A stretch of 64,000 nucleotides of DNA, taken from the IMG/VR virus record IMGVR_UViG_3300046522_000297, positions 50,008 through 114,007 of that record. The stretch is one strand, 5' to 3'. Position numbers and translations under genes: made by a program. Source of the stretch: a virus. Below the pieces are notes generated by a model, which did not search any database, was not told where the DNA came from, and saw only the letters and a list, made by a program, of their open reading frames with translations. Positions within the stretch are counted from its first letter, which is position 1. Every line of letters begins with the position of its first letter. This document shows positions 1-64,000 of the stretch, piece after piece.

Positions 1-9
1 GTAAGATAA

Positions 10-372
10 ATGTCGTATAAACAGGTCATTGTCCTCCGCAAGGATTTGAACATGCGGAAGGGCAAAATGGTGGCTCAAGGCAGCCATGCAGTAGAAATGG
101 TCATCGACATAGCTCTGGGTAATACAACCTTCAAAACCTACCGAGATAACTGGAAGGCTGAAGGTAGGACCAAGATCTGCGTCAGTGTAGACTCCGAAGC
201 TGAACTCGTTGAAATTTACCGCAAGGCAAGGGACGCAAAGCTTCCATGTTCCATAGTAACGGACGCTGGTAAAACTGAGTTCGGCGGAGTTCCTACTAAA
301 ACAGCAGTCGCTATTGGGCCCGCACCATTGAGCGACGTCGATAAAATCACTAGTCATTTAAAGCTGCTATAA
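10..372 (+). CDS. pth2: peptidyl-tRNA hydrolase, Pth2 (archaeal/eukaryotic-type) family
   Basis: KQVIVLRKDLNMRKGKMVAQGSHA N-terminus and DAGKTEF...TAVAIGP...VDKITSHLKLL C-terminus are the PTH2 signature. Confidence 0.95.
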   Translation: MSYKQVIVLRKDLNMRKGKMVAQGSHAVEMVIDIALGNTTFKTYRDNWKAEGRTKICVSVDSEAELVEIYRKARDAKLPCSIVTDAGKTEFGGVPTKTAVAIGPAPLSDVDKITSHLKLL

Positions 373-791
373 TGTACGGAAAAGATACCCTGACATTGCG
401 AGATCGGTTTGAGATCTTCAAGCAACATAAAGATCAGATCAAGGCAGACTTCGAGGAATTCATCACCTCATCGGCGCACCCCTTGGAGATTCGCTGGCAG
501 ATGTTTAAGGACGCACCGGCTGATCTGAGTAATCACTTAGAATCTATTTACGGTGGGCTGGATGAGATCCTGGTGCCAGGACTTGGCAGTAGGGACATTA
601 ACTGGCCCGATGAGATAATTAACGCAGAGAGACACCAGCGCATTAATCTAATAGGTGAAGTCGAAGAGATTTTCTCCAAACCTAAGGCATACAGGGTCAA
701 ATACCCCACAGCTTATGAAGAAGGTTTCCTAGACAAAATAAAAGAACAGATTTTGAAAGATAACATTAAGTCGTTTATCTACGACTGGTAA
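372..791 (+). CDS. hypothetical protein
   Basis: 139-aa ORF coupled to pth2 (TAATG overlap). Confidence 0.75.
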   Translation: MYGKDTLTLRDRFEIFKQHKDQIKADFEEFITSSAHPLEIRWQMFKDAPADLSNHLESIYGGLDEILVPGLGSRDINWPDEIINAERHQRINLIGEVEEIFSKPKAYRVKYPTAYEEGFLDKIKEQILKDNIKSFIYDW

Positions 792-799
792 AGAAATAC

Positions 800-874
800 G
801 CCCGCTTATCCTTAGTGGTAAAGGTCCGGCTTTGTAACCCGGGTTCAGAAGTTCGATTCTTCTAGTGGGCACCA
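800..874 (+). tRNA. tRNA-Thr(UGU)
   Basis: Acceptor GCCCGCT/AGTGGGC, loop TT-TGT-AA, T-arm AGAAG-TTCGATT-CTTCT, encoded CCA; one mismatch in anticodon stem. Confidence 0.85.
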
Positions 875-891
875 AACACTATAACAATAAA

Positions 892-1110
892 ATGCATATC
901 GAAATTAGAGACAATGGAAGCTTGAGTGCGGACACCGTGCAGATTGCTCTGCCTAACGGTGAGATCTTCACTGCAAGCATGAACGAGCTATGCACTTTCC
1001 GTTTGGAAGAGCTTTTGCCTAAGCTCGGCCATACAATAAAAGTCGTTGATTGGGCTTTTGAGCACGATGTCGCTGAGTTCGATAATATCAAACTAGGACG
1101 GCAACGATGA
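892..1110 (+). CDS. hypothetical protein
   Basis: ORF after tRNA-Thr; start moved to ATG 892 because the track start lies inside the tRNA. Confidence 0.65.
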   Translation: MHIEIRDNGSLSADTVQIALPNGEIFTASMNELCTFRLEELLPKLGHTIKVVDWAFEHDVAEFDNIKLGRQR

Positions 1111-1319
1111 ATGACTTTACATGGCGCCCGATTACTATCGGAGACACTGTAGCAACAGCTAAAACTGGATACAACGATCTTATCCGTGGGAAAGTCGTTG
1201 AGTTTGGTGAGAAGATGATTGTTATAGAAAGAGTAGGGCCTGGGTATCCTCGTAAATTCCGTAGGTACCCGGAACAAGTAATTGTAGTAGAACCTTCTTT
1301 TAACCCAGTAAATACATAA
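1107..1319 (+). CDS. small SH3/KOW-like phage protein (paralog of 1931-2134)
   Basis: ITIGDTVA...GKVV...RRYPEQVIVV pattern shared with 1931-2134. Confidence 0.65.
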   Translation: MNDFTWRPITIGDTVATAKTGYNDLIRGKVVEFGEKMIVIERVGPGYPRKFRRYPEQVIVVEPSFNPVNT

Positions 1320-1325
1320 AATTAA

Positions 1326-1934
1326 ATGGTAGACCTCGCTAAGGTAGCACAGTATGACTTCGTAGTTCTCGTTGATAAATCCGGTTCCATGGCAACTAAA
1401 GACGTTAAGTCAGGTTGGTTTGGATCCAAATCCCGTTGGGAAGCGATCGAGAAAACCGCCATCGTCTTTGCTCAGGACCTGGAGAAGATTGATAAGGATG
1501 GTATTGGTTTGGTTCTATTCGGAGGAGATGTCAAAGCCTATCCGAATAGCAACGCAGATCAGGTAGCAAAGGCGTTCTCCTATAACTCCCCTGGTGGTGG
1601 AACTCCCCTTGCAGAAGCCCTGCAGACCGCGTTGGATCTATTGAAGGATTCCAAGAAGAAGAAATTCATCATGGTATTCACTGATGGCGCGCCTAATAAT
1701 CGCCAGGCTGTGAAAAACCTCATCATCAATCAGGCTAATGGCCAATCCACGGACGACGAGTGTACCATCCTATTCGTACAGGTAGGCAACGACACCGGGG
1801 CTACCAAGTTCCTTACGGAGCTGGATGATGATCTCAAGGGAGCGAAATTCGATATCGTAGACGCCAAGACTGCGGCTGAAGCCGAGAAGTTCTCGTCGAC
1901 TCTGGAGCTGGTTGTCCACGCTATCGGAGATTGA
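1326..1934 (+). CDS. von Willebrand factor A (vWA) domain protein
   Basis: MIDAS motif DKSGSM, GGTPLAEAL, VFTDG. Confidence 0.9.
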   Translation: MVDLAKVAQYDFVVLVDKSGSMATKDVKSGWFGSKSRWEAIEKTAIVFAQDLEKIDKDGIGLVLFGGDVKAYPNSNADQVAKAFSYNSPGGGTPLAEALQTALDLLKDSKKKKFIMVFTDGAPNNRQAVKNLIINQANGQSTDDECTILFVQVGNDTGATKFLTELDDDLKGAKFDIVDAKTAAEAEKFSSTLELVVHAIGD

Positions 1935-2134
1935 GAGTGGCAGAAGTCAAAAGAGACGCAGCAGGGTGTGACATCCGGGTAGGGGACATTGTTCTCTACT
2001 CAAAAAGCGAAGGCACCGATCTTTACAGAGGTAGAATCCTCCGGCTGACCGAGCTCCAGGTTCACATCGATAATGCTGGTCGATGGCCTGCTGTAGTAAA
2101 ACGTTATCCGGGTCAAGTTGTTGTTATAGGGTAA
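1931..2134 (+). CDS. small SH3/KOW-like phage protein (paralog of 1107-1319)
   Basis: DIRVGDIVL...GRI...KRYPGQVVVI. Confidence 0.6.
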   Translation: MRVAEVKRDAAGCDIRVGDIVLYSKSEGTDLYRGRILRLTELQVHIDNAGRWPAVVKRYPGQVVVIG

Positions 2135-2141
2135 CAGTGTA

Positions 2142-2603
2142 TTGGTTAAAAGAACAAAAATATCGGACGAAGATATAGCCGAAGCAGTAAAACACTCCCG
2201 GAGCTATTTTCAAGTACTAGACCGCTTAGGGAGAAAACGAGCCGGGGGTTCCCATTCTCATATAAAACTAAGAATAGAGCGGGCTGGTATAGATACCTCC
2301 CATTTTACCGGGCAGGGATGGAATAAAGGTGGTCATTCCAGGAACCGGAAAAGTATTGAGGAAATACTTGTTTTAAGAGAGAGTGGGGTCAGATCTAAGC
2401 CCCATCAATTAACTAGAGCACTTATATCTCTTGGTATAAAACATGAGTGCCAGAAATGTGGTCAGGGTCCTGAGTGGATGGGTAACCCTCTTACTCTAGA
2501 CGTAGATCACATAAACCAAAATTGGCTGGATGATAGGGCTGAAAATTTAAGGTTTTTATGTCCAAATTGTCATAGCCAATTTTCTAGAAACCTGATACAA
2601 TAA
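2142..2603 (+). CDS. HNH endonuclease
   Basis: CQKCG...LDVDHINQNWLDDRAENLRFLCPNCHSQ; lies immediately upstream of tRNA-Leu. Confidence 0.9.
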   Translation: MVKRTKISDEDIAEAVKHSRSYFQVLDRLGRKRAGGSHSHIKLRIERAGIDTSHFTGQGWNKGGHSRNRKSIEEILVLRESGVRSKPHQLTRALISLGIKHECQKCGQGPEWMGNPLTLDVDHINQNWLDDRAENLRFLCPNCHSQFSRNLIQ

Positions 2604-2612
2604 CATTTCAAT

Positions 2613-2695
2613 GGGGATGTGGCTAATGGAAATTGGTACACCTAACACTCTTAGAAAGTGTGCTTTTACGAGTTCGAGTCTCGTCGTCCCTACCA
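2613..2695 (+). tRNA. tRNA-Leu(UAG), atypical D-arm and short variable region
   Basis: Acceptor GGGGATG/CGTCCCT, anticodon arm ACACT-CTTAGAA-AGTGT, T-arm ACGAG-TTCGAGT-CTCGT, ACCA end. Confidence 0.8.
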
Positions 2696-2715
2696 ACAAA
2701 ACAGAGTAAAACAAA

Positions 2716-2916
2716 ATGACAACCAAAGTTACTATTAGTCTTGACACACCGAATCACCAGGATGCACTGGTTGAGCAAGTAAACCCTGCTGATGGTAAGG
2801 TATGGCACGGAGCTAGACGTCTCAAAGCAGGCGAATCTGCTGAGTTCTATGTCCACTCCAGTGTGTCTCTCCGCATCACTGAGATTCCTTCAATCACGGA
2901 ACCTCAATCCAACTAA
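2716..2916 (+). CDS. hypothetical protein
   Basis: 66-aa ORF between two tRNAs. Confidence 0.6.
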   Translation: MTTKVTISLDTPNHQDALVEQVNPADGKVWHGARRLKAGESAEFYVHSSVSLRITEIPSITEPQSN

Positions 2917-2929
2917 TCCCCTCAACAAT

Positions 2930-3004
2930 ATCGCTATCGTCTAATGGTTAGGACTACAGGTTTTCAACCTGTCAATCGGAGTTCAATTCTCCGTAGCGAT
3001 GCCA
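2930..3004 (+). tRNA. tRNA-Glu(UUC)
   Basis: Acceptor ATCGCTA/TAGCGAT, ACAGG-TTTTCAA-CCTGT, GCCA end. Confidence 0.9.
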
Positions 3005-3020
3005 AAACATAGGAGTCCCT

Positions 3021-3434
3021 ATGCTTTTCGTAGAAGTAAATCCTCGTAAGTACAAAGCAGTTCAATTCAATAAATTTGGTGATGTGACAGGCGTATATCG
3101 TGGTTACATCGAAACCAAGGGTAGCACGGTGCAGTATTTCGTCTCGGACGTATGTCCTCGTAGAATGGACTGCAGATTCGCTTACCTGACGCGAACTCAA
3201 GACGGGTTTCAGGAAGTTAAAGAAGGTGATTGGATTCTTACCAATACTAAAAACGGTAAGATTAAGATCCTCCCTAACAAGAAATTCCTGAAAGACTACG
3301 TCGGTTACCATGAGCCTGCACAGTCACCTGAGCCGGTCAGTCAAGTAGTAACCCTACCTCATCGCATCAGCGTAGCTCAACAGGCTGCGTGTATCAAACA
3401 ATACGAGACCGAAAATGCGGCACCGCCGTTATAA
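3021..3434 (+). CDS. hypothetical phage protein (AVQF...VKEGDWI family)
   Basis: RBS AGGAG; motif common in phage accessory proteins. Confidence 0.7.
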   Translation: MLFVEVNPRKYKAVQFNKFGDVTGVYRGYIETKGSTVQYFVSDVCPRRMDCRFAYLTRTQDGFQEVKEGDWILTNTKNGKIKILPNKKFLKDYVGYHEPAQSPEPVSQVVTLPHRISVAQQAACIKQYETENAAPPL

Positions 3435-3633
3435 AGACACTTTGGTTGCACCTAGCTCACTCCTTGGCCAGCTTATGGCTAATAAAGCCGGAGCATCTGC
3501 AATCGAGAAACATTATGACGAAACCACTAAAGCCTGCAAGAAACTGTATGGCGAAGAGAACTATAAGTGGTTCGTTGAAATGCATAGAACCTTTCCTCCT
3601 GAAAACCGTAAACCTGTAGAAAGTACCCAATGA
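3415..3633 (+). CDS. hypothetical protein
   Basis: Overlapping operonic ORF. Confidence 0.6.
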   Translation: MRHRRYKDTLVAPSSLLGQLMANKAGASAIEKHYDETTKACKKLYGEENYKWFVEMHRTFPPENRKPVESTQ

Positions 3634-4025
3634 TCAATATGCACCGTCACTCCGTCAATGTCTCCCGTAAAGAACTCCTTACCAAACTGAAGGAGAACCT
3701 GGCAATCCATCAGAAAGATTACCGCGAAGCCTGTATCGGTTATAAAACCATTTTGGAACATGCCCTTGTGGAGTTTCTTACCAAGTGTAAGAGCCTTAAC
3801 GAAGATGGTGTTTTGAAGCTGCAAATCCCTAACCCTTCCAAGCCCGTCAGCCACGAAAAGGAATATCGAGAAATTATCGACATGATGGAAGTGTCAGTCG
3901 ACGACGTCATCAATCTTGACGCAGAAAGCTTCAAAGCGTATTTCAAGAACGAGTGGTCCTGGTCCAGTGGCTTTAACGCTACTGCAACCATGTACAAGTC
4001 TGCTCTCGGCGGCGCTGTCAACTAA
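3630..4025 (+). CDS. hypothetical phage protein
   Basis: 131-aa helical ORF coupled by ATGA overlap. Confidence 0.75.
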   Translation: MINMHRHSVNVSRKELLTKLKENLAIHQKDYREACIGYKTILEHALVEFLTKCKSLNEDGVLKLQIPNPSKPVSHEKEYREIIDMMEVSVDDVINLDAESFKAYFKNEWSWSSGFNATATMYKSALGGAVN

Positions 4026-4046
4026 ACCTCATCAATTTGGTATAAG
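4018..4046 (+). promoter_or_regulatory. phage promoter motif (TCAA-N~15-TGGTATAAG), first of ~14 copies
   Basis: TGGTATAA(G/T) starts at 4038, 5337, 6504, 6984, 7648, 12239, 16613, 17546, 23724, 25792, 26136, 28553, 28896, 32631, all intergenic and co-oriented with the downstream gene. Confidence 0.75.
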
Positions 4047-4095
4047 AGAAGTGCAGAGAAATCCTCTGCATTTCTTTATGCAAAGGACGACTCAA

Positions 4096-4308
4096 ATGAA
4101 AAAAGCAATCGTAGCACTTCTGATCAGTATGTTGATGATCGCACCGGTCAACGCCATGGTGTGGCTCCATCCCAGCGGCGTTTGGGTTAGTGACACTTGT
4201 GTGACCCCGACTGGTCAATGGTTCACCTTTATTAACACCTTTGGGCCTGTCGGTGCAAACTGCTGGTTCAATATCAATGGTGTAACTTTTTATGGCAAAT
4301 TTTCATAA
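4096..4308 (+). CDS. small secreted protein
   Basis: RBS AAGGA, signal peptide MKKAIVALLISMLMIAPVNA, two Cys. Confidence 0.7.
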   Translation: MKKAIVALLISMLMIAPVNAMVWLHPSGVWVSDTCVTPTGQWFTFINTFGPVGANCWFNINGVTFYGKFS

Positions 4309-4319
4309 GGACTGATATA

Positions 4320-4466
4320 ATGGGATTATTCCTCTGGTGCTTAGCGATCATCTTCGCAGTATGGGTTCTATGGATGATTATTAAACCTCGTCGTCCCAGT
4401 CATTCCTCAGACGGGGCTGAAGTTATCGCAGCCATTATTAGTGTCGTCGCTGACATAGTCGATTAA
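4320..4466 (+). CDS. small membrane protein (48 aa, below ORF-track cutoff)
   Basis: RBS AAGGA, hydrophobic N-terminal helix MGLFLWCLAIIFAVWVLWMII. Confidence 0.55.
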   Translation: MGLFLWCLAIIFAVWVLWMIIKPRRPSHSSDGAEVIAAIISVVADIVD

Positions 4467-4477
4467 CAGGAGTTATA

Positions 4478-4666
4478 ATGAGTATCTCTGTCGTTGTAGT
4501 ATTGGTAGCAATCGTAGTTTTGGCGTGGGTCATTTACAAAAATGCATATCGTTCCAAGTTACCGTTCGCAACGCCTAAGGTGACTCTTGAAACTCCACGC
4601 AATAACGACGCTGTAAATTATTACGTTCCCCCGGATATGGCCTATTGGCATAAACCCGGGAAGTAA
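4478..4666 (+). CDS. small membrane protein
   Basis: RBS AGGAG, N-terminal TM helix. Confidence 0.65.
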   Translation: MSISVVVVLVAIVVLAWVIYKNAYRSKLPFATPKVTLETPRNNDAVNYYVPPDMAYWHKPGK

Positions 4667-4675
4667 TGCATCAAG

Positions 4676-4753
4676 GGCGGTTTAGCCAAGTTGGTCTAAG
4701 GCATCTGATTTTGATTCAGACATTCCTAGGTTCGAATCCTGGAACCGCTTCCA
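4676..4753 (+). tRNA. tRNA-Gln(UUG)
   Basis: GGCGGTT/AACCGCT, TCTGA-TTTTGAT-TCAGA, TCCA end. Confidence 0.9.
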
Positions 4754-4757
4754 CAAA

Positions 4758-4833
4758 GGGTCTGTAGTTGTAATAGGCAAAACCCTGGGCTCCAAACCCA
4801 GAGACGACGGTTCGAATCCGTACGGGCCCGCCA
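4758..4833 (+). tRNA. tRNA-Trp(CCA)
   Basis: GGGTCTG/CGGGCCC, CTGGG-CTCCAAA-CCCAG, GCCA end; D-stem has U11-A24. Confidence 0.9.
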
Positions 4834-4871
4834 TTCCACCCCTCCCTCAACGTTCAATTAAGGAACATAAA

Positions 4872-5228
4872 ATGGAAGCTAAAACCTTCTCCCGTGATTC
4901 ATTCGTCTATCGTTTCCTGGCATGGCCTACCGGTAACCTGTGGTTTTCCGTGCCATACGATATCTGCCAGCTCCGCCGGGACGTTATCTTGAAGATTTTT
5001 CTGCTGCTCACCATCGTTTCGGCGACGTTCGGGTACGCTTACAGCGTCACATCTTACGTGCTGTACGAGATGAGTCAACTGTTCGGCGGCGTCTTCGGCA
5101 CCCGTGGATTAACAGAGATCGTAAAATTCGGGGGTGCCCTCACCTACATCACCTTGCTGTTTGCAGCTTTGGCAGGGATTTTCTGGGCTCTCGATAAGGC
5201 TCAGAAGTACTTCAGCCGCCGTAAATGA
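4872..5228 (+). CDS. membrane protein; reading frame stays open past the TGA to TAA at 5324
   Basis: Two TM helices; 31 further in-frame sense codons after TGA 5226-5228. Confidence 0.7.
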   Translation: MEAKTFSRDSFVYRFLAWPTGNLWFSVPYDICQLRRDVILKIFLLLTIVSATFGYAYSVTSYVLYEMSQLFGGVFGTRGLTEIVKFGGALTYITLLFAALAGIFWALDKAQKYFSRRK

Positions 5229-5411
5229 GAACGTGATGGTCTTCCCCCGAAACCCAACGGCCCGGTCAAGGAAATGTACCTGAGCTGGAAGAACAAACTC
5301 TGCTATCGAATTGACTTTCAATAATTAGCGGATCTCTGGTATAATAACAGTGTGAGGAACTTTAATGTTCCTTGCACTGTTCAAATATAAACCTCAAATT
5401 TTAGGATTAAC

Positions 5412-6074
5412 ATGGCGAAAGTAAAAAAATCAATCACCCGTCTGTTGGCAGAACGTAAAGCCCTGGAAGATCGTATCAACAAGGCTACTTCGGTGCCCTT
5501 CATCGGTACCATGAAAGGTACCCGCACTCCGACTGTGGTTGGCTACACCGGCCATGGCGTTGAGCAAATCTCCAATCTTTTCAAGGGAAACCTGGACAAA
5601 GTGCGGGGTCTGATCAGTTATCACAACCGTATCACTGCGGCTCTGGTGGAATCGAACGCTACCACCAAGGTCAAGATTGGTGAAGAAGAGCTGACCGTCG
5701 CTGCAGCTATCGAGCGCAAGAAGTCGATTCAATTCGACAAGCGCCTCCTGGCTACACTGATCAATCAGTCTTCGCAAGTTCAAGGTCAACTCGATCTGGC
5801 AAACCGTCAGGTTGAAGAAATGATCGAACGCCAGCTGATCAACATCTATGGTTCTGGTGACAAGGCAAAGCTGACTGCGGACCAACGCAAAGAAACCGAA
5901 GATGCGATCCGCGCCCAGCATCAACAGGCCCCGATCGATCCGAACAAGATCGCTGACCTGGCTCGTGCTGAAATGGAGCGCATCAGTAAGTTCGAAACCG
6001 AAATCGACTTTGTCCTGTCGGAAAGTAACGCCAAGACGGAAATCGAGCTCGACGACGAGACTCCCGTAGCCTAA
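5412..6074 (+). CDS. helical/coiled-coil protein resembling the DIP1984/DUF6847-like group
   Basis: SITRLLAERKALEDRI...SNATTKVKIG..LTVAAAIERK...IDP...FETEIDFVLSESNAKT pattern; host-like codon bias; own promoter at 5337. Family label is from recall. Confidence 0.65.
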   Translation: MAKVKKSITRLLAERKALEDRINKATSVPFIGTMKGTRTPTVVGYTGHGVEQISNLFKGNLDKVRGLISYHNRITAALVESNATTKVKIGEEELTVAAAIERKKSIQFDKRLLATLINQSSQVQGQLDLANRQVEEMIERQLINIYGSGDKAKLTADQRKETEDAIRAQHQQAPIDPNKIADLARAEMERISKFETEIDFVLSESNAKTEIELDDETPVA

Positions 6075-6081
6075 AGACTTC

Positions 6082-6448
6082 TGCCACACCACATTAGTTG
6101 AACCATAACCTGACGAACAGGTGATCATCCGGTTCAGGGCCGAGAACTAAAAACGGCCAACCTAAGCCCCCTAAGAAGGGCTGCCTAAAGATAATGGAGC
6201 TCTTCACTGAGCAATCGACTTCTAATCGATCCGTATATAATGCATATACTTTAAATTAAAGTCAACGTTCATTACCTCAAAGGTCAAAGGTTAAAGCTCA
6301 AACTTCAAGCTATCATAAGTTTAAAGTTAAAAGCTCAAGTATTACAACGCTCTTTCAAACCCATGGTTAACGTTTATGAGGGTTCAGGAATAGCCTCTAC
6401 TTGTACGCATGGCTGTCAGCGTTGTGGTTCAACTAATGTGGTGTGGCA
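6082..6448 (+). ncRNA. candidate structured ncRNA with heptamer-repeat tract and embedded tRNA-like arms
   Basis: 28-bp terminal stem (one G.U) plus 5 bp, internal hairpins, 13 AAAGNTY-like units, followed by an intrinsic terminator. Confidence 0.75.
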
Positions 6449-6450
6449 CA

Positions 6451-6480
6451 GATCCCTAGTTTCGACTGGGGATTTTTTTT
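6451..6480 (+). terminator. intrinsic terminator
   Basis: ATCCCTAGT-TTCG-ACTGGGGAT plus T-run. Confidence 0.85.
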
Positions 6481-6517
6481 AGCTCAATTAAGCTCATCCG
6501 TTTTGGTATAAGATTAG

Positions 6518-6590
6518 TGTCATGTAACTCAGCGGTAGAGTGCTAGAACCTTTCTAGAAGTCGCCAGTTCGATTCTGGTCACGGCCTCCC
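6518..6590 (+). pseudogene. degenerate tRNA-like element (5-nt anticodon loop, no CCA)
   Basis: Intact D-arm ACTC-AGCGGTA-GAGT and T-arm GCCAG-TTCGATT-CTGGT; anticodon arm CTAGA-ACCTT-TCTAG; mismatched acceptor. Confidence 0.65.
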
Positions 6591-6623
6591 CGAAAGGGGA
6601 GTTTATTTAGTCAAACAGGAGAT

Positions 6624-6929
6624 ATGTCAGTGCCTATTTCATTTCAAGAAATTCAAAATAACATTGATCAAAGCATCGTGTCTAGAGTGATCCGAACCAT
6701 TGACGGTAAGTTGTCGGATCCCACTTACGCAAGGGAATGGATGTGTAATTCGGATACTAACCCAACTTATCGATTTGCAATCCCCGGCTCGGTGACCGAC
6801 TACGAAAAGAAGGCTATTATTAACACGTATATGAACGTGGGATGGGGCACCGTGGAGGTTAAAAACTCCTCTGAAAACGGTGAGCGTCCCGGTATGGTCG
6901 GTGTTGTATTGAAACAGCACGCTGAATAA
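6624..6929 (+). CDS. hypothetical protein
   Basis: RBS AGGAG, followed by terminator 6936-6961. Confidence 0.75.
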   Translation: MSVPISFQEIQNNIDQSIVSRVIRTIDGKLSDPTYAREWMCNSDTNPTYRFAIPGSVTDYEKKAIINTYMNVGWGTVEVKNSSENGERPGMVGVVLKQHAE

Positions 6930-7054
6930 GTTCTTCCCGGTCTAAGGCCGGGCTTTTTTTTAGCTCAATATATTTGTGTTATTTGGTATAAGCTAAATGT
7001 AACAAAGTATCGTTACCTTTTTTTTGGCCAACCGAGCTTATATGGAGACATTAA

Positions 7055-7630
7055 ATGTCTGCAGTAACCAAACGTAATATCAGTGCATTGAAGGGCATGA
7101 AGCAGTTCGCTGTTCGTAGCCTGGAGCAACGCCAGCTCCGTCACCCCGACCACCGCTTCCTCTCGGTGGACGCCAAGCCTTTCCCCTGTCCTGTCAACGC
7201 AGTTATCAAAGCTGCTTCGGATATCGATTTCCGAGCGACCAAACCCAAGGATCTCCCCGAGGGTATGAACGCTCCTCGCAAGCGTGCAACTCCGGCAACG
7301 TACACTCCTCGTACTAACCTCGGCAAGTCCAAGTGGGATTTCCAGTATATGGAATCGGGTAACAGCATTGCCATCCCGGTCCAGGTATCGGAAAGCAATG
7401 ATTTCCAGTTCCGCCGTGAAGTGGCTCGTATCAAGGGTTGCGGTCGCGGAGTTCTCCGCTACCAAAAGAACCGTGGTTACGTCGACCCCGGTTTCCTGAT
7501 TCAGACTTCTGTCGAAGACATCGTCATCAAGACTTTACCTAACGGAGATCCAGTCACGAAACCCCATGTTGTCTTCTGGCGTATCGACGGCACTCCGATC
7601 GACCCTGCGTATCTCGCAGGTTCAATTTAA
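7055..7630 (+). CDS. hypothetical basic protein
   Basis: RBS GGAG, behind promoter motif at 6984. Confidence 0.75.
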   Translation: MSAVTKRNISALKGMKQFAVRSLEQRQLRHPDHRFLSVDAKPFPCPVNAVIKAASDIDFRATKPKDLPEGMNAPRKRATPATYTPRTNLGKSKWDFQYMESGNSIAIPVQVSESNDFQFRREVARIKGCGRGVLRYQKNRGYVDPGFLIQTSVEDIVIKTLPNGDPVTKPHVVFWRIDGTPIDPAYLAGSI

Positions 7631-7711
7631 ATAACCGCATATCTTTTTGGTATAAGGAAAGTAGAGAAGAGCATATCTTCTCTTTTTGCGCTTAACTAGC
7701 CATCTCCTTTT

Positions 7712-8062
7712 ATGGAAATCCCAACCAAGATCCTCGAAGCTTTGGGTTTCTCAAAGCCTAGAGAGGTTCTGAAGATTCACACTGATACTATCAATACTTC
7801 CCAGGTCAACATGATCGAGGAGTATTGCCCACCCGGTTGTGATCCTAAGAGAACCAAGCTGGCAATCAGCAAACGCGGTCGTAAGGACAGAGGTAACTTT
7901 GTTCAAGTCTACTACCGTGCAGGTAACAAACTCGCCCCTCAGCCAACGGCCGAGGACAAATCGAATCAATTCTGGAGAGAACTTAATGAGCTCGTCGAAC
8001 GAAACCAAAGCCGTGGTGAACGTCCACGCAGTCAAGAAAACCGAAACGGAAGCCGCCGCTGA
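7712..8062 (+). CDS. hypothetical protein
   Basis: Behind promoter motif at 7648. Confidence 0.6.
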   Translation: MEIPTKILEALGFSKPREVLKIHTDTINTSQVNMIEEYCPPGCDPKRTKLAISKRGRKDRGNFVQVYYRAGNKLAPQPTAEDKSNQFWRELNELVERNQSRGERPRSQENRNGSRR

Positions 8063-8147
8063 CAAAGCGTACTACGCTGCCAAGCGCGTCCGTAAGGGCA
8101 AAACCGCCAAGAAGCGCGCCGGCAGTGGCCGTGGTCACGCAGCATAA
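7986..8147 (+). CDS. small basic protein ending in Ala-Ala
   Basis: RBS GGAG before ATG 7986; host-like codons. Confidence 0.55.
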   Translation: MSSSNETKAVVNVHAVKKTETEAAADKAYYAAKRVRKGKTAKKRAGSGRGHAA

Positions 8148-8160
8148 CTAAGGAAATACA

Positions 8161-8352
8161 ATGGAAATCCTGCACAAGCTGTTCCCGTTCCTGGGCCAGG
8201 TCAAATCCCCGGCCGATAAAAAGGCCCCGAAGGTCTACCCGTTCTCGTCGACGCGTCAACACACCCGTGCAATCTGTCAAGGTTTGCACAACGTCCGGGT
8301 CAACGTCGCCGGCAAGCACAACACCGTGCTGCAAACGGGGGATGCCAAGTAA
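8161..8352 (+). CDS. hypothetical protein
   Basis: RBS AAGGA; host-like codons. Confidence 0.65.
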   Translation: MEILHKLFPFLGQVKSPADKKAPKVYPFSSTRQHTRAICQGLHNVRVNVAGKHNTVLQTGDAK

Positions 8353-8364
8353 GTAGCGCCGGAC

Positions 8365-8393
8365 TTGCAGTATAGTGACTACGTTGCTATAAT
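8365..8393 (+). promoter_or_regulatory. host sigma-70-type promoter
   Basis: TTGCAG-17nt-TATAAT with extended -10 TG, upstream of the tRNA pair. Confidence 0.7.
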
Positions 8394-8406
8394 GTAAGTC
8401 TTCTGT

Positions 8407-8494
8407 GCGCCGGAAGCCCTATTGGTCGGAGGCCCTCGACTCATAATCGAGCTGCGAAAGCACGTTGCGGGTTCAAAGCCCGCCCGGCGCACCA
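8407..8494 (+). tRNA. tRNA with CAU anticodon (Met/Ile2) and long variable arm
   Basis: GCGCCGG/CCGGCGC, CTCGA-CTCATAA-TCGAG, 15-nt variable region with TGC-GAAA-GCA hairpin, ACCA; A at position 8. Confidence 0.75.
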
Positions 8495-8512
8495 ATAAAT
8501 AGTTGTTAAGAT

Positions 8513-8600
8513 GGACCGGAAGCCCTACTGGTCGGAGGCCCTCGACTAATAATCGAGCTTCGAAATCACATTGCGGGTTCAAAGACCGCCCGGTCCACCA
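8513..8600 (+). tRNA. tRNA with AAU anticodon (Ile), paralog of 8407-8494
   Basis: GGACCGG/CCGGTCC, CTCGA-CTAATAA-TCGAG, 15-nt variable region, ACCA; one T-stem mismatch. Confidence 0.7.
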
Positions 8601-8619
8601 ACTCCGTAATTATAATAAG

Positions 8620-9042
8620 ATGCCTCAAGAAGCACAGTTTCCATTCGAAGGATATAGACTTTACATAGTACTTCACAAAAAAGAAGGCCGACGTATGGCT
8701 AACTTAGTGAAGAAAGACACGGGTAGTCAAGTAAGAACTACCATGTCGTACGCCCGTTATCTCATGTCAGTTCATTTAGGTAGAGTTTTGACCGAAGATG
8801 AGCATGTCGATCATAAAAATGACGATAAGTTGGATGATAGAATCGATAATTATCAGATTTTAACCCCAGCACAAAACCTTGAAAAGTATAATCGGTCACA
8901 CCCTAAAAAAGTCGTAGATGTAAGATGTTTTTGGTGTGGCACTACTTTTCAAATGGACAAAAGAAACGTCCCATTTAGGCCCAATGCTTGTTGCAGTAGA
9001 AAGTGCGCTAGAGCTAAGCAGTTTAACAGAGACAAAAGTTAG
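8620..9042 (+). CDS. HNH endonuclease with C-terminal Cys motifs
   Basis: EHVDHKNDDKLDDRIDNYQILTPAQN; CFWCG...CCSRKC; start placed at ATG after the tRNA. Confidence 0.85.
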   Translation: MPQEAQFPFEGYRLYIVLHKKEGRRMANLVKKDTGSQVRTTMSYARYLMSVHLGRVLTEDEHVDHKNDDKLDDRIDNYQILTPAQNLEKYNRSHPKKVVDVRCFWCGTTFQMDKRNVPFRPNACCSRKCARAKQFNRDKS

Positions 9043-9077
9043 TAGTCCTCTCACACAATCCGTTTTAGGAGTTTCGC

Positions 9078-9500
9078 TTGGAAACGTCCAATTCCCCAAC
9101 GGTTCTTACCGTTCCAGAGATCGAAGCAATGCTTCGTATCACCACCGCACAAGTAACAATTACGAAAGAGGTCGAAGGTGTAAACCTCGATGACCTCTGC
9201 CGTAAACTGTTGCAAATGCATGAAGAGGCGGCAAACGATCCGAACATCGCAGCTCGTTTCCCTCCCAGAACCATTGATGTCAAGGTGCAGTTCAGCAACA
9301 ACAAGATCGGCGCAATCAAAATTGTCCGTATGCTTACGGGTCAGGGTTTGAAAGAGTCGAAAGATCTCTGTGATTATGCGGCCCGTGATTTCGGAGGACG
9401 TAGCTCCGTAGTTTTACGTGGAATCCGCCCCGAGGCCTTTACGGCAGTCCAGCGAGAAACCCCTTTCATGGGTGATGTCTCGGTATCTGAACACAACTAA
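9078..9500 (+). CDS. protein with ribosomal protein bL12 (L7/L12) C-terminal-like domain
   Basis: NNKIGAIKIVRMLTGQGLKESKDLCD matches bL12 KI.VIK.VR..TGLGLKEAKDLV; RBS AGGAG before TTG. Confidence 0.8.
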   Translation: METSNSPTVLTVPEIEAMLRITTAQVTITKEVEGVNLDDLCRKLLQMHEEAANDPNIAARFPPRTIDVKVQFSNNKIGAIKIVRMLTGQGLKESKDLCDYAARDFGGRSSVVLRGIRPEAFTAVQRETPFMGDVSVSEHN

Positions 9501-9570
9501 GTTTCACCCCGCCGAGGGCTAAGAGAAATCTTGGCCCTTTCTTCTTTTCGTCCAACCAAATAGGACTCAT

Positions 9571-11685
9571 ATGAATCACTCCGTAGCAACTATCCCGCGT
9601 CGTCCGCTCGCTACCGCCGTCACTCAAGCTCTGTCGGCTCTCAAGACGGTACGTGCTGCTGCAGCTGAGGATGAGTCGAATTCGGTCAACACCGAACTCG
9701 CCATTTCCCCGGAACTCGACGCTGCAGTCGAAGACGTCATCGCCCAAGCCAAGGCCCTGGAACTCCTGGAGCCGGTCAAGGCAGAACTGCCGAAAGTCGA
9801 CCTGAGCACGGTCGTCGAATTCGTCCCGGTCAAGAACAAGATCGGCCGCTACCGCATCGTCTCGACGAAGCTGCGCCAGTTTATCCACGATTCCACCGAT
9901 ACCGGCTTCATGTCGGAAAAGATGCTGGAATCGATCCACGACAGCGAAGAGCAGAAAGCAGCCCGTCTGCGTATCTCGCTTATCGATCTGGAAGCGATGT
10001 TCCGCAGCTTCCACGACTTCGCCTCGATCGATGAAGACGACGTCAAGTCCTCGGCTTCCGGCCTGACCTGGCCCGAATACAAGACGATGTTCGACGACCT
10101 GAACCAGCGTTATAGCACCTGGCTGGAAATGCGTCGTGCTGCTGCACAAGCCAAACATGACGCACACATGGCTCAGTTCAACAGCGGCGTGGCGGACTAC
10201 GAAAGCACGCTCGTCGGCCTGAAGGGTGAATCGATCAAGCGTCTGAACGGCACGGCGATTCCGTACGTGTTCGATATGGGTGGCCAGAAGATCGTCGGCA
10301 AGATCACCAATGCCCGTGAACAAGAACACCCGATGATGGGTAAGTGGATAGAAGTCCGTTACGAAATCCACACCCACAACGGCATCGGCCTGTCGAGCAC
10401 CAACCACAAGCTGGATATCCCGATCTACGAAGGCGTAGCTTCGCTGGAATCGCTCGGCCTGACCCGCCTGGACAAGTGCTCGGAAAGCGTGAAAGCTGCC
10501 CTGATCGCCCGTGGCGAGAAGTACCTGAAGTTGCACGAGAAGCCGGCGTACGTCATGTCGACGGGCAATATCACCCGCAAGGAAGGCCGCAACACGTACC
10601 AATTCAACGCCAAGGGTCGCGCCATGGTCGATATCCTCGGCCATCGTCAGATGGATACGAACTACTACGCACACTTCCACGTGGCGGATCCGGACGGCAT
10701 GGAACCGGACGACTACATCCCGATGTCGAAGGTCGACGACTACATCAAGATGAGCTGCAGCCCGTACCTGTACGGCTTCTCGTTCAAGGCCAAACTCTGG
10801 GGCGAAATGCTCGTCGACCAAATCACGGAAATCCAGTTCCGTGACGACGTCTACGACAAGCTGGTCCTGGACGATGCCACCAAGCGCATGATCTTCGCTC
10901 AAGTCACCGATACCGGCGACGCTGACACAGATCTGATCGCTGGTAAAGGCGTCGGCTGCATCGCCCTGCTGGAAGGTCCTCCGGGTGTCGGTAAAACCCT
11001 GACGGCGGAAGCTGTCTCGGAAACCCTGAAGCGTCCGATTTACTATGTGTCGGTCGGCGAACTGGGTACCAGTGCTCGTTCGCTGGAAACCAACCTGAAG
11101 GAAATTCTGGAAATCGCAGCTTCCTGGAATGCCATTCTGCTGCTGGACGAAGGTGACGTGTTCCTGGAACGCCGTGACAGCCACGATCTGGAGCGTAACG
11201 CCATGGTTGCCGTGTTCCTGCGTCTGCTGGAGTATTTCCCGGGCATCATGTTCCTGACGACCAACCGTGCCGACAACATCGACCCGGCCTTCGAGTCCCG
11301 CATCACGCTTTGCATCCACTACAAGGATCTGGACGCAAGCAGCCGCTTCAAGATCTGGACGAACCTGCTGAATGCTGCTAAAATCAAGAGCATCAATACG
11401 GAAGCCATCGATCGTCTGTCGCACTTCAAGCTGAACGGTCGTCAGATCAAGCAGGTGATCAAGTCGGCGGGTGCACTGGCTCGTTTCGAGAAGCGCAACC
11501 TGGAATACGACGACTTCATGACCGTCATCCAGCAGAAGGAAGACTTCAAGAAGGCCACCGTCTACCAGCTCGGCAAGGGTCTGTCTGACGACAAGGCAGC
11601 AGCACCGGTGAAGGAAGTGGGCCTGGTCCGCCGTGTGTGGAACGCCCTGGTCAACAACGGCCAGAGCCTGGGTCAAGGCCAGTAA
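9571..11685 (+). CDS. AAA+ ATPase
   Basis: Walker A GPPGVGKTLTAE, Walker B ILLLDEGDVFLERR, FLTTNR...DPAFESRI, LNGRQIK. Confidence 0.92.
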   Translation: MNHSVATIPRRPLATAVTQALSALKTVRAAAAEDESNSVNTELAISPELDAAVEDVIAQAKALELLEPVKAELPKVDLSTVVEFVPVKNKIGRYRIVSTKLRQFIHDSTDTGFMSEKMLESIHDSEEQKAARLRISLIDLEAMFRSFHDFASIDEDDVKSSASGLTWPEYKTMFDDLNQRYSTWLEMRRAAAQAKHDAHMAQFNSGVADYESTLVGLKGESIKRLNGTAIPYVFDMGGQKIVGKITNAREQEHPMMGKWIEVRYEIHTHNGIGLSSTNHKLDIPIYEGVASLESLGLTRLDKCSESVKAALIARGEKYLKLHEKPAYVMSTGNITRKEGRNTYQFNAKGRAMVDILGHRQMDTNYYAHFHVADPDGMEPDDYIPMSKVDDYIKMSCSPYLYGFSFKAKLWGEMLVDQITEIQFRDDVYDKLVLDDATKRMIFAQVTDTGDADTDLIAGKGVGCIALLEGPPGVGKTLTAEAVSETLKRPIYYVSVGELGTSARSLETNLKEILEIAASWNAILLLDEGDVFLERRDSHDLERNAMVAVFLRLLEYFPGIMFLTTNRADNIDPAFESRITLCIHYKDLDASSRFKIWTNLLNAAKIKSINTEAIDRLSHFKLNGRQIKQVIKSAGALARFEKRNLEYDDFMTVIQQKEDFKKATVYQLGKGLSDDKAAAPVKEVGLVRRVWNALVNNGQSLGQGQ

Positions 11686-11695
11686 CAAGTATTAC

Positions 11696-11780
11696 GGGAG
11701 CATGGTGGAACTGGGATACACTACAGTCTTAAACACTGTCGCCTTCGGGATTGCGGGTTCGACTCCCGCTGCTCCCACCA
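11696..11780 (+). tRNA. tRNA-Leu(UAA)
   Basis: GGGAGCA/TGCTCCC, ACAGT-CTTAAAC-ACTGT, long V-arm, ACCA. Confidence 0.92.
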
Positions 11781-11841
11781 AAACAACGGCCGGCTAGGTT
11801 AACTCTTAGTCGGTCTTTTAATTTGTGAAGTTCTTTTAAGA

Positions 11842-12207
11842 ATGGATATTAGTATGTCGAAGCAAGAAAAAATCGCAGCAGCAAAAGCAACGAAGACCTC
11901 CAAGCCGACCGTGGCCCAATTCACGGGTTCGCTCGACACGACGGCGTTCGAAAAGGACTCTGTCTCCCCGGCGGATCGTTTCTGGAACATCAAGGGCACG
12001 AGCTACTATAGCCGTGACAAGGGCCTGCTGAAGGGTCTGCGTCGTGTCCTGAACCTGAAGGCAGGCGTGAACGAAGACGTGGCTGACGTCATCGAACACG
12101 ACAAGAACGACAAGGAAATCATCGTCGACAAAATCGCTGCTGTCCCGGCGAAAGACTGGCCGTTCAAGATCACCAAGGGCCCGGCTCATCCGCGCCTGAA
12201 CGGCTAA
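11842..12207 (+). CDS. hypothetical protein
   Basis: Strong host-like codon bias. Confidence 0.7.
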   Translation: MDISMSKQEKIAAAKATKTSKPTVAQFTGSLDTTAFEKDSVSPADRFWNIKGTSYYSRDKGLLKGLRRVLNLKAGVNEDVADVIEHDKNDKEIIVDKIAAVPAKDWPFKITKGPAHPRLNG

Positions 12208-12312
12208 GCTCAGCAGTTTCAATAATCACTCTAGGTATTGGTATAATATAAGTAACATAGAAATATGTATCTTTTCTTATGCTTACCTAGGGTTAAGCTG
12301 AAAGGAATTGAG

Positions 12313-12489
12313 ATGTTCAACATCCTCAACAATCTGGCGAAAGCTGCTGTCGGTATCGTGGTGGAAACTCCGCTGGCCATCGCAGCTGATGTCGTAACCC
12401 TCGGTGGCACCTTGACCGACAAGGACAAGACCTACACCGAGACCGCTGTCGAAAACGTTTACAAGAACGTCGAGAAAGCAACGAAGTAA
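12313..12489 (+). CDS. small hypothetical phage protein
   Basis: RBS AAGGA before ATG 12313; behind promoter at 12239. Confidence 0.7.
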   Translation: MFNILNNLAKAAVGIVVETPLAIAADVVTLGGTLTDKDKTYTETAVENVYKNVEKATK

Positions 12490-12519
12490 CAACCTTCCAT
12501 AACTTCAAAGGGAAATCCT

Positions 12520-12765
12520 GTGTCTGCAAAGAAAGAAGCTAAAGGCGGCAAGCCCGCACCCGTCGCACCGGCCAAGAAAGCCAAAGTCGATCCGGCAACC
12601 AAGATCAAGCGCAATGCTGACGGTACCAAGGCCATGAAAGTGGCACGTGGCACCGAGCGTCGTCGCCGTCGTGAAGGTCTGCGTCAGGACTGGAAAACCC
12701 ATCCGAACGCAAAGCAAATGCTGAAGCCGGGTCAACAGACCGTGGCAGAAGCACAAGCAGCGTAA
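12520..12765 (+). CDS. small highly basic protein ending in Ala-Ala
   Basis: K/R-rich, RRRRRE, host-like codons. Confidence 0.7.
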   Translation: MSAKKEAKGGKPAPVAPAKKAKVDPATKIKRNADGTKAMKVARGTERRRRREGLRQDWKTHPNAKQMLKPGQQTVAEAQAA

Positions 12766-12814
12766 AAGCAGTACCCACCGCTCCGGCTGAATCAGTGCGG
12801 GGCGGTGGTCCAGA

Positions 12815-12891
12815 CGGGAAGATAGCTTAGTTGGTAGAGCGCCGTATCTGAGGTACGCATGTCAGAGGTTCAAATCCTCTCTTTCCGACCA
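12815..12891 (+). tRNA. tRNA-Pro-like body with aberrant anticodon loop (possible pseudo/decoy tRNA)
   Basis: CGGGAAG/CTTTCCG + ACCA (C1-G72, A73), canonical D- and T-arms, anticodon arm CGTAT-CTGAG-GTACG. Confidence 0.6.
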
Positions 12892-12913
12892 AAATTCAAT
12901 CAACGAAATTATC

Positions 12914-13102
12914 ATGTACATTACCTGGACTCTCCTATTTATTGTATCTGCAATCCTCGGAGGGCTCTTCGGTGATTGTGGTATGACTGCAACAGCGGGT
13001 GGATTGTTTTCCATCGCTCTAGTTGCAGCAATTGCATTATTCGTAACGTGGATAGATGACGTAGAAACTAAAACCGTTGACGACTCGGTACGTAAGCGTT
13101 AA
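12914..13102 (+). CDS. small membrane protein
   Basis: Two hydrophobic helices. Confidence 0.6.
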   Translation: MYITWTLLFIVSAILGGLFGDCGMTATAGGLFSIALVAAIALFVTWIDDVETKTVDDSVRKR

Positions 13103-13117
13103 AATAGTATCTCAAAT

Positions 13118-13193
13118 GCGGGGTTAGCTCAGTTGGTAGAGCGCTTTCCTTCCAAGTAAGAGGTCGCCGATTCGAATTCGGCATCCCGCTCCA
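13118..13193 (+). tRNA. tRNA-Gly(UCC)
   Basis: GCGGGGT/ATCCCGC, loop CT-TCC-AA, TCCA end. Confidence 0.9.
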
Positions 13194-13247
13194 GGTTTCC
13201 TTCTTATCGCCGAGGTAGATCACAACGATCCCTCGGCGATTCTTTTT

Positions 13248-13356
13248 CGTACCTACACCGATTCCCCATCTTCAAAATTACTCTAAAGGCAATCTCGCCA
13301 TTATACGTTGTTGACACTGCGTAAGGGTCGAGGATGAGGAATCGGTGTGGGCACGT
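13248..13356 (+). ncRNA. candidate structured RNA / 5' leader
   Basis: ~26-bp imperfect stem CGTACCTACACCGATTCCCCATCTTC / GAGGATGAGGAATCGGTGTGGGCACG enclosing ~55 nt. Confidence 0.5.
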
Positions 13357-13403
13357 GTCCACTAGACCAATGTTGGTCATAACTCCAAATAAATAGGAAA
13401 AAC

Positions 13404-14360
13404 ATGTTCAATCTGAATACCACCGGCTTCTCCGCTAAAGTCCTGAACCGCATGTTCCGTCAGGTCGATGGCCTGAAATGGGATCTGCAAACCGGTTCGC
13501 TGGGCGTCGTCGGCAAGGATGGTTCGATTGCCACCCTGATCAAAACCGAAGTTCCGGCCGTCGCAGCCGTCGAAGCAACCGCAGTGACCCCGGCCGTCGC
13601 CGCTCAACCGGCATCGGTCGAGTACAATATCTCGGTCAACCCGTTCGACATGTTCTCGGTCGCAATCCCGGCCTTCGCTACCCAGACCCGTCTGGAAAAC
13701 GTCAAGGAAGGCGACCTGGTCGTCGGCGCCGAGAAGATCCTGGGCTTCGTCATCGGCAAGACCGCTGCTTCGCTGAAGCTGCGTGACTTCGATGGCTTCA
13801 CCAAGAACTACACCCCGCCGAAAGTCCAGATCCTGGGCAACGATGGCGTCCTGGTCGTCCAGTCGCTGGGTTCGCTGTTCGGTGGCCAGACCGGCGTCGG
13901 CGGCTTCCAATCGCTGCTGATGCCCCTGCTGCTGGCAAACGGCAACAGCACCGAAGGCCTGGACTCGATCCTGCCGCTGATCCTGTTCAGCCAACTGCAG
14001 ACCGCCAACCCGGCCGTCGCTGCTGACGCTGCAACCGCTGCTGGCAACCCGGCCCTGGCCGCAAGCCCGATCGCTTCGATGCTGCCGTTCCTGCTGCTGA
14101 AAGGCGCTGGCAAGAAAGGCTCGACCGGCGGTTCGAAAGGTGGCGCATTCGGCGACATCGACCCGATGATGCTGATGATGATGTCGGGCGGCTTCGGCGG
14201 CGGCGCACAAGCTGGCGGCATGAACCCGATGATGCTGCTGGCTCTGGCCAAAGGCGGCTTCGGCGGCGACGACGAACCGGAAGCTCCGGCTCTGGTCTCG
14301 GTACCGCGCACCTCGGCTGCTTCCGGCAACTTCGCCCCGGCCCTGACCCGTACCCGCTAA
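13404..14360 (+). CDS. Gly/Ala/Met-rich hypothetical phage protein
   Basis: RBS AGGA; repeated LLPLLL and PMMLMMM low-complexity C-terminus; extreme codon bias. Confidence 0.8.
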   Translation: MFNLNTTGFSAKVLNRMFRQVDGLKWDLQTGSLGVVGKDGSIATLIKTEVPAVAAVEATAVTPAVAAQPASVEYNISVNPFDMFSVAIPAFATQTRLENVKEGDLVVGAEKILGFVIGKTAASLKLRDFDGFTKNYTPPKVQILGNDGVLVVQSLGSLFGGQTGVGGFQSLLMPLLLANGNSTEGLDSILPLILFSQLQTANPAVAADAATAAGNPALAASPIASMLPFLLLKGAGKKGSTGGSKGGAFGDIDPMMLMMMSGGFGGGAQAGGMNPMMLLALAKGGFGGDDEPEAPALVSVPRTSAASGNFAPALTRTR

Positions 14361-14376
14361 TCCAGCGGTAACGGTC

Positions 14377-14404
14377 TTGCACACTGAGGCTGTTATGCTA
14401 TAAT
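14377..14404 (+). promoter_or_regulatory. host sigma-70-type promoter
   Basis: TTGCAC-16nt-TATAAT with extended -10 TG. Confidence 0.6.
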
Positions 14405-14415
14405 AGTCTCAATAA

Positions 14416-14490
14416 GGCAACCAAGTGGATTGGCAACCTACTGGCTTGCACCATCCGTGCACAGACGGTGGTTGCCCCAATAGCCTGTGC
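14416..14490 (+). ncRNA. candidate pseudoknotted RNA upstream of tRNA-Cys
   Basis: GGCAACCA/TGGTTGCC stem; inner CCGT-GCACAG-ACGG loop complementary to downstream CTGTGC. Confidence 0.45.
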
Positions 14491-14541
14491 AAATAGTAGA
14501 ACGGAAAAGACCTTGTTCACAAGACTGGGTCTTTTCTCCAT

Positions 14542-14621
14542 GGTAGCGTGCCTGAGTCTGGTCCAAAGGAACGGATTGCAAACCCGTAAAACCGCAGGTT
14601 CAAATCCTGCCGCTATCTCCA
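14542..14621 (+). tRNA. tRNA-Cys(GCA)
   Basis: GGTAGCG/CGCTATC, loop TT-GCA-AA, U73, CCA. Confidence 0.88.
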
Positions 14622-14638
14622 ATAAATAAAGGTGAAAT

Positions 14639-14779
14639 ATGTGGGGTAAAGAACTCGGCAATGCCCTGGAGCAAATGATCATCTTTGCTGCCATAGGCAT
14701 GATCCTATCCATGGCGTTAGGGTTAGGAGGTATCTTCTATCTTATCTGGTGGGTATTCCATCACGTACAATTCGTTTAA
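14639..14779 (+). CDS. small membrane protein (46 aa, below track cutoff)
   Basis: RBS AAGGTG; hydrophobic helix. Confidence 0.55.
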   Translation: MWGKELGNALEQMIIFAAIGMILSMALGLGGIFYLIWWVFHHVQFV

Positions 14780-14785
14780 CAATCT

Positions 14786-14862
<77 letters not shown>

Positions 14863-15006
14863 TCCCCCTCTTAAAAATGAGCAACATCAAAACTCCTAAA
14901 AACACTTATGCATTCGTAGCAATAGTGGCGGTGTTCACACTGGCTATGGCGCGCTGCAGCCCCGCTCCGGTAACGAACCAAATGCCGTGCCCTGCAAAGG
15001 TACAGA

Positions 15007-15195
15007 ATGAAATCTAATAAACAATCACTCCCAAAGCCCCGTACGAAGTTACACGAGGTTTTGGCAATGAAAGCTACCAGTGGCGCAGCTGGGAAACATG
15101 CTGCTAACAAATTCAAACGAGCCCCGAAACATAGGGGTCTCGCAAAGCACGGGGACTTCGGTTCCCGTTTTTTTTTAGTTCAACGGAGTTTATAA
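15007..15195 (+). CDS. putative alternative ribosome-rescue factor (ArfA/BrfA-like) with internal terminator
   Basis: Basic 62 aa, GAAGKH...FKRAPKHRG, hydrophobic tail; intrinsic terminator 15149-15176 precedes the stop codon. Confidence 0.55.
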   Translation: MKSNKQSLPKPRTKLHEVLAMKATSGAAGKHAANKFKRAPKHRGLAKHGDFGSRFFLVQRSL

Positions 15196-15422
15196 TGAAG
15201 AAATCCCTAGCCGTGCTTTCACTGCTAGCATTGATGTTATCTGCGTGTGGGCCCCAAGAATCCACCGAGATGCAGATGCGCAGGACCACCGCTAAGCTGA
15301 GGATATACAAAGCTCAGCTGGAAGCCTGTGAAGATAATGGTGGCGTTAAAAATATTACTCATGGAAGTAATACTACTACTGTTTATTGTGTAAATAGTGT
15401 TAGTACCATTGCTTATAACTAA
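15195..15422 (+). CDS. lipoprotein
   Basis: Lipobox LSAC after signal peptide; RBS GGAG. Confidence 0.75.
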   Translation: MKKSLAVLSLLALMLSACGPQESTEMQMRRTTAKLRIYKAQLEACEDNGGVKNITHGSNTTTVYCVNSVSTIAYN

Positions 15423-15431
15423 GGAAGGATA

Positions 15432-15743
15432 ATGACAAAAGGAATTTGCAGAATAGGGGACTCAGTCTCAGGCACATGCAGGGTATCGGCTACAGGACAT
15501 CCCCGTGCCTTTACCGGTACTTGGAATACAGGGTCTGGAGTGGTAAAATGTGACGGCATTGGAGTCATACGAGAGAACGACACTGGCACTACCGATTGTG
15601 GGCACACCTTCAAAGCGGTAGGTGGTAGTAATACTCTCAGCGGTGAGGGTTTAAAGATGCAGAGAGTAGGAGATCCAGTAACCGTGATCGGCGGTGGAGA
15701 AGGGGTTTCTATCACGGGTTCAAGTAGCAGTACGTCTGAATAA
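15432..15743 (+). CDS. PAAR-like spike tip protein
   Basis: Three PAAR-type repeats (ICRIGD, VIREND..TDCGH, MQRVGD) with metal-binding Cys/His and terminal TGS. Confidence 0.8.
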   Translation: MTKGICRIGDSVSGTCRVSATGHPRAFTGTWNTGSGVVKCDGIGVIRENDTGTTDCGHTFKAVGGSNTLSGEGLKMQRVGDPVTVIGGGEGVSITGSSSSTSE

Positions 15744-15770
15744 TAAACAAAACAATAATAGAATAAGAAA

Positions 15771-16589
15771 ATGACAAGCGGAATCAAAGTAAAAGTAGTA
15801 AAAGACAGTATTAGCAAAGGCCAACGACTGACCACTCTGCAGCTTCGTTATCACCGGTATATTCATGGTGAGTTTATGACCCACCGGGTATTTAGTCGTA
15901 ATGCTTCAAGCAGCCGTGCAATCCCCGTTAAAACGATGTTGAAGCAGGTTTGGAGCGATCCTGCCATCCCGGTTCATTGGGGCGCTAATCAGCCAGGCAT
16001 GCAGGCTAGGAAGCATCTGGAGGGCTTTAGACTCTGGGCTGCTAAAACTGCGTGGATCCTGGCTGCTAAGTTGATGTGTGTGTTTGCTTGGCTGATGGTT
16101 CTCATCGGTCTGCACAAACAAATTGCTAATCGTATTCTGGAACCTTGGCAGTTCATCCACGTTATTGTCTCTGCTACTGATTGGGATAACTTCTTCCTGC
16201 TAAGGGACCACCCAGATGCCCAACCAGAGATTAGGGAACTGGCGAGAGAGATAAAGTATTGGATGGATCACTCGACTCCTACTGAGTTAAAAGTCGGGGA
16301 TTACCATCTTCCGTATATTACGGATGAAGAATTTAGGCTCAATAGCCTGGAGGACTGTGTCAAGATGTCCACGGCTAGATGCGCAAGGGTCTCGTATCTG
16401 ACTCATGATGGGAAGAAACCCTCTAAAGAGAAGGACATTAAACTGCATGATGATCTGGTTGTAGCGGAACCTATTCATGCAAGCCCCTCTGAACACCAAG
16501 CTACCCCGGCTGAAGATGATGACTATTACAAGAACTTCCGTGGCTGGATTCAGTATCGTACTTTTGTAGAAATGAAAAAAGGGTTCTGA
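15771..16589 (+). CDS. thyX: flavin-dependent thymidylate synthase
   Basis: EFMTHRVFSRNASSSRAIP, NFFLLRDHPDAQPEIRELA, ARCARVSY, HASPSEHQA. Confidence 0.92.
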   Translation: MTSGIKVKVVKDSISKGQRLTTLQLRYHRYIHGEFMTHRVFSRNASSSRAIPVKTMLKQVWSDPAIPVHWGANQPGMQARKHLEGFRLWAAKTAWILAAKLMCVFAWLMVLIGLHKQIANRILEPWQFIHVIVSATDWDNFFLLRDHPDAQPEIRELAREIKYWMDHSTPTELKVGDYHLPYITDEEFRLNSLEDCVKMSTARCARVSYLTHDGKKPSKEKDIKLHDDLVVAEPIHASPSEHQATPAEDDDYYKNFRGWIQYRTFVEMKKGF

Positions 16590-16692
16590 TCTTCAATTGA
16601 CAAGTTCATAATTGGTATAAGTTAAGTGCACAGATATATAACGTAACAGAACGATTTCTGTGCACTCACCCTAACTTAGAAGGAAATCTATT

Positions 16693-17472
16693 ATGAACTT
16701 CAGCCTCCTCCCAGTTGTAATCACTTTCATCAGCAAACTGACCAAGTCCTACGGTCAGATGTTCCTCATCTTCTCCAACGTTGCGGCCAACGGTCTCACC
16801 GTGGTCAAGAGCGTTGATAAGACCCTGAGTCTTGAGCGCTACGCTCCAGTTCGTGCCCAGTTCCAAAGGGCAATTTTACTCCTGGTTTCTGCGTATGCAG
16901 AGTTCGGCATTGCATTCAGGGATCTTAAAGAAGCTGTTCAGAAGAATCCGGAAGACTTCTTAGAACTCAACTCCTTCATCTCTCAGTTGAAGAAGGATGT
17001 TCCGGCCGACATAGAGAAGCTTATGGAAGAGCCTGTCGAGTACCTGAATAACCTGAAAGAAAGCGACGACTTCGGCGCTGTACCAGAATTCATCCGTAAG
17101 TCCGAAGAATATCGTTCCGCTATGAATTTCGGTAAAACGGAGATTATCAACGAAACGGAATTCAAGGAAGTCTTCCTGAACCGTTATGCGTACGATATCT
17201 CGAATTTGGGGAAGAATCTGAAACGTGTTAATCGGGAACTTAACTCCCGTGGATACACGGTCTTGCTTAAACCTTACAAAGAGGGCAAGCCCTCTGGAAA
17301 ATTCATCTATTGGGGTGAGGGTAATATCACCTTCAGTGAAGAGGAAATAAAGAAGGGGGTTATCAAGATCGACGAAACACTCTTCTCTGCAAAGGCTTCA
17401 CTGATCCCTAATGCAGACTGGCCATTTACCAATGAGCAGGAAAAGAAGGACGCCGATAAAACCGGCGAGTAA
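16693..17472 (+). CDS. hypothetical protein
   Basis: Own promoter motif (16613) and terminator (17479-17502). Confidence 0.75.
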   Translation: MNFSLLPVVITFISKLTKSYGQMFLIFSNVAANGLTVVKSVDKTLSLERYAPVRAQFQRAILLLVSAYAEFGIAFRDLKEAVQKNPEDFLELNSFISQLKKDVPADIEKLMEEPVEYLNNLKESDDFGAVPEFIRKSEEYRSAMNFGKTEIINETEFKEVFLNRYAYDISNLGKNLKRVNRELNSRGYTVLLKPYKEGKPSGKFIYWGEGNITFSEEEIKKGVIKIDETLFSAKASLIPNADWPFTNEQEKKDADKTGE

Positions 17473-17620
17473 CACACGAGCCCGGCATAACCGGGCTTTT
17501 TTTAGCTCTGCAATATTGATGAGTTTCAATTGTAAGGTCTGCTTTTGGTATAAGAGAAATAGACGGGAACATATCCCGTTGTTTTCAACAACGTTAACAA
17601 TCCACCCAGGAGTTTTAGAA

Positions 17621-18571
17621 ATGCTGAAGGCAAACCAAAACGCACGTGTCGTATCCCTCGTCCTCAATACGGTCGGCATGTCGTACACTTTCTTCGAAAC
17701 CAAAACTGGCTCGATCCACGATGCCGCTGGTAATTCTGTAACCCGCACGCTTGAGTACCTGATCTCCGGCATCTCGGACACCAACGAAAAAGTCAAGCGT
17801 GTCCTGACTAACCCTCTTCAGCAACTGCAACTGCTGAAGTCGGCAGTCGCAACCCGTATGCTTCCGCCGGACGTACTGCAGGAAGCCCGTTCGACCATTA
17901 ACGAACTGGAAATTTCCCTGAAGACCCCGCTGGAGAAGGCCGAAGTCCTGAAGAGCGAACTGATCTCTGCACGTACGCTGCTCGGCTTCGCCAAGCTGTA
18001 CGACGACGAGAAGAAAGCCCCGGTCAAGGAAGTCCAGGAAGTCACGGCTGAAGCACCATCCCAAGCGATCATGCCGGAAGACCAGGCCCGGGAACTCATC
18101 CAGAACGGTAAAGCTCTGGCCGAACGCCTCGGCGGTCTGACCCAGCGCATCAGCGATATGAACCGTGCTTCGTCGGCAAAGGTCCAGACCAAAGACCAGA
18201 GCAAAGCACCGCTCCCGGAAAACGTTCGTTCCCTCGTCGGAAGCCTCCTCGGTCAGCTGATCGGCGCAGAATGGATGAAGGCCCGTGAAGAGAAACCGGA
18301 AGAACGTCAGGCTCCGGTTCAGCTCCAGGGCTGCGGTGAGCCGGACTGCTTTCACTGCGGTAACGAAGACGAAGGCCAGGAAGCCAACGAAATGGCAACC
18401 CTGCTGGGCAACGCGCTGGCCCGTCGTGACAAAACGGACGGTATGGTGAAGCCGATGTTCCTCCGTCTGGAACCGGGCGAATCGATCGAAGACGGTCTGC
18501 GCCGCGCACTGAACATCGAAGGTGATATCCACATGGAACTCAACCCGATCAACCCGAAGACGTTCCACTAA
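17621..18571 (+). CDS. hypothetical coiled-coil protein with CxxPxCxxC motif
   Basis: RBS AGGAG before ATG 17621; promoter motif 17546; terminator 18585-18617. Confidence 0.75.
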   Translation: MLKANQNARVVSLVLNTVGMSYTFFETKTGSIHDAAGNSVTRTLEYLISGISDTNEKVKRVLTNPLQQLQLLKSAVATRMLPPDVLQEARSTINELEISLKTPLEKAEVLKSELISARTLLGFAKLYDDEKKAPVKEVQEVTAEAPSQAIMPEDQARELIQNGKALAERLGGLTQRISDMNRASSAKVQTKDQSKAPLPENVRSLVGSLLGQLIGAEWMKAREEKPEERQAPVQLQGCGEPDCFHCGNEDEGQEANEMATLLGNALARRDKTDGMVKPMFLRLEPGESIEDGLRRALNIEGDIHMELNPINPKTFH

Positions 18572-18648
18572 TCGTGGAGTGAAGAACGGAGCCCTAACGA
18601 GGCTCCGTTTCTTTTTTGTGCTTAACAAAGTTTAGCTAAAGGAAATAT

Positions 18649-19563
18649 ATGAGTATCAAAGTCATCAACGTAGCAACCCATGCGGAGATTCCACTGCAAA
18701 TCTCCAAATTTCCCGGGGGCGAAGTCCACGTTAAGTTGGAGGAGAACGCCGTTCAGAATTTGGTAGAAGTAAACGTGTGGGCGTTCATCCAAAATTCGGA
18801 TGATATCATGGCTTTGCTTCTGGTAACCGACGCCATTCGCAAAGCGAGCCAGGCTACTACAGGGGTTAGTGAGACGAAGATACATCTCAGTCTCCCCTAT
18901 GTTCCATATGCTCGTCAAGACAGGGTGATGACTCCTGGTGAGTCCCTGTCGATCGAAGTATTCTGTAACCTGATAAACGCCCAGAATTATAGCAGCGTCT
19001 TCGTCTGGGATCCACACAGTGATGTAACGCCGGCTCTGCTGAAGCGTGTTGCAGTGATGCCGCAGGAGAAACTGTTGAGCTGTGATCTAGGCCTTATTTT
19101 GGGCGCTCCAGAATTCGACAAGTATCAGTCGTTGCCTCGTCATGAAGCCCGTGTCCAGGCCCGAAAGGACCAGCTCGAAAATATCGTCCTTGTCTCTCCG
19201 GACGCCGGCGCAAACAAGAAGATATTCAAGGTCGCCAAAGAGTGTGGCTTCAAACACGTCGTGCGTGCTGATAAAGAACGTAACGTCGAGACAGGTCAAA
19301 TCACAGGCACTGTCGTGTATAGCGATCACGTAGGTAGCAAGGATTTCCTGATTGTGGATGATATCTGTGATCGAGGGAGGACGTTCATTGAACTGGGGAA
19401 GGTGTTACGCCCGTTAACTAATGGCAAGATCATTCTTTATGTTACGCATGCCATTTTGCCAGATGGAGTAAAAGCACTTAAAGGATACGTAGACGAGATG
19501 TACTGTGCTCACTCATTTGGGAAATACCCCGAGGGATGTAATTTGATGGAGATGAGCGAATAA
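18649..19563 (+). CDS. ribose-phosphate pyrophosphokinase-like protein (putative NARP1 Adps)
   Basis: KFPGGEVHV, LPYVPYARQDR, DPHS, VSPDAGA, LIVDDICDRGRTF, YVTH. Confidence 0.9.
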   Translation: MSIKVINVATHAEIPLQISKFPGGEVHVKLEENAVQNLVEVNVWAFIQNSDDIMALLLVTDAIRKASQATTGVSETKIHLSLPYVPYARQDRVMTPGESLSIEVFCNLINAQNYSSVFVWDPHSDVTPALLKRVAVMPQEKLLSCDLGLILGAPEFDKYQSLPRHEARVQARKDQLENIVLVSPDAGANKKIFKVAKECGFKHVVRADKERNVETGQITGTVVYSDHVGSKDFLIVDDICDRGRTFIELGKVLRPLTNGKIILYVTHAILPDGVKALKGYVDEMYCAHSFGKYPEGCNLMEMSE

Positions 19564-20130
19564 TTGGAAATTTGGAGAGACGTCCCGGGGTTCTCTGGCG
19601 AATTACAAGCTAGTGATTCCGGGAAATTAAGGACAATAGATAGAAGGGATGTTCTAGGTAGATTCAGGAAAGGTGTCGAGCTAAAGTTCGAGAAACATAG
19701 AACGGGATATCTTAGAGTAAAGATATCGCACAGAAGAGTTCAAAAGACATATTCTGTACATAGACTTATAGCCTTAACCTTTCTACCTAACCCTGAAAAT
19801 AAACCTGAGGTGAATCACAAAGATTCCAACCGTGCAAATAATGCGGTTTCTAATTTAGAGTGGTCCACGAAGGTTGAAAATATTGAACACGCTTATGAAC
19901 ACGGGGCTTTAGAAAACCCATACGGTGAGACTGCGCGGCATTTTAAGTATAGAGTTTTAGTAATAGATAAAAACGGAAATATAGTTGATGTGCTAATAGG
20001 TAAGACGGATATGGAGAACAAGGGGTATCAATCGTCTCTAGTGTACCACTGTTTAAACGGTAAACAAAAAACCCATAAGGGTTTTACTTTTAAAAGGGAA
20101 TATAATGGATCAAGCACTTCAAGCACGTAA
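19564..20130 (+). CDS. NUMOD4-HNH homing endonuclease
   Basis: EIWRDVPGF..LQASDSGKLR, VHRLIALTF, EVNHKDSNRANNAVSNLEWST..EN..H; AT-richer than flanking genes. Confidence 0.92.
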   Translation: MEIWRDVPGFSGELQASDSGKLRTIDRRDVLGRFRKGVELKFEKHRTGYLRVKISHRRVQKTYSVHRLIALTFLPNPENKPEVNHKDSNRANNAVSNLEWSTKVENIEHAYEHGALENPYGETARHFKYRVLVIDKNGNIVDVLIGKTDMENKGYQSSLVYHCLNGKQKTHKGFTFKREYNGSSTSST

Positions 20131-21892
20131 CGAAACCTTCAAGCTGAAGCCCCAACTGGCGCGCGACAGCTACAAATTGGGTCACGATTCCCAATACCCA
20201 CTGGATACTCAGAAGGTCTACACCAACATGACCTTTCGTAGTGCCAAGCATTTCAAAGCACCGGCCGTCTGCGGATTTGACAACAAAATTACCTGGGTTG
20301 GTCTGCAAGGTACGATGATGGAATATCGTGCCATGTGGCAAGAACAGTTCTTCAGCCGACCCTGGGATGAAGTTGAAACGGAGTATGTTAACCGCACTAC
20401 TCCGTTCATGGGAAAAGCCCCTGATACCAGTCGGCTGAAAGCGTTACACGACCTGAGGTATCTGCCTTTACATGTTAAGCAGATCCCTGAGGGTAGTTAC
20501 CTGAACATCGGTGTTCCCGCCTTCACTATCGTCAATACCCAACCAAACGAAAATCTCTTCGGCTGGCTGACGAACGCGACGGAGACTTACCTCTCGAACG
20601 AAAGCTGGAAGCTGCCGACCATCGCTACGATCGCTACGGCGTACCGTCGTCTGTTCGACCATTACGCAGAACTGACTGGAGGTTCGATGGAGTTCGTGGA
20701 CTGGCAGGGGCATTGCTTCGCAGATAGAGGCCAAAGCGGTTATATGGACGCGGCCAAGAACTGCTCCGGCCACAGCGTTGCCTTCCTGGGTAGCGACTCG
20801 GTCTCGTCGGCAGACTGGATCACCTGGGCTTACTTCGCCGAAGAGAACTTCATCGCTGGCAGCGTCCCGGCTTCGGAACACGCTGTCTCCAGCCTGAACA
20901 TCGCTGTGATCAAGGCTGAGATGAAGAAGGAAATCGAGGCTATTCACGCCAATTTGAAGGAAGGTGAAGAAGCCAAAGACCTGACCGAAGACGAGTTGAT
21001 GGCCGAAGCAGAGTACCGCTTCTGCAAGCGCTACATCACCGAAGTCTATCCGACCGGCGTGGCATCATATGTTGCTGACACCTACAACTTCTGGCGTGTG
21101 ATCACCGAGATCGCTGCACGTCTGAAAGAAGAAATTCTGGCTCGTCAACCTGACGCCAACGGCCTGGCCAAGGTGGTGTTCCGTCCGGATAGTGGTGATC
21201 CTGTCAAGGTCCTGACGGGTTATGTTTGTGCCGAACTGCCGGCGGGAGCTACTCAAGAAGATTTTCGTAAACTCTCGTCTGACGTGGAAGCTGTAAAGCT
21301 TCACGATGGCACGTACTACGAAGTGGGCGGATGGTTAACCAGCTCTAACGGTGATCGCAGTGGCCTTATGTTGGGCCGGAAACTCTCTGAACCCGAAGTC
21401 AAGGGTGCGGTCGAATGCCTGTGGGACATCTTCGGCGGCACTGTGACCGACAAGGGCTTCAAGCAACTGCACGAACGTGTCAGCCTGATCTATGGTGATT
21501 CCATCACTCCGGATCGTGCGGATCAGATCATGCGTCGTCTGATGGCCAAGGGCTTCGCTTCGACCAACTGGGTTGCGGGCATTGGTTCGTACACCTACCA
21601 GTACATCACCCGTGACACTTTCGGTGCTGCACTGAAGGCAACGAACGCTGAAGTCGCTGGCGTTGCTCACGAAATCTACAAGGATCCGATCACCGATCCG
21701 GGTAAGAAGTCGGCCAAAGGCTTGCTGCGGGTAGAATACGAGAACGGCAACTTTGTTCTCTACGACCAGCAGACGCCGGAGCAGGAGAAGCAGGGTGTGC
21801 TGCAAGACCTGTTCCTGAACGGCAAGTTCCACAACCTCGTAAACTGGAAAACGGTCCGTGAACGTTTCGGTCTGGTGAAGTTGAATGTGTAA
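20105..21892 (+). CDS. nicotinamide phosphoribosyltransferase-like protein (putative NARP1 Namat)
   Basis: DSYKLGHDSQYP, SVPASEHAV, VADTY, VFRPDSGDP, LIYGDSIT, YQYITRDTFG, KDPITDPGKKSAKG. Confidence 0.92.
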   Translation: MDQALQARNETFKLKPQLARDSYKLGHDSQYPLDTQKVYTNMTFRSAKHFKAPAVCGFDNKITWVGLQGTMMEYRAMWQEQFFSRPWDEVETEYVNRTTPFMGKAPDTSRLKALHDLRYLPLHVKQIPEGSYLNIGVPAFTIVNTQPNENLFGWLTNATETYLSNESWKLPTIATIATAYRRLFDHYAELTGGSMEFVDWQGHCFADRGQSGYMDAAKNCSGHSVAFLGSDSVSSADWITWAYFAEENFIAGSVPASEHAVSSLNIAVIKAEMKKEIEAIHANLKEGEEAKDLTEDELMAEAEYRFCKRYITEVYPTGVASYVADTYNFWRVITEIAARLKEEILARQPDANGLAKVVFRPDSGDPVKVLTGYVCAELPAGATQEDFRKLSSDVEAVKLHDGTYYEVGGWLTSSNGDRSGLMLGRKLSEPEVKGAVECLWDIFGGTVTDKGFKQLHERVSLIYGDSITPDRADQIMRRLMAKGFASTNWVAGIGSYTYQYITRDTFGAALKATNAEVAGVAHEIYKDPITDPGKKSAKGLLRVEYENGNFVLYDQQTPEQEKQGVLQDLFLNGKFHNLVNWKTVRERFGLVKLNV

Positions 21893-22124
21893 TATCATTC
21901 GAGTAGAAGGTCTCAACGTCTACAATCCAACTAACGAGGAGGTATTGGCCATGGCAAAAGCCGATATCGTTAAGTGGATCGGACGCGGGGACGGTAGGTT
22001 CTACCACAAGGTAGGGGTTCAAGGTCCGGTAAAACAGGGATTGGATGTGTTGTACATGATCCGTCTCGGACCTGAAACGTCTCTGCCGAAATCCGGACTT
22101 AGCGTAAAGGGGATTCAATGCTGA
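21885..22124 (+). CDS. hypothetical protein (paralog family A)
   Basis: NPTNEEVLAMAKADIVKWIG.GD..FY.K shared with next ORF. Confidence 0.65.
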   Translation: MCNIIRVEGLNVYNPTNEEVLAMAKADIVKWIGRGDGRFYHKVGVQGPVKQGLDVLYMIRLGPETSLPKSGLSVKGIQC

Positions 22125-22384
22125 AAAAAGTCCGCATTGTCCAGCTGAAAAATCTGGAACTTACGAACCTTACCGACGATGAAATCCTGGCCCTCTCCAA
22201 GGCACAAGTCATTGCCTGGATCGGGGCTGGAGATAAAGGGTTTTATTGGAAGTACGGTATCGAAGGACCTATTGGCCATGGGGATAATCCAGATGAGTAT
22301 CGAGTCAAAATCCAAATCCAGGCGCCTTCGAATCTGGAGCCTGACGGCCCCATTGTTGTAATCGACAAACCCTATAAATGGTAG
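22118..22384 (+). CDS. hypothetical protein (paralog family A)
   Basis: NLTDDEILALSKAQVIAWIGAGDKGFYWK. Confidence 0.65.
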   Translation: MLKKVRIVQLKNLELTNLTDDEILALSKAQVIAWIGAGDKGFYWKYGIEGPIGHGDNPDEYRVKIQIQAPSNLEPDGPIVVIDKPYKW

Positions 22385-22396
22385 AAAGGATTTAAT

Positions 22397-22807
22397 ATGC
22401 AATTCCCAGAAGGCACCCCTGTTTTCTCCCTGAACTCACCCACCTTTGCCGAAGATCTAGCAGCAGCACTAGGTATCCAGCCAGGCGAGAAAATCCAGTT
22501 CATCACCCCTCAGTTTGACCGGGTAGATGGTAAAACGGTAAATGTCCCGGAATTTACCCCGCTGGACTGGGCTAAACTGCCGACTAAGAGCCACGAAGAA
22601 CTGATCAGCATGGGTTTGGGTGTGTGGGAGAAGAGCGAAGAAGGCACTCATTATCTGTTCCCCCATGAATGGTATAGCATCATTCCTGAGGGGTTGCAGA
22701 TGAAGTGTATCGACGGCTCCATCGAAGTCTTCAAACGCGGCGTTACCGACGACGACAAACGTTTCGGTTGCATCGCTTATGGCTTCGTGAAACCTACGAC
22801 ATCATGA
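22397..22807 (+). CDS. hypothetical phage protein
   Basis: RBS AAGGA; LFPHEWY..IPEG...TDDDKRFGCIAYG. Confidence 0.75.
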   Translation: MQFPEGTPVFSLNSPTFAEDLAAALGIQPGEKIQFITPQFDRVDGKTVNVPEFTPLDWAKLPTKSHEELISMGLGVWEKSEEGTHYLFPHEWYSIIPEGLQMKCIDGSIEVFKRGVTDDDKRFGCIAYGFVKPTTS

Positions 22808-23052
22808 AAATCGTTCAAGTAAGTAACCCGTTTCTCTTCAACCCAAGTGAAGAGACCCTGCGTCTCGTACGGGAAGCAGAGGCAATCCGGGTCGTAGGCA
22901 AGGACTCGACTGTTTTGAGGATGAAAGATTCCATAAAAAGTTTGGGAATTTCCTTAACTCAAGGTCAAGTATTCGAGATTATCTTAGGTGGTCTGATAAA
23001 ATTGGAAAATTCTATTGGGCCTTTCGAAGCTGACACCGCTGTGATTAACTGA
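22804..23052 (+). CDS. hypothetical protein (distant paralog family A)
   Basis: ATGA overlap; IVQV.N..LFNPSEETL. Confidence 0.55.
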   Translation: MKIVQVSNPFLFNPSEETLRLVREAEAIRVVGKDSTVLRMKDSIKSLGISLTQGQVFEIILGGLIKLENSIGPFEADTAVIN

Positions 23053-23162
23053 AGTTCAAATACCGTACTTGGATTAATTTCCTTGTGCGGTATTTTTTTG
23101 CTTGACGATGGTATTTTTTAGGTTTAATATAAAATCATAGAGACAGAGAAAGGAATCTTCAA

Positions 23163-23390
23163 ATGTCTTTCGATAATAAGTACTACCCGAATAGAAAAGA
23201 TAATCGTAGGGTCTATAAATACGATTACGCTAAGCAAGTATCCAGACAGTGTCGTAATCACGGAGGCGACCCTTATAGTGAAGGCAACCGTTTATTCAAC
23301 ACTAAACGAAATGAATTGATAGCCAAGAACGAGTTGGCAAATCTTGGAAAGGAAGGTGATATGTATCTCGAAGGGTCAGGGTACGCTTAA
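23163..23390 (+). CDS. small basic phage protein (CRNHG motif)
   Basis: Preceded by TTGACG-17-TAATAT promoter and RBS AAGGA. Confidence 0.7.
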   Translation: MSFDNKYYPNRKDNRRVYKYDYAKQVSRQCRNHGGDPYSEGNRLFNTKRNELIAKNELANLGKEGDMYLEGSGYA

Positions 23391-23689
23391 TGGCTTTAAG
23401 CGATTTATTCCCTCCCGGGTCAAAATGCCCGGCCTGCAATAAAGACCTGAACAAGGTGGCTAATGGAGAAATTCCGTGCGGGCCGTGTTTAGAAAGGGGT
23501 GAAGCACAGATTGCACAACTTACGGTATTGCAGCATTTACTAGCAGCTTTTGTTTGTATTTTTCATTTCCGGTTCTGGGATTCTATCTCTGAGTTCTCAT
23601 GGACTATAGAGAGGCTATTCAAGATCGGTGATTATCATCCTGAAACAGGAGAATTCTATAGACGTGGTTTCCTTAAATCTAAAACCTAA
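23390..23689 (+). CDS. hypothetical protein with CxxC...CxxC
   Basis: CPAC...CGPC. Confidence 0.6.
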   Translation: MALSDLFPPGSKCPACNKDLNKVANGEIPCGPCLERGEAQIAQLTVLQHLLAAFVCIFHFRFWDSISEFSWTIERLFKIGDYHPETGEFYRRGFLKSKT

Positions 23690-23802
23690 TATTTAACACA
23701 GACCCAACAATTAGCCATATCGGTGGTATAAGAGAAGTATAAAGAGATATCTATATATCTTTTTTGCTTCTCTTTTTTTATGCCTAATTGAAAGGAAATG
23801 AA

Positions 23803-24249
23803 ATGTATCTGCTGGCAACCATTAAAGCTGATCAACTGAAAGCCCGTAAAGAACGCAACGGCGTAGTCACTGCAATCCTGACCACCCTCATCGGTGAAGT
23901 CGAAACTAAACAGAAGAACGAACAGCGCGACCTGACCGAAGCTGAAGTTATCACCATCATTAAGAAATTCCTGGACGGTGTCAACGAATGCATCGATAAA
24001 TCCACGAACAGCGAAAAGCGTGATCACAGCTATGTCGAGAAAGTGGTCCTGGAAGGTTATATGCCAAAGCAGCTGACCGGCGAAGAAACTCAAAATATTT
24101 TTGACAACTTATCAGAAGGTAAACCTTTGGTGATAGGTGAAGTCATGAAGGTTTTCAAAGAATATTACGTTGGCCGTTACGACGGCAAAATCCTGAAGGC
24201 CTGTATCGAAATGTATAATGGGGTTAATTATCCTAAACAGGAGAAATGA
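23803..24249 (+). CDS. GatB/YqeY domain protein
   Basis: IKADQLKARKE...LT..IGEV...LTEAEVITIIKK...EK.VLEGYMPKQLT.EE...GEVMK. Confidence 0.85.
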   Translation: MYLLATIKADQLKARKERNGVVTAILTTLIGEVETKQKNEQRDLTEAEVITIIKKFLDGVNECIDKSTNSEKRDHSYVEKVVLEGYMPKQLTGEETQNIFDNLSEGKPLVIGEVMKVFKEYYVGRYDGKILKACIEMYNGVNYPKQEK

Positions 24250-24250
24250 C

Positions 24251-24442
24251 ATGGAATTTATATTAGGGTTCGTCCTTGTCTGGATTTTTCTGGATAAAGT
24301 TTTCAGCGAAAGAAGCAGCTGCGATTGCTGCGAAGAGCTTGAAGATGATCTGGATGAACTTGATGTTGATCTCCATCGTGAGATTGAGAATCTCCAAGCA
24401 CAGATTAATGGACTGAATTATAAACTGGATAAAAATGACTAA
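24251..24442 (+). CDS. small membrane-anchored coiled-coil protein
   Basis: RBS AGGAG; N-terminal TM, acidic coil. Confidence 0.6.
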   Translation: MEFILGFVLVWIFLDKVFSERSSCDCCEELEDDLDELDVDLHREIENLQAQINGLNYKLDKND

Positions 24443-25040
24443 ACCAATTATGCTTATTGACATGGACGGTGTAGTTGCCGATTTCTACGGTCACTTCCTA
24501 TCCATCTGGCGTGAGAAATACCCGGATCGTGTTTACGTCAAACCCGAAGACGTAACGGCGTTCTATCTCGAAACCCTGTATCCAGAAGAGTACAAGCAAG
24601 ACATCCTGGACATTCTCCGTGCCCCAGGTTTCTTCGCAAACCTTCCACCTATGCCGGGTGCAATCGAAGCACTGAAAAAGATCCGAGAAGAAGATAAGTT
24701 CGATACCCTTCTCTGCTCGACCCCGGACTCGGACTCGGTCAACCACAACTGTTCCAGCGAAAAGATGCGCTGGGTCGAACGTCACCTCGGTAATGAATGG
24801 GTTAAGGACGTAATTCTGACCCACGACAAGACTCTGGTTTACGGGGACTTCTTGCTCGATGACAAGCCAAAAATCAACGGGCGCAGAAAACCATCCTGGA
24901 TACAGATCATGTTTCAGCATGCGTACAACAAGGACATTCACGGATTTCATATGAATGGCTGGGAATACTGGCCGAGTGTGGAGAAATATCTCCTCGACCT
25001 CGTTAAAGAAAACAACCATTTCGAACAGGTATACGAATGA
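24435..25040 (+). CDS. 5'(3')-deoxyribonucleotidase (NT5C, HAD)
   Basis: IDMDGVVADF, PGFFANLPPMPGAIEAL, EKMRWVERHLG, DKTLVYGDFLLDDKP. Confidence 0.92.
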   Translation: MTKPIMLIDMDGVVADFYGHFLSIWREKYPDRVYVKPEDVTAFYLETLYPEEYKQDILDILRAPGFFANLPPMPGAIEALKKIREEDKFDTLLCSTPDSDSVNHNCSSEKMRWVERHLGNEWVKDVILTHDKTLVYGDFLLDDKPKINGRRKPSWIQIMFQHAYNKDIHGFHMNGWEYWPSVEKYLLDLVKENNHFEQVYE

Positions 25041-25771
25041 CCAAAGATTTGCCCAAAGCTATCAGCGACCTCTTCACCCCTAATGCAGAAATTCTCAAGG
25101 TCCCACCGGCCGAGAACGAGCCTAAGGCGGGTGGAGGAAACCTGATCAAAGTTCTGTTTCTGGATATCGACGGTGTCCTGAACAGTCATAAAACCCAAGT
25201 CATCTGGGGTAAGCTTCCGTTCCCCGGATATGATGGTGACAAAGGTTTCGTGGACGATGCATACACCTCGGATCCCGCTGCGGCAGCTCTGGTAGATCGT
25301 CTTTGTGATGCTACCGGTGCTTATATCGTACTGAGCTCGTCGTGGCGTATCGGTTGTAACCTCGAACAGGTCCGTACGATGCTGGTAACGCTGGGTATAG
25401 AATCCCCAATCATCGGTAAAACCTCGCAGCTCAACGGCAAGCGTGGTGACCAGATTGCTCACTGGATTAACGAGTTCAATACACATGAAGGTAAGGCTCG
25501 TCTGATTCAGCAAGGTCATCTGGATACGGAGGAGCTTGACCTTCCGTTCGACGACAAGACTGTGATCCAAACCTACGCCATTGTCGATGACAATGCTGAT
25601 ATGTTGGAATCGCAGAAGCATCACTTCGTTCAAACCACGTTCATGGACGGGCTCACTTGTGCCCTGACACTCGAACTCGGTAAGATCCTGAGTGATGACC
25701 CAACGTTCCATCTGAATGCTCTTACTGGCAAACCTTCCGTCGGTCAAGAGTGGGAAGATACTTTCAAATGA
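25037..25771 (+). CDS. HAD phosphatase of the RNA-repair (Swiss Army Knife) type
   Basis: KVLFLDIDGVLNS, IVLSSSWR, RGDQIAHW, YAIVDD. Confidence 0.8.
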   Translation: MTKDLPKAISDLFTPNAEILKVPPAENEPKAGGGNLIKVLFLDIDGVLNSHKTQVIWGKLPFPGYDGDKGFVDDAYTSDPAAAALVDRLCDATGAYIVLSSSWRIGCNLEQVRTMLVTLGIESPIIGKTSQLNGKRGDQIAHWINEFNTHEGKARLIQQGHLDTEELDLPFDDKTVIQTYAIVDDNADMLESQKHHFVQTTFMDGLTCALTLELGKILSDDPTFHLNALTGKPSVGQEWEDTFK

Positions 25772-25862
25772 TTCAATAAATTTGAAAAGCTTGGTATAAG
25801 GAAAATAGAGGAGGATAATATCCAAATCTACTTTCCTTTCTTTTTACTATAACTATAAGATC

Positions 25863-26123
25863 ATGTCTAAGAACACTAACGAAATCAAACTCACTGCCCG
25901 TAAACTTGCAATCCTGTCGAAGAACGTCGCCCGCCACCGTAAGGCAGCCGACATGACGAAGGCAGAATTTGCTCGTAATACCACGGTGAGCCGTGACACT
26001 ATTCGTCGTATTGAGACTCTCCCTGAGGGTTACATTCCGTCGATCGACACGGTTAAAGCACTGGCGGATTTGGCAGGTGCATCTGTTCAAGAAATCCTGA
26101 CTACCAAACTTGTCTTTCAATAA
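25863..26123 (+). CDS. XRE-family HTH protein
   Basis: MTKAEFARNTTVSRDTIRRIE...PSIDTVKALAD. Confidence 0.85.
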   Translation: MSKNTNEIKLTARKLAILSKNVARHRKAADMTKAEFARNTTVSRDTIRRIETLPEGYIPSIDTVKALADLAGASVQEILTTKLVFQ

Positions 26124-26210
26124 ATAACGAAGGCATGGTATAAGGGAATTGTAAGGGAGAGTCAATCTCTCTTACGTATGTTTAACCGTTAGTTTTAAGG
26201 AAGTTCCCAA

Positions 26211-26396
26211 ATGGCATCTACCCTCAATGTCACCGAGTATCTCGAAGAAGGCTTCGCTCTGATCGAAGATACCGAGGGCACGTATCTGGCGTCTAAACAT
26301 ACTGATGCAATCGTTGATATTCCCAAAGTAATTCCCCCAGTCATTCCTACTCGTAACTGCATCTTGGTGCAGTCTCGTGAAGCGATGCTGACCTAA
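26211..26396 (+). CDS. small hypothetical protein
   Basis: RBS AAGGAAG, promoter motif 26136. Confidence 0.6.
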   Translation: MASTLNVTEYLEEGFALIEDTEGTYLASKHTDAIVDIPKVIPPVIPTRNCILVQSREAMLT

Positions 26397-26627
26397 TCTT
26401 TAGGTCCGAGGAGCTTCGGCTCCTCTCCACGATCAAGTATAGTAGTCTAATAAGACAGGAAAGATGTAACAGCTTTCTAAATTCTTTCGGCTGCGCCGAT
26501 AGGCCTGGAGGTTCACGTCAACGACGTGACGTCCGTCGACCAGGTCCTCTGCAGCTGAAGAGCTCATCTCCTTGCAGCTCACCTCAACGAGTTGATCGTT
26601 TCACCCAGCCTGTGATATACTGCAGGC

Positions 26628-27838
26628 TTCACAACTTAATGTATGTTAGGCCTTGAGACGAAAGTCTCTTGAAGTCTAAGGTGGATGCCACATTCACTGT
26701 GTACTTCTCCTCCTACGGGGAGAAAAACCTGGCGGCCTCCGGCCACCGGTGTGATCTCGAACCCGGGTACTGCTTAGCTCCTTTAATAAAGAAGTTAAAC
26801 CAGGTACCTGGAGACCGGATGTGAGATCACAAGATTAAGTTATTTTCCGTCCTTAGTATTAAGCAAGTAACACCTTGCTACAGAAGGTAACCTTCTGGTA
26901 CTAGCTTGGGCTTTATCGCTACGCTCAAGCCCAGAGATGAATAGACTCCCTGGGATCCGCCGGCGCCGATCGCCGACGTATCTACGTCTCTTATGTGTAA
27001 GGACACTTTCGAACTTTGGTACAACAAGGGTATTACGCCTTTGTATCACGAGGCTACCTCGTGGGAGTACACTGGAATCAATGATTAATCCTGCGCTCAA
27101 GCATTGAGAAGTCAATGCCCGCTTGGATCATCGAGCAAAGTTCAATACCGGGTATGGGCACCGCCTCACTAAGAAAAGGGCCTTTCGACTTTAGTATTAA
27201 AGATAGAGAACCTATCTTCTACGATGCAACATTGTAGGTTTAGAGTTCTCATCACCTCTGGTGACCCCACCTCAGCTACATCCCTCTCTATGCTGTGGGC
27301 GCTCCGCTCAGGATGTATCAGAGGAGTGGTAACCAGAGGAGATGAGTAAGAAAAAGGACCGAGGTACTACTACTAATAAGATTTAATTAGTGGGCCCTGG
27401 GAGCACCTGGTACGTAATCGAGTAAAGTCAAAGGACGTTAGCATAAAAGTAAATGCACGGGTCGTCGGGCCCGACGTAAATCTCCCGGATCTCAATGACG
27501 AAACGTTGAGACGTCCTCCGTATATTATTATTGCCACAGCGTATGTTCCTTTGTGAATAGGCTAGCCAAGCAGAGAGAGGCGCATATATCCTCTGCAGGT
27601 GTAGACGCTGCCGTCATTTCGGTCTCCTCCCATAGATATAAAATCTGCCAATTAAAGTGAGAGTAGGTTCTCACCCAAACGACAACTGTCGGCGGTGGAT
27701 GGAAATTCTATGGAGCGTTGATACACCAGACAACTCGGAAAGACGGGTAACGTAGCTGTCACTACGCCGGTGCTCCCGATGTGGACACATCGGTTGAGCC
27801 TCTCGATCCCTACCGTAAAACGTGGGGATTTTTTTTAG
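26628..27838 (+). ncRNA. candidate very large multi-domain structured ncRNA (~1.2 kb)
   Basis: No credible ORF; TTGATC-18-TATACT promoter at 26592-26621; dense nested helices; intrinsic terminator 27805-27836. Confidence 0.65.
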
Positions 27839-27862
27839 CTTAATCAAGGTCGTCCGAGCAAC

Positions 27863-28505
27863 TGTCCAGAATTTTTGGACACTGTCCATTTTCTCAGGAC
27901 ATCTGTCCACCTCTATACTATCAACAAACAAAGCATATATAGAAATTAATGTCCAATTGTCCAAAACGTCAAAAATAAAATTGGACACTCTAAGTCTTTG
28001 ATTTTAAAAAGAAAAAGGGCAAAGTGTCCAGTTTTTTGAGATTTTCTGAAAAACATACACCAACCTTCGTGGAGAGAGTTGGGGAGAAATCAGTAGAGCC
28101 TACCCTACCCTCAACAAATCTGCTTTTATGAATTCCCCTATTCCCCCTCTATTCACTGCCTCTCTATATATATAATATATAATATATAAATAATAAATAT
28201 ATATATATATAGGTAATATGACGCAGTTTTTTGACTCGTAGAGGTTGATAGGGCTTCTCCCATTTTTCCAAAAATTCTGCGATATTTTTTATAAAGGTGG
28301 GTGTATGTTTTTCAAAAAATCGAAAAAAACTGGACACTTGGCCTATAAGGCTAGTAGACACAAGCGAAAAGGGTGTCCAGTTTTATTTTCCTATTTTTGG
28401 ACACTCTGGACACCTTCTCTAAATGTCTTTATTTTAAAAGGGTTTTAAGTGTCCAGTGCGCACAGTGAAATTGGACACCTGTCCAAAAAACTGGACACTT
28501 GTCCT
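27863..28505. repeat. putative replication origin: TGTCCA/TGGACA iterons, 46-bp inverted repeat, AT-rich core
   Basis: 16 copies of TGTCCA/TGGACA (8 on each side); IR 28022-28067 / 28294-28339 (4 mismatches); pure A/T tract 28165-28211. Confidence 0.7.
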
Positions 28506-28617
28506 GATTTAGACCCATTTGTTTCTTCTAAGTAATTAAAAACCTCCAATTTTGGTATAAGTAAGATACCTATAACTTGATTCCCCCTTTACAAACCAAA
28601 TTTAGAGGTAATTTATC

Positions 28618-28842
28618 ATGCAACGTCATTCAGAAATTCTGGTTATTGTGGGCGGCAAGCAAGTGCACGTCATTCACGATCCCGCTCATCCCCCCGCTCC
28701 GCAGTCTTTCTTGGAGATACCCGACAGAGAATCTATAACCCGCTCCACCGAGCTGTACGTAACCAAGGTCAAGAACAAGTATCCAGACTCAAACGATGCC
28801 ACCTCCCCAATGGTCATCGAATGTGAATGCATACCTGTTTAA
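28618..28842 (+). CDS. hypothetical protein
   Basis: RBS GAGGT, promoter motif 28553. Confidence 0.6.
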   Translation: MQRHSEILVIVGGKQVHVIHDPAHPPAPQSFLEIPDRESITRSTELYVTKVKNKYPDSNDATSPMVIECECIPV

Positions 28843-28932
28843 GACATGAGCCGAGGATTAACCCTCGGTTTTAGATTCAATGATATACTCTTATTTGGTA
28901 TAAGACTATGTAACTAACTACGACTAAGAACA

Positions 28933-29559
28933 ATGGCTATTAATAATTTACCACTATCTGAATTTTTAGATTTACACAACTCTGCCGCGATGGAAGGTCA
29001 GGTTATGATTTCCCCTACTACGATTTTCCCCACACACCCTTCGCCCACCGCCTCAGCTACTATCGCGCCACCTTTGACCCGGACTAATATTCGCCCTGAG
29101 GTAACTGTAACCATGAACTCTCCTGCGACACACCTTGATGAAACTGCGTTGAGGGTAGCGGAACGGGCAACTATGGAGAGGATAAGGAACGAACTCTATA
29201 GGAGTAATCAAGATAGATGGTTCCAGCCCCAAGAGTTTTCCAGCGACTTCTTCACAGGTGTTCAAAATTCTTTTAGATACTTATCTGAACAGAACGATGA
29301 GCACACGGATATACGGAACATTCGACCTATTGGAGCGAGGATCTCTCAGGAATCCCCTAACACTCAGAGGGTTAAGGTAGCCGTACAAAGTCCTAAAGTA
29401 TCCAACCACTCCGACTTGGTAAAGTTCTTCAAAGAAAAAGTAGAGCTGAAGCTCAACGGCATAAAAACCGATACAACCATCGAACTAACCCTCAGTCTCA
29501 ACCTCGTGGATACCGGGGAAGAGATTCTTTCAACCCAAGAAGTAATCGAATTGGACTAA
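28933..29559 (+). CDS. hypothetical protein
   Basis: Promoter motif 28896; 208 aa. Confidence 0.65.
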   Translation: MAINNLPLSEFLDLHNSAAMEGQVMISPTTIFPTHPSPTASATIAPPLTRTNIRPEVTVTMNSPATHLDETALRVAERATMERIRNELYRSNQDRWFQPQEFSSDFFTGVQNSFRYLSEQNDEHTDIRNIRPIGARISQESPNTQRVKVAVQSPKVSNHSDLVKFFKEKVELKLNGIKTDTTIELTLSLNLVDTGEEILSTQEVIELD

Positions 29560-29561
29560 GC

Positions 29562-30419
29562 ATGCCGACTCAAGAACAGACTCACAAAATCTACGTACTG
29601 TATCATGCTCATTGTACGGACGGTACCGGTAGTAAGTACGCAGCCTGGAAAAGGCTCCACCACAGGGCGACGTACATCGCTGTGAACTACAATCAGCCGA
29701 TGCCGGAGCTGGAGCCGGGGAGTGAGATCTATATCGTTGACTTCTCCTACCCTAAAACCGTTTTAGAGGCCCTACAAGCCACGCACAAGAGTGTGGTAGT
29801 ACTCGACCACCATAAGACCGCTGAAGAGGCTCTGAGGGGCGTTAAAGGCTGCGTATTCGATATGCACAGGAGTGGGTGCGTCATGGCGTGGGAATATTTC
29901 CACCCCAACACCCCTGTTCCGAATCTTTTGCTCGATATCCAGGATCGGGATCTGTGGAAGTTCGAACGTCCCAATTCCAAAGCAGTACATGCAGGTTTGA
30001 ATCTCCTGGAAGGGGACATGCATGAATGGGATAAAGCGGCGACTATTCCGAACCATTACGACAAGCTGGTGAAGTCGGGTAATTTACTGCTTAAGAAACA
30101 AGATCTGGCAGTGAAGTCCGCTGTCAAGAGTAAGACTAAAGTTATTGACTTTTTAGGTTACAAGTGTGGCATCACAAATCAGACTGACTTATCGAGCGAG
30201 ATTGGCAATGGTATCTGTTTGAGCAAAGAGTTGAACGTTGACTTCGCCGTTGTATATTGTATTACGGCTAAGGATGATGTACTATTGTCGTTCCGTAGCT
30301 TGGACGACTTTGATGTAAGTGAGCTGGCCAAGAAGTTTGGTGGGGGCGGTCATAAAAACGCGTCGGGTGCATCTGTAAATATTGAGACTTTGGTGAGTAT
30401 CTTGAAAGGTGGAATGTGA
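29562..30419 (+). CDS. DHH/DHHA1 phosphoesterase
   Basis: YHAHCTDG, IVDFS, LDHHKT, DRDLW, SFRS...FGGGGHKNASG. Confidence 0.92.
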   Translation: MPTQEQTHKIYVLYHAHCTDGTGSKYAAWKRLHHRATYIAVNYNQPMPELEPGSEIYIVDFSYPKTVLEALQATHKSVVVLDHHKTAEEALRGVKGCVFDMHRSGCVMAWEYFHPNTPVPNLLLDIQDRDLWKFERPNSKAVHAGLNLLEGDMHEWDKAATIPNHYDKLVKSGNLLLKKQDLAVKSAVKSKTKVIDFLGYKCGITNQTDLSSEIGNGICLSKELNVDFAVVYCITAKDDVLLSFRSLDDFDVSELAKKFGGGGHKNASGASVNIETLVSILKGGM

Positions 30420-30712
30420 ACGTATCTTTAGATTGGGATGGGACTTACACCCGAGATCCCGAGTGCTGGAATGAAATTATTGACACTTTCCAAAAAAATG
30501 GACATTCTGTATTTTTGGTAACGATGAGAACCCCCGATGAAGGTAGAGACGTCCGGGAAGCTTTACAGAACAAGGTTGATGGTATTTTCTTTACGTCAAG
30601 GAAAGCCAAACAACCTTTCATGTTTGAACGAGGTATTTCCATAGATGTATGGCTGGACGACATCCCCTACTTTGTAAACAACCATGCCCCTGCCCCGGTA
30701 AGGGTGGGCTGA
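30416..30712 (+). CDS. small HAD-like protein
   Basis: SLDWDGTYT...VTMR...IDVWLDD. Confidence 0.75.
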   Translation: MNVSLDWDGTYTRDPECWNEIIDTFQKNGHSVFLVTMRTPDEGRDVREALQNKVDGIFFTSRKAKQPFMFERGISIDVWLDDIPYFVNNHAPAPVRVG

Positions 30713-30741
30713 AATAAAAATTTAACTAGAAAAATAATAAT

Positions 30742-31176
30742 ATGAGCGATAAAGAACAAGTATACACTGACGAACTCTTTAATACGGCTGTTGGGTGTTT
30801 GCCGATTTATGAGCTTTTTGAGAAAGATACGTATGAAGAAGATAATCTCAGCATTGCAGGTTGCAATCCTGATCCTGAGCCTGGTGCAGCAATTCCGGAA
30901 TCGGCGATCGGGTTCCTAGAAGAAGCTCGTAAGCAGATGGAGGCAAGGGCTCAGCTTCGTGATAGTCAATCCGGAGAGCGCACTGCGGCCAAGATTGCGG
31001 CAGTGTTCAATGCTCTTACGGATCACAACCTTACTGAAGCAGATGCCTGGACCTTCCTCATTGTTATGAAGATGGTTAGAGCCCAGGCCGGTAATTATCA
31101 TAGGGATGATTATGTCGACGGAGCGGCCTACATGTCGCTACTGGGAGAATGTGAAAGTGTAAGGGAACACAAATGA
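30742..31176 (+). CDS. DUF6378-like phage protein
   Basis: IAAVFNALT...FLIVMKMVRA...HRDDYVDGAAYMSLLGE. Confidence 0.7.
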   Translation: MSDKEQVYTDELFNTAVGCLPIYELFEKDTYEEDNLSIAGCNPDPEPGAAIPESAIGFLEEARKQMEARAQLRDSQSGERTAAKIAAVFNALTDHNLTEADAWTFLIVMKMVRAQAGNYHRDDYVDGAAYMSLLGECESVREHK

Positions 31177-31445
31177 TTCAAAATGATATCGTGGATACGG
31201 CGTGGGGAGCGCCTTTGAAACCTGAGGTGAAATCCTTGGCGTCAGAGGCTTTGGCACCCGTGCCTAAATTTATCATCGGCAGTATGGTTCAGGGGGTGAC
31301 TGATAACCTGACCAAACTCTGCGACATGATCGAAGGTGACATTGAATACTTCAATAAGTACCTAGGTCAAGCTATGGCAGTCAATCGCCTTGCTATGATC
31401 AAGTACTTCATTAAGAATGAAATCAAAGCCTTGCAAGCCCTGTAA
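31173..31445 (+). CDS. hypothetical protein
   Basis: ATGA-coupled ORF. Confidence 0.6.
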   Translation: MIQNDIVDTAWGAPLKPEVKSLASEALAPVPKFIIGSMVQGVTDNLTKLCDMIEGDIEYFNKYLGQAMAVNRLAMIKYFIKNEIKALQAL

Positions 31446-31481
31446 TACGCAACAAACTCTAATAATAACAGAATAAGAACA

Positions 31482-32204
31482 ATGAATAAAATCAACGTCA
31501 AACAAGTAGAAACCATGCTGGCCCTCCAGGAAGCTTCTTGCGCTATGTATAATCCTAACTGGAGAAAGGACCGCCCGGCATATACCGATGCGATCTGGAC
31601 CGAAGCGGCTGAAGCGTATAACCATACGAATTGGGAATGGTGGAAGAAACAGAGTGATACCATTGACTACGGTCAGATCAACATGGAAGTCGTCGATGTG
31701 TGGCACTTTGTTCTTTCCGAACTTCTACTCCATGAAGAAGTCGACGGAGTTACTTACACCGGTCTGATCGAGACTATCGACAAAGAAGTTCAAGCGGTTG
31801 ATCTTGGCTTCGGTATCGAGGCTGTAAAGAGAGCCCTTAAAACCATCGTCGGTTCTGCTATTGTTCCGCCGGACGAGTCCCGCATCATTATGATCCTGGC
31901 CTCATTCATCCGGCTGCTTAGAACTCTTAACATGTCGTGGGATACGCTATACAAGCTTTACGTTGGTAAGAATGCCCTGAATCAATTTAGACAGGATAAC
32001 GGGTATAAGACTGATACTAAAGCCTATAAAGCAAAATGGGCTGAAGAAAAGGGTTGGGAAGATAATCAATATCTGACCGAGTACTTAAACACCTTGGAGA
32101 GTATCCCGGAGGATTCGGCAGAATTCCGAAAGCAAATCATGGATGCTCTTCAGACCATGTACAATAGTAAAGATGGGTCACAGACTAATAAAAACGAGAA
32201 TTAA
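31482..32204 (+). CDS. dimeric (all-alpha) dUTPase
   Basis: TEAAE..NH..WEWWKK, MEVVDVWHFVLS, YVGKNALNQFRQDNGYK, EDN. Confidence 0.88.
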   Translation: MNKINVKQVETMLALQEASCAMYNPNWRKDRPAYTDAIWTEAAEAYNHTNWEWWKKQSDTIDYGQINMEVVDVWHFVLSELLLHEEVDGVTYTGLIETIDKEVQAVDLGFGIEAVKRALKTIVGSAIVPPDESRIIMILASFIRLLRTLNMSWDTLYKLYVGKNALNQFRQDNGYKTDTKAYKAKWAEEKGWEDNQYLTEYLNTLESIPEDSAEFRKQIMDALQTMYNSKDGSQTNKNEN

Positions 32205-32577
32205 GGTTTATCTCGACGTAGAAATTGCGGATGTGGATTATGATAACGAGCCTTCGATTCTTCATTTGACACATCCAAAGCTTGATGGCATTCTTGAACT
32301 TTATTTAGATAAGGGTGAGGTGCCGGAAGACAGACTGGAGAGGATTGAGTGCTATGATGGGGAGGAACCTGAAGAGGAGTACGGTGCAAAATACGATCCT
32401 TTTAAGCGTAACAATCCTTCTGTTATACACTTGGGATCTTCTTCCAGTTCTTCGAGCAGTTCTGGAAGCAGTCTCGGAAGAGTTTCAGGATCACCTGATT
32501 CTCTCGATGACCGTCTTGTTAAGTTAGCAGGACTAGCAGGGAAAATACGGGGCCAACTAAAAGGCTTCAAGAAGTGA
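32143..32577 (+). CDS. hypothetical protein with poly-Ser tract
   Basis: ORF followed by terminator 32582-32611; true start may be ATG 32173. Confidence 0.6.
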   Translation: MLFRPCTIVKMGHRLIKTRIKVYLDVEIADVDYDNEPSILHLTHPKLDGILELYLDKGEVPEDRLERIECYDGEEPEEEYGAKYDPFKRNNPSVIHLGSSSSSSSSSGSSLGRVSGSPDSLDDRLVKLAGLAGKIRGQLKGFKK

Positions 32578-32696
32578 TGAAGGCCGGGTTAATAGCCCGG
32601 CTTTTTTTTTTAGATTAATGAGGCTATTTTTGGTATAAGAATAGTATATAGATATATATTACCTATCTTTACCGATACTTTAATCCGAGGGAATAC

Positions 32697-33065
32697 ATGA
32701 GCTCAATATCATATCAGATCATAGGGTGTGCTCTGCTCTTAACCGCAATACTATACTTAACCTACGAGATCCATAAACATCGCCCAGATCCCATCGGCCA
32801 GTGGCTTGGAGAAGTTTACTTAGTTAGTAAACATGGACGGGCACTCGTGTTCCGGAATAGATACTCAAGTGGACCTGCGGCGGGTCTGGCAGCAGAGGCG
32901 GCTGCTAAAAGGCTCCATAAAAAATTCAAAAAGTTTGAAATTCACTGCCCTGAAGAACATACATATTTAGTGGGTATTGAATATGTAACCATCGTCTGGT
33001 CTCTGAATGTCGTAGGCCGGTCCTCCTATGAATATTTGAAGCCCGTGAACACCCATAACATCTAA
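32697..33065 (+). CDS. membrane-anchored protein (paralog family B)
   Basis: TM + HKHRPDPIGQWL..VY.VS. Confidence 0.7.
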   Translation: MSSISYQIIGCALLLTAILYLTYEIHKHRPDPIGQWLGEVYLVSKHGRALVFRNRYSSGPAAGLAAEAAAKRLHKKFKKFEIHCPEEHTYLVGIEYVTIVWSLNVVGRSSYEYLKPVNTHNI

Positions 33066-33078
33066 CAAAGGAAAAGAA

Positions 33079-33429
33079 ATGACCCCTATCATTGCTTACG
33101 TCATTATCCCTACGCTGCTCATCCTCATCGGTGGTTTCGGCATGTACCATCAACATAACAAACACCGGCCGGATCCCTGCGGCGAATGGCTGGCTAAAGT
33201 CTACGCAGTGTCCAACCGCCACAGCAAGAGGTTAGTATTCCAACAAAGATACGAATCGTTAGTCAAGGCGGAAACTGTTGCCAAGGCCAAAGCCGATAAG
33301 CTCTATGTCACTCTCTCTAAACTTCCGAACGGAGGGGAGACTGAATTCGATTACCTCATGTACGATACCGGTATCGTAAGTAGGTCCTCTCCATATGCAG
33401 TATCTCCTGTAAATGTGTACGGGATATAA
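33079..33429 (+). CDS. membrane-anchored protein (paralog family B)
   Basis: TM + NKHRPDPCGEWL..VYAVS; shared PVN C-terminus. Confidence 0.7.
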   Translation: MTPIIAYVIIPTLLILIGGFGMYHQHNKHRPDPCGEWLAKVYAVSNRHSKRLVFQQRYESLVKAETVAKAKADKLYVTLSKLPNGGETEFDYLMYDTGIVSRSSPYAVSPVNVYGI

Positions 33430-33430
33430 T

Positions 33431-33462
33431 AAAAAAGCCAGGTTTATAGCCTGGCTTTTTTT
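33431..33462. terminator. bidirectional terminator at the convergence of the + and - gene blocks
   Basis: AAAAAAGCCAGG-TTTATAG-CCTGGCTTTTTT. Confidence 0.85.
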
Positions 33463-33466
33463 AGCT

Positions 33467-33742
33467 TCATTTAGTACATTCACCTAGAGCAGCTTTGAGT
33501 TCCGTGTTCTGGCCTCTCAGTAACTTATTCTCGGACGCTAGAGCCACTGTTTTCTCATACAGCGTCATATCCTTATCCAAGTACTGAGTCGGGTACTCAG
33601 TTATTTCAGTGACTTTCACTGTAGGTTCACATTTGGTTGCTATCGGAACGTGGACTACCTGAGTCTTAGTAACTGGGTTAGTACCACAACCTGATAACAG
33701 CAGCATACTCGTCAAAAGCAATACGATACATAGTTTGATCAT
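33467..33742 (-). CDS. o-spanin (outer-membrane lipoprotein)
   Basis: Lipobox LSGC; last gene of lysis cassette. Confidence 0.75.
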   Translation of the reverse strand: MIKLCIVLLLTSMLLLSGCGTNPVTKTQVVHVPIATKCEPTVKVTEITEYPTQYLDKDMTLYEKTVALASENKLLRGQNTELKAALGECTK

Positions 33743-34185
33743 TTTGGACTCCTTGCATCAATCAGCTCATTCATAAGTTGTTGAGTAGCAAGATAATCCT
33801 TCAACTGAACGTCTTTGTCGTTGCCACCATACTGAGACTGGTTCTTGGAAGTTATCACGGGTTGGACAGGCTTACGAGAGAGGAGGCTCTCGGAGGCCTT
33901 ATAATCGACTACCGCCTGTTTTTTAGCCTCATCTAGTGCTGCCCTAGCCTTGGCAGTGATTTCGCCTTCACGGGCCTTTAAAGCGTCCGTAGCGTTACTA
34001 CATTCCGTCAGGGCCGATACTTTATCGTCATAGGACTCTTTCAAGGCAGCGAAATTCATTTCCAGGACTCTGTATTTGTCTGATAGATGATTATAGTACA
34101 ATCCTAGCCCCACTATAAGCATGATTACCAACCCACATACGATTTGTTTAATAGATAGTTTTGGCATAGTAGGAATTCCACACAT
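33739..34185 (-). CDS. i-spanin
   Basis: N-terminal TM plus periplasmic coiled coil, between endolysin and lipoprotein. Confidence 0.75.
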   Translation of the reverse strand: MCGIPTMPKLSIKQIVCGLVIMLIVGLGLYYNHLSDKYRVLEMNFAALKESYDDKVSALTECSNATDALKAREGEITAKARAALDEAKKQAVVDYKASESLLSRKPVQPVITSKNQSQYGGNDKDVQLKDYLATQQLMNELIDARSPK

Positions 34186-34721
34186 TATATACCTAGTACT
34201 TTTTTAGCTCTAGCCCAGTAGTTTTTACGGTCTTCGAGACCATTATATCCGCCATTGATACGTTTTGTAACTAGTTTGAAAGCGTCTTCCGTGTTAGTAA
34301 CGGCGATGGTGTTCAGCTTTCTACTATTCCAAAACCATCCTGCGCTCTTAGTTGCCCACTCTGGGGTCTCCAGGAGTTCTGGCTTGTTTATGAAATCTAC
34401 GCCGAATGCTTTGGACAGTTCAGCGTAATTTGCACGGCCGGTAATCTGTATAAGACCGCGACCTTTAAAACGGACACCGTCACCTTTTTGGACGTTGCCC
34501 AGATCTTTTCTGCCTTCATAGGCTTCACCACTTGCTAGCTCCTTAGTATAGATACAGGCTCCAGACTCATGCATAATTTGGGCGATGAACATTGCTACCT
34601 GGCTTGGCGTACTGATGCCATAAGTTCCAAGAGTCTCATTGATGTACATAGTGTACACGCTAAGCTTAGGTTCTTTGATAGTCGGTGCAATGGCGGAGAA
34701 CTGTTCTTTCGTTAAGGACAT
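34185..34721 (-). CDS. endolysin, glycoside hydrolase family 19
   Basis: FIAQIMHESG, YEGRKDLGN..GDG.RFKGRGLIQITGRANY, SAGWFW, TKRINGGYNGLEDR. Confidence 0.95.
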   Translation of the reverse strand: MSLTKEQFSAIAPTIKEPKLSVYTMYINETLGTYGISTPSQVAMFIAQIMHESGACIYTKELASGEAYEGRKDLGNVQKGDGVRFKGRGLIQITGRANYAELSKAFGVDFINKPELLETPEWATKSAGWFWNSRKLNTIAVTNTEDAFKLVTKRINGGYNGLEDRKNYWARAKKVLGI

Positions 34722-34726
34722 GGCGA

Positions 34727-35089
34727 TTACTTCTTAGAGAATATTTCTTTCAATAGCTGTTTAATCTTATTACGGAAGGGTGCTTTCATCAAGATGGACG
34801 CTTCATAAAACAAAATCCAGCTTAGTAAAATCACCATCGTAATTTGAAAAGTATTAAACGTGGCATGATATTTTAGGAATTCATCAGGGGCCAGGATAAT
34901 CATAAATAGATTACTAATGGCCTCTATATTAATGAATGCCAACATGTATTTCAGGGACATTATCCCTATACCTTTTATGTTAGTCAGTTCCAGGGCGGCA
35001 ATAAAAGATACCACCCCTAAAACAATACATAGCAGGGCTGTAGAGAACAGCTCCGGGCTTGTGATTATGAGATACAGATTCTCCATCAT
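34727..35089 (-). CDS. multi-TM membrane protein in lysis cassette
   Basis: Three hydrophobic segments, basic C-tail. Confidence 0.6.
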   Translation of the reverse strand: MMENLYLIITSPELFSTALLCIVLGVVSFIAALELTNIKGIGIMSLKYMLAFINIEAISNLFMIILAPDEFLKYHATFNTFQITMVILLSWILFYEASILMKAPFRNKIKQLLKEIFSKK

Positions 35090-35472
35090 TGGGCGTCCCC
35101 CTTGTCTTTCTCAGAACCTACAGTGGTTCCAATAGCTCTATTTACTAGGCTACTGATCACATCACCACCTCGGTCTTCGATCCATTTTAGTAAAGCTCTA
35201 ACGACGAAAACCCCAGTTGCGCCCATAACCCAGGAAAGTGCAACAACCCCTTCCAGAGATGTAACACCGAGTTTCTGAGCAAGCCAAGGACCTACAAAGA
35301 TAGAGAAGTTGGACCCCGTTACCGCCATGAAGAATCCATTAATAGCTGTGATCTTGGCTCTGTCTGCCAAAGCAAGGATAGGTATAATACTTCCACATAC
35401 CCCTGCTATAATGCTCCATATTTTCGCTATTGAAAAATAGGTAACAACTGATGTTGATACTGGTTCCGTCAT
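35086..35472 (-). CDS. putative holin
   Basis: Three TM segments, charged C-terminus, upstream of endolysin. Confidence 0.65.
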   Translation of the reverse strand: MTEPVSTSVVTYFSIAKIWSIIAGVCGSIIPILALADRAKITAINGFFMAVTGSNFSIFVGPWLAQKLGVTSLEGVVALSWVMGATGVFVVRALLKWIEDRGGDVISSLVNRAIGTTVGSEKDKGDAQ

Positions 35473-35492
35473 TTCTTTTTCCAGGTTAGTGA

Positions 35493-35777
35493 CTAGACGC
35501 CACGTGAGTTATTGCAATGATTCTCGTTGACTGCGTCAAGGAACTTACATAGTAAGCACCATACCTTTACGCCTTCGTCCCTACCCCTAGCAGACCGAGA
35601 ACTCATTGTTTCCGTATCCTTACCTCCAGTAGCAGCGTTCAGTAAGCGGTCGGAGGCAACGATCATCCTCCAAGCCCGCTCACTTCCCACCAGGATTGCT
35701 ACAAAACCCCAAATAAAGGATACGACGTAGATTAATCCACAGCCCAGCCACAAGAGCAGTAAAACGAATCTATTCAT
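35493..35777 (-). CDS. small membrane protein
   Basis: TM + DRLLNAATGG..ETMSSR...LC.FLD...NHC. Confidence 0.65.
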   Translation of the reverse strand: MNRFVLLLLWLGCGLIYVVSFIWGFVAILVGSERAWRMIVASDRLLNAATGGKDTETMSSRSARGRDEGVKVWCLLCKFLDAVNENHCNNSRGV

Positions 35778-35786
35778 ATTAACACC

Positions 35787-36485
35787 TTATTTGGGCCAGC
35801 CTTCGTTAATATTCAGAGTGTTCAGGTCTGAGATATTAGTAGCAGCGGTCACAGCCGCCTTCAAACCCTTTGCAAACTCATGAAGAGCATTCGCATGTAA
35901 AGCCAGAGCTACTGGTAAAGCAAGGATCTCTGTGCCTTCGAAAGTCATAGTGGTATTATCCTGACACGTCCAAACGATAAAAAAAGTTTGTCCGTTCAGG
36001 GCAGCGATTTGAGCAGCTTGAACAGCAGTGTTTATTCGTTGAACACTACGTTCGTCAGAGTCAAAAACCTTGCCTTTATACGTGAAACCTGAGGCTTCCA
36101 ATTGATCACGCTTGGTATTAATGTCAATGATTTTTTGAGCTTTAGCTTCTTCCAAGGTCAGAGGCCTACTTACAGTCACGCTGTTCTCAACCCCGACGAG
36201 ACCTTTAACCAAGTTCATAGAGGTGTCAACTGTAGAGCTCTTAATCTTTTCCTGAAGATCAAACCACGCAGTTGGGCAGAATGCCATTATGTAGTCTACC
36301 AAGGCTTGCCCAGTTGGGACCGGAACGGGAAGAGTGACTAGGTAGTCTGTACGGTAAAGCCTAGGAGTACCATCTGGATTCCATGCAGAAACTAAGGAAG
36401 ACTCCGGTAGGCTATCTGAGTAATAGCGCACTAGTACCTGATGTTCTTCAGGGATGGTATTTATGATTTTGTATTTTATGTCCAT
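35787..36485 (-). CDS. tail fiber assembly-associated protein (DUF4376-like C-terminus)
   Basis: AKAQKI..IN.KRD...GFTYKG..FDSD..S..RI...WTCQDN. Confidence 0.7.
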   Translation of the reverse strand: MDIKYKIINTIPEEHQVLVRYYSDSLPESSLVSAWNPDGTPRLYRTDYLVTLPVPVPTGQALVDYIMAFCPTAWFDLQEKIKSSTVDTSMNLVKGLVGVENSVTVSRPLTLEEAKAQKIIDINTKRDQLEASGFTYKGKVFDSDERSVQRINTAVQAAQIAALNGQTFFIVWTCQDNTTMTFEGTEILALPVALALHANALHEFAKGLKAAVTAATNISDLNTLNINEGWPK

Positions 36486-36486
36486 A

Positions 36487-37410
36487 TTAAGTACTTGAAG
36501 TTGATCCTACTAAAGTTCCATTAGAGACGAACTTGACTAAAGAAGTCCCTTTTACACTATACCCCGATGGGCCGTCGTCTCCATCGCTAGAGTAATAGGT
36601 AGTCCCTGCAGCACCTGCCGGTCCCCCCGATCCGTTAGGCCAGTTGGTGATGATAATGCCCGGTGAATAAGTAGATCCCGTTATACCTGCACTACCGGGT
36701 CTACCCACAGTACCTCCAGGCCCGCCATATCCCCCCGCCGCAGTACCCGTGTTGTTATTAGGCCCGCCACCGTAAGCTCCATTCATATACCATTGACCTG
36801 TTCCCCCGTTACCTCCGGGATTATAAGTCCATAGAGAAGAGTTACCGGGATCGGAAGCCATAGCCCATCTTGAGCCACCGCCACCGCCACCGCCACCTCC
36901 GCCACCATCCCCTCCGTAACCTATGGCCCCATCGCCGCCATAGCCACCAGGTCCACCAGAGATAGTTCCAGAGTTATCTATCGCAAGGAGATACTGAACT
37001 TTGATACCAGGAGCTCCCATTCCACCATCTCCAGCGTCATAAGCGAATCCGTTAGTACCCCTAGCCCCGCTAGAGCCGTTCTGGGCAAAAGTAACGCCAG
37101 AACCACTGCCTCCGCTACCTCCGCTACCTCCGATCCCGCTGTTAGCTAGGATTGGAACTCCGTTAGAACCTTTTACTCCTCGACCACCCTTTATAGTCCC
37201 AGTGTTCTTGAGGAATAGTTGAGAAGCAGCGTGCCAGCCAGTCCCAGTGTCAAGAGCGGGAGTACCGCTACCATCTGTACTTGTCAGGGTACCAGTAGCG
37301 ACGCACGAAACTCTAACGGGTCCGATAGGGTTGCCGGCAGCAGTTCTCATGTTATAGTTAGAAGTGTTACCTGGAGTTAACACTATAGTTCGCATTGGTA
37401 CACAAAACAT
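36487..37410 (-). CDS. glycine-rich tail fiber protein
   Basis: Extensive Gly repeats, I.N.GTI.GG motifs. Confidence 0.7.
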   Translation of the reverse strand: MFCVPMRTIVLTPGNTSNYNMRTAAGNPIGPVRVSCVATGTLTSTDGSGTPALDTGTGWHAASQLFLKNTGTIKGGRGVKGSNGVPILANSGIGGSGGSGGSGSGVTFAQNGSSGARGTNGFAYDAGDGGMGAPGIKVQYLLAIDNSGTISGGPGGYGGDGAIGYGGDGGGGGGGGGGGSRWAMASDPGNSSLWTYNPGGNGGTGQWYMNGAYGGGPNNNTGTAAGGYGGPGGTVGRPGSAGITGSTYSPGIIITNWPNGSGGPAGAAGTTYYSSDGDDGPSGYSVKGTSLVKFVSNGTLVGSTSST

Positions 37411-37778
37411 TACATGTTCCTTATGTATGAAACGTAGATATTAGTCCCGTCACAAATACCTGATATTAGGTCTACGGCATTTGCTGCGGTTGATAGCACT
37501 GGTGCTACTTTCTCAGGCCAGTGGAATACGCTACCCCACGAAGTTACTGTTCTATTCCCCGTAGCATCTTGCCTTACGAAGAGAGAGACTCCGCCTACTT
37601 TTAAGTTTGTAGGGTTATTAATAACTCGATTTCCACTAAGAGTAACCGTAGCTATATTTCCCTTGCTGATGTTCCAGTCTATATTCGCTGCATCAGTCAG
37701 CGTTTGAGAAACGTCTGGAGTCGCAGTAGTGCCAGTGCCACCACTATAGGTCCCAGATCCTGATAATGATCTTCCCAT
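37410..37778 (-). CDS. tail fiber-associated protein
   Basis: LTDAANIDW...VRQDATGNRTV.SWG..F.WP...PVLSTAANAVD. Confidence 0.65.
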   Translation of the reverse strand: MGRSLSGSGTYSGGTGTTATPDVSQTLTDAANIDWNISKGNIATVTLSGNRVINNPTNLKVGGVSLFVRQDATGNRTVTSWGSVFHWPEKVAPVLSTAANAVDLISGICDGTNIYVSYIRNM

Positions 37779-37898
37779 TTGTTTATCCTTGTTGTTATAG
37801 CAGATTGCCTGCCATTTTATAAAAGTATTTTAACCAGTTAAGCTATATGTTCAAAATAAAACCCTCCGAAGAGGGTTTGTGTTAAGAATTTAAGAAAG

Positions 37899-39761
37899 TT
37901 ATATACCTATCGCCGTTCTAGATATCCTTAGATTCGCAACATCAGTGGTACCAGAAGTGGTCGCATCGTTGGAGGATGCTGCGGGTATCAGTCCTACTCT
38001 AAGATGCGCTACATTGGCGGAGGCTGCTTTATGAGCAACTAAAAATTCCCCCCAAGAGGTAGGTATATTAGTAGTTCCATAAAATGAATTCGATATAAAG
38101 GTACCTGAGCTATCATATTCCTGAACTATAACTGCAAATGACGTGGCAGTATTCTTCTTAATAGATAGCTTTACAAATAATCGAGAACCCACAGTTACGG
38201 GTATAAAGCTATTAATAGTATGCTGCCGTATATTAGACGTCGTATCATCATTTATCGTAACAGCTTGTGGTGCACCAAGGGGCTTCGTAGCGGCTACCGT
38301 GGTAGTTACGGCAGGATCTACGAAATATTTGAGTTTATTAGTAGTACTATCTATATCTAGCCATGGATTTGGATTCAGATTTACGTATCCACCCGAATTC
38401 ACAAAATTCCCATAAACTGAGGCATCTGCAAACCCGGGGCAGTATAAATAGTCCTGTCCGTTTTCATCTGGATTTATACCTTTAACATGGTTCACTCCCT
38501 GGATCTTAACTCCCAATGAAGCATTTTTACTACGGTTACCGGTTATTGTGCAACCAGACGCCCCTAATGGAATAGTACCATCGGTTCTACCAGTGCCGGA
38601 TTCTATAGTAGCTATGTGAGCTCCTATGTTTTCCCCGTAATTATTTATACTTTCGCAATTGATCCCGTTGAGAATTCTAAATGCATTGGTAGTAATGTTC
38701 TTTACGATGTTATCGTATATACGCACTCCAATCGAAGGATGCCCTATTCCGCTCTCCTGTGTTCTACCGTAGTCTGTTACGAATACCCCAGAAACTACTT
38801 TACCGCCGCCATTACATACGTTATGACCTATGTTTATTCTCTCACCTTGAACTTCTATGAAATCAGTAAAAGTACCTGGCCCCGTATAAGAGGATTCTAC
38901 GACGCATAGGTTATCGGATATAATCCCGTCGAAACTTCCGTCAACGCTGTGGTGACAGTCATACATATTTTTAGTATGATTACCTCTTATTAGGAAATGT
39001 GCACATCCACGTTTTATATCAGCCAACGTTCTGATGGATTCGGCGGTATTATCATTGATATTTATATATCTAAAATTAACGGTACTATACCCATTACCTG
39101 CCGATGAATAATCCCAAGTTTGTTCAAATCTCACTGCATCCATAGATACTACCCCGGATACCCCTCCTAGAGATCTCTTATCTGGATTCGTTATAAATTT
39201 ACAACGAGTAACACTAATATTAGAACCTGAAGCAGAAACGTCTGTAGCTATGAACCTTATAAAATGATCCTGGGCATCTTGCATGGAGCAGTTAGTTACA
39301 GTGAACCCGTTTAAGGTTTCACCAGACCCCAGTTCAATAGAAATGATTGCATTATATTGATATCCGGGGTTGGCGACTCTTCTGCCATCGAACTTCAGAT
39401 TTCTTATATGAAAATTTAACAAAGATCCTGCGCCTGCTGCCTTGGATATACCCGCTTGAGATGTAGACACTTGGGTTTGTAATAGGGTACCAGTACCGTC
39501 TAATGTCACATTACTTTTAGGAGTAATCTGGCTAAACGAATAGTTTCCGTCAGGGATAATAACTAATCCTCCTCCTGCCAGATTAGAAGTATTTATAGCA
39601 GCTTGAATAGCAGCGGTATCATCTGTTACCCCATCTCCTTTAGCCCCAAAGTCCTTGACATTGATAATATCTCCAAACTTGTCCTTAAGGGTTCTCTCTA
39701 CGGAATTTGTAAGGTCGGATTTGTGTTTAATTAGTTCAGTTGAAAGTTTAGTTAATGACAT
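37899..39761 (-). CDS. tailspike / depolymerase (beta-helix)
   Basis: INVKDFGAKGDGVTDDTAAIQAA; start set at MSLTK by analogy with paralogs. Confidence 0.85.
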   Translation of the reverse strand: MSLTKLSTELIKHKSDLTNSVERTLKDKFGDIINVKDFGAKGDGVTDDTAAIQAAINTSNLAGGGLVIIPDGNYSFSQITPKSNVTLDGTGTLLQTQVSTSQAGISKAAGAGSLLNFHIRNLKFDGRRVANPGYQYNAIISIELGSGETLNGFTVTNCSMQDAQDHFIRFIATDVSASGSNISVTRCKFITNPDKRSLGGVSGVVSMDAVRFEQTWDYSSAGNGYSTVNFRYININDNTAESIRTLADIKRGCAHFLIRGNHTKNMYDCHHSVDGSFDGIISDNLCVVESSYTGPGTFTDFIEVQGERINIGHNVCNGGGKVVSGVFVTDYGRTQESGIGHPSIGVRIYDNIVKNITTNAFRILNGINCESINNYGENIGAHIATIESGTGRTDGTIPLGASGCTITGNRSKNASLGVKIQGVNHVKGINPDENGQDYLYCPGFADASVYGNFVNSGGYVNLNPNPWLDIDSTTNKLKYFVDPAVTTTVAATKPLGAPQAVTINDDTTSNIRQHTINSFIPVTVGSRLFVKLSIKKNTATSFAVIVQEYDSSGTFISNSFYGTTNIPTSWGEFLVAHKAASANVAHLRVGLIPAASSNDATTSGTTDVANLRISRTAIGI

Positions 39762-39765
39762 AGTT

Positions 39766-41247
39766 TTAAAGTATTTCACAAGATACATTGAACGGTCCCC
39801 CAGAAGCAGGCACCGCGTTCACCACCGTTATGGTAAATCCACCAGTAGTCTTCGTAGCTACGAAGGGGATGGCTGCTGCCGCAGTAGTATTTCTAGGGAA
39901 GATATTGATAGCAGAGTAAAATCCCATGACGTTACCGTTGGTAACCACCGTGGACCCTCCTGCCGCAAGCCCTGCCAGATTAACAGCAAGTATCAATGCA
40001 TCGGGACTCAGCTTACTAGTTCTAACGGTGACTCCCGAGCCGGAAGCGCTGAAGGGTCCGAAACTGTTACCGACAAGATTACTATCCGTCAATGAGCAAT
40101 CGTTGCCCGCAGTAAAGTTGACCCCGTAATCATGGTTATTAATAGCGGTGACCCCAGATACCCTGACGTTATCCGTATTAAAGGAGTAAACTCCAGAACC
40201 AGTAACAGCACCTTCTAGTCTATTAGAACCCTTGACTTGTACTTTGGTAGCTCCGTCACTGATGTTTATGCAATTATTGTATGCACCGTTTACAGTGATG
40301 TTAACTAATTCAAAATTAGTAGTATTTCCACCAACTGAAACACCATTGTGAGTTGATCCTGAGGTAGCGGCCTGCCCTGCGTTCAAAACGGTGATGTTAA
40401 CACCACGACTGTACGAAGCAGGTTTCCCAGTATGACCAAAGTTAACACCGTTGTTAAATTGGTTGTTTTTACTTACGATGTTACAAGCTGTGGAATAGGT
40501 ACTATCCAGAACAACACTAGACGCTCCACAGTTTTCAGCATGGATACCATCTATAATGTTGCCCACCCCTCCTGCACCGCTTATGGAAACCGCAGACCAG
40601 CCATTAGATCCATCACCTAAGGCGTTGATTCTTCTTATAGAGCAGTTAAGGCTGGCACCGTCGAAGTATATACCTTCCCTCTGCCACACACTTAAAAAGA
40701 TATCGTGAGCGTGACACCTAACTCCGTCTACGAAAACTACACAGCCTTGGCTGGCTACGACCCCGTTACTCGATGTGTATTTATTGTTGCCTAGTTTTCT
40801 AACGTTGATTCTACAATCCGTAGGCTTTACGAATTTAATGAGACCTTGTCTATCACCAATTTGGTTAGCTGAATTTCCGTCGATCTCTCCTGAGCCCGAA
40901 ATCATTATGTTAGAATTCCCATTTGTAGTATCCACATTAACGAACATATACGAATCGCTCGACGTATTAGGTTTCCGTAGACATTTTCCGTCTATAACTA
41001 GGACAACGTTAGAGGGGATACTGACAGTATCTATAACGTAGGTATACCCCGCCGGGAATGCGATTTTTGAAAATGCGGAAACTGCGGATTGAATAGCAGC
41101 GGTATCATCAGTAACACCATCCCCCTTAGCCCCAAAATCCCTTACGCTTACAAACTCGTCGAGCTTATCCTTAGAGGTTCTCTCAGAAGAACCTATCGGA
41201 AAGGCTTTATATCTTATTAATTCTGCCGAAATTTTTGTAGTTGACAT
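39766..41247 (-). CDS. tailspike / depolymerase (beta-helix)
   Basis: VSVRDFGAKGDGVTDDTAAIQSA; parallel beta-helix repeats. Confidence 0.85.
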   Translation of the reverse strand: MSTTKISAELIRYKAFPIGSSERTSKDKLDEFVSVRDFGAKGDGVTDDTAAIQSAVSAFSKIAFPAGYTYVIDTVSIPSNVVLVIDGKCLRKPNTSSDSYMFVNVDTTNGNSNIMISGSGEIDGNSANQIGDRQGLIKFVKPTDCRINVRKLGNNKYTSSNGVVASQGCVVFVDGVRCHAHDIFLSVWQREGIYFDGASLNCSIRRINALGDGSNGWSAVSISGAGGVGNIIDGIHAENCGASSVVLDSTYSTACNIVSKNNQFNNGVNFGHTGKPASYSRGVNITVLNAGQAATSGSTHNGVSVGGNTTNFELVNITVNGAYNNCINISDGATKVQVKGSNRLEGAVTGSGVYSFNTDNVRVSGVTAINNHDYGVNFTAGNDCSLTDSNLVGNSFGPFSASGSGVTVRTSKLSPDALILAVNLAGLAAGGSTVVTNGNVMGFYSAINIFPRNTTAAAAIPFVATKTTGGFTITVVNAVPASGGPFNVSCEIL

Positions 41248-41300
41248 AGTTATCTTTACGAAAAAGAGGCCTCGAAGGGCCTCTATTATTTTAGGTGAAC

Positions 41301-43034
41301 TTACAGCCCAGTTATAACTTCGGAAGCTGGATTTGACCCAATGTTATTCATATACTCTACCAAGACCGTTGCAGTAGTAGTCCCATACGCACTAGGTATA
41401 TTTAACTGAAGGTCTACCGTATTGTCACCGTTACGGATCATAGTAGCCGTAATAGTCCCCAGCGCGCTACCGCCAGTGTTGGATACCGCCGTAGCATCCC
41501 CGATCTTTGATATAGTCTGTGACGCCGTAGCTTCTTTATAGCATGCAAACTGATAAGTTTGAGCTCCTACGAAGCCGATATCCGGGTTATAACTATTAAG
41601 TAACATCACCGTAATTTTACCGAAACAATTAGAGCCGTATGAGCTATTGTCAATTCTAATAACAGACTGAGCACTCCCCCCCGTGAGAGATTTAGTGTAT
41701 ACGAAGTTTTTGATATTACTCACCCCATCATATCGGCTAGTGCCATAACGGTTGATGTATCTCGTTCCACTTTCATCACGGATAGTAAGCAGAGAGTTTG
41801 CATCAGAAACATACCACCAATTAGTACCTCCGATTTCTACAGGCTTTCTAATATTATCTAATATAACGGTAGCCCCCGTAGAAGCTGAGAGTTGTCCATA
41901 GGTACCTCCAGCATTACCAGGGTTAGCGATTCCTAGCCAGGTATTGGTGAAGGTAACCCTTGTCCCGGCATCTGAGAACTGGTAAGGGAAATACGACCCA
42001 GGTGCGGACCCTACCTTGTAAATTATAAGTGCTCCACCGACTACGGTAACTTCGGCCCCGTTAACGGCTTGGACAATACGGCTGAAGGACTCAGCACCGC
42101 ATCCCGTCATTGAAATGACTGAGTTATCAAAATAATAGCAACGGTCAACACTATCTGCAGAACACGAGGTCATGGAACTATAGTTCAGGTTAGTGAAAGT
42201 GTACCCCGTTCCTCCAGCACTGCTCTTACCGTCGACTGCGACGTTTTTAAATCCATTGCTAGTGCCCGTATTAATATTGAAATGATCTTTGCTAAAACGT
42301 GACCGAATTTTAACCCACTCAATCTGCCACATATCGAAGCCCTTTATGAAGAACTTTGAGTAGTTACAGAACAGACTTTCGAACGACGAATAGCAAACCC
42401 GCTGCCCGTGGAAAACCCCAACGCTACCATCAGACGGTAGATCGAAACTACAGTTAATTATATTGAAATCGGTCAAATAACTTTCGTTAGGACAAATTAA
42501 GTTAAAAACTACAGGTTGATCCCATGTTAAGGTTTGTACAACCCCGTTGGAATCCGTGTAGGTACGGGTTACCACATTAGTAGTTAAAGAGGTTTTCTTA
42601 AATGTGGTCTTTCTTTTTTCACCATAGACGTTCACATCGGAGGTAATATTAATTGGAGTATCTATTAGAAACGTACCTACTGCATATATATTCTTGTAAG
42701 CGTTTATAGCGCTTTGAATAGCTGAGCTACTAACGGTTGTCCCAGTGGGGTCTGCGCCAAACCATTCCACGTTTACAGCGCCGCTAAATACTCTCTTCCA
42801 TCTTTTGCCGTTACCGGAAACGATAGTAGTGCCGCCATTGTCCACAGACGTAGTATCAGAATCGTTCCTAACAAAATTTCCGGCAATACCTGACTTCGTG
42901 ATATACACGGAAGTCTGGGCCCCTTCGTACAGACGTAGAGCTACATAGTCGTTTAGACGTAGGGTGTTTAGGGAACCTTCCACGGTGTCAGTACCGTGGG
43001 TGATCATACTGCTTTTGGCTTTTGTTAATGACAT
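41301..43034 (-). CDS. tailspike / depolymerase
   Basis: Head domain ending DNGGTTIV..NGKRWKR, VNVEWFGA. Confidence 0.85.
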   Translation of the reverse strand: MSLTKAKSSMITHGTDTVEGSLNTLRLNDYVALRLYEGAQTSVYITKSGIAGNFVRNDSDTTSVDNGGTTIVSGNGKRWKRVFSGAVNVEWFGADPTGTTVSSSAIQSAINAYKNIYAVGTFLIDTPINITSDVNVYGEKRKTTFKKTSLTTNVVTRTYTDSNGVVQTLTWDQPVVFNLICPNESYLTDFNIINCSFDLPSDGSVGVFHGQRVCYSSFESLFCNYSKFFIKGFDMWQIEWVKIRSRFSKDHFNINTGTSNGFKNVAVDGKSSAGGTGYTFTNLNYSSMTSCSADSVDRCYYFDNSVISMTGCGAESFSRIVQAVNGAEVTVVGGALIIYKVGSAPGSYFPYQFSDAGTRVTFTNTWLGIANPGNAGGTYGQLSASTGATVILDNIRKPVEIGGTNWWYVSDANSLLTIRDESGTRYINRYGTSRYDGVSNIKNFVYTKSLTGGSAQSVIRIDNSSYGSNCFGKITVMLLNSYNPDIGFVGAQTYQFACYKEATASQTISKIGDATAVSNTGGSALGTITATMIRNGDNTVDLQLNIPSAYGTTTATVLVEYMNNIGSNPASEVITGL

Positions 43035-43101
43035 ATTATATTATCTTTACGAAAAAGAGGCCTCGAAGGGCCTCTAGTATTTTAGATGAACTTATCTTAT
43101 A

Positions 43102-44997
43102 TTAATTAACTTCACCGCTGGAAGAACGAGTCACGATTACGCCCAAGCTTCCACTAGCAAGATCTATAGCGGCAGCAGTCGGGTTGTAGAAATATACAGT
43201 AACAACGCCTGAAGCGGTGACTTGCCCCCACATCTGAATACCCTGTAAGGGATTTGGGAACATCACCTGCACCGGCTCACCAACTAAAGCGTTATTCACG
43301 TTTAGAGTGGTGCTAGTGCTAGCTCCAGCAGCCAAGCTAGGCGGATCATAAGTCTTACTTGCCAGACGATTTGTAGGGTACAGGAATCCACTGTAGTTGG
43401 TGGTGATCGTGCCGCCATTCACCTTAAACAGGTTCTGCTGGATGAAGTTGTTGCTTTCTGCCGAGAGGTTCGTTCCGGTGATGCAGCGGGTACGTGTTAC
43501 ATTGGTTTGGGCGTAATGCACATTATTTGTGATACGAGAATACGTAAAACCACAGTTACGTATAAGGATATCATCGTCATTTACGATGGCCGAATTCACG
43601 GTCAGCGGGGTGCCGAAGCGATTGCCGTCGATAATGCATCCCGAGAACTGACAATTGGTAAAGCCCCCAGTGCTCTCGACGCATAGACTATATTCAGTCA
43701 GCAGGCCTGGCTGAGTCACAAACACATTGCCGGTGAACATGAAGCTGAAAACTTCGCTCGACGACGGTGTCACGAGGTTGACGTGTTTGGCCTTGACCGG
43801 CTGGCCGACCGTGCCTACCGCAAGGACGCAACTGAACGTGTTGTCCTTGATCTTAAGGCCCGGACAGTTTAGCGCCTTGAGGCCGTTGTTGACAACGATG
43901 GTGCGCGCTTGGTCGATATCGCTCCGAAGCCAGTTCTCGTTGATGATCGTGCCATAGCACTGTTTCAGATAGATCTGAGCCTGTCCGTTAGTGTTCTTGA
44001 CCTTGGTACGGCTGATCATCAGATTTTCATCAAAGCTACAGATAATATTAGCCATGCCGAGATCAGTAGCGGGGTAGGCTGCGTCCGTCGTGCCGCTGGC
44101 ACCGTTGCCGACGATGTCGCATTGCTCGATCAGCGTCCCCACCGTATCGTAGGTGAAGATGCCCGCCTTGTCACATAGATAAGCTACGCAGTTGACGATT
44201 TTGTTGGTTTGTGTCTGGTCAAGATAGAAGCCGTGGCCGCAACTGTGGACAATGACATCACGGAAGACGTTCTGCAAACCCTGGACGCAGATGACACCGG
44301 CAGCAGCTATGTTCGCGTCTCCGTTGTGCCCACGGTCCTCAATGCCCCGGAAATTGCGAATCCACACACGCTCCACTACCATGCCCTGTGGTGCCCAGGC
44401 CCCTGTATCGAATGCTGGGTCGATGAAGTTAAGCGCATGGCCATTGCCAGCAGCGCCAGTCAAACCATTTCCATTAAACTGAAGATCTTGAATCAGGCTA
44501 TTTTGTGTGCCATCTGGATAGGCTGTCTTGATAAGCGACCCCCCAATGACCTTGGAATTGAGAATCGACTGCGTCATGCCATCCCCAATCATACCGCCGG
44601 GCTGCGGAACGACCAAAGTACGGCTAATGTTGTAGCTTCCCGTAGGCACGTAGACCCGCTTGCTGGTCGCAAGCGCGGCCTCAAATGCGCTCGTGTCATC
44701 CGTCCCCGTCCCTAGAGCGCCAAACCACTTGACGTTTACGGGCCCGGAAAAGTCTCGTTTCCATCGCTTACCGTTCAATGCCACTATAGTAGTGCCTCCG
44801 TTATCAACAGAGGTAGTATCCGAATCATCCCTTACGAAATATCCGGAAATCCCAGCCTTAGTGACGTACACAGTAGTCTGAATACCCGAATATACTCTAA
44901 GGGTCGCATAGTCGGTTAAACGTATGGCATTTAAAACACCTTCCACGGTATCGCTACCGTGGGAGATCATATAACTTTTTTCTCTTGTTAGTGACAT
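43102..44997 (-). CDS. tailspike / depolymerase with GC-rich catalytic body
   Basis: Same head domain; VNVKWFGA..DDTSAFEAA. Confidence 0.85.
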   Translation of the reverse strand: MSLTREKSYMISHGSDTVEGVLNAIRLTDYATLRVYSGIQTTVYVTKAGISGYFVRDDSDTTSVDNGGTTIVALNGKRWKRDFSGPVNVKWFGALGTGTDDTSAFEAALATSKRVYVPTGSYNISRTLVVPQPGGMIGDGMTQSILNSKVIGGSLIKTAYPDGTQNSLIQDLQFNGNGLTGAAGNGHALNFIDPAFDTGAWAPQGMVVERVWIRNFRGIEDRGHNGDANIAAAGVICVQGLQNVFRDVIVHSCGHGFYLDQTQTNKIVNCVAYLCDKAGIFTYDTVGTLIEQCDIVGNGASGTTDAAYPATDLGMANIICSFDENLMISRTKVKNTNGQAQIYLKQCYGTIINENWLRSDIDQARTIVVNNGLKALNCPGLKIKDNTFSCVLAVGTVGQPVKAKHVNLVTPSSSEVFSFMFTGNVFVTQPGLLTEYSLCVESTGGFTNCQFSGCIIDGNRFGTPLTVNSAIVNDDDILIRNCGFTYSRITNNVHYAQTNVTRTRCITGTNLSAESNNFIQQNLFKVNGGTITTNYSGFLYPTNRLASKTYDPPSLAAGASTSTTLNVNNALVGEPVQVMFPNPLQGIQMWGQVTASGVVTVYFYNPTAAAIDLASGSLGVIVTRSSSGEVN

Positions 44998-45042
44998 AAC
45001 ATAGGTTTCATGAAAAAGGCCCGAAGACCCTATTTAAATCGA

Positions 45043-48000
45043 TTAGTACGTTACTCTACTGATTTCGTACCAGGTAGAGTCTGCACTACGGAATACTAAG
45101 GTCATGGCCTGGACATACCCTGCGGTATTACCAAACTGGGCACTAGCTGCTCCGCCTGCAAAACGTACGTTAGTGTTAATCAACGTAACTGGCCAGGTAA
45201 CACCTAACAGCCTAATTTCTTCGCCATCTTGGACACCCGTAGTACCTAGGATACATCCGGTTCTAGCTGCACCAGAACCAGTGATAACCATAGTCTTTTG
45301 AGTAGGAGTCTGAGTTTGACCGTTCGCCGTAAAGCTAAGGTTATTTAAACTGGTGTACTCTCGGTTTATCTTAACAGCTTTATTAGCATCATCCAGGGTC
45401 AAGATCATAGTAGTTCCACCGCTAGGCCCGTTGAATGAACGTAGAGTGTTACTACTAAAATCGTCCTTCCAGTTCTTCGAGAAACGAGCTCCGTTAGCAG
45501 TTTCGAATACGTAGTTCGAGGTACCTAGACTGGTAAGCTCCGAAGTACAAGCATCGAAGTGGTTACCAATGACATATGCCGCTTGATACGAGTTTGACAG
45601 ACTGCGTAGTAAAACGCCGACTGCAAATCCTTCAAAATAGTTGCCGAATAGTTTCTCAGCAACAATATTCGCACCTAAGTCCACTCCATTACCTACTCCG
45701 CCGCCGGTAGATGATTGGAGAAGGTTACCCATGTAGGTATTTGCGCCGCCGGTAGTCAGCTTTATCGGTGAGTTAGATAGAATCTGATTACAGATAAACT
45801 TACATGCTTGTAATCCTAACGTCGTTCCATCTGAAATACCTATTGCAAATGCAAATCCCGCAACGCCGATAACATTATCCCTAGCAGTGTGAGTATACGC
45901 ACCTGCTACTGAAGCCGATGTATCTGGATCTACGTCAGCGTACAGAACCGCAGTCCCGACGTTGTTGGTAGCTGCCAAGAACCTATTATGCTCCCAGGTG
46001 CAGTGAGCAGCGTAGATACGCATACAGATTTGGTCACCACCCGGTCTAAACTGGATACCGATGATCCTGGTGTAAGCTGCTGCCACCTTTAGAAGATCGA
46101 AAGACCCGCTAAGGCTACGTAGATATGTCGTAGAAGAGCTCGCGCCCTCAAATACTAACCCCGCACCGGTGGAAGGTATCTTTAATGAAGATGTTATCAG
46201 GTACACCCCGGCTGGCAGAAACACCCTACGAACTGAACTTGAGCAAGCATAGTTAATAGCCGCTTGAATAGCAGCAGTATCATCCTTGACTCCATCACCG
46301 ACAGCACCAAACCACGTTACGTTAAGAGTGCCATTAAAAGCCCTCTTCCAACGTTTACCGTTGGAGGAAACGATGATGGTACCTGCATTATCTACACTAG
46401 TAGTATCGGTATCATCCCTTACGAAGTCCCCGGCCATACCGTTCAGACCTACGCAAGCAACTTTTCTAGGTCCGACATAATTTCTAAGAGCGGTATAGTC
46501 AGCTAACTGCAGGGCATTCAGAGAATCCGCAACGGTTTCTGTACCATTAGTAACTAGAGCGGCATCCGTAACTCCGATGGCAGCCGTTGATCTCGACAGC
46601 ACTTCGATAATACTTCCAGCAGGAGGAGCTTCACTGAACGTCAGAGTTTTACCAACGATACTATAAGTGGCCTTCTGCTGGTAAGATGCATTGATAAACA
46701 CATCTGAAACCATAACACCTACCGGGGTCTTGGCCAATGTGAAGGCAACCTTAGTGCCGTCGCCTACGAAATTATCAAGGTTTACGGTATTTCTATCTGC
46801 ACGGATCTGGTCCAGGATAGTTTTTACGTTGGTCGGAGCAGTGCCGTCGTTAGGGTTATAAACCGTTGTAGCTGCATCTGCTGCACTGAACGGGATTTCG
46901 TACTTGATAACTACTTCAATAGTGATACCGCTCAGAGGGGCTTCACTGAATGTCAGAGTAGTACCTAGCGCAGTGTACGAATCTTTTCTCTGATACACCC
47001 CATCGAAGTGAATATCTACTACGGAAGTGCCGCTCACTGAAACCGGCAAAGTGTAAACCGTAGTCGTACCATCCCCGATAAACATCGCAACGTACTGACT
47101 TGCACGTTTATCTAGCTCTGCCTTAACAGTTGTCTGAGTAACATTACCCGCAGGGGTATAGTTAACTCCTGTAGCATCAACCGTAGTCAGAGGAAGTTCT
47201 TTCCGAATAACTACTTCAATGTTATTAGTACCCGCTACCGGTGCCGACAGGAACGTTAAAGTAGTTCCATAGGCGGTATAAGTAGTTTTCTGCTGATATG
47301 CACCACTGATGTACACATCCAGGCTGGTTGGATTAGCAACGGCAACCGGTAGGTTGAAAGTAGTCGCTGAGCCAGTCCCCGAGTATCTAGCAACAGTAGC
47401 CGTACCACGTTCTTTCTTAAACGTGTCTAGGGCGTCCTTAACGTTAGAAACAATAAGGCCATCATCTGATAGGTACCTAGTTGTGGCAGCGTCAGACACA
47501 CCGATAGGCAGAGCATAAGTCACCGTAACTTCAATGCTTGCACCATTGTCTGGGGCAGAGCTGAAAGTCAAGTTAGTGCCACTCAGAGTATATCCAGATT
47601 TCTCCTGATAAACGGAGTTGATATGGACATGCATCATGTTGGCGTTAGGTATGGCAAACGGAAGCACAAAAGTCGTGTTTGAGCCGTTACCAGTATATCT
47701 GTACACGCCTACGGTATTACGCTGGTCCAGTGCGTCTTTGACGCTAGCTACGTTAGATCCATCGACTGCAGTATAGCTGATAAGAGATGCGTCGGTGCTT
47801 CCTAGCGGAGCGATGGCATCAAGGACGACTTCAACGTTATCCGTACCTGCTGGAGGAGCCTCGGTGAAAGTTAACAGGTTATTGGTAACGGTATACGAGC
47901 TCTTAAGCTGGTACAGGGAATCAATGTGGACATCAACCGCATTACCGAAAGCTGGCACTGGCAGGCTGAAAGTCGTTGTACTTCCATCACCTGAGAACTT

Positions 48001-48519
48001 ACGGACGAGACGAGTCAGTCGAGAGTCGAGGACATACTCGACGGTTGTATTAGCTGTTCCGTCTGAAGGAGTGTAGACAGTCGTGGCAGCATCGCCAGAA
48101 CCCAGCGGTAGAACTGTACGGATCTGAATTTCGATATTATCCGTGCCAGCAGGAGGAGCTTCTCCGAAGGTTAGCTGAGTACCGTCTACGGTGTAGGAAG
48201 ACTTTAGCTGATATGCTGAATCGATGTGAACTTCTACGGCACTCGGTCCAGGCGCTGCTGTCGGCAGGGTGAATACCTTATTAGAGCCGTTGCCTGAGAA
48301 CGTGGCTACAGTAATGCTACCCGCACCGATGCCTAAGCCTTTAGAGTCTACGTACTTTTTAGTAGCAGCCTCCATGTCCTCGGCAGGATCGCGGCTTAAG
48401 AAAAGGGGACCTTGAAGCGTGTCCCCTATTTTATTAACCGGTACGTAACCTAGTGCGCCAGCAATGTCTTCTGGTAGAATCGAAGTTTCTGCATCTGGCG
48501 GTAAACCGTAGTAACTCAT
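45043..48519 (-). CDS. scaffold tailspike with six tandem ~100-aa N-terminal repeats
   Basis: Six F/Y.G.G...F.LP...V.I...YQ....YT..G..LTF..AP..G..IEV units, then head domain and beta-helix. Confidence 0.85.
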   Translation of the reverse strand: MSYYGLPPDAETSILPEDIAGALGYVPVNKIGDTLQGPLFLSRDPAEDMEAATKKYVDSKGLGIGAGSITVATFSGNGSNKVFTLPTAAPGPSAVEVHIDSAYQLKSSYTVDGTQLTFGEAPPAGTDNIEIQIRTVLPLGSGDAATTVYTPSDGTANTTVEYVLDSRLTRLVRKFSGDGSTTTFSLPVPAFGNAVDVHIDSLYQLKSSYTVTNNLLTFTEAPPAGTDNVEVVLDAIAPLGSTDASLISYTAVDGSNVASVKDALDQRNTVGVYRYTGNGSNTTFVLPFAIPNANMMHVHINSVYQEKSGYTLSGTNLTFSSAPDNGASIEVTVTYALPIGVSDAATTRYLSDDGLIVSNVKDALDTFKKERGTATVARYSGTGSATTFNLPVAVANPTSLDVYISGAYQQKTTYTAYGTTLTFLSAPVAGTNNIEVVIRKELPLTTVDATGVNYTPAGNVTQTTVKAELDKRASQYVAMFIGDGTTTVYTLPVSVSGTSVVDIHFDGVYQRKDSYTALGTTLTFSEAPLSGITIEVVIKYEIPFSAADAATTVYNPNDGTAPTNVKTILDQIRADRNTVNLDNFVGDGTKVAFTLAKTPVGVMVSDVFINASYQQKATYSIVGKTLTFSEAPPAGSIIEVLSRSTAAIGVTDAALVTNGTETVADSLNALQLADYTALRNYVGPRKVACVGLNGMAGDFVRDDTDTTSVDNAGTIIVSSNGKRWKRAFNGTLNVTWFGAVGDGVKDDTAAIQAAINYACSSSVRRVFLPAGVYLITSSLKIPSTGAGLVFEGASSSTTYLRSLSGSFDLLKVAAAYTRIIGIQFRPGGDQICMRIYAAHCTWEHNRFLAATNNVGTAVLYADVDPDTSASVAGAYTHTARDNVIGVAGFAFAIGISDGTTLGLQACKFICNQILSNSPIKLTTGGANTYMGNLLQSSTGGGVGNGVDLGANIVAEKLFGNYFEGFAVGVLLRSLSNSYQAAYVIGNHFDACTSELTSLGTSNYVFETANGARFSKNWKDDFSSNTLRSFNGPSGGTTMILTLDDANKAVKINREYTSLNNLSFTANGQTQTPTQKTMVITGSGAARTGCILGTTGVQDGEEIRLLGVTWPVTLINTNVRFAGGAASAQFGNTAGYVQAMTLVFRSADSTWYEISRVTY

Positions 48520-48585
48520 GAAATAAATCCGTTAAAAAAATTTGTTGAAAAGATTAGATAATTTATTTTATCTAATTATCCGGAG

Positions 48586-48912
48586 TTACGGAGTAGGTTC
48601 TTCGTAGCCGTAGATCCTAACTGCGACGTTTGCGATGTTCGATTTAACGAAAACATGCTCTCCAGCGCCTATAACTAGGCCTGTCCTTTCCAAAACTCCG
48701 CCTTGCATCGGCAGTATGGTGTCGAACTCAATGAAGTCCTGAGGGTCCGGAAACGCCGCAGTAGTAATTGCAACTCTGATCTTGGCATCCGTAGTAGAGC
48801 TCATATTCACGACGCTCAAGTTTGCTGCTGCAACATTACCGTCAGATACGGTATATAGGACTACGTATGTATCCTGAGGCAGAGCCGCTTTTCCTAACAA
48901 TCCGCCAGCCAT
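48586..48912 (-). CDS. virion structural protein
   Basis: Small beta-rich protein in tail module; resembles 49285-49611. Confidence 0.6.
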   Translation of the reverse strand: MAGGLLGKAALPQDTYVVLYTVSDGNVAAANLSVVNMSSTTDAKIRVAITTAAFPDPQDFIEFDTILPMQGGVLERTGLVIGAGEHVFVKSNIANVAVRIYGYEEPTP

Positions 48913-49283
48913 TATAAATTCCCCATAAAGTAAATATATCCTCTTCTAGTTCTCTGTAACATATTTGTTTTAAGAGCGAATCTAGAATCGCTTTCGTCCT
49001 TGGTGTAAGTGTTTTTAGGAGTAGCCAGAATTAACTTGGTTTTAGAGACCATGTAGACTACGTCTCCACTTGCACAAGGAGATTTCAATGTTACGGTAAT
49101 ACCGTTTGATGCTATAAAAGCGGAATCCGGTAAGTGATCACCATTAACGTAAATATCAATAGACCCGACAGAGTAGGTGAACGTAAAAAGAGTTTGACCG
49201 TCTGCTGCCGTGAATTGGGCACGAGTCTCTTGAGATTGTCTTTGAGTTGGACTACGTCCAAAATACTCCATTGAAGTCGGCAT
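48912..49283 (-). CDS. virion structural protein with one scaffold-type repeat
   Basis: FTAADGQTLF...IDIYVNG...F.A.NG..VTL..P...GDVV. Confidence 0.6.
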   Translation of the reverse strand: MPTSMEYFGRSPTQRQSQETRAQFTAADGQTLFTFTYSVGSIDIYVNGDHLPDSAFIASNGITVTLKSPCASGDVVYMVSKTKLILATPKNTYTKDESDSRFALKTNMLQRTRRGYIYFMGNL

Positions 49284-49284
49284 A

Positions 49285-49611
49285 TTAAGTTCTCTCTAAA
49301 ACGTCTACGTGTCCCTGAATCATATTGTCATTGTCCGCTGTGATATACATATACTCTCCTGGGAACAACACGATTTTCGGGCACTTACTACTTCCGCCGT
49401 ATGGGATTGGAATTTCCTTGAATATCGAAATGTAATTATTCAAGGTATTTCTAATCTCCAACGTCAGGGTGTGATCTGATTTATTCGTAGAATCCACGTT
49501 TGCGAAAGTCCCTGAGAAAACAATGGCAGTTGTGCCGATAGGGACTGGGCCGTAAAGTGGGGTTCTGGTCGATAGTGCTGATACGTCAGCTCGTTTAAAG
49601 TTAGATGCCAT
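49285..49611 (-). CDS. virion structural protein
   Basis: MASNFK...LY..P...KIVL.PGE pattern. Confidence 0.6.
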   Translation of the reverse strand: MASNFKRADVSALSTRTPLYGPVPIGTTAIVFSGTFANVDSTNKSDHTLTLEIRNTLNNYISIFKEIPIPYGGSSKCPKIVLFPGEYMYITADNDNMIQGHVDVLERT

Positions 49612-49619
49612 GTTTAGTC

Positions 49620-50390
49620 TTAGTTAGCGAATAGCAGGGAGTAGATTAAAGCATCATCACCCTGATTAGAATCTTTGAGATAGCTCATTGTACTTACGTA
49701 AACTTCAAACTGATCTCCTACAGCTGGCACGGTACTTAGAGGAGTGTTCCATGCCGCAATCCCAGTTGCCGACCCCGTAATATCCCTGCATACACCTGCG
49801 TTAACTCCGGTAGTGAATTGGAGAATGTATTTACCGGTAGTGGCATTAGTCAGTAGGCTGCCGATCTGAGAAGACGTAAGATTGTTCTGAGTCGCAGAAG
49901 TAATTGTACCAGTCAGAACAACAATTCCGTGAGTGCTAAACCTCCAACTAGAATCAGTTGATCTTACAGCTATCACCGGGTTACCATTAGCATCCCCGGA
50001 ATGACATACGTAAGCAGTAGCGTTAGACTTAGAAGGGGCGTCTAGCTGGTCCACGGAGTCGAGGTCCCCCATAAGATCGACGACTTTTTCGAAGTCGTTT
50101 AGAGTCTCCTGAGTAACACGGTTTTCAGCTCTGGAACCCTCTCTGAAGGTTTGAGGCTCTGTGCCTTCTCTACCTCTAACACATCCGGTGAATATGTTAT
50201 CGACCCTGCCATGGACTTCTATCACTTCGATCCTATTAGCAGTTTCCAAGGTAACAAGGAAAAACTCCCCGGCGATAGGCAAAGGGAACTTAGACCCGTC
50301 CGTTACACTAATTGTAGTGTCGTAAGGGCTAATAGCTGCCGCCAGGGTCGTCTTGGCATTGTTGGCATATAGTCGTCTTGAAAGGGTCAT
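49620..50390 (-). CDS. tail fiber attachment/baseplate protein
   Basis: ANNAKTTLAAAI...TI.V.DGS.FP...EVI.V......RGREGT. Confidence 0.65.
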   Translation of the reverse strand: MTLSRRLYANNAKTTLAAAISPYDTTISVTDGSKFPLPIAGEFFLVTLETANRIEVIEVHGRVDNIFTGCVRGREGTEPQTFREGSRAENRVTQETLNDFEKVVDLMGDLDSVDQLDAPSKSNATAYVCHSGDANGNPVIAVRSTDSSWRFSTHGIVVLTGTITSATQNNLTSSQIGSLLTNATTGKYILQFTTGVNAGVCRDITGSATGIAAWNTPLSTVPAVGDQFEVYVSTMSYLKDSNQGDDALIYSLLFAN

Positions 50391-50397
50391 GGTTGAA

Positions 50398-50760
50398 TCA
50401 GGGTATATTTATAATTTGAGTACTTGAAGACGGGTTGGACATAGAAAAACTCAAGAAAGTCAGAGTATTTGTTATATGTCTAATTACTCCAGTAATATCG
50501 TCGTCAAGGCCTAAGAGTATTTTAGCCTGACGGTATTTTACGTACTTGTTGCCAAACATAGGTATCGCAGTGCCGGTAAATGTCTGTAATCTCTGATATT
50601 CTTCGAGGTTGCAGACCCCAATATATCCGCCGAGATTAGTATCTCCGGTATTCTCGTAGATAAAAACATCTTTGGGCAGGATACCGTCCGTTACTTCAGC
50701 AGTAAGTTCGATGTTACCGTCATTGGTTATTTGAGTTGTTACAGAAAGTGAGCTAGCCAT
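50398..50760 (-). CDS. hypothetical structural protein
   Basis: Position in baseplate operon. Confidence 0.6.
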   Translation of the reverse strand: MASSLSVTTQITNDGNIELTAEVTDGILPKDVFIYENTGDTNLGGYIGVCNLEEYQRLQTFTGTAIPMFGNKYVKYRQAKILLGLDDDITGVIRHITNTLTFLSFSMSNPSSSTQIINIP

Positions 50761-51248
50761 TACGAAACCTTAATAGTCCATTCGAAGTGGAGACTGAATT
50801 CACTAGTCTTATCAATGCCTGGGAAACATTTAATATTAAACATACTTCCAGCGGCGGTGAAGAGTCCAGCTTCAGTGATCTTCTGGCCATTACCCATACC
50901 TTGATCTAAGTCAGTGATAAAGACAACACTCGGTATGTTGTTATTAACTTGGTAGTAAGTGGGCACGGTCATCAATTCATTGTACAGGCCGGTTAGATTT
51001 TGGTTAACCACTTTAGGGAACAATCCTTTCGGATCCACCGTTCCCCCGGTGCCGACTCTAAAGCTGGTGATGGGATCCCACGATCCCGAAGAGGCGTACA
51101 GCATTGATAGAAGTCTTTGCTTACTCACCAGCATGATCATATTCTTTTCATGGAATACAGTTTCTTTGGATCCGTCAGCGTAGACTTTCTGTGCCAGCAG
51201 ATCCCCTCTCAGTTCCATTTGAGCTTTAGAATTTAGTGCTAATTCCAT
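50760..51248 (-). CDS. baseplate/tail-collar protein
   Basis: VGTGG...NG.KITEAGLF...MF....F.GIDKT......WTI. Confidence 0.65.
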   Translation of the reverse strand: MELALNSKAQMELRGDLLAQKVYADGSKETVFHEKNMIMLVSKQRLLSMLYASSGSWDPITSFRVGTGGTVDPKGLFPKVVNQNLTGLYNELMTVPTYYQVNNNIPSVVFITDLDQGMGNGQKITEAGLFTAAGSMFNIKCFPGIDKTSEFSLHFEWTIKVS

Positions 51249-53440
51249 TATTTAAGTTCCATTCTATGGGTCAAGGTCATTCCGTTTCGAGACCTAATCA
51301 TAGGAGTTTTATTCTCGCTATCGGTGTAAGTAGGTACGTCGTTTATAGTAACTTGTGACATAGAGTTATTATAGCCCAAAACAGTTAATCCCCTAAGTAG
51401 ATATAGGGAGCTGGAACTGGCTATGTGACCTCTAGTAGCTTTGTGTCTAAACGAGATATTAAGAGGATCGTCTTCCGAAACTATGGAGTACATCCCGCCT
51501 CTATCAATGTTATTCGCCGTTACCAAGTAGATCCCTACGGTTTCATCCTGGATTCGTACACCTATCAGATAATCATTATTTGTTAGGTCAGAAGTCTGAA
51601 ACGTAAACGTACGGAATCCCATATCTGGCATGAAACTCCCCATGTATCCTACGTCGATACCCCTAGTGCGGAAGATATCGAAATTTTGCACCAGCTGACC
51701 TACGTCCATCAGGGGCAGGCTTTCATCAACCGCTAGACTATTGATAGACTCCGATAGATTAAATGGGTTGAACAGATCGAAATACCATTCACTGACATCC
51801 GGTGTATAAATACCTGCCTTATCACATTTACTAACCAAATCAGTCTGAGTAGTTACATATAGAGGGACTAATGCCATCCCCTGAGGTATGTTGAAGATCT
51901 TACGTAAGTGATGGCTCGGACAACCTACGGCATCCTGGCCAATTTCTGCCAAGGGTCTTCTGCTCCGGGAAAACTGAATGCGGCTTCTAGGGAAAGTGAC
52001 CATTTCAGTACCACGACTCAGGATAGTGTTAAGCCAGGCTTTCTCCACGTCAGTATTATCACGGTACTGAGTTTGAGGATTGACAAAGCCAGTAGCAGTT
52101 CCCCCCATGAATGGGATAGGATCACCGTTGACATAGGTATCAGTGCCGCACATGCGAGATACGAAGTTAGGCACCGAGTAGCGCATAAACTTAGCCTCGT
52201 TTCTTGTATGGGGAACATCCGTTTCGTTACGGGTGAAATGCTCTATACCTACGAGTACACCTTCATGGCGTTGAATGTCTCTACGCTGTTTTAAGGTCTC
52301 AGTCAGAGTCACCGTCTCGTCATTAGGAATCGTCCAGATATAAATCGGAGTGGTATACGCAGGCTTAGCTCTACGGATAACGTCAGACAATTGGAGGAAT
52401 GCCTGATTGTTTTTGAACTCAGCGACATTAACATTCACTAAGAACGTATGTTTTTTCAGGTAAGTTCTCATCAGGTAGTCGAAATGACTGCCTCTAGTAG
52501 CATAGCGGTTCTCCTGCCCTTCTGGAACACCCGGAATAATAGACGCTGGAATTCTAAGATTTATCCACCAGTCACCATCATTGAGGTAATCTTTGATCTC
52601 CACCCACTTAGCCAGTTCGTCTCCGACGTTCAAGACATCGTCGACTTGAATAGTCGGAGTCAGGCCGTACGGGATCAGATACTGATTAGAGTCGGTCACC
52701 ACAATGTATTGATCGGTTTCAAGGTACCTACGGACGTCCAGGACGGTCTCAGTGCCACGGGCGAGGGGTACACCCAGACAGAGATTCAAACCCTTGCGCA
52801 GGAGCTCTAAGGTGGGTCCATTCAGGTATATATAGTACAGGCCGTAGACTAGGTTCTTGAATGCATCAGTGCTAGTCTCCGGGTCAAGTCCAAGTATGGC
52901 TCCATAGTTTTTAGAGATCCACTTCTCATCAATTTCAGTATCGACAAACCACAAGGCGTATTCTCGGGTAGATTCATCGTTCAATAGACGGGTAGAAAAC
53001 CCGGCATTGGAAATGTCTTGGGCGAATCTAACCCTGAGTTCACCGCTATCTGTCTGCTCAATTCTAAAGTCTACGTTATCTTCTAGCAAGGTCGTCGGTA
53101 GAAGGGGCCTATTAGCGATATATCTGGAACTAAGGATATCCGCAGGTAGTTTATAAAGGTTTACCTGCCCCTCGACCCTGTCCGTACTCTTAATCGTTAC
53201 TAACTTAAGAGTTTGGTTCAGTGTCGTCTGAATATCCTCAAGGCTGATAGTGCTAGTAAGTTGCAGAAATTTACTGTACGCATCACTAGCTGCCTGGGCA
53301 TTAGATTCCAGAAGCAGATTCACCCTCGATGTATCCTGAAACATCATTGAAAAGAAATCGCTAATACCGTACAAGTACGCCATATTAGCGGAGTTATTTC
53401 CGATATCTAAGCCCGAGGGTGAAAATGAAGATCTTGCCAT
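51248..53440 (-). CDS. baseplate wedge protein
   Basis: GPT...LRKGLNL.LG; RRAKPAYT; follows baseplate J-like gene. Confidence 0.6.
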   Translation of the reverse strand: MARSSFSPSGLDIGNNSANMAYLYGISDFFSMMFQDTSRVNLLLESNAQAASDAYSKFLQLTSTISLEDIQTTLNQTLKLVTIKSTDRVEGQVNLYKLPADILSSRYIANRPLLPTTLLEDNVDFRIEQTDSGELRVRFAQDISNAGFSTRLLNDESTREYALWFVDTEIDEKWISKNYGAILGLDPETSTDAFKNLVYGLYYIYLNGPTLELLRKGLNLCLGVPLARGTETVLDVRRYLETDQYIVVTDSNQYLIPYGLTPTIQVDDVLNVGDELAKWVEIKDYLNDGDWWINLRIPASIIPGVPEGQENRYATRGSHFDYLMRTYLKKHTFLVNVNVAEFKNNQAFLQLSDVIRRAKPAYTTPIYIWTIPNDETVTLTETLKQRRDIQRHEGVLVGIEHFTRNETDVPHTRNEAKFMRYSVPNFVSRMCGTDTYVNGDPIPFMGGTATGFVNPQTQYRDNTDVEKAWLNTILSRGTEMVTFPRSRIQFSRSRRPLAEIGQDAVGCPSHHLRKIFNIPQGMALVPLYVTTQTDLVSKCDKAGIYTPDVSEWYFDLFNPFNLSESINSLAVDESLPLMDVGQLVQNFDIFRTRGIDVGYMGSFMPDMGFRTFTFQTSDLTNNDYLIGVRIQDETVGIYLVTANNIDRGGMYSIVSEDDPLNISFRHKATRGHIASSSSLYLLRGLTVLGYNNSMSQVTINDVPTYTDSENKTPMIRSRNGMTLTHRMELK

Positions 53441-53441
53441 T

Positions 53442-55412
53442 TTAGTTAATTACTATGTTATTTGCTGCGATATTTTGAGCGTGCGTAGCTACCGAATCCA
53501 GTAGGAATACATTGGTTCGATCGTTGGGATCTAGAATGTCAGTAATGGTACCGGTCTCTATCGCCGTCAAATCCCTTGTATACTTCTTAAAGGTTACCTT
53601 CGGTGGATTCTGGATATTAACGATGCCGTTTAGTCTAAGCTGAGACATCATATCACTCATAACAAACATGTCGCCGAGATCTAGACTCTTTAAATAATTT
53701 TGGACTACAGATTCCACAGCAGAGGCATCCGGCACCGTAGAGTTATACGAAGTAACTTCAACGTTTAGTTTATAGAAGTTAAACCCTTTTGCCAAGTAGT
53801 CTGCACATAGCACCCTGTTAGCAGCATTATCTAGATAGTTCTGAATAGAGTCTAGATTCTGGAAATAGCCAATATCAAAACTAGCAGTCTTATTAGCATA
53901 TGCTGTACCGAAGTCCACTATCAGAGATTGTCTTTCGCTAAATCCAAAGTCTTTCCATGGGGTCACGAAAGTACATGTTGACGCAGTATTATCCATCATC
54001 CCTACTATAACCATAGGTAAATCAAAGGTAAACTGGTTCTCGTTAATAACTTCTTTTATCATCCAGGTACCATTGAGCTGTGTGATAAAGGATCCTTTTA
54101 TAAACACATGACGTCCAGGTATATACCCATGATTGGTAAGGGTAACTAGTGCGTAAGTCTCTTTAGCCTCTATCCGTATAATGCTCTTTGTTTCAAGATA
54201 CTCATTAGATACTGTGTAAGGGGTAGAGAAAGGAATCTGATCATCATCGTCACCGCCTGAGATTGAGCTTCGGCTGAACTCATAGATTGGTCCTGTAAGA
54301 TTTACTCTTCCAAACTCATCAGCGGTCAGCTGTATAGTAGACTTAGCTAAGGTGTCAGAGCAGAATACGTCAACCATACCTCCGTTGTGAACCATAGTAG
54401 GGTCATTGATATCAACTACAGTTGGCATAATGCTTATAAACGACGGATTGGATGTATTTGTGACCTTGAACACGGAAGAATCAAGGACGGTAATAGAGAA
54501 GTCTCCGTTATACCCCGAAGGTATCGCCCCGGATACACGGATTCTTTGCCCGGTCTTATATCCGTGGTTGGGGAGTGTTATCGTCGTTTCAGCCCCGTTA
54601 GATGTCATCGAGGTCGGAGTTCTAGGAATACTCGGTTCGAACACAACTCGGATCTGGTCACGAATCATCTCGGCATCCCCCATGCCTACTACCAGCAGAC
54701 GATCAATGTAGTTGAACTCTGCCTTGAGGTTAGAGTCCACACTCGGTACGTTGATCAGGTTACGGGTGGAGATTGCAGTCTTCGATCTCTCGATGAATTC
54801 AGAGTTAGTCTCGCTGTTAATACTTTCACTTTTCAGATAGTTGATCTCCGCTCTTAGAAAATAAGGATCGAAGTTACTGAAATAAAGCAGAGAACCTGAG
54901 GAGATGTTGTAATCGGTACCCTCTTTCTCAGCTACCAGTTCAATGTCAATGTAGTATTCATTACTGTATGAGTCAAAAGTCATTGCGTCAGCAGAGTACG
55001 AAATCGACTCTGAAGGCAGGAACTTGACGGTGTTATCAGTAGAAAAGTAGGTTGAGGAGCTAACACTGACATTCTTTTTACGGGCGAAGTAAAGTCTAGC
55101 GCTGATAACGCTCTTGATACCGATCTTACGAGTAAGGAACCAGTTACTCAGGATAGAGTCGAGGACTTCCGTAGGCGTGCTGTCGTCTACCCCATTAAGA
55201 GTATTCTGGGTGAAGTACTGATCAACACCCTTCTTAACCAACGTTAAAAGCAGGGCACTAGGTCTTAGTACCAGGTCCCGAAGGCCCGTACCTTCACGTA
55301 AATCTAAGTCTGGGAATTGGGCTTCCAATATCTGCTTGCACAGCAGCTCCGCCTCTAGAATTTCCTGAGAGGTCGGTTGAAGCCCGGGGATTACTGAATA
55401 TAAATCTGACAT
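53442..55412 (-). CDS. baseplate J-like wedge protein with inserted beta domains
   Basis: DLREGTGLRDLV, VAEKEGTDYNI, ETNSEFIER, GGMVDVF; two NHGY..G..I.I.G.....NG inserts. Confidence 0.75.
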   Translation of the reverse strand: MSDLYSVIPGLQPTSQEILEAELLCKQILEAQFPDLDLREGTGLRDLVLRPSALLLTLVKKGVDQYFTQNTLNGVDDSTPTEVLDSILSNWFLTRKIGIKSVISARLYFARKKNVSVSSSTYFSTDNTVKFLPSESISYSADAMTFDSYSNEYYIDIELVAEKEGTDYNISSGSLLYFSNFDPYFLRAEINYLKSESINSETNSEFIERSKTAISTRNLINVPSVDSNLKAEFNYIDRLLVVGMGDAEMIRDQIRVVFEPSIPRTPTSMTSNGAETTITLPNHGYKTGQRIRVSGAIPSGYNGDFSITVLDSSVFKVTNTSNPSFISIMPTVVDINDPTMVHNGGMVDVFCSDTLAKSTIQLTADEFGRVNLTGPIYEFSRSSISGGDDDDQIPFSTPYTVSNEYLETKSIIRIEAKETYALVTLTNHGYIPGRHVFIKGSFITQLNGTWMIKEVINENQFTFDLPMVIVGMMDNTASTCTFVTPWKDFGFSERQSLIVDFGTAYANKTASFDIGYFQNLDSIQNYLDNAANRVLCADYLAKGFNFYKLNVEVTSYNSTVPDASAVESVVQNYLKSLDLGDMFVMSDMMSQLRLNGIVNIQNPPKVTFKKYTRDLTAIETGTITDILDPNDRTNVFLLDSVATHAQNIAANNIVIN

Positions 55413-55462
55413 ATGGATAGGGTTAAGTGGTTTATTGATTAGTTTAACTGTTTACCCTGTGC

Positions 55463-55963
55463 TCAATCCCCGTTCAGTTTCAAGTCCAACTGAGGGAATG
55501 GTATAGCTACTTGGGCTTTTGCCCCAGCTTTCGTCAGGATACGAAGATATATTGCCACCGATTCTGAACCGGTATCTAGGCCTAGGATAGTCACTGCGTC
55601 TAACTGACTAGCAACGTCTGTGCCGATGTTTAGGATACGTTTTACCTGGCTTTCAGCAGATCGTATCTCTGTTACAAGATCGGCCATGAACACGGAATCA
55701 TCTTCGGTAATGTTAGCGTTTACTGTAAGTGTAGAGAAATTAGTCCCTTGGTTAGGGGATAAAACGTTAGATCCCAGACTAGTAAAAAGAATTTTTACAA
55801 ACATCTGGGCAACTTTCTGGATCCCTGTCACTTTCCTAGGAGTATCGTCTATATCGAAATCCAGTAACCCCTCTGGGAACCCATCTCCGTACTTTATAAG
55901 TAACAGATCGTTTAGGCCGCCCTGAGCCAGGTTAGTGGAAATGCCTAATCTAGTACTGCTCAC
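55463..55963 (-). CDS. gp25/W-like baseplate protein
   Basis: VTGIQKVAQ..VKILFT.LGSN...PNQGT. Confidence 0.65.
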   Translation of the reverse strand: MSSTRLGISTNLAQGGLNDLLLIKYGDGFPEGLLDFDIDDTPRKVTGIQKVAQMFVKILFTSLGSNVLSPNQGTNFSTLTVNANITEDDSVFMADLVTEIRSAESQVKRILNIGTDVASQLDAVTILGLDTGSESVAIYLRILTKAGAKAQVAIPFPQLDLKLNGD

Positions 55964-56361
55964 GGTGCGTCTCCCTCTACGTAAATTCCTCCAAGCATAC
56001 TAACCCAGAAGACTTTCATGTTGGCATAATAATCACTTTCACGGTTAGCTTCTGCTGAAGCGTCCGTATAGTAATCACTTTTCCTTTTACTTGAGATATC
56101 AAATTCTCTAATCAGTGCTGCCATTTGGTGAACATTCTCAATAGCAGCACCGTTCTCATAACTGGCTGAATCATCAGCTCGTATGTAGGTCATGCGGTGA
56201 AGCTCCGAGTAATCCAGCACGTCTATGACGTTGCTGAAGTCTGGAGGTTCCACGCTTCCGGTATCGTCTTTCAGATACTTGTATAGGTCATTGTAGAACT
56301 CCGCCAATTTGTCATTGGCGGTTTCTGCTTGTCCCAGTGCGCTGTTGGAATCTAACGGCAT
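55960..56361 (-). CDS. hypothetical protein
   Basis: Operonic ORF. Confidence 0.65.
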   Translation of the reverse strand: MPLDSNSALGQAETANDKLAEFYNDLYKYLKDDTGSVEPPDFSNVIDVLDYSELHRMTYIRADDSASYENGAAIENVHQMAALIREFDISSKRKSDYYTDASAEANRESDYYANMKVFWVSMLGGIYVEGDAP

Positions 56362-57086
56362 TAATACATCCCGCTTTCGGATTTGATACGCATAATCTTT
56401 TTCTCAAGGTTCTTCTTGAGGTAGTTAAGCCTATTAACATTGACACCCATCTTCTCGGCAAGAGCAGTTGAGCTAATGAGTTTAACATTGTCCAGGATAA
56501 TCTTTTCCTCGGGGGTCAGTTGGCTCATCAGGTGTTCCATTAGGATTGCACCTTCGTTAAACTGCGTGTACTCACCAGGTTTTTCACTGCTACTCTCAAT
56601 AAGGTCATTATATAGAGAGTTCTTGAACTTCACGGTCTGAGGCTTGGACCATCCAAGTTTCTTAGCCAGTTCTTCATCCGTAGGGTCACGGTTGAGTTCA
56701 TCTCTAAGGGAGGTGATAGAGTGGTTATACTCGTGGAACTTAAGCTGCAGGTTCTCAGGGAGACGGACTGCGTTCTGGTACTTATAGTTCATACGGCGAA
56801 CCTTCTGCAGATAGTTACTTACGTGAGTAGCCAGTGCAGATCCCTTAGAAGGATCGTAGGTTTGAATCGCCTTGATGGTCCATTTTTTAGCTTCAGCGGT
56901 CAGGGCTGCGCTAGGTAGACTGCCGCTGGCACGCTTTACTTCTGCACGGATGACAGGCATTAGGGATTCCATAAGGACCCCTAGATGCCTCTTGTCACCG
57001 GTGCTTCTCCAGCTCTCATACGCTTGTTGGTCTTTGTTTCTAAGTTCATTGAAGTATTGAGCTGTTGTTAAATTCGAATCGGTCAT
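56361..57086 (-). CDS. RNA polymerase sigma-70-family-like factor
   Basis: Region 2 KAIQTYDPSKGSALATHV, VRLP, region 3 LRDELNRDPTDEELAKKLG, region 4-like LTPEEK..LAEKMGV. Confidence 0.8.
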   Translation of the reverse strand: MTDSNLTTAQYFNELRNKDQQAYESWRSTGDKRHLGVLMESLMPVIRAEVKRASGSLPSAALTAEAKKWTIKAIQTYDPSKGSALATHVSNYLQKVRRMNYKYQNAVRLPENLQLKFHEYNHSITSLRDELNRDPTDEELAKKLGWSKPQTVKFKNSLYNDLIESSSEKPGEYTQFNEGAILMEHLMSQLTPEEKIILDNVKLISSTALAEKMGVNVNRLNYLKKNLEKKIMRIKSESGMY

Positions 57087-57280
57087 TTGTACACGCTGTA
57101 GTTAGAGTAGATCGTACTTACGTAACCAACTATATAAGCCTGAAGCTTATTGCTGAACTGTTGGTTTACGAAGCAATCTTTTGCAATAGAGGTTTCTGAA
57201 AGAAGGTTATTCTCTATTATAGCCGAAGGGATATTCGACCCCCTCGGCAATCCTGAATCAACTTTAATAGTATCACTCAT
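57083..57280 (-). CDS. hypothetical protein
   Basis: Operonic 65-aa ORF. Confidence 0.55.
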   Translation of the reverse strand: MSDTIKVDSGLPRGSNIPSAIIENNLLSETSIAKDCFVNQQFSNKLQAYIVGYVSTIYSNYSVYK

Positions 57281-57283
57281 ATA

Positions 57284-60200
57284 TCAATTTCCGTTAACTA
57301 AAGAACTAATTTCACCATAATCCAGGAACATACTTGCGCCTGGCTCCAAGGTCATGTCGGTGACTGCTACCTTGTTCTGGTACGTTACCGAAGTGCCGTT
57401 ATAGTTCTGTTCGATCAGGTCTATAAACTTCAGACCAAACTTGGATTCAATGCTCTTCTTACCCTCAATCTGCCTTGCTACCAGTCTTAAGTTACCGACA
57501 CCAGTTAGGTTAGGGTTACCCTCGCCGCCGTTCTTAGGTGATCTATCCGAGTGAGACGATCCTTCAGTCCAGTTACCGTTATGTCTAGCCACTGGTGAAA
57601 TTTGACCCGTCTCAAAGTTATAGATCAACCCGGGGTCAGCGCTGCTTACACCTAGAACACTTCTGTAGAACTTGTCTGCGATCTCCTTAGCTCTAGGGTT
57701 ATTGATAATGCCCTGTTGAATACTAGTGATATCGCCAGTGTTACTATCATAGGCCGGGTCAGGCGTAATCCCTAGAAGCGATGCTTTATCTAACGAGGTA
57801 TCTCCGCTGATAGCAGTAGCTGCGTCAGTAGCAGTATCCCCACCGCTGGTCAAACTAGAATCTCTTTCCACGTTCACCAGAGACAGTGCAGTCTTAAGCC
57901 ATGGGTGAATAGGCTGCATGTAATAGTTACTTAGCTCAGTATAGGTAGAAGCTGCCACAAATCCAATCGTAGTTCCTATACCACGTGCACTGATAGAGTG
58001 GGTCACACTAGCACACATTGCATGGAAGCAAGGGTGATTAGGGCTACCGTCAATGATATCCATCGGGTATCCAGGAACGACATATGGATTGAACAGGCCG
58101 TACACAGAACCGTTTCTACTACTTGCAACAGCCTTGGCGTACTCATAGTCCGCAGTAGCGAACAGGAGACGTTCATAAGCCATGATGTTACTCTTGATAG
58201 AGTACGGATCTAGAGTATCTTTACTATGATCTCGACTTACCGTAACGTTACCACTATCATCTACTAAGCTACTATACCCATACTTCTGGATCCATGCATA
58301 ATGGAGATCTAACAAATTCTTAGCCTCTACAGATCCCTTTTCCGGGAATTCGGCATCACTGCTGGATGCACGGTTATCGTCCTGGTCCTTTACGAAGTGC
58401 GACAGCCAATTGGGCATAGCGATCTTACGGTGGGTAATCCCTCTTCCCATCTCGTATTTACCCGGGATATTAAAGCTACTACCCGTAGTATCTCTAAGAG
58501 TCGGTTCATTGGAGTTATCCGCAGCCCCAAGCACTTTTCTACCCAAGGCAATTGACTCTCTAATACTTTGGGGAGCCCGGTAATTCATACCCATCAGGTT
58601 AGGATTATCTGCCGCCTGACTCGCTGCGGTCCCTACTGCTGTAATACGGGTCGGAACATCGTTCTCGTTCTGGCTTACGTCAACCGTGTGGAACATGTTC
58701 GGAAGAATCACATTGCAAATAGGTGAGTAATAGAACGGGATCTGTGGCTTAATGATGGTTTCCACCGCCATCTTGTCCACCTTGGCCCACGACTCAGGAG
58801 TGTCAGGGTCGGCATCAACTGTAGGGTCAATAGGCACTTCACTGGGGCTGGATAGAGTCAACATTTCGTACTCGATCCCATAGTAGAAGTTAGCAAATAG
58901 ATCATAAAAGTTAGCCAGTTCCCCGCTGAAACCTAAAGAAGACTTGAGGCTATTAACCACGAGTTGAGTCTGTACTGCACTCTGAATACCTACACGGAAT
59001 GCAGGGGGCAACATAACATCATTCTTGTTAAGTTCAGGCCTTGAGCTATCGTTACAATATGGGACTCTGCCTGCATCAATCTGATCTTCTAAGACCGGGT
59101 GACCACTGAGTCTATCGAAGAATCGGATACCATCCTCCATCAGTGGGACGAACATCTTGTTGAAGATAACGTTTAGCTTCTCATCAGCATAGACTTCCAT
59201 CTTCACCTGATTCCACATATTCATAATGGTAGTAGGCATACCGACCATACGCTTCTTAAGTGCCTCGAAACGTTTATCAAGCATGGCGGGATCCGCAGCT
59301 AGCACATTACTGTTTGACGGTGAAATTAGGTCTTTGGAATCACTCTGGACTCCAGTAATTCCCTGCAGCGCCCTAGCCAGCGAGTATTCACTGTTGAAAT
59401 TGTTGATCTGAACAGATGCCTGATCCGGGTTGTTATCAGTAAGGTTCGCCCCTTGAATAGCGTGGGCAGCACCGCCTCCGCTCCATTCGAACGTAAGCTG
59501 TCTCAGAAGTGCATTCTTGTGAACGCATTCAAACGAGATACTAGCCCCACCTTCCGCTTGGCTGTAGCGGTAGTTGCAAGCAATTATGTGGCCCCAGAAT
59601 AGAAGACGGGATCCTCCGGTGACTCTATCATCGTAGAATACATGGACCTTAGGTTGATAGCCACGGATGATATCCATAAGTCCTGAATTCGGAGGAACTT
59701 GTATAGATGCACCTGGGAGTTGACCTATGCTTTGGCTGATACTAATGCTTTCAAACGGGACTTGGACGCCCTCGATATAAAGGCTAACGTTCTGAACCAG
59801 CACGTCCGTCGAATCGTCCTCAGCAGATACCGAAATTCCTTCCTCAATTCCCTTAATAGAGATGGTCTTAGCGTATGGACTAACACTAGGGGCAGAAGCT
59901 TCGACTGTCGCTGTAGATGGCAGAGGGGTGGCGGTGTCAGCAGCTACGGCTTTAGCCTTGTCTGCCATTGCTTTCTCTATAACGCTAGAGTTGATCTGGC
60001 TTATCGTATTGTTCAGATAACTATTCGTCGTGCTGTATGCAGCAGAAATACTGGAGTCTGCAACACGGCTAGTGTCCACGAGCTTAGCCACTCCTACGTT
60101 AGTAACGTCTGAGTACAGGGCTGAGTTTGTTTTATTGATGATCTGGCTGTACGAATCAACGCCTGATGAGATAGACTCTTTAGTATATCGTTGAATATCA

Positions 60201-60535
60201 AACAGAGTGTTATCAGAGCCCGGAAGGCTCGACATTACGTTGGAGTCTATACCACTCATAACCTGAGTAGCATATGAAGAATACACTCCAGTATTAGAAG
60301 GGTCTACTCCACATGCGTAGTCTCTCATGCTCAGAATAGGCGCATAGAGTCCGTTACCGGAATCACCAGTGCTCTTAAGCAGGCTATTCTTGGCTACATC
60401 TGAAGTGTTTTTCAGTAGATTTGGTACTGAAGTCCCAGCAGTGGCTAGGGTTGTTACGGTCATTTTCGACAGCGCCGAGTTGTTAGACATGACGCTGCCG
60501 GTGATTTTATCTGAGAGGATGTTAAGAAGTGACAT
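57284..60535 (-). CDS. baseplate hub-like protein
   Basis: SLYIEGVQVPF.SISIS....ASIQVP, LLFWG.I, C-terminal FNPYVVPGYPM...SVTHSIS. Confidence 0.6.
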   Translation of the reverse strand: MSLLNILSDKITGSVMSNNSALSKMTVTTLATAGTSVPNLLKNTSDVAKNSLLKSTGDSGNGLYAPILSMRDYACGVDPSNTGVYSSYATQVMSGIDSNVMSSLPGSDNTLFDIQRYTKESISSGVDSYSQIINKTNSALYSDVTNVGVAKLVDTSRVADSSISAAYSTTNSYLNNTISQINSSVIEKAMADKAKAVAADTATPLPSTATVEASAPSVSPYAKTISIKGIEEGISVSAEDDSTDVLVQNVSLYIEGVQVPFESISISQSIGQLPGASIQVPPNSGLMDIIRGYQPKVHVFYDDRVTGGSRLLFWGHIIACNYRYSQAEGGASISFECVHKNALLRQLTFEWSGGGAAHAIQGANLTDNNPDQASVQINNFNSEYSLARALQGITGVQSDSKDLISPSNSNVLAADPAMLDKRFEALKKRMVGMPTTIMNMWNQVKMEVYADEKLNVIFNKMFVPLMEDGIRFFDRLSGHPVLEDQIDAGRVPYCNDSSRPELNKNDVMLPPAFRVGIQSAVQTQLVVNSLKSSLGFSGELANFYDLFANFYYGIEYEMLTLSSPSEVPIDPTVDADPDTPESWAKVDKMAVETIIKPQIPFYYSPICNVILPNMFHTVDVSQNENDVPTRITAVGTAASQAADNPNLMGMNYRAPQSIRESIALGRKVLGAADNSNEPTLRDTTGSSFNIPGKYEMGRGITHRKIAMPNWLSHFVKDQDDNRASSSDAEFPEKGSVEAKNLLDLHYAWIQKYGYSSLVDDSGNVTVSRDHSKDTLDPYSIKSNIMAYERLLFATADYEYAKAVASSRNGSVYGLFNPYVVPGYPMDIIDGSPNHPCFHAMCASVTHSISARGIGTTIGFVAASTYTELSNYYMQPIHPWLKTALSLVNVERDSSLTSGGDTATDAATAISGDTSLDKASLLGITPDPAYDSNTGDITSIQQGIINNPRAKEIADKFYRSVLGVSSADPGLIYNFETGQISPVARHNGNWTEGSSHSDRSPKNGGEGNPNLTGVGNLRLVARQIEGKKSIESKFGLKFIDLIEQNYNGTSVTYQNKVAVTDMTLEPGASMFLDYGEISSLVNGN

Positions 60536-61379
60536 TGGAATATAGACAGTATAGAGCCAGCATGTAAAGAGCTTTCTCTAATGGATCCTTGATGGAGTCT
60601 ATATATCCTCTATAATCCTCAGGTATCATTCGTAGCTCATTTACATATTCGCTAATTAATTGTAATCTATTTTCAGTTAACAAGCTAGTTAGCAAAAGAC
60701 TACGTATCGGTAAAGGTTCAGAAGGTAAAGCCTTCATACCAAGTACTGAGCCTGAGAAAGTTCTTGCAAGCCACACTACGAACGGGAATGTGCTGAATTC
60801 CACGCATCTCACTATGATGGGATCTTGAGAAGTAGGAGTAGGGATCACAGTAAGGACACCGTTATCCAATTTATAATCAATGCCTTCGGTCAATAGCTGT
60901 CCGTTGGAATAAACGTAGGCTTTGTCATAAGTACCATTCTCAGTAGACAGCGTATATTCAGAGACTTCTTCTTTAGTAGTGATAATCTCAGAATTTACCA
61001 GGAACTCGGGTACTACCTTAATTAAGTCATTCACCTTTGGAGGAGTCTGACCCGGGTGGCTTGCTGAATAGCATTTAACGCAAATTCCACCCTTGCTAAT
61101 ACAAGAGCTGGTATGTCTGGTTGCAATCTCATAAATGCCCTGACTTAGAAGATACTCAATCCTATCTCGGGTAAGAGCTTCATCCGTAGCCAATTCGATA
61201 ATACCCTCTGACTCAAACGTAAGGGTTTCGTATCTGCCGAGAGTAGTTCCGCAGTCATTCTCCACGATAGGTAAATTAGGATTGAAAATGCTCAACCCTA
61301 AGTTCACCATATCTGGATTATCAGCGGGAATTTCATCGAACAGATTTTCAAATAGTAATAGTGCTGAATATGTTCTCAC
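60522..61379 (-). CDS. protein with RNAP beta-prime-like Zn-binding domain fused to a virion-type beta repeat
   Basis: IVENDCGT...TRHTSSCISKGGICVKCY, then VYSNGQLLTEGIDYKL. Confidence 0.7.
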   Translation of the reverse strand: MRTYSALLLFENLFDEIPADNPDMVNLGLSIFNPNLPIVENDCGTTLGRYETLTFESEGIIELATDEALTRDRIEYLLSQGIYEIATRHTSSCISKGGICVKCYSASHPGQTPPKVNDLIKVVPEFLVNSEIITTKEEVSEYTLSTENGTYDKAYVYSNGQLLTEGIDYKLDNGVLTVIPTPTSQDPIIVRCVEFSTFPFVVWLARTFSGSVLGMKALPSEPLPIRSLLLTSLLTENRLQLISEYVNELRMIPEDYRGYIDSIKDPLEKALYMLALYCLYSNVTS

Positions 61380-62842
61380 AGCTTAGCCCCTGTTTCTGCA
61401 GTATGTCTCTGTCCTGAATTTAATAACGCTAATTTACCAGCCACCCTAGCAGAGGTATTAAGTCTAGGCTTATTCCCTGTTATAAACTTAGATGTTATAG
61501 GTAACCTACCTGAATTAAATAGTTCTTTTAGGGATGATGATATAGTCTTAGGTGATGCACTAATAACCCCCGCAGCGTTCTTGAGAGAAGATATTGTGTA
61601 AGCGATTTCTCTATCAAATCCAGTAACCTGATTACTAATACTGTGAATCGTATTATTAACTAGATTGACAACGCCGATAGCCTGATTACTTACGTTTCTC
61701 ACATCTCTAAGAATGTTTCTAACCGGATTAGTAAAAGAACTAATAACAGAAGATACATCGGCCCCAGCAGTTTTAATAAGCTTTGTTAATGAACTCAGAA
61801 CTCCATATATGGGGCTAAAAAGGCTAGCACGTACACCGCTAAGATTAGAGTTAAGTCCAGAGAACAAGCTATTAGCAGAGGTAATAAAACCGGTCCCACT
61901 GGTCCCAACTCCATCAACGGACGCACCCGACTGTGAAACGTGGGTAGGACCACTGCTTAGGCTAGTAAGTGATGTAGCATAATCCTTTACCGAAGATAAG
62001 GGGTTGGCGATAACGTTTTGTAGATCTTGTACTTTGTCTTGAAGGCTTTTCAGTTTGATACTGTTTTGTCCAGCCTTAGTTAAGAATCCACTAGCCTTAC
62101 TCCAGTTAATGACGGGGTCATTGGTCAACGGCTTATTCGGAACTGTAACCGGTTTAGGAGTAATCTGTTTAGCCAGGAAGCTAAACTGGAACGGGATGTC
62201 CACATCACGGGAAGAGTTTTGGCTCCAACCCATTCTGGTTACAGTGCCGTCGATGATCATATTAGGTAAAACGATCCTGACAAGCTCATAATTTCTAGCA
62301 AGTTCAGTACCTCGTAGAACGTGGGAATACATCTCCAGCCATTCTACAAACCAGTTGTTATCAACGCTATCTATTAGAATGCCACTGAAGTTGAACATGA
62401 TAGGTTGTCTACCGAAATAATACGTAACCTCAGCGTCGCCGAATACCTCTACAACTTGGAGCTTTTCCTCTAAGTTACAGTTCAAATCCGTAAGCAGGAA
62501 GGAAGCATAGCCCGACCCAGTAACCGCGTCTTTTAGAACACCACTGTTTGATGAACCCAGACTGGTAGGGGTAGCGCTGCCGTGGCTGGAAGTGCCATTC
62601 CTGTTAAGGCTTCTAGCGGTATCTGTGGTTAGGATTTTTATAAACGCACGTTCTCCTCGGTCCCCTCCGCCGTCTAGATAATTAACACTTCTACTACGGG
62701 TAGTAAACAGTCTCTCAGATTGAGTGATAGCACCACTAGTAGAATTAGCGCTGGAAGCCTTGTTAGCCAGATCCGTCATCTGGGAGTTGAACGGAGCTGA
62801 CAACGTTGCAAGTTCGAGACCTGTTTGTTTGCTGTTAGCCAT
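61376..62842 (-). CDS. tail tube initiator/baseplate protein
   Basis: FLLT......EK.QVVE.FG....YFGRQP..F.FSG.L.D. Confidence 0.55.
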   Translation of the reverse strand: MANSKQTGLELATLSAPFNSQMTDLANKASSANSTSGAITQSERLFTTRSRSVNYLDGGGDRGERAFIKILTTDTARSLNRNGTSSHGSATPTSLGSSNSGVLKDAVTGSGYASFLLTDLNCNLEEKLQVVEVFGDAEVTYYFGRQPIMFNFSGILIDSVDNNWFVEWLEMYSHVLRGTELARNYELVRIVLPNMIIDGTVTRMGWSQNSSRDVDIPFQFSFLAKQITPKPVTVPNKPLTNDPVINWSKASGFLTKAGQNSIKLKSLQDKVQDLQNVIANPLSSVKDYATSLTSLSSGPTHVSQSGASVDGVGTSGTGFITSANSLFSGLNSNLSGVRASLFSPIYGVLSSLTKLIKTAGADVSSVISSFTNPVRNILRDVRNVSNQAIGVVNLVNNTIHSISNQVTGFDREIAYTISSLKNAAGVISASPKTISSSLKELFNSGRLPITSKFITGNKPRLNTSARVAGKLALLNSGQRHTAETGAKL

Positions 62843-63069
62843 TAATCCACCTGAAATTCGATCAGCTGAAGGACTGCGCCCTCAGTGATAATCTGTCTTT
62901 GACCAGTGATCCCGCCTAGCTGCGGAGGGATATAGTCTACCCCTTTGGAAGTAAACCGGATGGCCTCCAGAGAGGCCTTGATCTGATTCGTATAAACTTC
63001 GTAAGGACTCATAGCTACAAGCTTAGGTAACAGCTTGGTTGATGAGTTGTTGTTTATAATCTTACTCAT
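62842..63069 (-). CDS. hypothetical protein
   Basis: Operonic ORF. Confidence 0.55.
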   Translation of the reverse strand: MSKIINNNSSTKLLPKLVAMSPYEVYTNQIKASLEAIRFTSKGVDYIPPQLGGITGQRQIITEGAVLQLIEFQVD

Positions 63070-64000
63070 TATTTCTTATTCCCTAGTCCGTTACCTAGAT
63101 CTTTTTGTTTGCTATCGTTGAACCATCTAAGTTTGGAGGCATCAGTAGGGTCAAATCCTTTACCGAAAATTCCCGGGGAAGATCCACTATTATTATTACC
63201 CTCAACACTACCAACGAACTTATCAACAGCTTTGGAGAATTTATCCACTGATTCTTTGTTATCTAGGGCATTGACCGTAGCCTGATACCCAGCAAAATCC
63301 AGATGACCAGATTTTAGCTTGTCAAGAAGATCCATTCTCATGCGAGTGTTCTCTTGGACATTGGCCGTTGCCCTCATCTTGTCGCCATAGTCCAGATGCT
63401 TCGTTTCGATAGCAGAACTATCATAAACTCCACCCCCGATGGTCTCACTGGCTTTTCTAAGAGCAGCGTCAGAACCCCCTTTGCCTTCAGAAACTTTCGT
63501 AGCACCGATAGACAACCCTACCAGCTTGTTGTCAGCAACGCTTCCGGCAGTTTTACGAATATACTCCAGCAGTTCGTAAGGATCCTTAATACCAGTCATC
63601 TCAGCCAGTCTCTGGAGATCCTTGTCAGTCTTGAGACGCTCTTTGATGTTGTAGTTGTCTAGAGTTTCCCCGTTAACAACTTTAGTAGCGACAGTGTAAG
63701 CCAGCCCAGCAGCTTGCAGGTTGGAGAACGCATCCTTACCTTTGAGTCCACCGATTCCCTGAAGAGTGTTTCTGAAATCTTTGGTCTTAGGCTGATCATC
63801 CTTTACAAAGGTTCCTACCGTAGCGTCCCACAGAGCATCGGTAACTTGTGAGAAGAAACCTTTATCACTGGAAGGATTACGGCTTACGTTAGAAAGATCC
63901 CTCTCGATGTTCTTGTAATTAGAAGTGTTAGAAAGGAAATCTCGTGTACCAGGAGTCCACATGTTACCCCGGGTAAGTCTATCGATAGCGCCTTGTCTAC
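63069..64000 (-). CDS. C-terminal part of a large tail protein (possibly tape measure), truncated by the window edge
   Basis: Frame stays open from 63962 to the window end; helical low-complexity sequence; position upstream of baseplate genes. Confidence 0.5.
   Translation of the reverse strand, partial: RQGAIDRLTRGNMWTPGTRDFLSNTSNYKNIERDLSNVSRNPSSDKGFFSQVTDALWDATVGTFVKDDQPKTKDFRNTLQGIGGLKGKDAFSNLQAAGLAYTVATKVVNGETLDNYNIKERLKTDKDLQRLAEMTGIKDPYELLEYIRKTAGSVADNKLVGLSIGATKVSEGKGGSDAALRKASETIGGGVYDSSAIETKHLDYGDKMRATANVQENTRMRMDLLDKLKSGHLDFAGYQATVNALDNKESVDKFSKAVDKFVGSVEGNNNSGSSPGIFGKGFDPTDASKLRWFNDSKQKDLGNGLGNKK

What the first reader, a model, noticed from the sequence alone, without database searches (positions are those of the whole stretch)
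5318..6480. Self-contained protein + repeat-bearing ncRNA unit (candidate undescribed ribonucleoprotein system)
Seen: one transcription unit (promoter motif at 5337, terminator 6451-6480) holds a 220-aa helical protein gene followed 7 nt later by a ~370-nt ORF-free region. Its ends pair: 6082-6109 with 6421-6448 (28 bp, one G.U), extended by CTGAC/GTCAG. Inside are short hairpins (GGCCG/CGGCC, AGCCC/GGGCT, CCATG/CATGG) and an unpaired tract of 13 contiguous 6-9-nt units at 6258-6352 (AAAGTC, AACGTTC, ATTACCTC, AAAGGTC, AAAGGTT, AAAGCTC, AAACTTC, AAGCTATC, ATAAGTTT, AAAGTTA, AAAGCTC, AAGTATTAC, AACGCTC). Inference: the long closing stem looks like an RNase III-type processing stem releasing a discrete RNA, and the ~7-nt periodicity suggests one repeat bound per subunit of an oligomer (ring or filament) of the upstream protein, as in TRAP or type III toxin-antitoxin logic. 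I cannot assign the RNA to a named family.
Basis: partly seen in the sequence, partly recalled or inferred. Interest (0 to 1): 0.92.

Follow-up and report, generated by a model that had tools for sequence, protein, structure and literature searches.

The report
Phage helical protein with heptamer-repeat RNA
Right behind a small helical-protein gene this phage encodes a real, knotted RNA of about 370 bases that displays a run of 7-base units. The same gene-plus-RNA pair recurs in hundreds of phages (T5 included) and in bacterial chromosomes, so it is probably an undescribed protein-RNA particle whose job is still unknown.

Summary
One promoter-to-terminator unit (5337-6480) holds a 220-aa helical protein gene and a 367-nt ORF-free RNA.

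**RNA anatomy**
- A 34-bp stem closes the RNA (6082-6115 with 6414-6448).
- The "GGCCG hairpin" is half of an H-type pseudoknot (6131-6158).
- The unit of the repeat tract (6258-6352) is U-Y-A-A-A-G-N.
- A three-helix 3' domain lies at 6347-6421.

**Conservation**
- The same RNA follows homologues of the protein in about 150 of 166 loci examined. These include T5, T5-like, Otagovirus, gut and jumbo phages, and non-prophage chromosomal sites in 34 Lysinibacillus/Solibacillus species.
- Stems covary strongly, and G-U pairs place the fold on the + strand.
- A covariance model built without the window hits it once (E 4.6e-6).

**Relation to known families**
- The window RNA has no Rfam hit.
- Relatives' first 86 nt are the orphan motif RAGATH-27 (RF03100).

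**Reading**
- Binding of the protein to the repeats, RNase III processing and the biological role remain untested.
- Best reading, at about 55%: an RNA scaffold loaded with the partner protein, tied to tRNA clusters.

This scan found the same module earlier on at least 10 other genomes, with the same verdict.

The parts
5337..5345 (+). Extended -10 promoter TGGTATAAT of the unit.
   Evidence: TGGTATAA occurs 15 times, all on the + strand, against 2.4 expected. The next copy is at 6504. The sequence was read.
5412..6074 (+). Gene for a 220-aa helical protein with two SNAxT motifs (residues 81-85 and 203-209). The RBS TAGGA lies at 5402-5406.
   Evidence: phrog_1491 at E 5.6e-52. No Pfam, NCBIfam or PADLOC family. 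736 phage records carry a homologue. 3552 clusters at 50% identity match. AF2 model at pLDDT 85. Internal repeat of the motif, hhalign E 3e-4.
6082..6115 (+). P1, 5' arm of the closing stem.
   Evidence: Pairs with 6414-6448 for 34 bp, with C6420 bulged. Equivalent stems of unrelated sequence occur in relatives, with the inner end conserved as ..CG / UG...
6131..6158 (+). PK1, an H-type pseudoknot. S1 is 6131-6135 with 6144-6148. S2 is 6138-6142 with 6154-6158. Loop 3 is the A-rich AAAAA.
   Evidence: Brute-force pseudoknot search: score 26 against 15.7 for shuffles. The same layout, starting 17-20 nt after P1, recurs with different stem sequences in most relatives.
6159..6257 (+). Variable region with hairpins: 6165-6182, 6199-6212, 6214-6230 (5-bp stem with the 7-nt loop CUUCUAA) and 6233-6249.
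   Evidence: In relatives this region varies in length, and in L039 and L035 it holds a whole tRNA gene.
6258..6352 (+). Array of about 10-13 heptamers with unit U-Y-A-A-A-G-N.
   Evidence: PWM sites at 6261, 6276, 6283, 6290, 6297, 6303, 6320, 6327, 6334 and 6343. Across 50 RNAs there are 530 sites, with 224 spacings of exactly 7 nt. TRF finds periods of 7 and 14.
6347..6421 (+). Conserved 3' domain: 'UUUCAAACC', then P_a (6361-6365 with 6408-6412), P_b (6371-6373 with 6405-6407), P_c (6378-6381 with 6394-6397), then GGCUG.
   Evidence: Covariance model R1, built without the window, gives a single hit in 64 kb at 41 bits, E 4.6e-6. Covariation score 0.461 against 0.167 in shuffles, 0 of 500 reaching it. 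P_a is 98.5% paired.
6414..6448 (+). P1, 3' arm of the closing stem.
6450..6480 (+). Intrinsic terminator that ends the unit.
   Evidence: An 11-bp stem followed by a T-run.

Best explanation
This is a two-part genetic module that moves and is kept as a unit. It consists of a gene for a ~210-aa helical protein and, co-transcribed a few bases behind it, a ~370-nt structured RNA.

The RNA is closed by a long terminal stem. It carries a compact H-type pseudoknot, a variable region, a conserved three-helix 3' domain and, between them, an unpaired array of about ten to thirteen U-Y-A-A-A-G-N heptamers.

I infer that the folded parts hold the array open. I further infer that the heptamers are binding sites for the partner protein. 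Its two invariant SNAxT motifs sit together at one pole of the helical bundle, so several protein copies would load side by side on one RNA to form a ribonucleoprotein particle.

The module sits in phage tRNA clusters and tolerates whole tRNA genes inside the RNA. It also survives as a single-copy chromosomal locus in a bacterial clade. So its job is most likely in RNA or translation housekeeping, or its protection during infection, and not in virion structure.

What is shown:
- the transcription unit;
- the RNA fold and its strand;
- the near-obligate gene-RNA linkage.

What is inferred:
- binding of the protein to the heptamers;
- stoichiometry;
- maturation;
- the biological role.
For: One unit:
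- The promoter motif occurs at 5337 and next at 6504. The terminator is at 6450-6475.

The RNA is real:
- Fold z = -8.8.
- Closing stems score 32.1 on the + strand, 25.0 on the - strand and 24.2 when shuffled. The + strand is better in 110 of 133 loci.
- Stems of unrelated sequence keep the same position and the same inner ..CG/UG.. end.
- The pseudoknot recurs with different stem sequences.
- 3' domain covariation is 0.461 against 0.167, with 0 of 500 shuffles reaching it.
- Model R1, built without the window, hits the window once at E 4.6e-6. It hits 74 of 99 relatives' loci once each, always downstream on the gene's strand.

Linkage:
- The 3' domain signature is present downstream of the gene in 150 of 166 loci. 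It occurs in 2 upstream controls and 6 reverse-complement controls.
- R1 has a single hit in the whole 114-kb phage record and in one 4.9-Mb Lysinibacillus genome, beside the gene.

Autonomy:
- 34 Lysinibacillus/Solibacillus species carry gene plus RNA. In 17 of them the locus is syntenic, among housekeeping genes with no phage genes.
- 41 of 201 sampled genomes of that bacterial family have a match, all but one a single match.

Array:
- Unit U-Y-A-A-A-G-N with 7-nt spacing. A 14-nt super-period comes from alternating C and U at position 2.

Protein:
- The most conserved residues are two copies of a SNAxT-strand motif.
- Both motifs adjoin the small sheet at one end of the AF2 model.
Against: - No direct evidence of binding, of a discrete processed RNA, or of expression.
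- The protein is near neutral (pI about 5-7). That is unusual for a protein that coats RNA.
- It has no recognised RNA-binding fold. The best PDB match is 3kdq, a protein of unknown function, at Z 10.5. F-BAR-like helical bundles follow at Z about 8, which is in the range of chance for helical proteins.
- The number of heptamers varies from about 5 to 16, and two jumbo-phage relatives have only irregularly spaced UUCAA motifs. A fixed ring stoichiometry is therefore unlikely.
- I found no co-variation between the protein motif and the RNA unit, because both barely vary.
Confidence: 0.55

Rival explanations
1. The RNA is a decoy or sponge. Its unpaired heptamer array titrates a host factor, such as an RNA-binding protein or a tRNA- or mRNA-directed nuclease. 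The upstream protein only stabilises, loads or regulates it.
For: - Many short A-rich units held single-stranded between stable folds resemble sponge RNAs such as CsrB (established knowledge).
- The module sits in phage tRNA clusters: 33 of 60 loci have tRNA genes within about 1.5 kb on the same strand.
- The protein lacks a basic charge.
Against: - The strict gene-RNA linkage over roughly 30% protein identity is not needed for a stand-alone sponge.
- The module is kept as a single-copy locus in bacterial chromosomes without phage genes. A sponge against the cell's own factor is harder to explain there.
- Hosts range from Gram-negatives to Bacillota, so the target would have to be universal.
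Confidence: 0.2
2. The pair is a toxin-antitoxin-like or defence/counter-defence pair. The repeat RNA would neutralise or sense the protein, by type III TA logic. That would explain its presence in both phages and chromosomes.
For: - A protein gene plus a repeat-bearing RNA form one compact unit.
- The unit occurs in lytic phages and as an isolated chromosomal locus.
- It looks mobile between very different genomes.
Against: - No PADLOC match and no nuclease or toxin fold.
- The RNA lies downstream of the gene, not upstream.
- Units are 7 nt, not about 35 nt.
- The RNA is one closed, knotted molecule and not a cleavable concatemer.
- The locus has been kept at one syntenic chromosomal site across 17 species, which looks more like a housekeeping gene than an addiction module.
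Confidence: 0.12
3. The region is a cis-acting 3' UTR element that only stabilises or autoregulates the mRNA of the upstream gene.
For: The RNA always lies directly behind the gene and before a terminator.
Against: - About 300-470 nt with a pseudoknot, a conserved three-helix domain and a repeat array is far more than 3' end protection needs.
- tRNA genes are embedded inside it or abut it. tRNA processing enzymes would cut it away from the mRNA there.
Confidence: 0.08
4. The region acts as DNA: iterons with inverted repeats of an origin, a packaging site or a mobile element.
For: A long inverted repeat flanks a tract of short direct repeats.
Against: - Stem scores depend on strand, through G-U pairs.
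- The arms covary freely in sequence.
- A pseudoknot and nested helices covary.
- The element sits between a promoter and an intrinsic terminator.
Confidence: 0.03

Closest known systems
RAGATH-27 RNA motif (Rfam RF03100). It is an orphan candidate sRNA of 86 positions with one annotated hairpin. I recall it coming from the comparative surveys behind PMC5737381, but the paper text held here does not name it.
   Same: In gut-phage relatives L068, L071 and L084 the first 84 nt of this RNA family score 95-97 bits against a gathering score of 76.1. That stretch covers the P1 5' arm, CGAAAAC and PK1. L087, L088, L092 and L096 score 44-48 bits. So RF03100 is the 5' end of the same RNA family.
   Different: - The Rfam model covers about a quarter of the RNA.
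- It annotates one hairpin where there is a pseudoknot.
- It lacks the closing stem partner, the heptamer array and the 3' domain.
- It names no partner protein.
- The window RNA does not match it even at E <= 10.
Repeat-array RNAs bound by oligomeric proteins: the TRAP-trp leader with 11 (G/U)AG repeats, and CsrB/RsmZ-CsrA with GGA motifs.
   Same: There are many short, evenly spaced motifs in single-stranded RNA. The number of units (about 10-13) is in the range of those systems (established knowledge; array shown).
   Different: - The motif is different (UYAAAGN).
- The protein is different: a helical bundle, with no TRAP or CsrA family hit.
- The array is enclosed in a knotted scaffold.
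- Protein and RNA are encoded as one unit.
Type III toxin-antitoxin systems (ToxIN, CptIN, AbiQ/antiQ).
   Same: A protein gene is paired with an RNA made of tandem repeats, and such pairs occur in phages and in bacteria.
   Different: - There the repeats are about 34-36 nt, lie upstream of the gene and are cut into units by the toxin.
- The toxin is an endoribonuclease.
- None of this holds here.
GOLLD and ROOL large RNAs of phages and prophages.
   Same: They are large ornate RNAs of unknown function that often lie next to tRNA genes in phages (PMC5737381, section 18).
   Different: - There is no Rfam hit to either.
- This RNA is smaller.
- It has a repeat array and an obligate neighbouring protein gene.
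tmRNA.
   Same: The order of elements is alike: paired 5' and 3' ends, then a pseudoknot, then a long unpaired tract. tRNA-linked context is also shared. Relatives with an embedded tRNA would mature as two pieces, like permuted tmRNA.
   Different: - There is no tRNA-like acceptor/T-arm end and no CCA.
- There is no tag reading frame.
- ARAGORN and Rfam find no tmRNA.
- The partner is not SmpB.

Membership tests
RAGATH-27 (RF03100) | The covariance model score reaches the gathering threshold of 76.1 bits. | tested here: not met
   The window region 5950-6620 has no RF03100 hit at E <= 10. Relatives L068, L071 and L084 score 95-97 bits, and L087, L088, L092 and L096 score 44-48 bits.
RAGATH-27 (RF03100) | The same RNA family, judged by shared architecture and genomic position: behind a phrog_1491-type gene, with P1 5' arm, A-rich joiner and pseudoknot. 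| tested here: met
   The window has a P1 arm ending in CG, then AAC..., then PK1. Its 3' domain matches model R1, which was built partly from RAGATH-27-bearing loci and without the window (E 4.6e-6).
Heptamer-array RNA behind phrog_1491 genes (the family defined here) | A closing stem that starts within about 100 nt of the stop codon, has an inner ..CG/UG.. end, and is followed by a 3' domain of AAANC + P_a + GCUG. | tested here: met
   Window 6082-6115 with 6414-6448, and 6347-6421. 150 of 166 loci carry the signature against 2 and 6 in the two controls.
Type III toxin-antitoxin | An endoribonuclease toxin (ToxN/AbiQ-type), preceded by repeats of about 35 nt that it cleaves. | tested here: not met
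   No Pfam or PADLOC hit. The protein is a helical bundle. The repeats are 7 nt and lie downstream. Cleavage could not be tested.
TRAP-type attenuation | A TRAP protein family member with (G/U)AG triplet repeats in a leader RNA. | tested here: not met
   No TRAP family hit. The unit is UYAAAGN, and it lies in an RNA behind the gene, not in a leader.
CsrB/Rsm sponge RNAs | Multiple GGA motifs, mostly in hairpin loops. | tested here: not met
   The PWM of the unit has A at positions 4-6 and G at position 7, with no GGA core. No Rfam hit.
tmRNA | A tRNA-like domain with acceptor stem, T-arm and CCA, plus a tag ORF. | tested here: not met
   ARAGORN finds no tmRNA in the window. There is no Rfam tmRNA hit.
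GOLLD / ROOL | A match to the Rfam models. | tested here: not met
   No hit in the window or in 28 relatives' loci.
Tail fibre protein (the annotation attached to phrog_1491) | A structural-module context and a fibre-type fold. | tested here: not met
   The gene lies in early/tRNA regions of phages and in bacterial housekeeping loci. The AF2 model is a helical bundle with no fibre match. The label looks like an inherited coiled-coil misannotation.

The most novel reading that the evidence does not exclude
The heptamer array may be a docking rack for tRNAs.

The unit U-Y-A-A-A-G is complementary to an anticodon loop that reads C32-U33-U34-U35-R36-A37. Its variants UAAAAG and UGAAAG are complementary to the loops of tRNA-Lys(UUU) and tRNA-Glu(UUC). 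Together with tRNA-Gln(UUG), these are the tRNAs that share a modified U34 and that anticodon nucleases favour as targets.

On this reading the protein-RNA particle would capture, shield or hand over these tRNAs, or decoy the nucleases that cut them, during infection or translational stress. That would explain three things:
- why the module lives inside phage tRNA clusters;
- why it tolerates embedded tRNA genes;
- why some bacteria keep it.

The complementarity is my own reading of the PWM. Nothing here tests it.
Probability: 0.08. Interest if true: 0.95.

Novelty: categorically new. Interest (0 to 1): 0.8.

Why it matters
If the reading holds, one of the best-studied phages (T5) and hundreds of other large phages carry an unrecognised ribonucleoprotein. 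So do a clade of soil bacteria. The particle would be built from a protein family with thousands of unannotated members (3552 clusters at 50% identity) and a ~300-470-nt knotted RNA, of which public catalogues hold only an 86-nt fragment.

The 7-nt repeat array inside a closed scaffold has no characterised counterpart. Its constant association with tRNA clusters points to an unexplored layer of how phages manage translation or evade tRNA-directed defences.

In practice it also corrects a widespread 'tail fiber protein' misannotation. It fills a 350-440-nt 'empty' gap that is left unannotated in most of the ~440 T5-like genome records (52 of 60 sampled rows). T5 and E. coli make it directly testable.

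Tried and rejected
**Ideas tested and dropped**
- A helix between the joiner after P1 and the segment before the 3' domain. The best helices score 11.4 against 10.7 for shuffles, so there is no support.
- A second pseudoknot inside the 3' domain. A scan of all column pairs on the model-fitted alignment showed real covariation only for P_a, P_b and P_c. Earlier notes of this scan call the RNA 'doubly knotted'. I could neither confirm nor exclude this.
- Co-variation between the protein's SNAxT motifs and the RNA unit. Both are nearly invariant, so the test is uninformative.
- T-loop mimicry (UUCAAAUCC at the start of the 3' domain, GUUCAAA units). Only about half of the units have C at the needed position and there is no T-stem. 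Kept only as a remark.
- tmRNA, 6S, GOLLD/ROOL and riboswitch or ribozyme identity. No Rfam or ARAGORN support.

**Searches for the protein's function that found nothing**
- Pfam, NCBIfam and PADLOC gave no hit.
- The PDB sequence profile gave no hit.
- Foldseek gave nothing at E <= 0.001.
- VIA-align gave 3kdq, a protein of unknown function, at Z 10.5. Generic helical bundles followed.
- The ESM Atlas gave only unnamed phage clusters. A DUF6847 cluster was the nearest named lead, at 0.87.

**Literature**
- Searches for T5 ncRNA, RAGATH-27, DUF6847/DIP1984 and heptanucleotide repeats found no paper on this module.
- The tRNA-array paper PMC8421152 notes linked protein genes, but not this module, in the text I searched.

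The single protein P0026 was used instead.
- RNAduplex-style stem detection was too permissive. I replaced it with an ungapped stem search with controls.
Full report
**What is in the window**

The region 5318-6480 is a single transcription unit.
- The motif at 5337 is an extended -10 box, TGGTATAAT. The octamer TGGTATAA occurs 15 times in the window, always on the + strand, against 2.4 expected by chance. It flanks the unit at 5337 and 6504, with no copy in between.
- An intrinsic terminator lies at 6450-6475 with a T-run.
- The unit holds ORF 5412-6074 (220 aa) and 367 nt without a conserved ORF.
- The window is part of a 114-kb IMG/VR phage record. The unit lies in a tRNA-rich stretch.

**The RNA fold in the window**

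- The 411 nt after the stop codon fold at -142.2 kcal/mol against -94.0 +/- 5.5 for shuffles, z = -8.8.
6082-6109 pairs with 6421-6448, and CTGACG 6110-6115 pairs with TGTCAG 6414-6419. C6420 is bulged, giving 34 bp.
- The 'GGCCG/CGGCC hairpin' is stem 2 of an H-type pseudoknot. Stem 1 is 6131-6135 with 6144-6148, stem 2 is 6138-6142 with 6154-6158, and loop 3 is AAAAA.
- A variable region with four hairpins follows (6159-6257).
- The heptamer array runs from 6258 to 6352.
- The 3' domain at 6347-6421 has helices P_a (6361-6365 with 6408-6412), P_b and P_c, and ends in GGCUG, which runs into P1.

**It is conserved, it is RNA, and it lies on the + strand**

Homologues of the protein occur in 736 phage records. 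These include T5-like Demerecviridae, Otagovirus, PVP-SE1-like phages, Bacillus Bcp1 and JBP901, lactococcal phages and Erwinia jumbo phages. In COT4, pVp-1 and Sw2 the gene is followed by an unannotated gap of 370-440 nt.

I collected 166 loci from IMG/VR and bacterial genomes.
- In most of them an ungapped stem of 13-28 bp starts a few bases after the stop codon and spans 255-470 nt.
- The arms are unrelated in sequence between lineages but keep the inner ..CG/UG.. end.
- The best stem scores 32.1 on the + strand, 25.0 on the reverse complement and 24.2 after shuffling. The + strand is better in 110 of 133 loci. This is the G-U signature of an RNA helix on the gene's strand.
- The pseudoknot recurs 17-20 nt after P1 with quite different stem sequences.
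- The 3' domain alignment of 40 relatives, without the window, has 81.7% of cells paired against 64.0% in shuffles. Its covariation score is 0.461 against 0.167, and 0 of 500 shuffles reach it. P_a is 98.5% paired, with four of its five pairs changing on both sides.
- A covariance model from that alignment hits the 64-kb window exactly once, at 6347-6421 (+), at 41 bits and E 4.6e-6. It also hits the whole phage record only once.
- It hits 74 of 99 relatives' loci once each, always downstream on the gene's strand. T5 itself (L183) and Lysinibacillus are among them.
- A simple signature (AAANC, a 5-bp P_a, then C[U/A]G) is present downstream of the gene in 150 of 166 loci. It occurs in 2 upstream controls and 6 reverse-complement controls. 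Most of the 16 'misses' were found by the model.

**The repeat array**

- TRF finds period 7 in 42 arrays and period 14 in 16 arrays across 49 non-redundant RNAs.
- An iterated PWM gives the unit U(0.80) Y(C 0.44, U 0.41) A(0.96) A(0.95) A(0.74) G(0.74) N. The U of the next unit is at 0.99.
- There are 530 sites in 50 RNAs. 224 successive spacings are exactly 7 nt, against 29 of 8 nt and 9 of 6 nt.
- The window has ten sites in the tract. The count per RNA ranges from about 5 to 16.
- Two jumbo-phage relatives have only irregularly spaced UUCAA motifs.

**The protein**

- No Pfam, NCBIfam or PADLOC family matches. The PHROG label 'tail fiber protein' does not fit its context or fold.
- The family is very large: 3552 clusters at 50% identity, nearly all of 200-220 aa.
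- The AF2 model (pLDDT 85) is a bundle of long helices. A small sheet at one end is made from the N-terminus, a central hairpin and the C-terminus.
- The best structural match is 3kdq, a C. diphtheriae protein of unknown function, at Z 10.5. The remaining matches are generic helical bundles.
- The invariant residues fall in two copies of a helix-end motif...SNATTKV(strand) and ...SESNAxT(strand). The two copies align to each other (hhalign E 3e-4), and both adjoin the sheet.
- The protein is near neutral.

**Context**

- tRNA genes lie on the same strand within about 1.5 kb in 33 of 60 phage loci.
- In several loci a tRNA starts about 3-20 nt after P1.
- In L039 and L035 a whole tRNA gene sits inside the variable region of the RNA. 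In those phages the mature RNA must therefore be in two pieces held together by P1.
- The module also exists outside phages. 34 Lysinibacillus/Solibacillus species carry gene, RNA and terminator.
- In 17 of these species the module lies at one syntenic site, between an MFS transporter gene and a TRAM/U5-methyltransferase gene. The surroundings are housekeeping genes with no phage genes. Other species hold it at other housekeeping sites.
- 41 of 201 sampled genomes of that bacterial family have a match, all but one a single match.
- In one 4.9-Mb genome the RNA model hits once, about 200 nt from the protein match on the same strand.

**Relation to known families**

- The window RNA has no Rfam hit even at E <= 10.
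- In gut-phage relatives the first 84 nt score 95-97 bits on RF03100, RAGATH-27, whose gathering score is 76.1. Nearer relatives of those score 44-48 bits.
- RAGATH-27 is therefore a 5' fragment of this RNA family. It annotates one hairpin where there is a pseudoknot, and it has no described function.
- I found no paper that treats it or the protein.
- In most of the ~440 T5-like GenBank records the region is unannotated (52 of 60 sampled rows).

**Interpretation**

The pairing of gene and RNA persists down to roughly 30% protein identity and through transfer into bacterial chromosomes. That argues that the two products work together. The most economical mechanism is an RNP in which the folded ends present the heptamers as binding sites for the protein's SNAxT pole. 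The C/U alternation with a 14-nt super-period would fit two slightly different sites or a dimer.

This is inference.

It cannot be general, because many relatives have stems of 13-16 bp and abutting tRNAs.

The rivals are a decoy or sponge for a host factor, a TA-like or defence pair, a cis 3' UTR element and a DNA element. They are weighed in their own sections. The DNA reading is essentially excluded by the strand asymmetry and the covariation.

**Earlier notes of this scan**

After my own analysis I found that the scan had met this module on at least ten other genomes. The follow-up verdicts matched mine: a real, knotted RNA with a partner protein, RAGATH-27 as the closest known entry, and T5 and bacterial copies.

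- the controlled strand test;
- a model built without the window;
- the PWM of the unit;
- the internal repeat of the protein motif;
- the syntenic, non-prophage Lysinibacillus locus;
- the count of linkage against controls.

Noticed in passing
window 6518-6587: A tRNA-like gene, behind its own TGGTATAAG box at 6504, is called by Rfam (38.5 bits against a gathering score of 29) but not by ARAGORN. It may be a non-canonical tRNA.
   Followed up: no
window, 15 sites (2432, 4038, 5337, 6504, 6984, 7648, 12239 ... 32631): TGGTATAA occurs 15 times, all on the + strand, against 2.4 expected. It is probably this phage's early or middle promoter element (an extended -10 box).
   Followed up: partly
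window 6214-6230: A hairpin with a 5-bp UCGA-type stem and a 7-nt loop CUUCUAA, which is anticodon-arm-like with UCU. L011 and L054 have the same UCGA stem with other 7-nt loops. In the 88%-identical relative L007 the loop reads CAUUUAA. So the stem is conserved and the loop is not.
   Followed up: partly
L039 2212-2286 and L035 2226-2302: Whole tRNA genes (Ser-UGA, Thr-UGU) are embedded in the variable region of the heptamer RNA. This implies a two-piece mature RNA in those phages.
   Followed up: partly
L136-L152 (Lysinibacillus chromosomes): In 17 species the module lies at a syntenic site, convergent with a TRAM/tRNA-(uracil-5)-methyltransferase-family gene. This may be coincidence, but the neighbour is an RNA-modification enzyme.
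   Followed up: partly
L087 2340-2547: A sub-threshold group I intron match (40.4 bits against a gathering score of 50) lies just downstream of the heptamer RNA in a gut-phage relative.
   Followed up: no
L133, L135 (relatives of protein P0094; L132 and L134 come from 'GVMAG' contigs): These relatives keep P1, the pseudoknot and the 3' domain. In place of the regular array they have irregularly spaced (G/A)UUCAA motifs among extra hairpins. Their protein's second motif reads SEANGKT instead of SESNAxT.
   Followed up: partly
window 5430-6128 (- strand): A 232-aa antisense ORF overlaps the whole protein gene. No evidence makes it a gene, and it is probably a shadow of the coding frame.
   Followed up: no

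What the first reader, a model, noticed from the sequence alone, without database searches (positions are those of the whole stretch)
6194..6234. tRNA D-arm plus anticodon arm (UCU) embedded inside the ncRNA
Seen: ATGG-A-GCTC(TTCACT)GAGC-A-ATCGA(CTTCTAA)TCGAT-CCGT, a three-way junction with a D-arm-like hairpin, a single-nucleotide spacer and a perfect 5-bp/7-nt anticodon arm. The loop CTTCTAA is identical to that of the phage tRNA-Arg(UCU) at 14786. There is no T-arm or CCA. Inference: a tRNA-mimic module that could be a decoy or sensor for host anticodon nucleases (PrrC/RloC/PARIS-type defences); its cleavage could open the RNA and release or activate the partner protein.
Basis: partly seen in the sequence, partly recalled or inferred. 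Interest (0 to 1): 0.85.

Follow-up and report, generated by a model that had tools for sequence, protein, structure and literature searches.

The report
tRNA-half mimic inside phage RNA
A widespread, uncatalogued phage RNA that always follows a small helical-protein gene carries here two hairpins that copy the D-arm and anticodon arm of a tRNA; related phages, including T5-like ones, carry the same kind of module with other 'anticodons', so a decoy for tRNA-cutting bacterial defences is plausible and testable but not shown.

Summary
The sequence is as described. GCTC(TTCACT)GAGC, one A, then ATCGA(CTTCTAA)TCGAT lie at 6199-6230, and the loop equals that of the phage's tRNA-Arg(UCU). The proposed ATGG/CCGT junction stem is not supported, because it overlaps a third hairpin that has a compensatory change.

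The module sits in the variable domain of a ~370-nt RNA (6082-6452). I found this RNA behind homologues of a 220-aa helical protein (T5.085 family) in about 100 distinct loci, including T5-like, rV5-like, Otagovirus and Bacillus phages. An earlier agent of this scan found the same family on other DNA. It matches no Rfam family.

In one large part of the family the variable domain holds tRNA-like parts:
- hairpins with 7-nt C-N-NNN-A-A/C loops and varying middle triplets;
- D-arm plus anticodon-arm units;
- YrlA-like T-arm/D-arm elbows (Rfam YrlA, E = 1e-8 in one homologue).

Six homologues in five lineages keep G30 A31 C32 and U36 A37 A38 U39 C40 while the lower stem covaries. UAAUC is the published recognition and cleavage motif of the PARIS nuclease AriB.

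So tRNA mimicry is supported. The decoy function is inference, and the idea that cleavage releases the protein has no support. U33 is not conserved, and the tRNA model does not score the window's RNA.

The parts
5412..6074 (+). Partner gene: 220-aa helical (coiled-coil) protein of the T5.085 family
   Evidence: ORF. No Pfam match; phrog_1491, labelled 'tail fiber', E = 5.6e-52. 159 homologues and 736 phage records. AlphaFold model pLDDT 82, long helical hairpins, no informative fold match.
6082..6109 (+). 5' strand of the closing helix of the ncRNA
   Evidence: Pairs with 6421-6448 in the MFE fold. Whole RNA -142.2 kcal/mol, z = -8.8. Invariant in L004/L005. Equivalent end-to-end helices appear in the folds of the homologues.
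6199..6212 (+). D-arm-like hairpin GCUC(UUCACU)GAGC
   Evidence: Sequence. The loop changes and the stem does not in L004. The same GCUC-N6/7-GAGC unit precedes the anticodon-like arm in L091 and L141, and GUUC/GAAC (compensatory) does so in L033. The loop lacks the G18-G19 of real D loops.
6213..6213 (+). Single A spacer, the position-26 equivalent
   Evidence: A in window, L004, L091 and L141, G in L033; also A in the phage's tRNA-Arg.
6214..6230 (+). Anticodon-arm-like hairpin AUCGA(CUUCUAA)UCGAU carrying the motif GAC-N3-UAAUC
   Evidence: Sequence. Loop identical to that of tRNA-Arg(UCU) at 14786. The lower three pairs covary while G30-C40 and A31-U39 stay fixed. The motif is about 40-fold enriched in the 5' halves of the family's RNAs. 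Model R1, built from these modules, hits real tRNAs in register.
6233..6249 (+). Third hairpin GUAUAU(AAUGC)AUAUAC
Evidence: Pair probability 0.81-0.87. Compensatory U6236>G with A6246>C in L004.
6276..6339 (+). Tract of about nine 7-nt units of the type YCAAAGN
   Evidence: Sequence. This is the most conserved feature of the family in the seed alignment and part of the profile that finds the RNA in the other loci.
6361..6412 (+). 3' hairpin domain (CCAUG...CAUGG)
   Evidence: Aligned with the CYNRG...CYNRGCUG domain of the homologues. Part of the nhmmer profile.
6421..6448 (+). 3' strand of the closing helix
   Evidence: the self-match of the two arms, 94% complementary.
6450..6482 (+). Intrinsic terminator
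   Evidence: 11-bp stem plus T run; conserved in L004/L005.

Best explanation
The 32 nt at 6199-6230 are a mimic of one half of a tRNA: the D arm, position 26 and the anticodon arm, which stack into one limb of the L shape. It is displayed in the variable domain of a conserved phage RNA.

The scaffold consists of a long closing helix, a tract of 7-nt repeats and a 3' hairpin domain. It is always encoded directly behind a T5.085-family helical protein, with which it probably forms a particle.

The module keeps what a protein that reads the anticodon limb of ANN-decoding tRNAs would see: C32, U36-A37-A38, the A31-U39 and G30-C40 pairs, a D-type stem and an A at position 26. Positions 33-35 are free to vary.

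The most likely use is as bait. It would compete with host tRNAs (or the phage's own) for a tRNA-directed host factor, most plausibly a defence nuclease of the PARIS AriB kind or another anticodon nuclease, and so blunt tRNA depletion during infection.

Shown: the hairpins, their conservation and covariation, the tRNA-like register, the fixed motif, the family context. Inferred: binding of any host factor, the decoy effect, the role of the partner protein.
For: 1. Real structure. Substitutions against L004 fall only in the loops. On alignment A5, 97.7% of cells pair, 7 of 9 pairs change on both sides, and 0 of 500 shuffles reach that.

2. Objective tRNA likeness. Model R1, built only from ncRNA modules (window, L004, L091, L141), finds genuine tRNAs exactly at their positions 10-43. 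Examples are window 14795-14829 inside tRNA-Arg (23.3 bits, E = 0.004) and L065:2911-2945 (31.5 bits, E = 3e-5), plus more than ten others (against the tRNA coordinates).

3. Homologues hold fuller tRNA mimics at the same place. L141:1718-1776 matches Rfam YrlA at 49.2 bits, E = 1e-8, and is followed by a D arm plus an anticodon-like arm (tRNA model positions 10-42). L073 matches YrlA at E = 1e-4. L091 has a D-like hairpin, an anticodon-like hairpin and a T-arm-like GUGG(UUCGAAU)CCGC.

4. Loops of pattern CU...A. make up 8 of 51 stable 7-nt-loop hairpins in the variable domains. Controls: 2/53 on the reverse complement, 0/28 in the 3' halves, 3/118 in the partner gene. With looser criteria the count is 10, against a shuffle mean of 1.6.

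5. GAC-N3-TAATC occurs 6 times in 17 kb of 5' halves, always in this hairpin, against 15 in 788 kb elsewhere; by my reading about 8 of those 15 are anticodon arms of tRNAs or tRNA-like elements, five of them checked against tRNA calls. Only 7 of 182 distinct tRNAs in the loci have it.

6. PMC12409363 reports that AriB cleaves at U36AAUC|A41, that UAAU is shared by its targets, that U39>A abolishes cleavage, that in an AlphaFold 3 model the second AriB subunit faces the D loop, and that viral tRNAs might also act by competition.

7. The phage's own ANN-family tRNAs (Asn, Thr, Ile, Ser, Arg-UCU) have C, G or A at position 39.

8. The motif is not the partner protein's site. Only 6 of 101 distinct RNAs carry it, while all have the protein.

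9. The pair lies in or beside tRNA gene arrays in many phages.
Against: - The Rfam tRNA model, like every other Rfam model, finds nothing in the window's RNA even at E <= 10.
- The D-like loop has 6 nt and lacks G18-G19.
- U33, nearly invariant in tRNAs (175 of 182 here), is A in L004, in T5-like phages and in L033, and C in L091.
- Several 'anticodons' start with A (AUA, AAU, ACA, AUG), which bacterial tRNAs hardly use.
- Most family members have no such module; minimal RNAs carry a plain hairpin instead.
- Loops evolve fast between near relatives, which fits weak constraint as well as an arms race.
- In T5, PARIS escape was fully explained by three tRNAs expressed from plasmids.
- R1 is a short model built from four sequences, and its alignment is fitted to its own structure. 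R1 found L033 and scored the T5-like module, and it rewards the motif; both hairpins had shown up before in a motif-blind hairpin list.
- No expression or binding data could be obtained.
Confidence: 0.4

Rival explanations
1. Decorative or structural hairpins. The module descends from a piece of a neighbouring tRNA gene that recombined into a tolerant variable region. It now serves only as a spacer or folding element, and its tRNA likeness is historical rather than functional.
For: - The locus lies among tRNA genes.
- The variable domain ranges from about 20 to over 250 nt and holds unrelated hairpins in most lineages.
- Both loops change between 92%-identical relatives, and U33 is lost.
- The D loop is degenerate, and the tRNA model gives no match.
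- The ASL stem core UCGA/UCGA also occurs in the two odd tRNAs at 8407 and 8513 of the same phage.
Against: - G30, A31, C32, U36, A37, A38, U39 and C40 stay fixed in five lineages whose partner proteins are only about 30-40% identical, while the lower stem pairs are replaced by compensatory changes. That points to selection on sequence, not only on a stem.
- Only 17% of the U36 tRNAs in these loci have UAAUC, so source bias alone is a poor explanation.
- Module-bearing lineages cluster on the partner-protein tree, which speaks for long retention.
Confidence: 0.3
2. The module is a substrate or a sponge for tRNA-modifying enzymes that read C32, U36, A37 and A38, such as the t6A37 machinery. It would either stabilise the RNA through modification or titrate the enzyme and change host tRNA modification.
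For: - All motif-bearing modules have U36-A37-A38 and C32. From my own knowledge, not tested here, this is the signature of ANN-decoding tRNAs, which receive t6A37.
- The tRNA-like domain of YrlA is modified by tRNA enzymes (TruB, DusA) in vivo (PMC4201824).
Against: No t6A genes were noted near the locus. It does not explain the fixed U39-C40 and G30-A31 pairs. U33 is not kept. No data on modification exist.
Confidence: 0.1
3. The 7-nt loop is a recognition loop for RNA-RNA pairing. It would kiss the RNA's own A-rich repeat tract, an mRNA, or a codon-like triplet on the ribosome.
For: Anticodon-like loops present three to four bases for fast pairing (established for antisense RNAs with YUNR loops; my own knowledge). 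Several loops are U-rich and the repeats are A-rich.
Against: Loop complementarity to the RNA's own repeat tract is no better than for shuffled loops: mean longest match 4.19 against 4.06 nt over 16 RNAs. The fixed positions lie on the 3' side of the loop and in the stem, not in the triplet that would pair.
Confidence: 0.05
4. A host anticodon nuclease cuts the loop, the RNA opens, and the partner protein is released or activated.
For: Only the general features: a tRNA-like bait inside an RNA that is closed by a long helix and encoded with a protein.
Against: A nick in a distal hairpin loop would not open a 28-bp closing helix. Most family members lack the module yet keep the protein and the scaffold, so the core function cannot depend on it. 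The partner protein has no recognisable effector domain.
Confidence: 0.05

Closest known systems
YrlA-type bacterial Y RNAs (Rfam RF02553; Chen et al. 2014, PMC4201824)
   Same: An ncRNA closed by pairing of its 5' and 3' ends that displays a tRNA-like module. Two homologues of this RNA (L141, L073) match the YrlA tRNA-like core itself, and L140 and L142 show the same permuted layout of T arm, capped acceptor and D arm by eye.
   Different: YrlA mimics the T arm, D arm and acceptor, has no anticodon loop, and is encoded next to Ro60 (Rsr). The window's module is the opposite half (D arm plus anticodon arm). The partner is a 220-aa helical protein, not a TROVE protein. The scaffold has 7-nt repeats. 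The window's RNA gives no YrlA match.
GOLLD and ROOL RNAs (large ornate phage and prophage RNAs; bioRxiv 10.1101/2024.12.08.627333)
   Same: Large structured phage RNAs of unknown function, often near tRNA islands. GOLLD sometimes carries tRNAs in its less conserved linker region, just as this family carries tRNA-like parts in its variable domain.
   Different: There is no sequence or model match. This RNA is smaller (about 300-450 nt). It has a dedicated protein partner, whereas no protein partner is reported for ROOL. The embedded elements are partial or permuted tRNA mimics, not whole tRNAs.
Phage T5 tRNA variants that neutralise PARIS (AriB); PMC12409363
   Same: Phage-encoded RNAs from the same tRNA region that deal with a nuclease reading U36AAUC|A41 and the D loop. 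The authors raise competition as a possible second mode of action.
   Different: Those are complete, chargeable tRNAs that escape cleavage through changes at positions 39 and 41 and restore translation. The module here keeps the sensitive UAAUC, lacks acceptor and T arm, and cannot be charged.
tmRNA with SmpB
   Same: A partial tRNA mimic working with a small dedicated protein (my own knowledge).
   Different: tmRNA mimics the acceptor and T arm and is aminoacylated; SmpB replaces the anticodon limb. Here the anticodon limb is what is mimicked, and there is no tag reading frame. ARAGORN, which also reports tmRNA genes, lists none in the window.

Membership tests
tRNA (Rfam RF00005) | Full cloverleaf: acceptor stem, T arm with the T-loop consensus, CCA or a discriminator end | tested here: not met
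   No T arm, acceptor or CCA in 6082-6452. ARAGORN calls nothing there. cmscan gives no match even at E <= 10.
tRNA (Rfam RF00005) | 4-bp D stem, one nucleotide at position 26, 5-bp anticodon stem, 7-nt loop with Y32, U33, R37 | tested here: met
   GCUC/GAGC, A, AUCGA/UCGAU, C-U-UCU-A-A. Model R1, built from such modules, hits real tRNAs at positions 10-43.
tRNA (Rfam RF00005) | Conserved D-loop residues (A14, G18-G19, A21) and an invariant U33 across homologues | tested here: not met
   The D-like loop UUCACU has no GG. Position 33 is A in L004, L095 and L033 and C in L091, against U in 175 of 182 tRNAs.
YrlA / bacterial Y RNA (RF02553) | Permuted T arm, capped acceptor and D arm matching the covariance model | tested here: not met
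   The window's RNA gives no match. Homologues L141 (49.2 bits, E = 1e-8) and L073 (35 bits) match below the gathering score of 69.
YrlA / bacterial Y RNA (RF02553) | Encoded next to a Ro60 (TROVE) gene | tested here: not met
   The adjacent gene is the 220-aa helical protein, with no Pfam match. The other flanking ORFs tested also have no Pfam match. The rest of the genome was not searched for TROVE.
GOLLD / ROOL | Match to the Rfam covariance models | tested here: not met
   No match in the window or in ten homologous loci.
Heptamer-repeat RNA with T5.085-family partner (uncatalogued; also reported by an earlier agent of this scan) | RNA directly downstream of, and on the same strand as, the partner gene | tested here: met
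   The nhmmer profile of the 3' domain hits the + strand downstream of the gene. All 83 hits of the first round did so, as did 39 of 43 genome loci. Unannotated gaps of 360-500 nt follow the gene in the named phages, apart from Clostridium phage D-1873, where no gene is annotated for about 1.2 kb.
Heptamer-repeat RNA with T5.085-family partner (uncatalogued; also reported by an earlier agent of this scan) | End-to-end closing helix, 7-nt YCAAAG-type repeat tract, 3' hairpin domain | tested here: met
   Window fold z = -8.8. Seed alignment. Folds of the homologues.
Substrate mimic of the PARIS nuclease AriB | U36-A37-A38-U39-C40 next to the cleavage site, within an anticodon arm | tested here: met
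   UAAUC is present in window, L004, L091, L141, L033 and T5-like L095. The determinant is taken from PMC12409363. Position 41 is G here, against A in the best substrates.
Substrate mimic of the PARIS nuclease AriB | Binding to or cleavage by AriB, and protection of the phage | not testable with these tools
   Needs biochemistry and plaque assays. The complex-prediction tool takes no RNA.

The most novel reading that the evidence does not exclude
The T5.085-family protein and its repeat RNA form a conserved phage particle that acts as an exchangeable bait platform. Its variable domain displays swappable tRNA parts (anticodon limbs with different triplets, YrlA-like elbows), and these soak up or misdirect the tRNA-targeting immune nucleases of the current host, such as PARIS AriB or anticodon nucleases. 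This would be a second, RNA-decoy layer of counter-defence beside the phage's own tRNA genes.
Probability: 0.2. Interest if true: 0.9.

Novelty: new variant of a known kind. Interest (0 to 1): 0.72.

Why it matters
tRNA-targeting nucleases are now seen as a major arm of bacterial immunity, and phage tRNA genes as the counter to them. A conserved phage RNA that shows only the limb of the tRNA those nucleases read, keeps the very motif that the phage's working tRNAs have mutated away, and varies its 'anticodon' between phages would be a new kind of counter-defence.

It would also give a first functional handle on a very widespread but unnamed phage protein-RNA pair: 736 phage records, among them T5-like phages. 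The pair occurs in T5-like coliphages, and PARIS has been worked out in E. coli with T5, so the idea can be tested with existing strains. It might also explain why T5 deletion variants differ in what they need to escape PARIS.

If the decoy idea fails, the finding still adds a new class of partial tRNA mimic, D arm plus anticodon arm, which complements YrlA and tmRNA.

Tried and rejected
- **Rfam.** Searches of the window (1-20000, then 6082-6452 at E <= 10) and of 26 homologous loci gave no family for the RNA as a whole.
- **DNA similarity.** Searching the RNA and its surroundings against the phage collection gave nothing.
- **Partner protein.** There is no Pfam family and no sequence match to solved structures. 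Foldseek and VIA-align give only generic long-helix matches; the best is 3kdq, a protein of unknown function, at Z 10.5, which is within the range the tool calls common for helical models. The ESM Atlas neighbours are unnamed viral clusters.
- **Whole tRNAs inside the RNA.** ARAGORN finds no tRNA inside any of the 62 homologous RNAs tested.
- **Kissing with the repeats.** Loop complementarity to the RNA's own repeat tract is no better than for shuffled loops.
- **Closing helix by duplex energy.** A duplex-energy test against shuffles was too blunt in AT-rich sequence (median z -2.3). I rely on the folds and alignments instead.
- **T5-like stem pattern in IMG/VR.** A scan for the T5-like stem with a free loop returned about as many hits as I estimated for chance. 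Only ten were T5-like: nine with CATTTAA and one with CACTTAA.
- **Constrained fold.** The constrained fold did not take the constraint and is not used.
- **YrlA 5' motif.** The YGAAA motif near the RNA's 5' end resembles the YrlA motif GNCGAA. The match is loose and I rejected it as evidence.

Full report
**1. What is there**

It contains GCTC(TTCACT)GAGC, one A, and ATCGA(CTTCTAA)TCGAT, flanked by ATGG and CCGT. The 7-nt loop, the D-type stem GCTC/GAGC and the A spacer are the same as in the phage's tRNA-Arg(UCU) at 14786-14859; the anticodon stems differ.

The stretch lies in a 548-nt gap without a credible ORF, between a 220-aa gene (5412-6074) and a tRNA-like element (6518-6587). Bases 6075-6485 fold at -142.2 kcal/mol, z = -8.8 against shuffles. 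They are closed by a helix of about 28 bp (6082-6109 with 6421-6448) and end in an intrinsic terminator at 6450-6475.

**2. Are the hairpins real?**

In the full-length thermodynamic ensemble the two hairpins have probabilities of only about 0.2. The MFE instead pairs this region with the 3' domain, which comparative data show forms its own hairpin. A local fold of 6185-6260 gives three consecutive hairpins.

Comparative evidence settles it. The closest relatives are two IMG/VR contigs with an 88%-identical partner protein and a 92%-identical RNA. Against them, all four substitutions in the 41 nt fall in the two loops (TTCACT to TTAAGT, CTTCTAA to CATTTAA) and none in the stems.

The next hairpin, 6233-6249, has a compensatory U>G / A>C change. 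That stem has a pair probability of 0.004. The closed three-way junction is therefore the one part of the observation I could not confirm.

**3. The RNA is a member of a very large, uncatalogued family**

The upstream protein has no Pfam family. It matches phrog_1491, labelled 'tail fiber', a label I found no support for. It has 159 relatives in the protein collection and matches 736 phage records. These include Tequintavirus (T5-like; the PVP-SE1 record names the T5 homologue T5.085), Vibrio Demerecviridae, Seunavirus PVP-SE1, Pseudomonas Otagovirus, Bacillus Herelleviridae, Lactococcus and Clostridium phages.

Nearly every locus has an ORF-free gap of 270-1000 nt behind the gene. A profile of the RNA's 3' half finds the RNA there on the coding strand: all 83 hits of the first round, and 39 of 43 loci from bacterial genomes. 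In all there are 101 distinct RNAs.

The shared features are an end-to-end helix, an early G+C-rich hairpin, a tract of 7-nt YCAAAG-like units, and a 3' hairpin domain. No Rfam family matches, and I found no paper on it. An earlier agent of this scan reached the same reading of the family on another genome.

The distance from the stop codon to the repeat tract ranges from 79 to more than 400 nt.

**4. The variable domain repeatedly holds tRNA-like parts**

- **Anticodon-like hairpins.** Many homologues have a 4-8-bp hairpin with a 7-nt loop of the pattern C-U/N-NNN-A-N and different middle triplets. Examples are window UCU, L004 and T5-like UUU, L035 GAU, L025 AUA, L048 AAU, PVP-SE1 ACA, L050 UUU, L032 UUG, L065 UGA, L033 GUU and CAU, L091 AUU, L087 AUG, L141 UAU. 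The pattern CU...A. makes up 8 of 51 stable 7-nt-loop hairpins in the variable domains. Controls give 2/53 on the reverse complement, 0/28 in the 3' halves and 3/118 in the partner gene.
- **Units of D arm plus anticodon arm.** L091 has GCUC(N6)GAGC-A followed by a 5-bp stem with a 7-nt loop, and further on a T-arm-like GUGG(UUCGAAU)CCGC. L033 has GUUC(AAUGGUU)GAAC-G followed by CAUGA(CAGUUAA)UCAUG.
- **YrlA-like elbows.** L141 matches the tRNA-like core of Rfam YrlA at 49.2 bits (E = 1e-8) and continues into a D arm plus anticodon-like arm that the tRNA model aligns to its positions 10-42. L073 matches YrlA at E = 1e-4. L140 and L142 have the same permuted layout of T arm, capped acceptor and D arm.

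On a tree of the partner proteins these lineages are concentrated in one large part of the family. Window, L035, L091, T5-like and rV5-like sit together, with L033/L141/L142/L140 as a neighbouring group. The Bacillaceae prophage clade with minimal RNAs lacks such modules.

**5. An objective test of tRNA likeness gives a split answer**

The Rfam tRNA model does not score the window's RNA at all. That fits a D loop without G18-G19 and the absence of a T arm and an acceptor.

I then built a small covariance model (R1) from four ncRNA modules only. It finds genuine tRNAs in the loci precisely at positions 10-43, among them the window's tRNA-Arg, tRNA-Met and tRNA-Ile, at E-values down to 3e-5. It also finds the modules of L033, L087 and, weakly, the T5-like phage.

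On the resulting alignment 97.7% of cells pair and 7 of 9 pairs show changes on both sides; no shuffle of 500 reaches this, and slid controls collapse. That alignment is fitted to the model and includes one real tRNA, so these figures lean towards the structure.

**6. A fixed motif**

In the modules of window, L004, L091, L141, L033 and the T5-like phage, the lower three pairs of the anticodon-like stem covary. The G30-C40 and A31-U39 pairs, C32, and U36-A37-A38 are invariant, and positions 33-35 vary.

GAC-N3-TAATC occurs 6 times in 17 kb of RNA 5' halves. Elsewhere in the loci it occurs 15 times in 788 kb, and by my reading about 8 of those 15 are anticodon arms of tRNAs or tRNA-like elements, five of them checked against tRNA calls. 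Among 182 distinct tRNAs in the loci, 12 have UAAUC and 7 have the full motif.

The three seed lineages were chosen without regard to this motif. The T5-like and L033 hairpins first appeared in a motif-blind list of hairpins, although R1, which rewards the motif, scored them later. Nine T5-like IMG/VR contigs have the loop CATTTAA and one has CACTTAA.

The motif cannot be the partner protein's binding site, since 95 of the 101 RNAs lack it.

**7. Link to a known defence**

PMC12409363 reports that the PARIS effector AriB cuts E. coli tRNA-Lys(UUU) at U36AAUC|A41. UAAU is shared by its targets (Lys-UUU, Thr-UGU, Asn-GUU, Thr-CGU). U39>A abolishes cleavage and A41>C weakens it, and modifications are not needed. 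In an AlphaFold 3 model of the dimer with tRNA-Lys, the second AriB subunit faces the D loop. The authors suggest that viral tRNAs may also inhibit AriB by competition.

That is the same limb of the tRNA and the same fixed nucleotides as in the module. The triplets UUU (T5-like, L004) and GUU (L033) are those of AriB targets, and L141 and L033 even have A41.

In the window's phage the working tRNAs of the ANN family have C, G or A at position 39: Asn and Thr UAACC, Ile and Arg-UCU UAAGC, Ser UAAAC. This is the kind of change that makes T5 tRNA-Lys resistant. The uncharged module keeps UAAUC.

This is a coincidence of sequence with a published determinant, not a demonstration. The host of this phage is unknown. 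Position 41 is G here. In T5, tRNAs expressed from plasmids were enough to restore plating.

**8. Conclusion and odds**

The reading as a tRNA mimic is supported at the level of structure, register, conservation and family context. It must be qualified, because U33 is not conserved and several triplets begin with A, so this is not a faithful copy of particular tRNAs.

| Reading | Odds |
|---|---|
| The module works through mimicry of the anticodon limb towards a tRNA-directed host factor (best explanation) | about 0.4 |
| Of which, a decoy for a defence nuclease, carried on an exchangeable bait platform | about 0.2 |
| A functionless relic of an inserted tRNA fragment | about 0.3 |
| A target or sponge of modification enzymes | about 0.1 |
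| Loop-mediated RNA pairing; no excess complementarity to the repeats | 0.05 |

The last reading is weak because a nick in a distal loop would not open a 28-bp helix, and most family members lack the module.

**9. Limits**

- No expression data and no contigs for the intermediate relatives.
- The partner protein's fold is uninformative.
- Positional homology of the anticodon-like hairpins across the whole family rests on short models and inspection, not on a full-length structural alignment.

Noticed in passing
window 6518-6587: tRNA-like gene right after the ncRNA's terminator. It scores 38.5 bits on Rfam tRNA but ARAGORN does not call it, because the anticodon stem CUAGA/UCUAG closes a 5-nt loop. 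It is conserved in L004/L005 with compensatory T-stem changes, and a second small hairpin terminator follows at 6586-6601.
   Followed up: partly
L141:1718-1791; L073:1219-1328; L140 and L142 variable domains: Homologues of the ncRNA carry a YrlA-like permuted tRNA elbow (T arm, capped acceptor, D arm) without the usual Ro60 gene alongside; the neighbouring gene is the T5.085-family protein. The Rfam YrlA E-values are 1e-8 (L141) and 1e-4 (L073).
   Followed up: partly
L029:1247-1274: An orphan hairpin CUCGA(CUUUUAA)UCGAA, a tRNA-Lys(UUU)-type anticodon arm with the GAC...UAAUC motif. It sits on top of a longer stem between tRNA genes, upstream of the partner gene. It may be a free-standing version of the same bait.
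   Followed up: no
window 8407-8494 and 8513-8600: The two paralogous long-variable-arm tRNAs (CAU and AAU) have the anticodon arms CUCGA-CUCAUAA-UCGAG and CUCGA-CUAAUAA-UCGAG. They share the UCGA stem core and the UAAUC motif with the ncRNA module, and they are the only tRNAs of this phage that keep UAAUC.
   Followed up: partly
G000 contig, 21 tRNAs (window -9805 to 14862): The phage's tRNAs for Asn, Thr, Ile, Ser(GCU) and Arg(UCU) all have a non-U at position 39 (UAACC, UAAGC, UAAAC). No tRNA-Lys lies on the part of the genome that is held (estimated 71% complete).
   Followed up: partly
5' ends of the ncRNAs (window about 6115-6122; many loci): A YGAAA or CGAAA motif follows the 5' strand of the closing helix in most family members. 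[quoted passage not shown]
   Followed up: no
L063:3130-3205, L104:2527-2602, L117:2501-2573, L096:3531-3605: Genuine tRNA genes (Lys-UUU, Thr-UGU, Met, Thr) start within about 50 nt of the ncRNA's 3' end, or overlap it, in several phages. The RNA may therefore often be co-transcribed with tRNAs.
   Followed up: no
window 5412-6074 and its homologues: The label 'tail fiber protein', carried by hundreds of GenBank records for this family, has no support in fold, domain content or gene context (it sits in the early tRNA region). It looks like a propagated annotation error.
   Followed up: partly

What the first reader, a model, noticed from the sequence alone, without database searches (positions are those of the whole stretch)
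8407..8600. Tandem paralogous tRNAs with CAU and AAU anticodons on a long-variable-arm body
Seen: two 88-nt near-duplicates under their own sigma-70 promoter, with compensatory acceptor-stem changes (GCGCCGG/CCGGCGC vs GGACCGG/CCGGTCC), A instead of U at position 8, 15-nt variable regions, A73 and CCA; the anticodons differ at the wobble base (CAT vs AAT). Established: bacterial Met/Ile tRNAs are class I (short V-loop), A34 is rare in bacteria outside Arg(ACG), and LeuRS/SerRS ignore the anticodon and use A73 or V-arm features. Inference: either nuclease-resistant Ile tRNAs covering AUA and AUU/AUC, or mis-acylated tRNAs that recode these codons.
Basis: partly seen in the sequence, partly recalled or inferred. 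Interest (0 to 1): 0.7.

Follow-up and report, generated by a model that had tools for sequence, protein, structure and literature searches.

The report
Long-armed phage isoleucine-type tRNA gene pair
Two adjacent phage tRNA genes are real: they look like AUA-reading isoleucine tRNAs built with an extra arm that textbooks reserve for Leu/Ser/Tyr tRNAs. They travel with a homing-endonuclease gene, and the copy with the rare AAU anticodon looks like a decaying duplicate, not a recoding device.

Summary
Window 8407-8494 (CAU) and 8513-8600 (AAU) are 88-nt, 7/5 cloverleaf tRNAs with a 3-bp D stem, A8/U14, a 15-nt variable region, A73 and encoded CCA.

They are not one-offs. The variable-arm hairpin UGCGAAAGCA recurs in dozens of phage tRNAs for Lys, Asn, Thr, Ile, Met and His, and in the chromosomal tRNA-Thr(UGU) of Eremiobacterota. 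Discriminator bases follow the anticodon in those checked, so these are cognate decoders, not Ser/Leu mischargers.

A true homologue (80% identical, A8/U14, anticodon CAU, variable stem changed by three compensatory pairs) sits in an unrelated 322-kb phage beside the same HNH endonuclease family.

In the nearest relatives the same promoter drives two ordinary short-arm CAU tRNAs and there is no HNH gene.

The acceptor pairs (G3-C70 or A3-U70, C4-G69, C5-G68) carry the published tRNA-Ile(CAU) signature.

Polarised on the homologue, copy 1 changed only in compensated or loop positions. Copy 2 gained C34>A, lost G53-C61 and lost two variable-stem pairs.

Best reading: copy 1 is a lysidine-dependent AUA decoder and copy 2 is decaying. 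What the long arm does is untested.

This scan has noted long-armed class-I phage tRNAs before on other DNA. I found no paper describing them.

The parts
8161..8352 (+). Small conserved ORF (63 aa) upstream of the tRNA promoter
   Evidence: Listed as an ORF. Aligns with L001/L002. The surrounding segment 8150-8426 is only 76.7% identical to L001, against 92.5% and 88.9% for the neighbouring segments.
8365..8393 (+). Putative sigma-70 promoter: TTGCAG, 17-nt spacer, TATAAT
   Evidence: Read directly from the sequence. Conserved in L001/L002 in front of their own tRNA pair. Not listed by the consensus scan because the -35 matches 3 of 6.
8407..8494 (+). tRNA copy 1: anticodon CAU, 88 nt, long variable arm (C-UGC-GAAA-GCA-CGUU), A8/U14, A73, CCA. 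Proposed tRNA-Ile2 type.
   Evidence: ARAGORN. RF00005 41.5 bits. Minimum-free-energy fold is the five-arm cloverleaf. Acceptor signature. Homologue L078:1859-1946.
8513..8600 (+). tRNA copy 2: anticodon AAU, 88 nt, G53.A61 mismatch, variable stem broken. Probable decaying duplicate.
   Evidence: ARAGORN. RF00005 28.3 bits, below the gathering score of 29. The only family member with unpaired variable-stem and 53-61 cells. Fold is not a cloverleaf. Changes polarised against L078.
8620..9042 (+). HNH homing endonuclease gene (140 aa)
   Evidence: phrog_14913 E 2.4e-28 and Pfam HNH_3 27.9 bits. Absent at this site in L001/L002. Homologues lie within 400 nt of a tRNA in 22 of 26 viral loci.
8427..9054 (.). 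Segment with no DNA similarity to the nearest relatives. It replaces their two short-arm CAU tRNAs (L001 9326-9486).
   Evidence: blastn of the window against L001; alignment A1.

Best explanation
The locus is a homing-endonuclease-linked cassette carrying two paralogous phage tRNA genes of the tRNA-Ile2 (CAU) type. Both are built on a class-II-shaped body: a 3-bp D stem and a 3-bp GAAA-capped hairpin in the variable region.

Both genes are probably co-transcribed from the conserved promoter and processed like other tRNAs. This step is inferred.

Copy 1 is an intact tRNA. After the host TilS converts C34 to lysidine, IleRS charges it and it reads AUA. AUA makes up 18% of this phage's Ile codons, and it fits the phage's set of tRNAs, most of which read A-ending codons. 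This step is inferred from the acceptor signature and the genomic context.

Copy 2 began as a second CAU gene. It then acquired C34>A, a broken G53-C61 pair and a broken variable stem. It is a decaying duplicate or, at best, a weak AUU reader.

The cassette replaced two ordinary short-arm CAU tRNAs still present in close relatives, most likely through homing of the adjacent HNH gene with co-conversion of flanking DNA. That the long arm is selected is shown by compensatory changes. What it does is not shown.
For: The genes are real tRNAs.

Family alignment A2 (28 sequences): the cloverleaf with a 3-bp D stem has 96.9% of cells paired and 20 of 23 pairs changed on both sides; 0 of 500 shuffles reach this.

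Homologue L078:1859-1946 lies in a 322-kb viral contig. It is 79.5% identical to copy 2 and 75% to copy 1 over 88 nt without gaps. It shares the anticodon CAU, the acceptor GGACCGG, A8/U14 and the T arm. Its variable stem is GAG/CUC instead of UGC/GCA, which is three compensatory pairs.

Polarised on L078, copy 1 changed at two compensated acceptor pairs plus two unpaired positions. Copy 2 changed at nucleotide 34, at nucleotide 61 and at two variable-stem pairs.

Acceptor pairs 3:70 G-C or A-U, 4:69 C-G and 5:68 C-G are present. These match the Ile(CAU) discriminators of Silva et al..

The HNH family sits next to tRNA genes in 22 of 26 loci. The nearest tRNA is CAU in 11 loci and UAU in 2. 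Of nine distinct CAU neighbours, eight have G3 or A3 and none has the Met-type C3-G70.

Close relatives have two short-arm CAU tRNAs under the same promoter and no HNH gene.

AUA is used at 11.2 per 1000 codons.

The long-arm design also serves as a housekeeping tRNA-Thr(UGU) in Eremiobacterota chromosomes.
Against: - No expression, modification or charging data exist.
- Silva's rule was derived from 234 bacterial genomes in 2006, not from phages. Under it both short-arm CAU tRNAs of the relatives also score as Ile, which would leave those phages with no Met tRNA.
- TilS determinants differ between bacteria and the host is unknown. Whether TilS or IleRS tolerates a long arm and A8 is also unknown.
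- The phage record is only 71% complete.
- Copy 2 keeps a perfect acceptor stem, anticodon stem and CCA, so it may still work.
- The direction of the cassette exchange is inferred from three genomes.
Confidence: 0.55

Rival explanations
1. Copy 1 is an elongator tRNA-Met. C34 stays unmodified, MetRS charges it through the CAU anticodon and A73, and it reads AUG. The long arm has no bearing on identity.
For: MetRS identity rests mainly on the CAU anticodon (established knowledge). Other long-arm CAU tRNAs (L040, L044, L047 and others) are the only CAU gene ARAGORN called in the stretches fetched from large tRNA arrays. L044 and L047 also hold a separate tRNA-Ile(UAU), so those CAU genes are best read as Met. 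ARAGORN labels copy 1 as Met.
Against: 3:70 is G-C, not the C-G typical of Met and fMet. 4:69 and 5:68 are both C-G, as is frequent in Ile(CAU) genes. The other long-arm 'Met' tRNAs have quite different acceptor stems and are only about 60-65% identical. The linked HNH family sits beside Ile-signature CAU genes and UAU genes.
Confidence: 0.22
2. Both copies work and share the labour: copy 1 (lysidine) reads AUA and copy 2 (A34 or I34) reads AUU/AUC, giving the phage host-independent or nuclease-proof Ile decoding.
For: Copy 2 keeps intact acceptor and anticodon stems, the Ile acceptor signature, A37/A38, A73 and CCA. A34 anticodons are not rare in other phage tRNA arrays: ACU, AAG, ACA and ACC were seen.
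Against: Copy 2 alone in the family has lost G53-C61 and two of three variable-stem pairs. It scores below the Rfam threshold and does not fold as a cloverleaf. The phage already has a normal tRNA-Ile(GAU). No other AAU member turned up in the viral or metagenome scans, although those patterns required the intact hairpin that copy 2 lacks. There is no TadA-like enzyme; the only deaminase is of the dCMP type.
Confidence: 0.15
3. The long arm and the other body changes are mainly a DNA-level adaptation. They make the phage's own tRNA gene immune to the neighbouring HNH endonuclease, whose target lies in the short-arm allele.
For: Both long-arm substitutions in this phage abut an HNH gene that the relative lacks: the CAU pair here, and the Asn-type gene at L053:295-382. 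Of about 11 distinct HNH-linked AUA-decoder genes, 4 have long arms: the window, L069, L075 and L078. Homing endonucleases that cut inside phage tRNA regions are known, for example SegB (PMC13096335).
Against: Most HNH-linked CAU tRNAs are ordinary short-arm genes. Long-arm tRNAs occur without any HNH nearby, as in Ruegeria phage V10, and in bacterial chromosomes. The hairpin is kept by compensatory changes at the RNA level.
Confidence: 0.1
4. The tRNAs are charged by body, not by anticodon (LeuRS through A73 and the class-II shape, or SerRS through the long arm), and so recode AUG, AUA or AUU.
For: A73, a 3-bp D stem and a D loop of class-II length are present. LeuRS and SerRS ignore the anticodon (established knowledge).
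Against: Across the family the discriminators I read off fit the anticodon's amino acid (Asn G73, His C73, Met/Ile A73; Lys A or U). The variable stem has only 3 bp, and A73 is not the G73 typical of Ser. U8-A14 is replaced by A8/U14. The nearest homologues are all CAU tRNAs. The same architecture is a housekeeping tRNA-Thr in a bacterial phylum.
Confidence: 0.04

Closest known systems
Bacterial tRNA-Ile2 (anticodon CAU, lysidine made by TilS; E. coli ileX type)
   Same: CAU anticodon in a C32-U33...A37-A38 loop, A73, and acceptor pairs G3/A3-C70/U70, C4-G69 and C5-G68. It would read the rare AUA codon.
   Different: 15-nt variable region with a hairpin instead of 5 nt, a 3-bp D stem, and A8/U14 instead of U8-A14. 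It is phage-encoded and linked to a homing endonuclease. Lysidine has not been shown.
Class II tRNAs (bacterial Leu, Ser, Tyr)
   Same: A 3-bp D stem and a stem-loop in the variable region. The same GAAA-capped hairpin occurs in a genuine tRNA-Leu (L058) and in tRNA-Tyr of Eremiobacterota.
   Different: The anticodon and acceptor signature belong to the Ile/Met box. The variable stem has only 3 bp.
allo-tRNAs (Mukai et al. 2017, PMC5389517)
   Same: Long variable arm combined with non-Ser/Leu anticodons; found in bacteria and phages.
   Different: allo-tRNAs are defined by an 8/4 or 9/3 acceptor/T architecture and mostly carry G73 or U73. These tRNAs are 7/5 with A73.
Phage tRNAs that escape tRNA-cutting defences (T5 tRNA-Lys/Thr/Asn against PARIS AriB, PMC12409363; mycobacteriophage tRNAs, PMC10264068)
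   Same: The isotypes of the wider long-arm family (Lys, Thr UGU, Asn, His, plus Ile and Met) overlap the AriB target list. Both are phage-encoded substitutes for host tRNAs.
   Different: The known escapes use point changes in the anticodon stem-loop. Here the difference is a whole extra arm, and no nuclease test exists.
Free-standing homing endonucleases in phage tRNA clusters (T4/T6 SegB, PMC13096335)
   Same: An endonuclease gene beside tRNA genes, present or absent between relatives, with the flanking tRNA genes exchanged or duplicated.
   Different: SegB is a GIY-YIG enzyme; this one is an HNH_3 enzyme (phrog_14913). Its cleavage site is unknown.

Membership tests
tRNA (Rfam RF00005) | Covariance-model score at or above the gathering score of 29 bits | tested here: met
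   Copy 1 scores 41.5 bits. Copy 2 scores 28.3 bits, just below the threshold.
Class II (long-arm) tRNA architecture | Variable region longer than 10 nt forming a stem-loop, with a 3-bp D stem | tested here: met
   Copy 1 and L078 fold with a 3-bp, GAAA-capped hairpin. The stem differs by three compensatory pairs between them. The 3-bp D stem covaries in A2. The hairpin is lost in copy 2.
tRNA-Ile2 (CAU, lysidine) | CAU anticodon with an Ile-type acceptor stem (G3/A3-C70/U70; C4-G69 and C5-G68 frequent) | tested here: met
   against the rule stated in PMC1635315. Copy 2 has the acceptor signature but its anticodon is AAU.
tRNA-Ile2 (CAU, lysidine) | C34 converted to lysidine by TilS, then charged by IleRS | not testable with these tools
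   No tilS in the phage record or in the complete relative. The host enzyme would be needed and the host is unknown.
tRNA-Ile2 (CAU, lysidine) | Class I body (4-5-nt variable loop, U8-A14) | tested here: not met
   15-nt variable region and A8/U14.
Elongator tRNA-Met | C3-G70 usual; G3, A3, C70 or U70 excluded | tested here: not met
   G3-C70 in copy 1 and A3-U70 in copy 2 (rule).
Initiator tRNA-fMet | C1xA72 mismatch, A11-U24, and R29G30G31/Y39C40Y41 | tested here: not met
   G1-C72, C11-G24 and anticodon stem CUCGA/UCGAG.
allo-tRNA | 8/4 or 9/3 acceptor/T-stem architecture | tested here: not met
   7-bp acceptor stem and 5-bp T stem. An eighth pair would be A.C (definition).
tRNA-Ser identity set | G73 and a long, stable variable stem | tested here: not met
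   A73 and a 3-bp stem. The identity rules are from established knowledge and were not assayed.
tRNA-Leu identity set | A73 with U8-A14 and class-II D-loop geometry | tested here: inconclusive
   A73 and the D-loop length fit. A8/U14 does not. The LeuRS rules are recalled from E. coli work and were not tested.
HNH homing endonuclease | HNH domain; gene present or absent between close relatives at one site; cleavage of the empty allele | tested here: inconclusive
   Domain met. Presence/absence met. Cleavage is not testable here.

The most novel reading that the evidence does not exclude
Phages, and at least one bacterial phylum, have an unrecognised design of class-II-shaped tRNAs for amino acids that textbooks assign to class I: Lys, Asn, Thr, Ile, Met and His. 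The added hairpin would be a selected device that lets phage tRNAs stay usable by synthetases and the ribosome while escaping host tRNA-cutting defences of the PARIS or PrrC kind. HNH homing cassettes would spread such armoured tRNA genes between unrelated phages, replacing ordinary alleles as seen here.
Probability: 0.2. Interest if true: 0.8.

Novelty: new variant of a known kind. Interest (0 to 1): 0.55.

Why it matters
Textbooks hold that in bacteria only Leu, Ser, Tyr and Sec tRNAs carry a long variable arm. This locus gives a clean natural comparison: close relatives carry short-arm CAU tRNAs at the same promoter, while this phage carries long-arm ones plus a homing endonuclease.

That makes two questions directly testable. 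Does the extra arm alter recognition by TilS, IleRS or MetRS, or by tRNA-targeting defence nucleases? Do homing endonucleases drive the exchange of tRNA alleles between phages?

It also warns annotators. 'tRNA-Met' and 'tRNA-Ile(AAU)' calls on such genes can be misleading, and a rare anticodon can simply mark a dying duplicate.

Tried and rejected
- **Lys origin.** I first thought the pair derived from long-arm tRNA-Lys (CUU/UUU). Ruegeria phage V10 and L005 share the two acceptor stems and the hairpin. I rejected this once L078 turned up: it is a CAU tRNA, 75-80% identical, against 58-69% for the Lys genes.
- **allo-tRNA membership.** Rejected; the architecture is 7/5.
- **Host mimicry.** A Baltobacteraceae genome has only about 11 long tRNAs among 59 hits. 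I read off only Thr(UGU) and Tyr; the other long ones were not identified. Not supported.
- **Phage-encoded TilS or TadA.** None found. The one deaminase is of the dCMP type.
- **Searches that gave nothing.**
  - blastn of the locus against GenBank phages.
  - An exact 28-mer in IMG/VR.
  - The ATPase protein against metagenome contigs.
  - blastn against E. coli genomes.
  - A subfamily pattern in IMG/VR, which found only the L078 contig.
- **Literature.** Five of the six full-text searches looked for long-arm class-I phage tRNAs and found no description.
- **Selection bias.** The hairpin's near-invariance in alignment A2 comes from my search patterns and is not evidence of conservation. The evidence for selection is the L078 and L013 compensations.

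Full report
**What is there**

ARAGORN finds two 88-nt tRNA genes at window 8407-8494 (anticodon CAU) and 8513-8600 (AAU). The window is bases 50008-114007 of a 114-kb viral record with 46% G+C. CheckV puts the record at 71% complete. It carries 21 ARAGORN tRNAs.

Rfam's tRNA model gives 41.5 bits for copy 1 and 28.3 bits for copy 2, against a gathering score of 29.

Both are 7/5 cloverleaves with these features:
- a 3-bp D stem (GCC/GGC);
- A8 and A9, with U at position 14;
- G18-G19;
- a standard anticodon loop (C32, U33, A37, A38);
- a 15-nt variable region;
- a T loop UUCAAAG;
- A73 and an encoded CCA.

In copy 1 the variable region forms UGC-GAAA-GCA, and the minimum-free-energy fold is a five-arm cloverleaf.

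The copies share 78 of 88 bases. A TTGCAG / 17 nt / TATAAT promoter lies at 8365-8393 and is conserved in relatives. The consensus scanner does not list it because the -35 hexamer is weak.

**Comparison with the nearest relatives**

Two IMG/VR contigs (L001, L002) encode the downstream AAA ATPase at 95% amino-acid identity. At the same place, behind the same promoter, they carry two ordinary short-arm CAU tRNAs: L001 9306-9382 at 63 bits and L001 9401-9476 at 48.5 bits.

DNA similarity stops about 20 nt into copy 1 (window 8426) and resumes at window 9055.

The unmatched segment holds most of copy 1, all of copy 2 and an ORF at 8620-9042. That ORF is an HNH endonuclease (phrog_14913 E 2.4e-28; Pfam HNH_3) and is absent at this site in the relatives.

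The left flank 8150-8426 is also unusually diverged: 76.7% identity against 92.5% and 88.9% for its neighbours. A co-conversion tract would look like this.

The same pattern recurs 18 kb upstream in this genome:
- An 88-nt long-arm Asn-type gene (L053:295-382) replaces the relative's 76-nt tRNA-Asn.
- It abuts a second HNH gene (phrog_35854 E 8e-38).

**A wider family**

blastn of copy 1 against GenBank phages hit an annotated 88-nt 'tRNA-Lys' in Ruegeria phage V10. It has the same acceptor 5' strand and the same hairpin.

Pattern scans for the hairpin found long-arm tRNAs as follows:

| Anticodon | Reading |
|---|---|
| CUU, UUU | Lys |
| CAU | Met or Ile |
| UGU | Thr |
| GUU | Asn |
| GAU | Ile |
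| GUG | His |

The same hairpin pattern in prokaryote genomes found a long-arm tRNA-Thr(UGU) in five contigs of Eremiobacterota MAGs, beside tRNA-Tyr (and in most cases tRNA-Gly), and in two further MAG contigs. Two of the Eremiobacterota contigs are 581 and 685 kb long.

On an alignment of 28 members, the cloverleaf with a 3-bp D stem is paired in 96.9% of cells. 20 of 23 pairs show double changes, beyond all 500 shuffles.

Discriminator bases, read off the printed sequences, fit the anticodon's amino acid: Asn G73, His C73, Met and Ile A73. Lys is mixed (A or U). This argues for cognate charging rather than Ser or Leu charging.

The near-invariance of the hairpin in this set is a product of my search patterns, not evidence of conservation.

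These tRNAs are not allo-tRNAs, which are defined by 8/4 or 9/3 stems.

**The true homologue and the HNH link**

A profile of HNH homologues recovered 50 viral loci. I scanned the 26 best for tRNAs.
- In 22 of the 26, a same-strand tRNA lies within 400 nt, mostly within 100 nt.
- The nearest tRNA is CAU in 11 loci and UAU in 2.

One of them, L078:1859-1946, lies in a 322-kb contig. It is an 88-nt CAU tRNA, 79.5% identical to copy 2 and 75% to copy 1 without gaps. It shares the acceptor GGACCGG, A8/A9, U14 and the T arm. Its variable stem is GAG/CUC, so all three pairs are changed and all three still pair.

A8/U14 and the hairpin are therefore lineage traits kept by selection. This tRNA type occurs beside the same HNH family in two unrelated phages.

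**Identity**

Silva et al. (PMC1635315) report two rules. G3, A3, C70 or U70 exclude Met and fMet and indicate tRNA-Ile(CAU). C4-G69 and C5-G68 are frequent in that class.

- Copy 1 has G3-C70, and copy 2 and L078 have A3-U70. All three have C4-G69 and C5-G68.
- Of nine distinct HNH-linked CAU tRNAs, eight have G3 or A3 and none has C3-G70. The two UAU neighbours are AUA readers as well.
- AUA is 18% of Ile codons in this phage, or 11.2 per 1000 codons.
- Nearly half of the phage's tRNAs (9 of 21) have U34 and read A-ending codons.

I therefore read copy 1 as an AUA decoder that depends on host TilS. No tilS is encoded by this record or by the complete relative.

This rests on a rule drawn from bacteria, and both short-arm tRNAs of the relatives also fit it. 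Met identity remains a serious rival.

**The AAU copy**

I used L078 as outgroup to polarise the ten differences between the copies.

Copy 1 changed at six positions:
- two acceptor pairs, both fully compensated (four positions);
- one D-loop base;
- one unpaired base in the variable region.

Copy 2 changed at four positions:
- C34 to A;
- C61 to A, which breaks the universal G53-C61 pair;
- two bases that each break a variable-stem pair kept in both copy 1 and L078.

Copy 2 is the only family member with these unpaired cells. It falls below the Rfam threshold and its best fold is not a cloverleaf.

No other AAU member was found, but those patterns required the intact hairpin that copy 2 itself lacks, so this absence is weak evidence. 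The phage also has a normal tRNA-Ile(GAU).

The only phage deaminase is of the dCMP type, not TadA.

The rare anticodon is thus best explained as a mutation in a redundant, decaying duplicate. Weak AUU reading is not excluded.

**What the arm does**

This is not shown. Three ideas remain open.
- **Nuclease evasion.** The family's isotypes overlap the targets of PARIS AriB: Lys UUU, Thr UGU, Asn GUU and, as a minor target, His (PMC12409363). That fits an evasion role, but these tRNAs keep the UAAUC site and no assay exists.
- **Immunity of the gene to the neighbouring HNH enzyme.** This is possible. However, most HNH-linked CAU genes are short-armed, and long arms occur without any HNH nearby.
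- **A neutral but tolerated variant.** This cannot be excluded.

**Literature and earlier notes**

Five of my six full-text searches looked for a description of long-arm class-I tRNAs in phages and found none. Earlier notes from this scan report the same general phenomenon on other DNA. I treated them as leads only.

Noticed in passing
L053:295-382 (genome 40694-40781, outside the window), with the ORF at L053:391-957 (-): An 88-nt long-arm tRNA with an Asn anticodon (GUU) and G73 but no encoded CCA. Its acceptor stem is extended by 7 further perfect pairs. It replaces the relative's ordinary 76-nt tRNA-Asn and abuts a second HNH endonuclease gene (phrog_35854).
   Followed up: partly
window 6518-6587 (+): A tRNA-like gene (RF00005 38.5 bits) that ARAGORN misses. 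It has a 5-nt 'anticodon' loop and two acceptor mismatches, so it probably cannot decode.
   Followed up: partly
L054:4377-4461, L056:277-361, L059:1997-2081 (-), L060:5565-5649 (-), L061:2793-2879: Eremiobacterota MAGs (and one Limnocylindrales MAG, L060) carry an 85-nt tRNA-Thr(UGU) with the same GAAA-capped variable hairpin, next to tRNA-Tyr and usually tRNA-Gly; two contigs are 581 and 685 kb. This looks like a housekeeping class-I tRNA with a long arm in a bacterial phylum.
   Followed up: partly
L062-L087 (viral loci with homologues of the window 8620-9042 protein): This HNH_3 family sits within 400 nt of a same-strand tRNA gene in 22 of 26 loci. The neighbours are mostly CAU genes with the Ile-type acceptor signature, or UAU genes, so it seems to home beside AUA-decoder tRNA genes.
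   Followed up: partly
L006:5834-5920, L032:8513-8599, L047:2115-2203 (-) and similar: Another long-arm CAU lineage has U1-A72, A11-U24 and a GGG/CCC run in the anticodon stem, displaced by one pair. These are initiator-like features and were not examined further.
   Followed up: no
window 12815-12891 (+): A 77-nt short-arm tRNA that ARAGORN calls Leu(GAG). It has mismatches in the anticodon stem and an ambiguous loop register. The syntenic gene in the relatives is an odd 85-nt call, 'Arg(GCG)' with the anticodon at position 31.
   Followed up: no
L009, L011, L045: Other phage tRNA arrays hold several A34 anticodons: ACU, AAG, ACA and ACC (twice). A34 may therefore be less rare in phage tRNA sets than in bacteria.
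   Followed up: no
L001:9401-9479: The relatives' second short-arm CAU tRNA also has A8 and A9, here with A14. A8 is therefore tolerated in this phage group outside the long-arm lineage too.
   Followed up: no
genome 43313-43388 (outside the window): A CUA amber-suppressor tRNA. Only 5 of 102 crude ORFs end in TAG.
   Followed up: no
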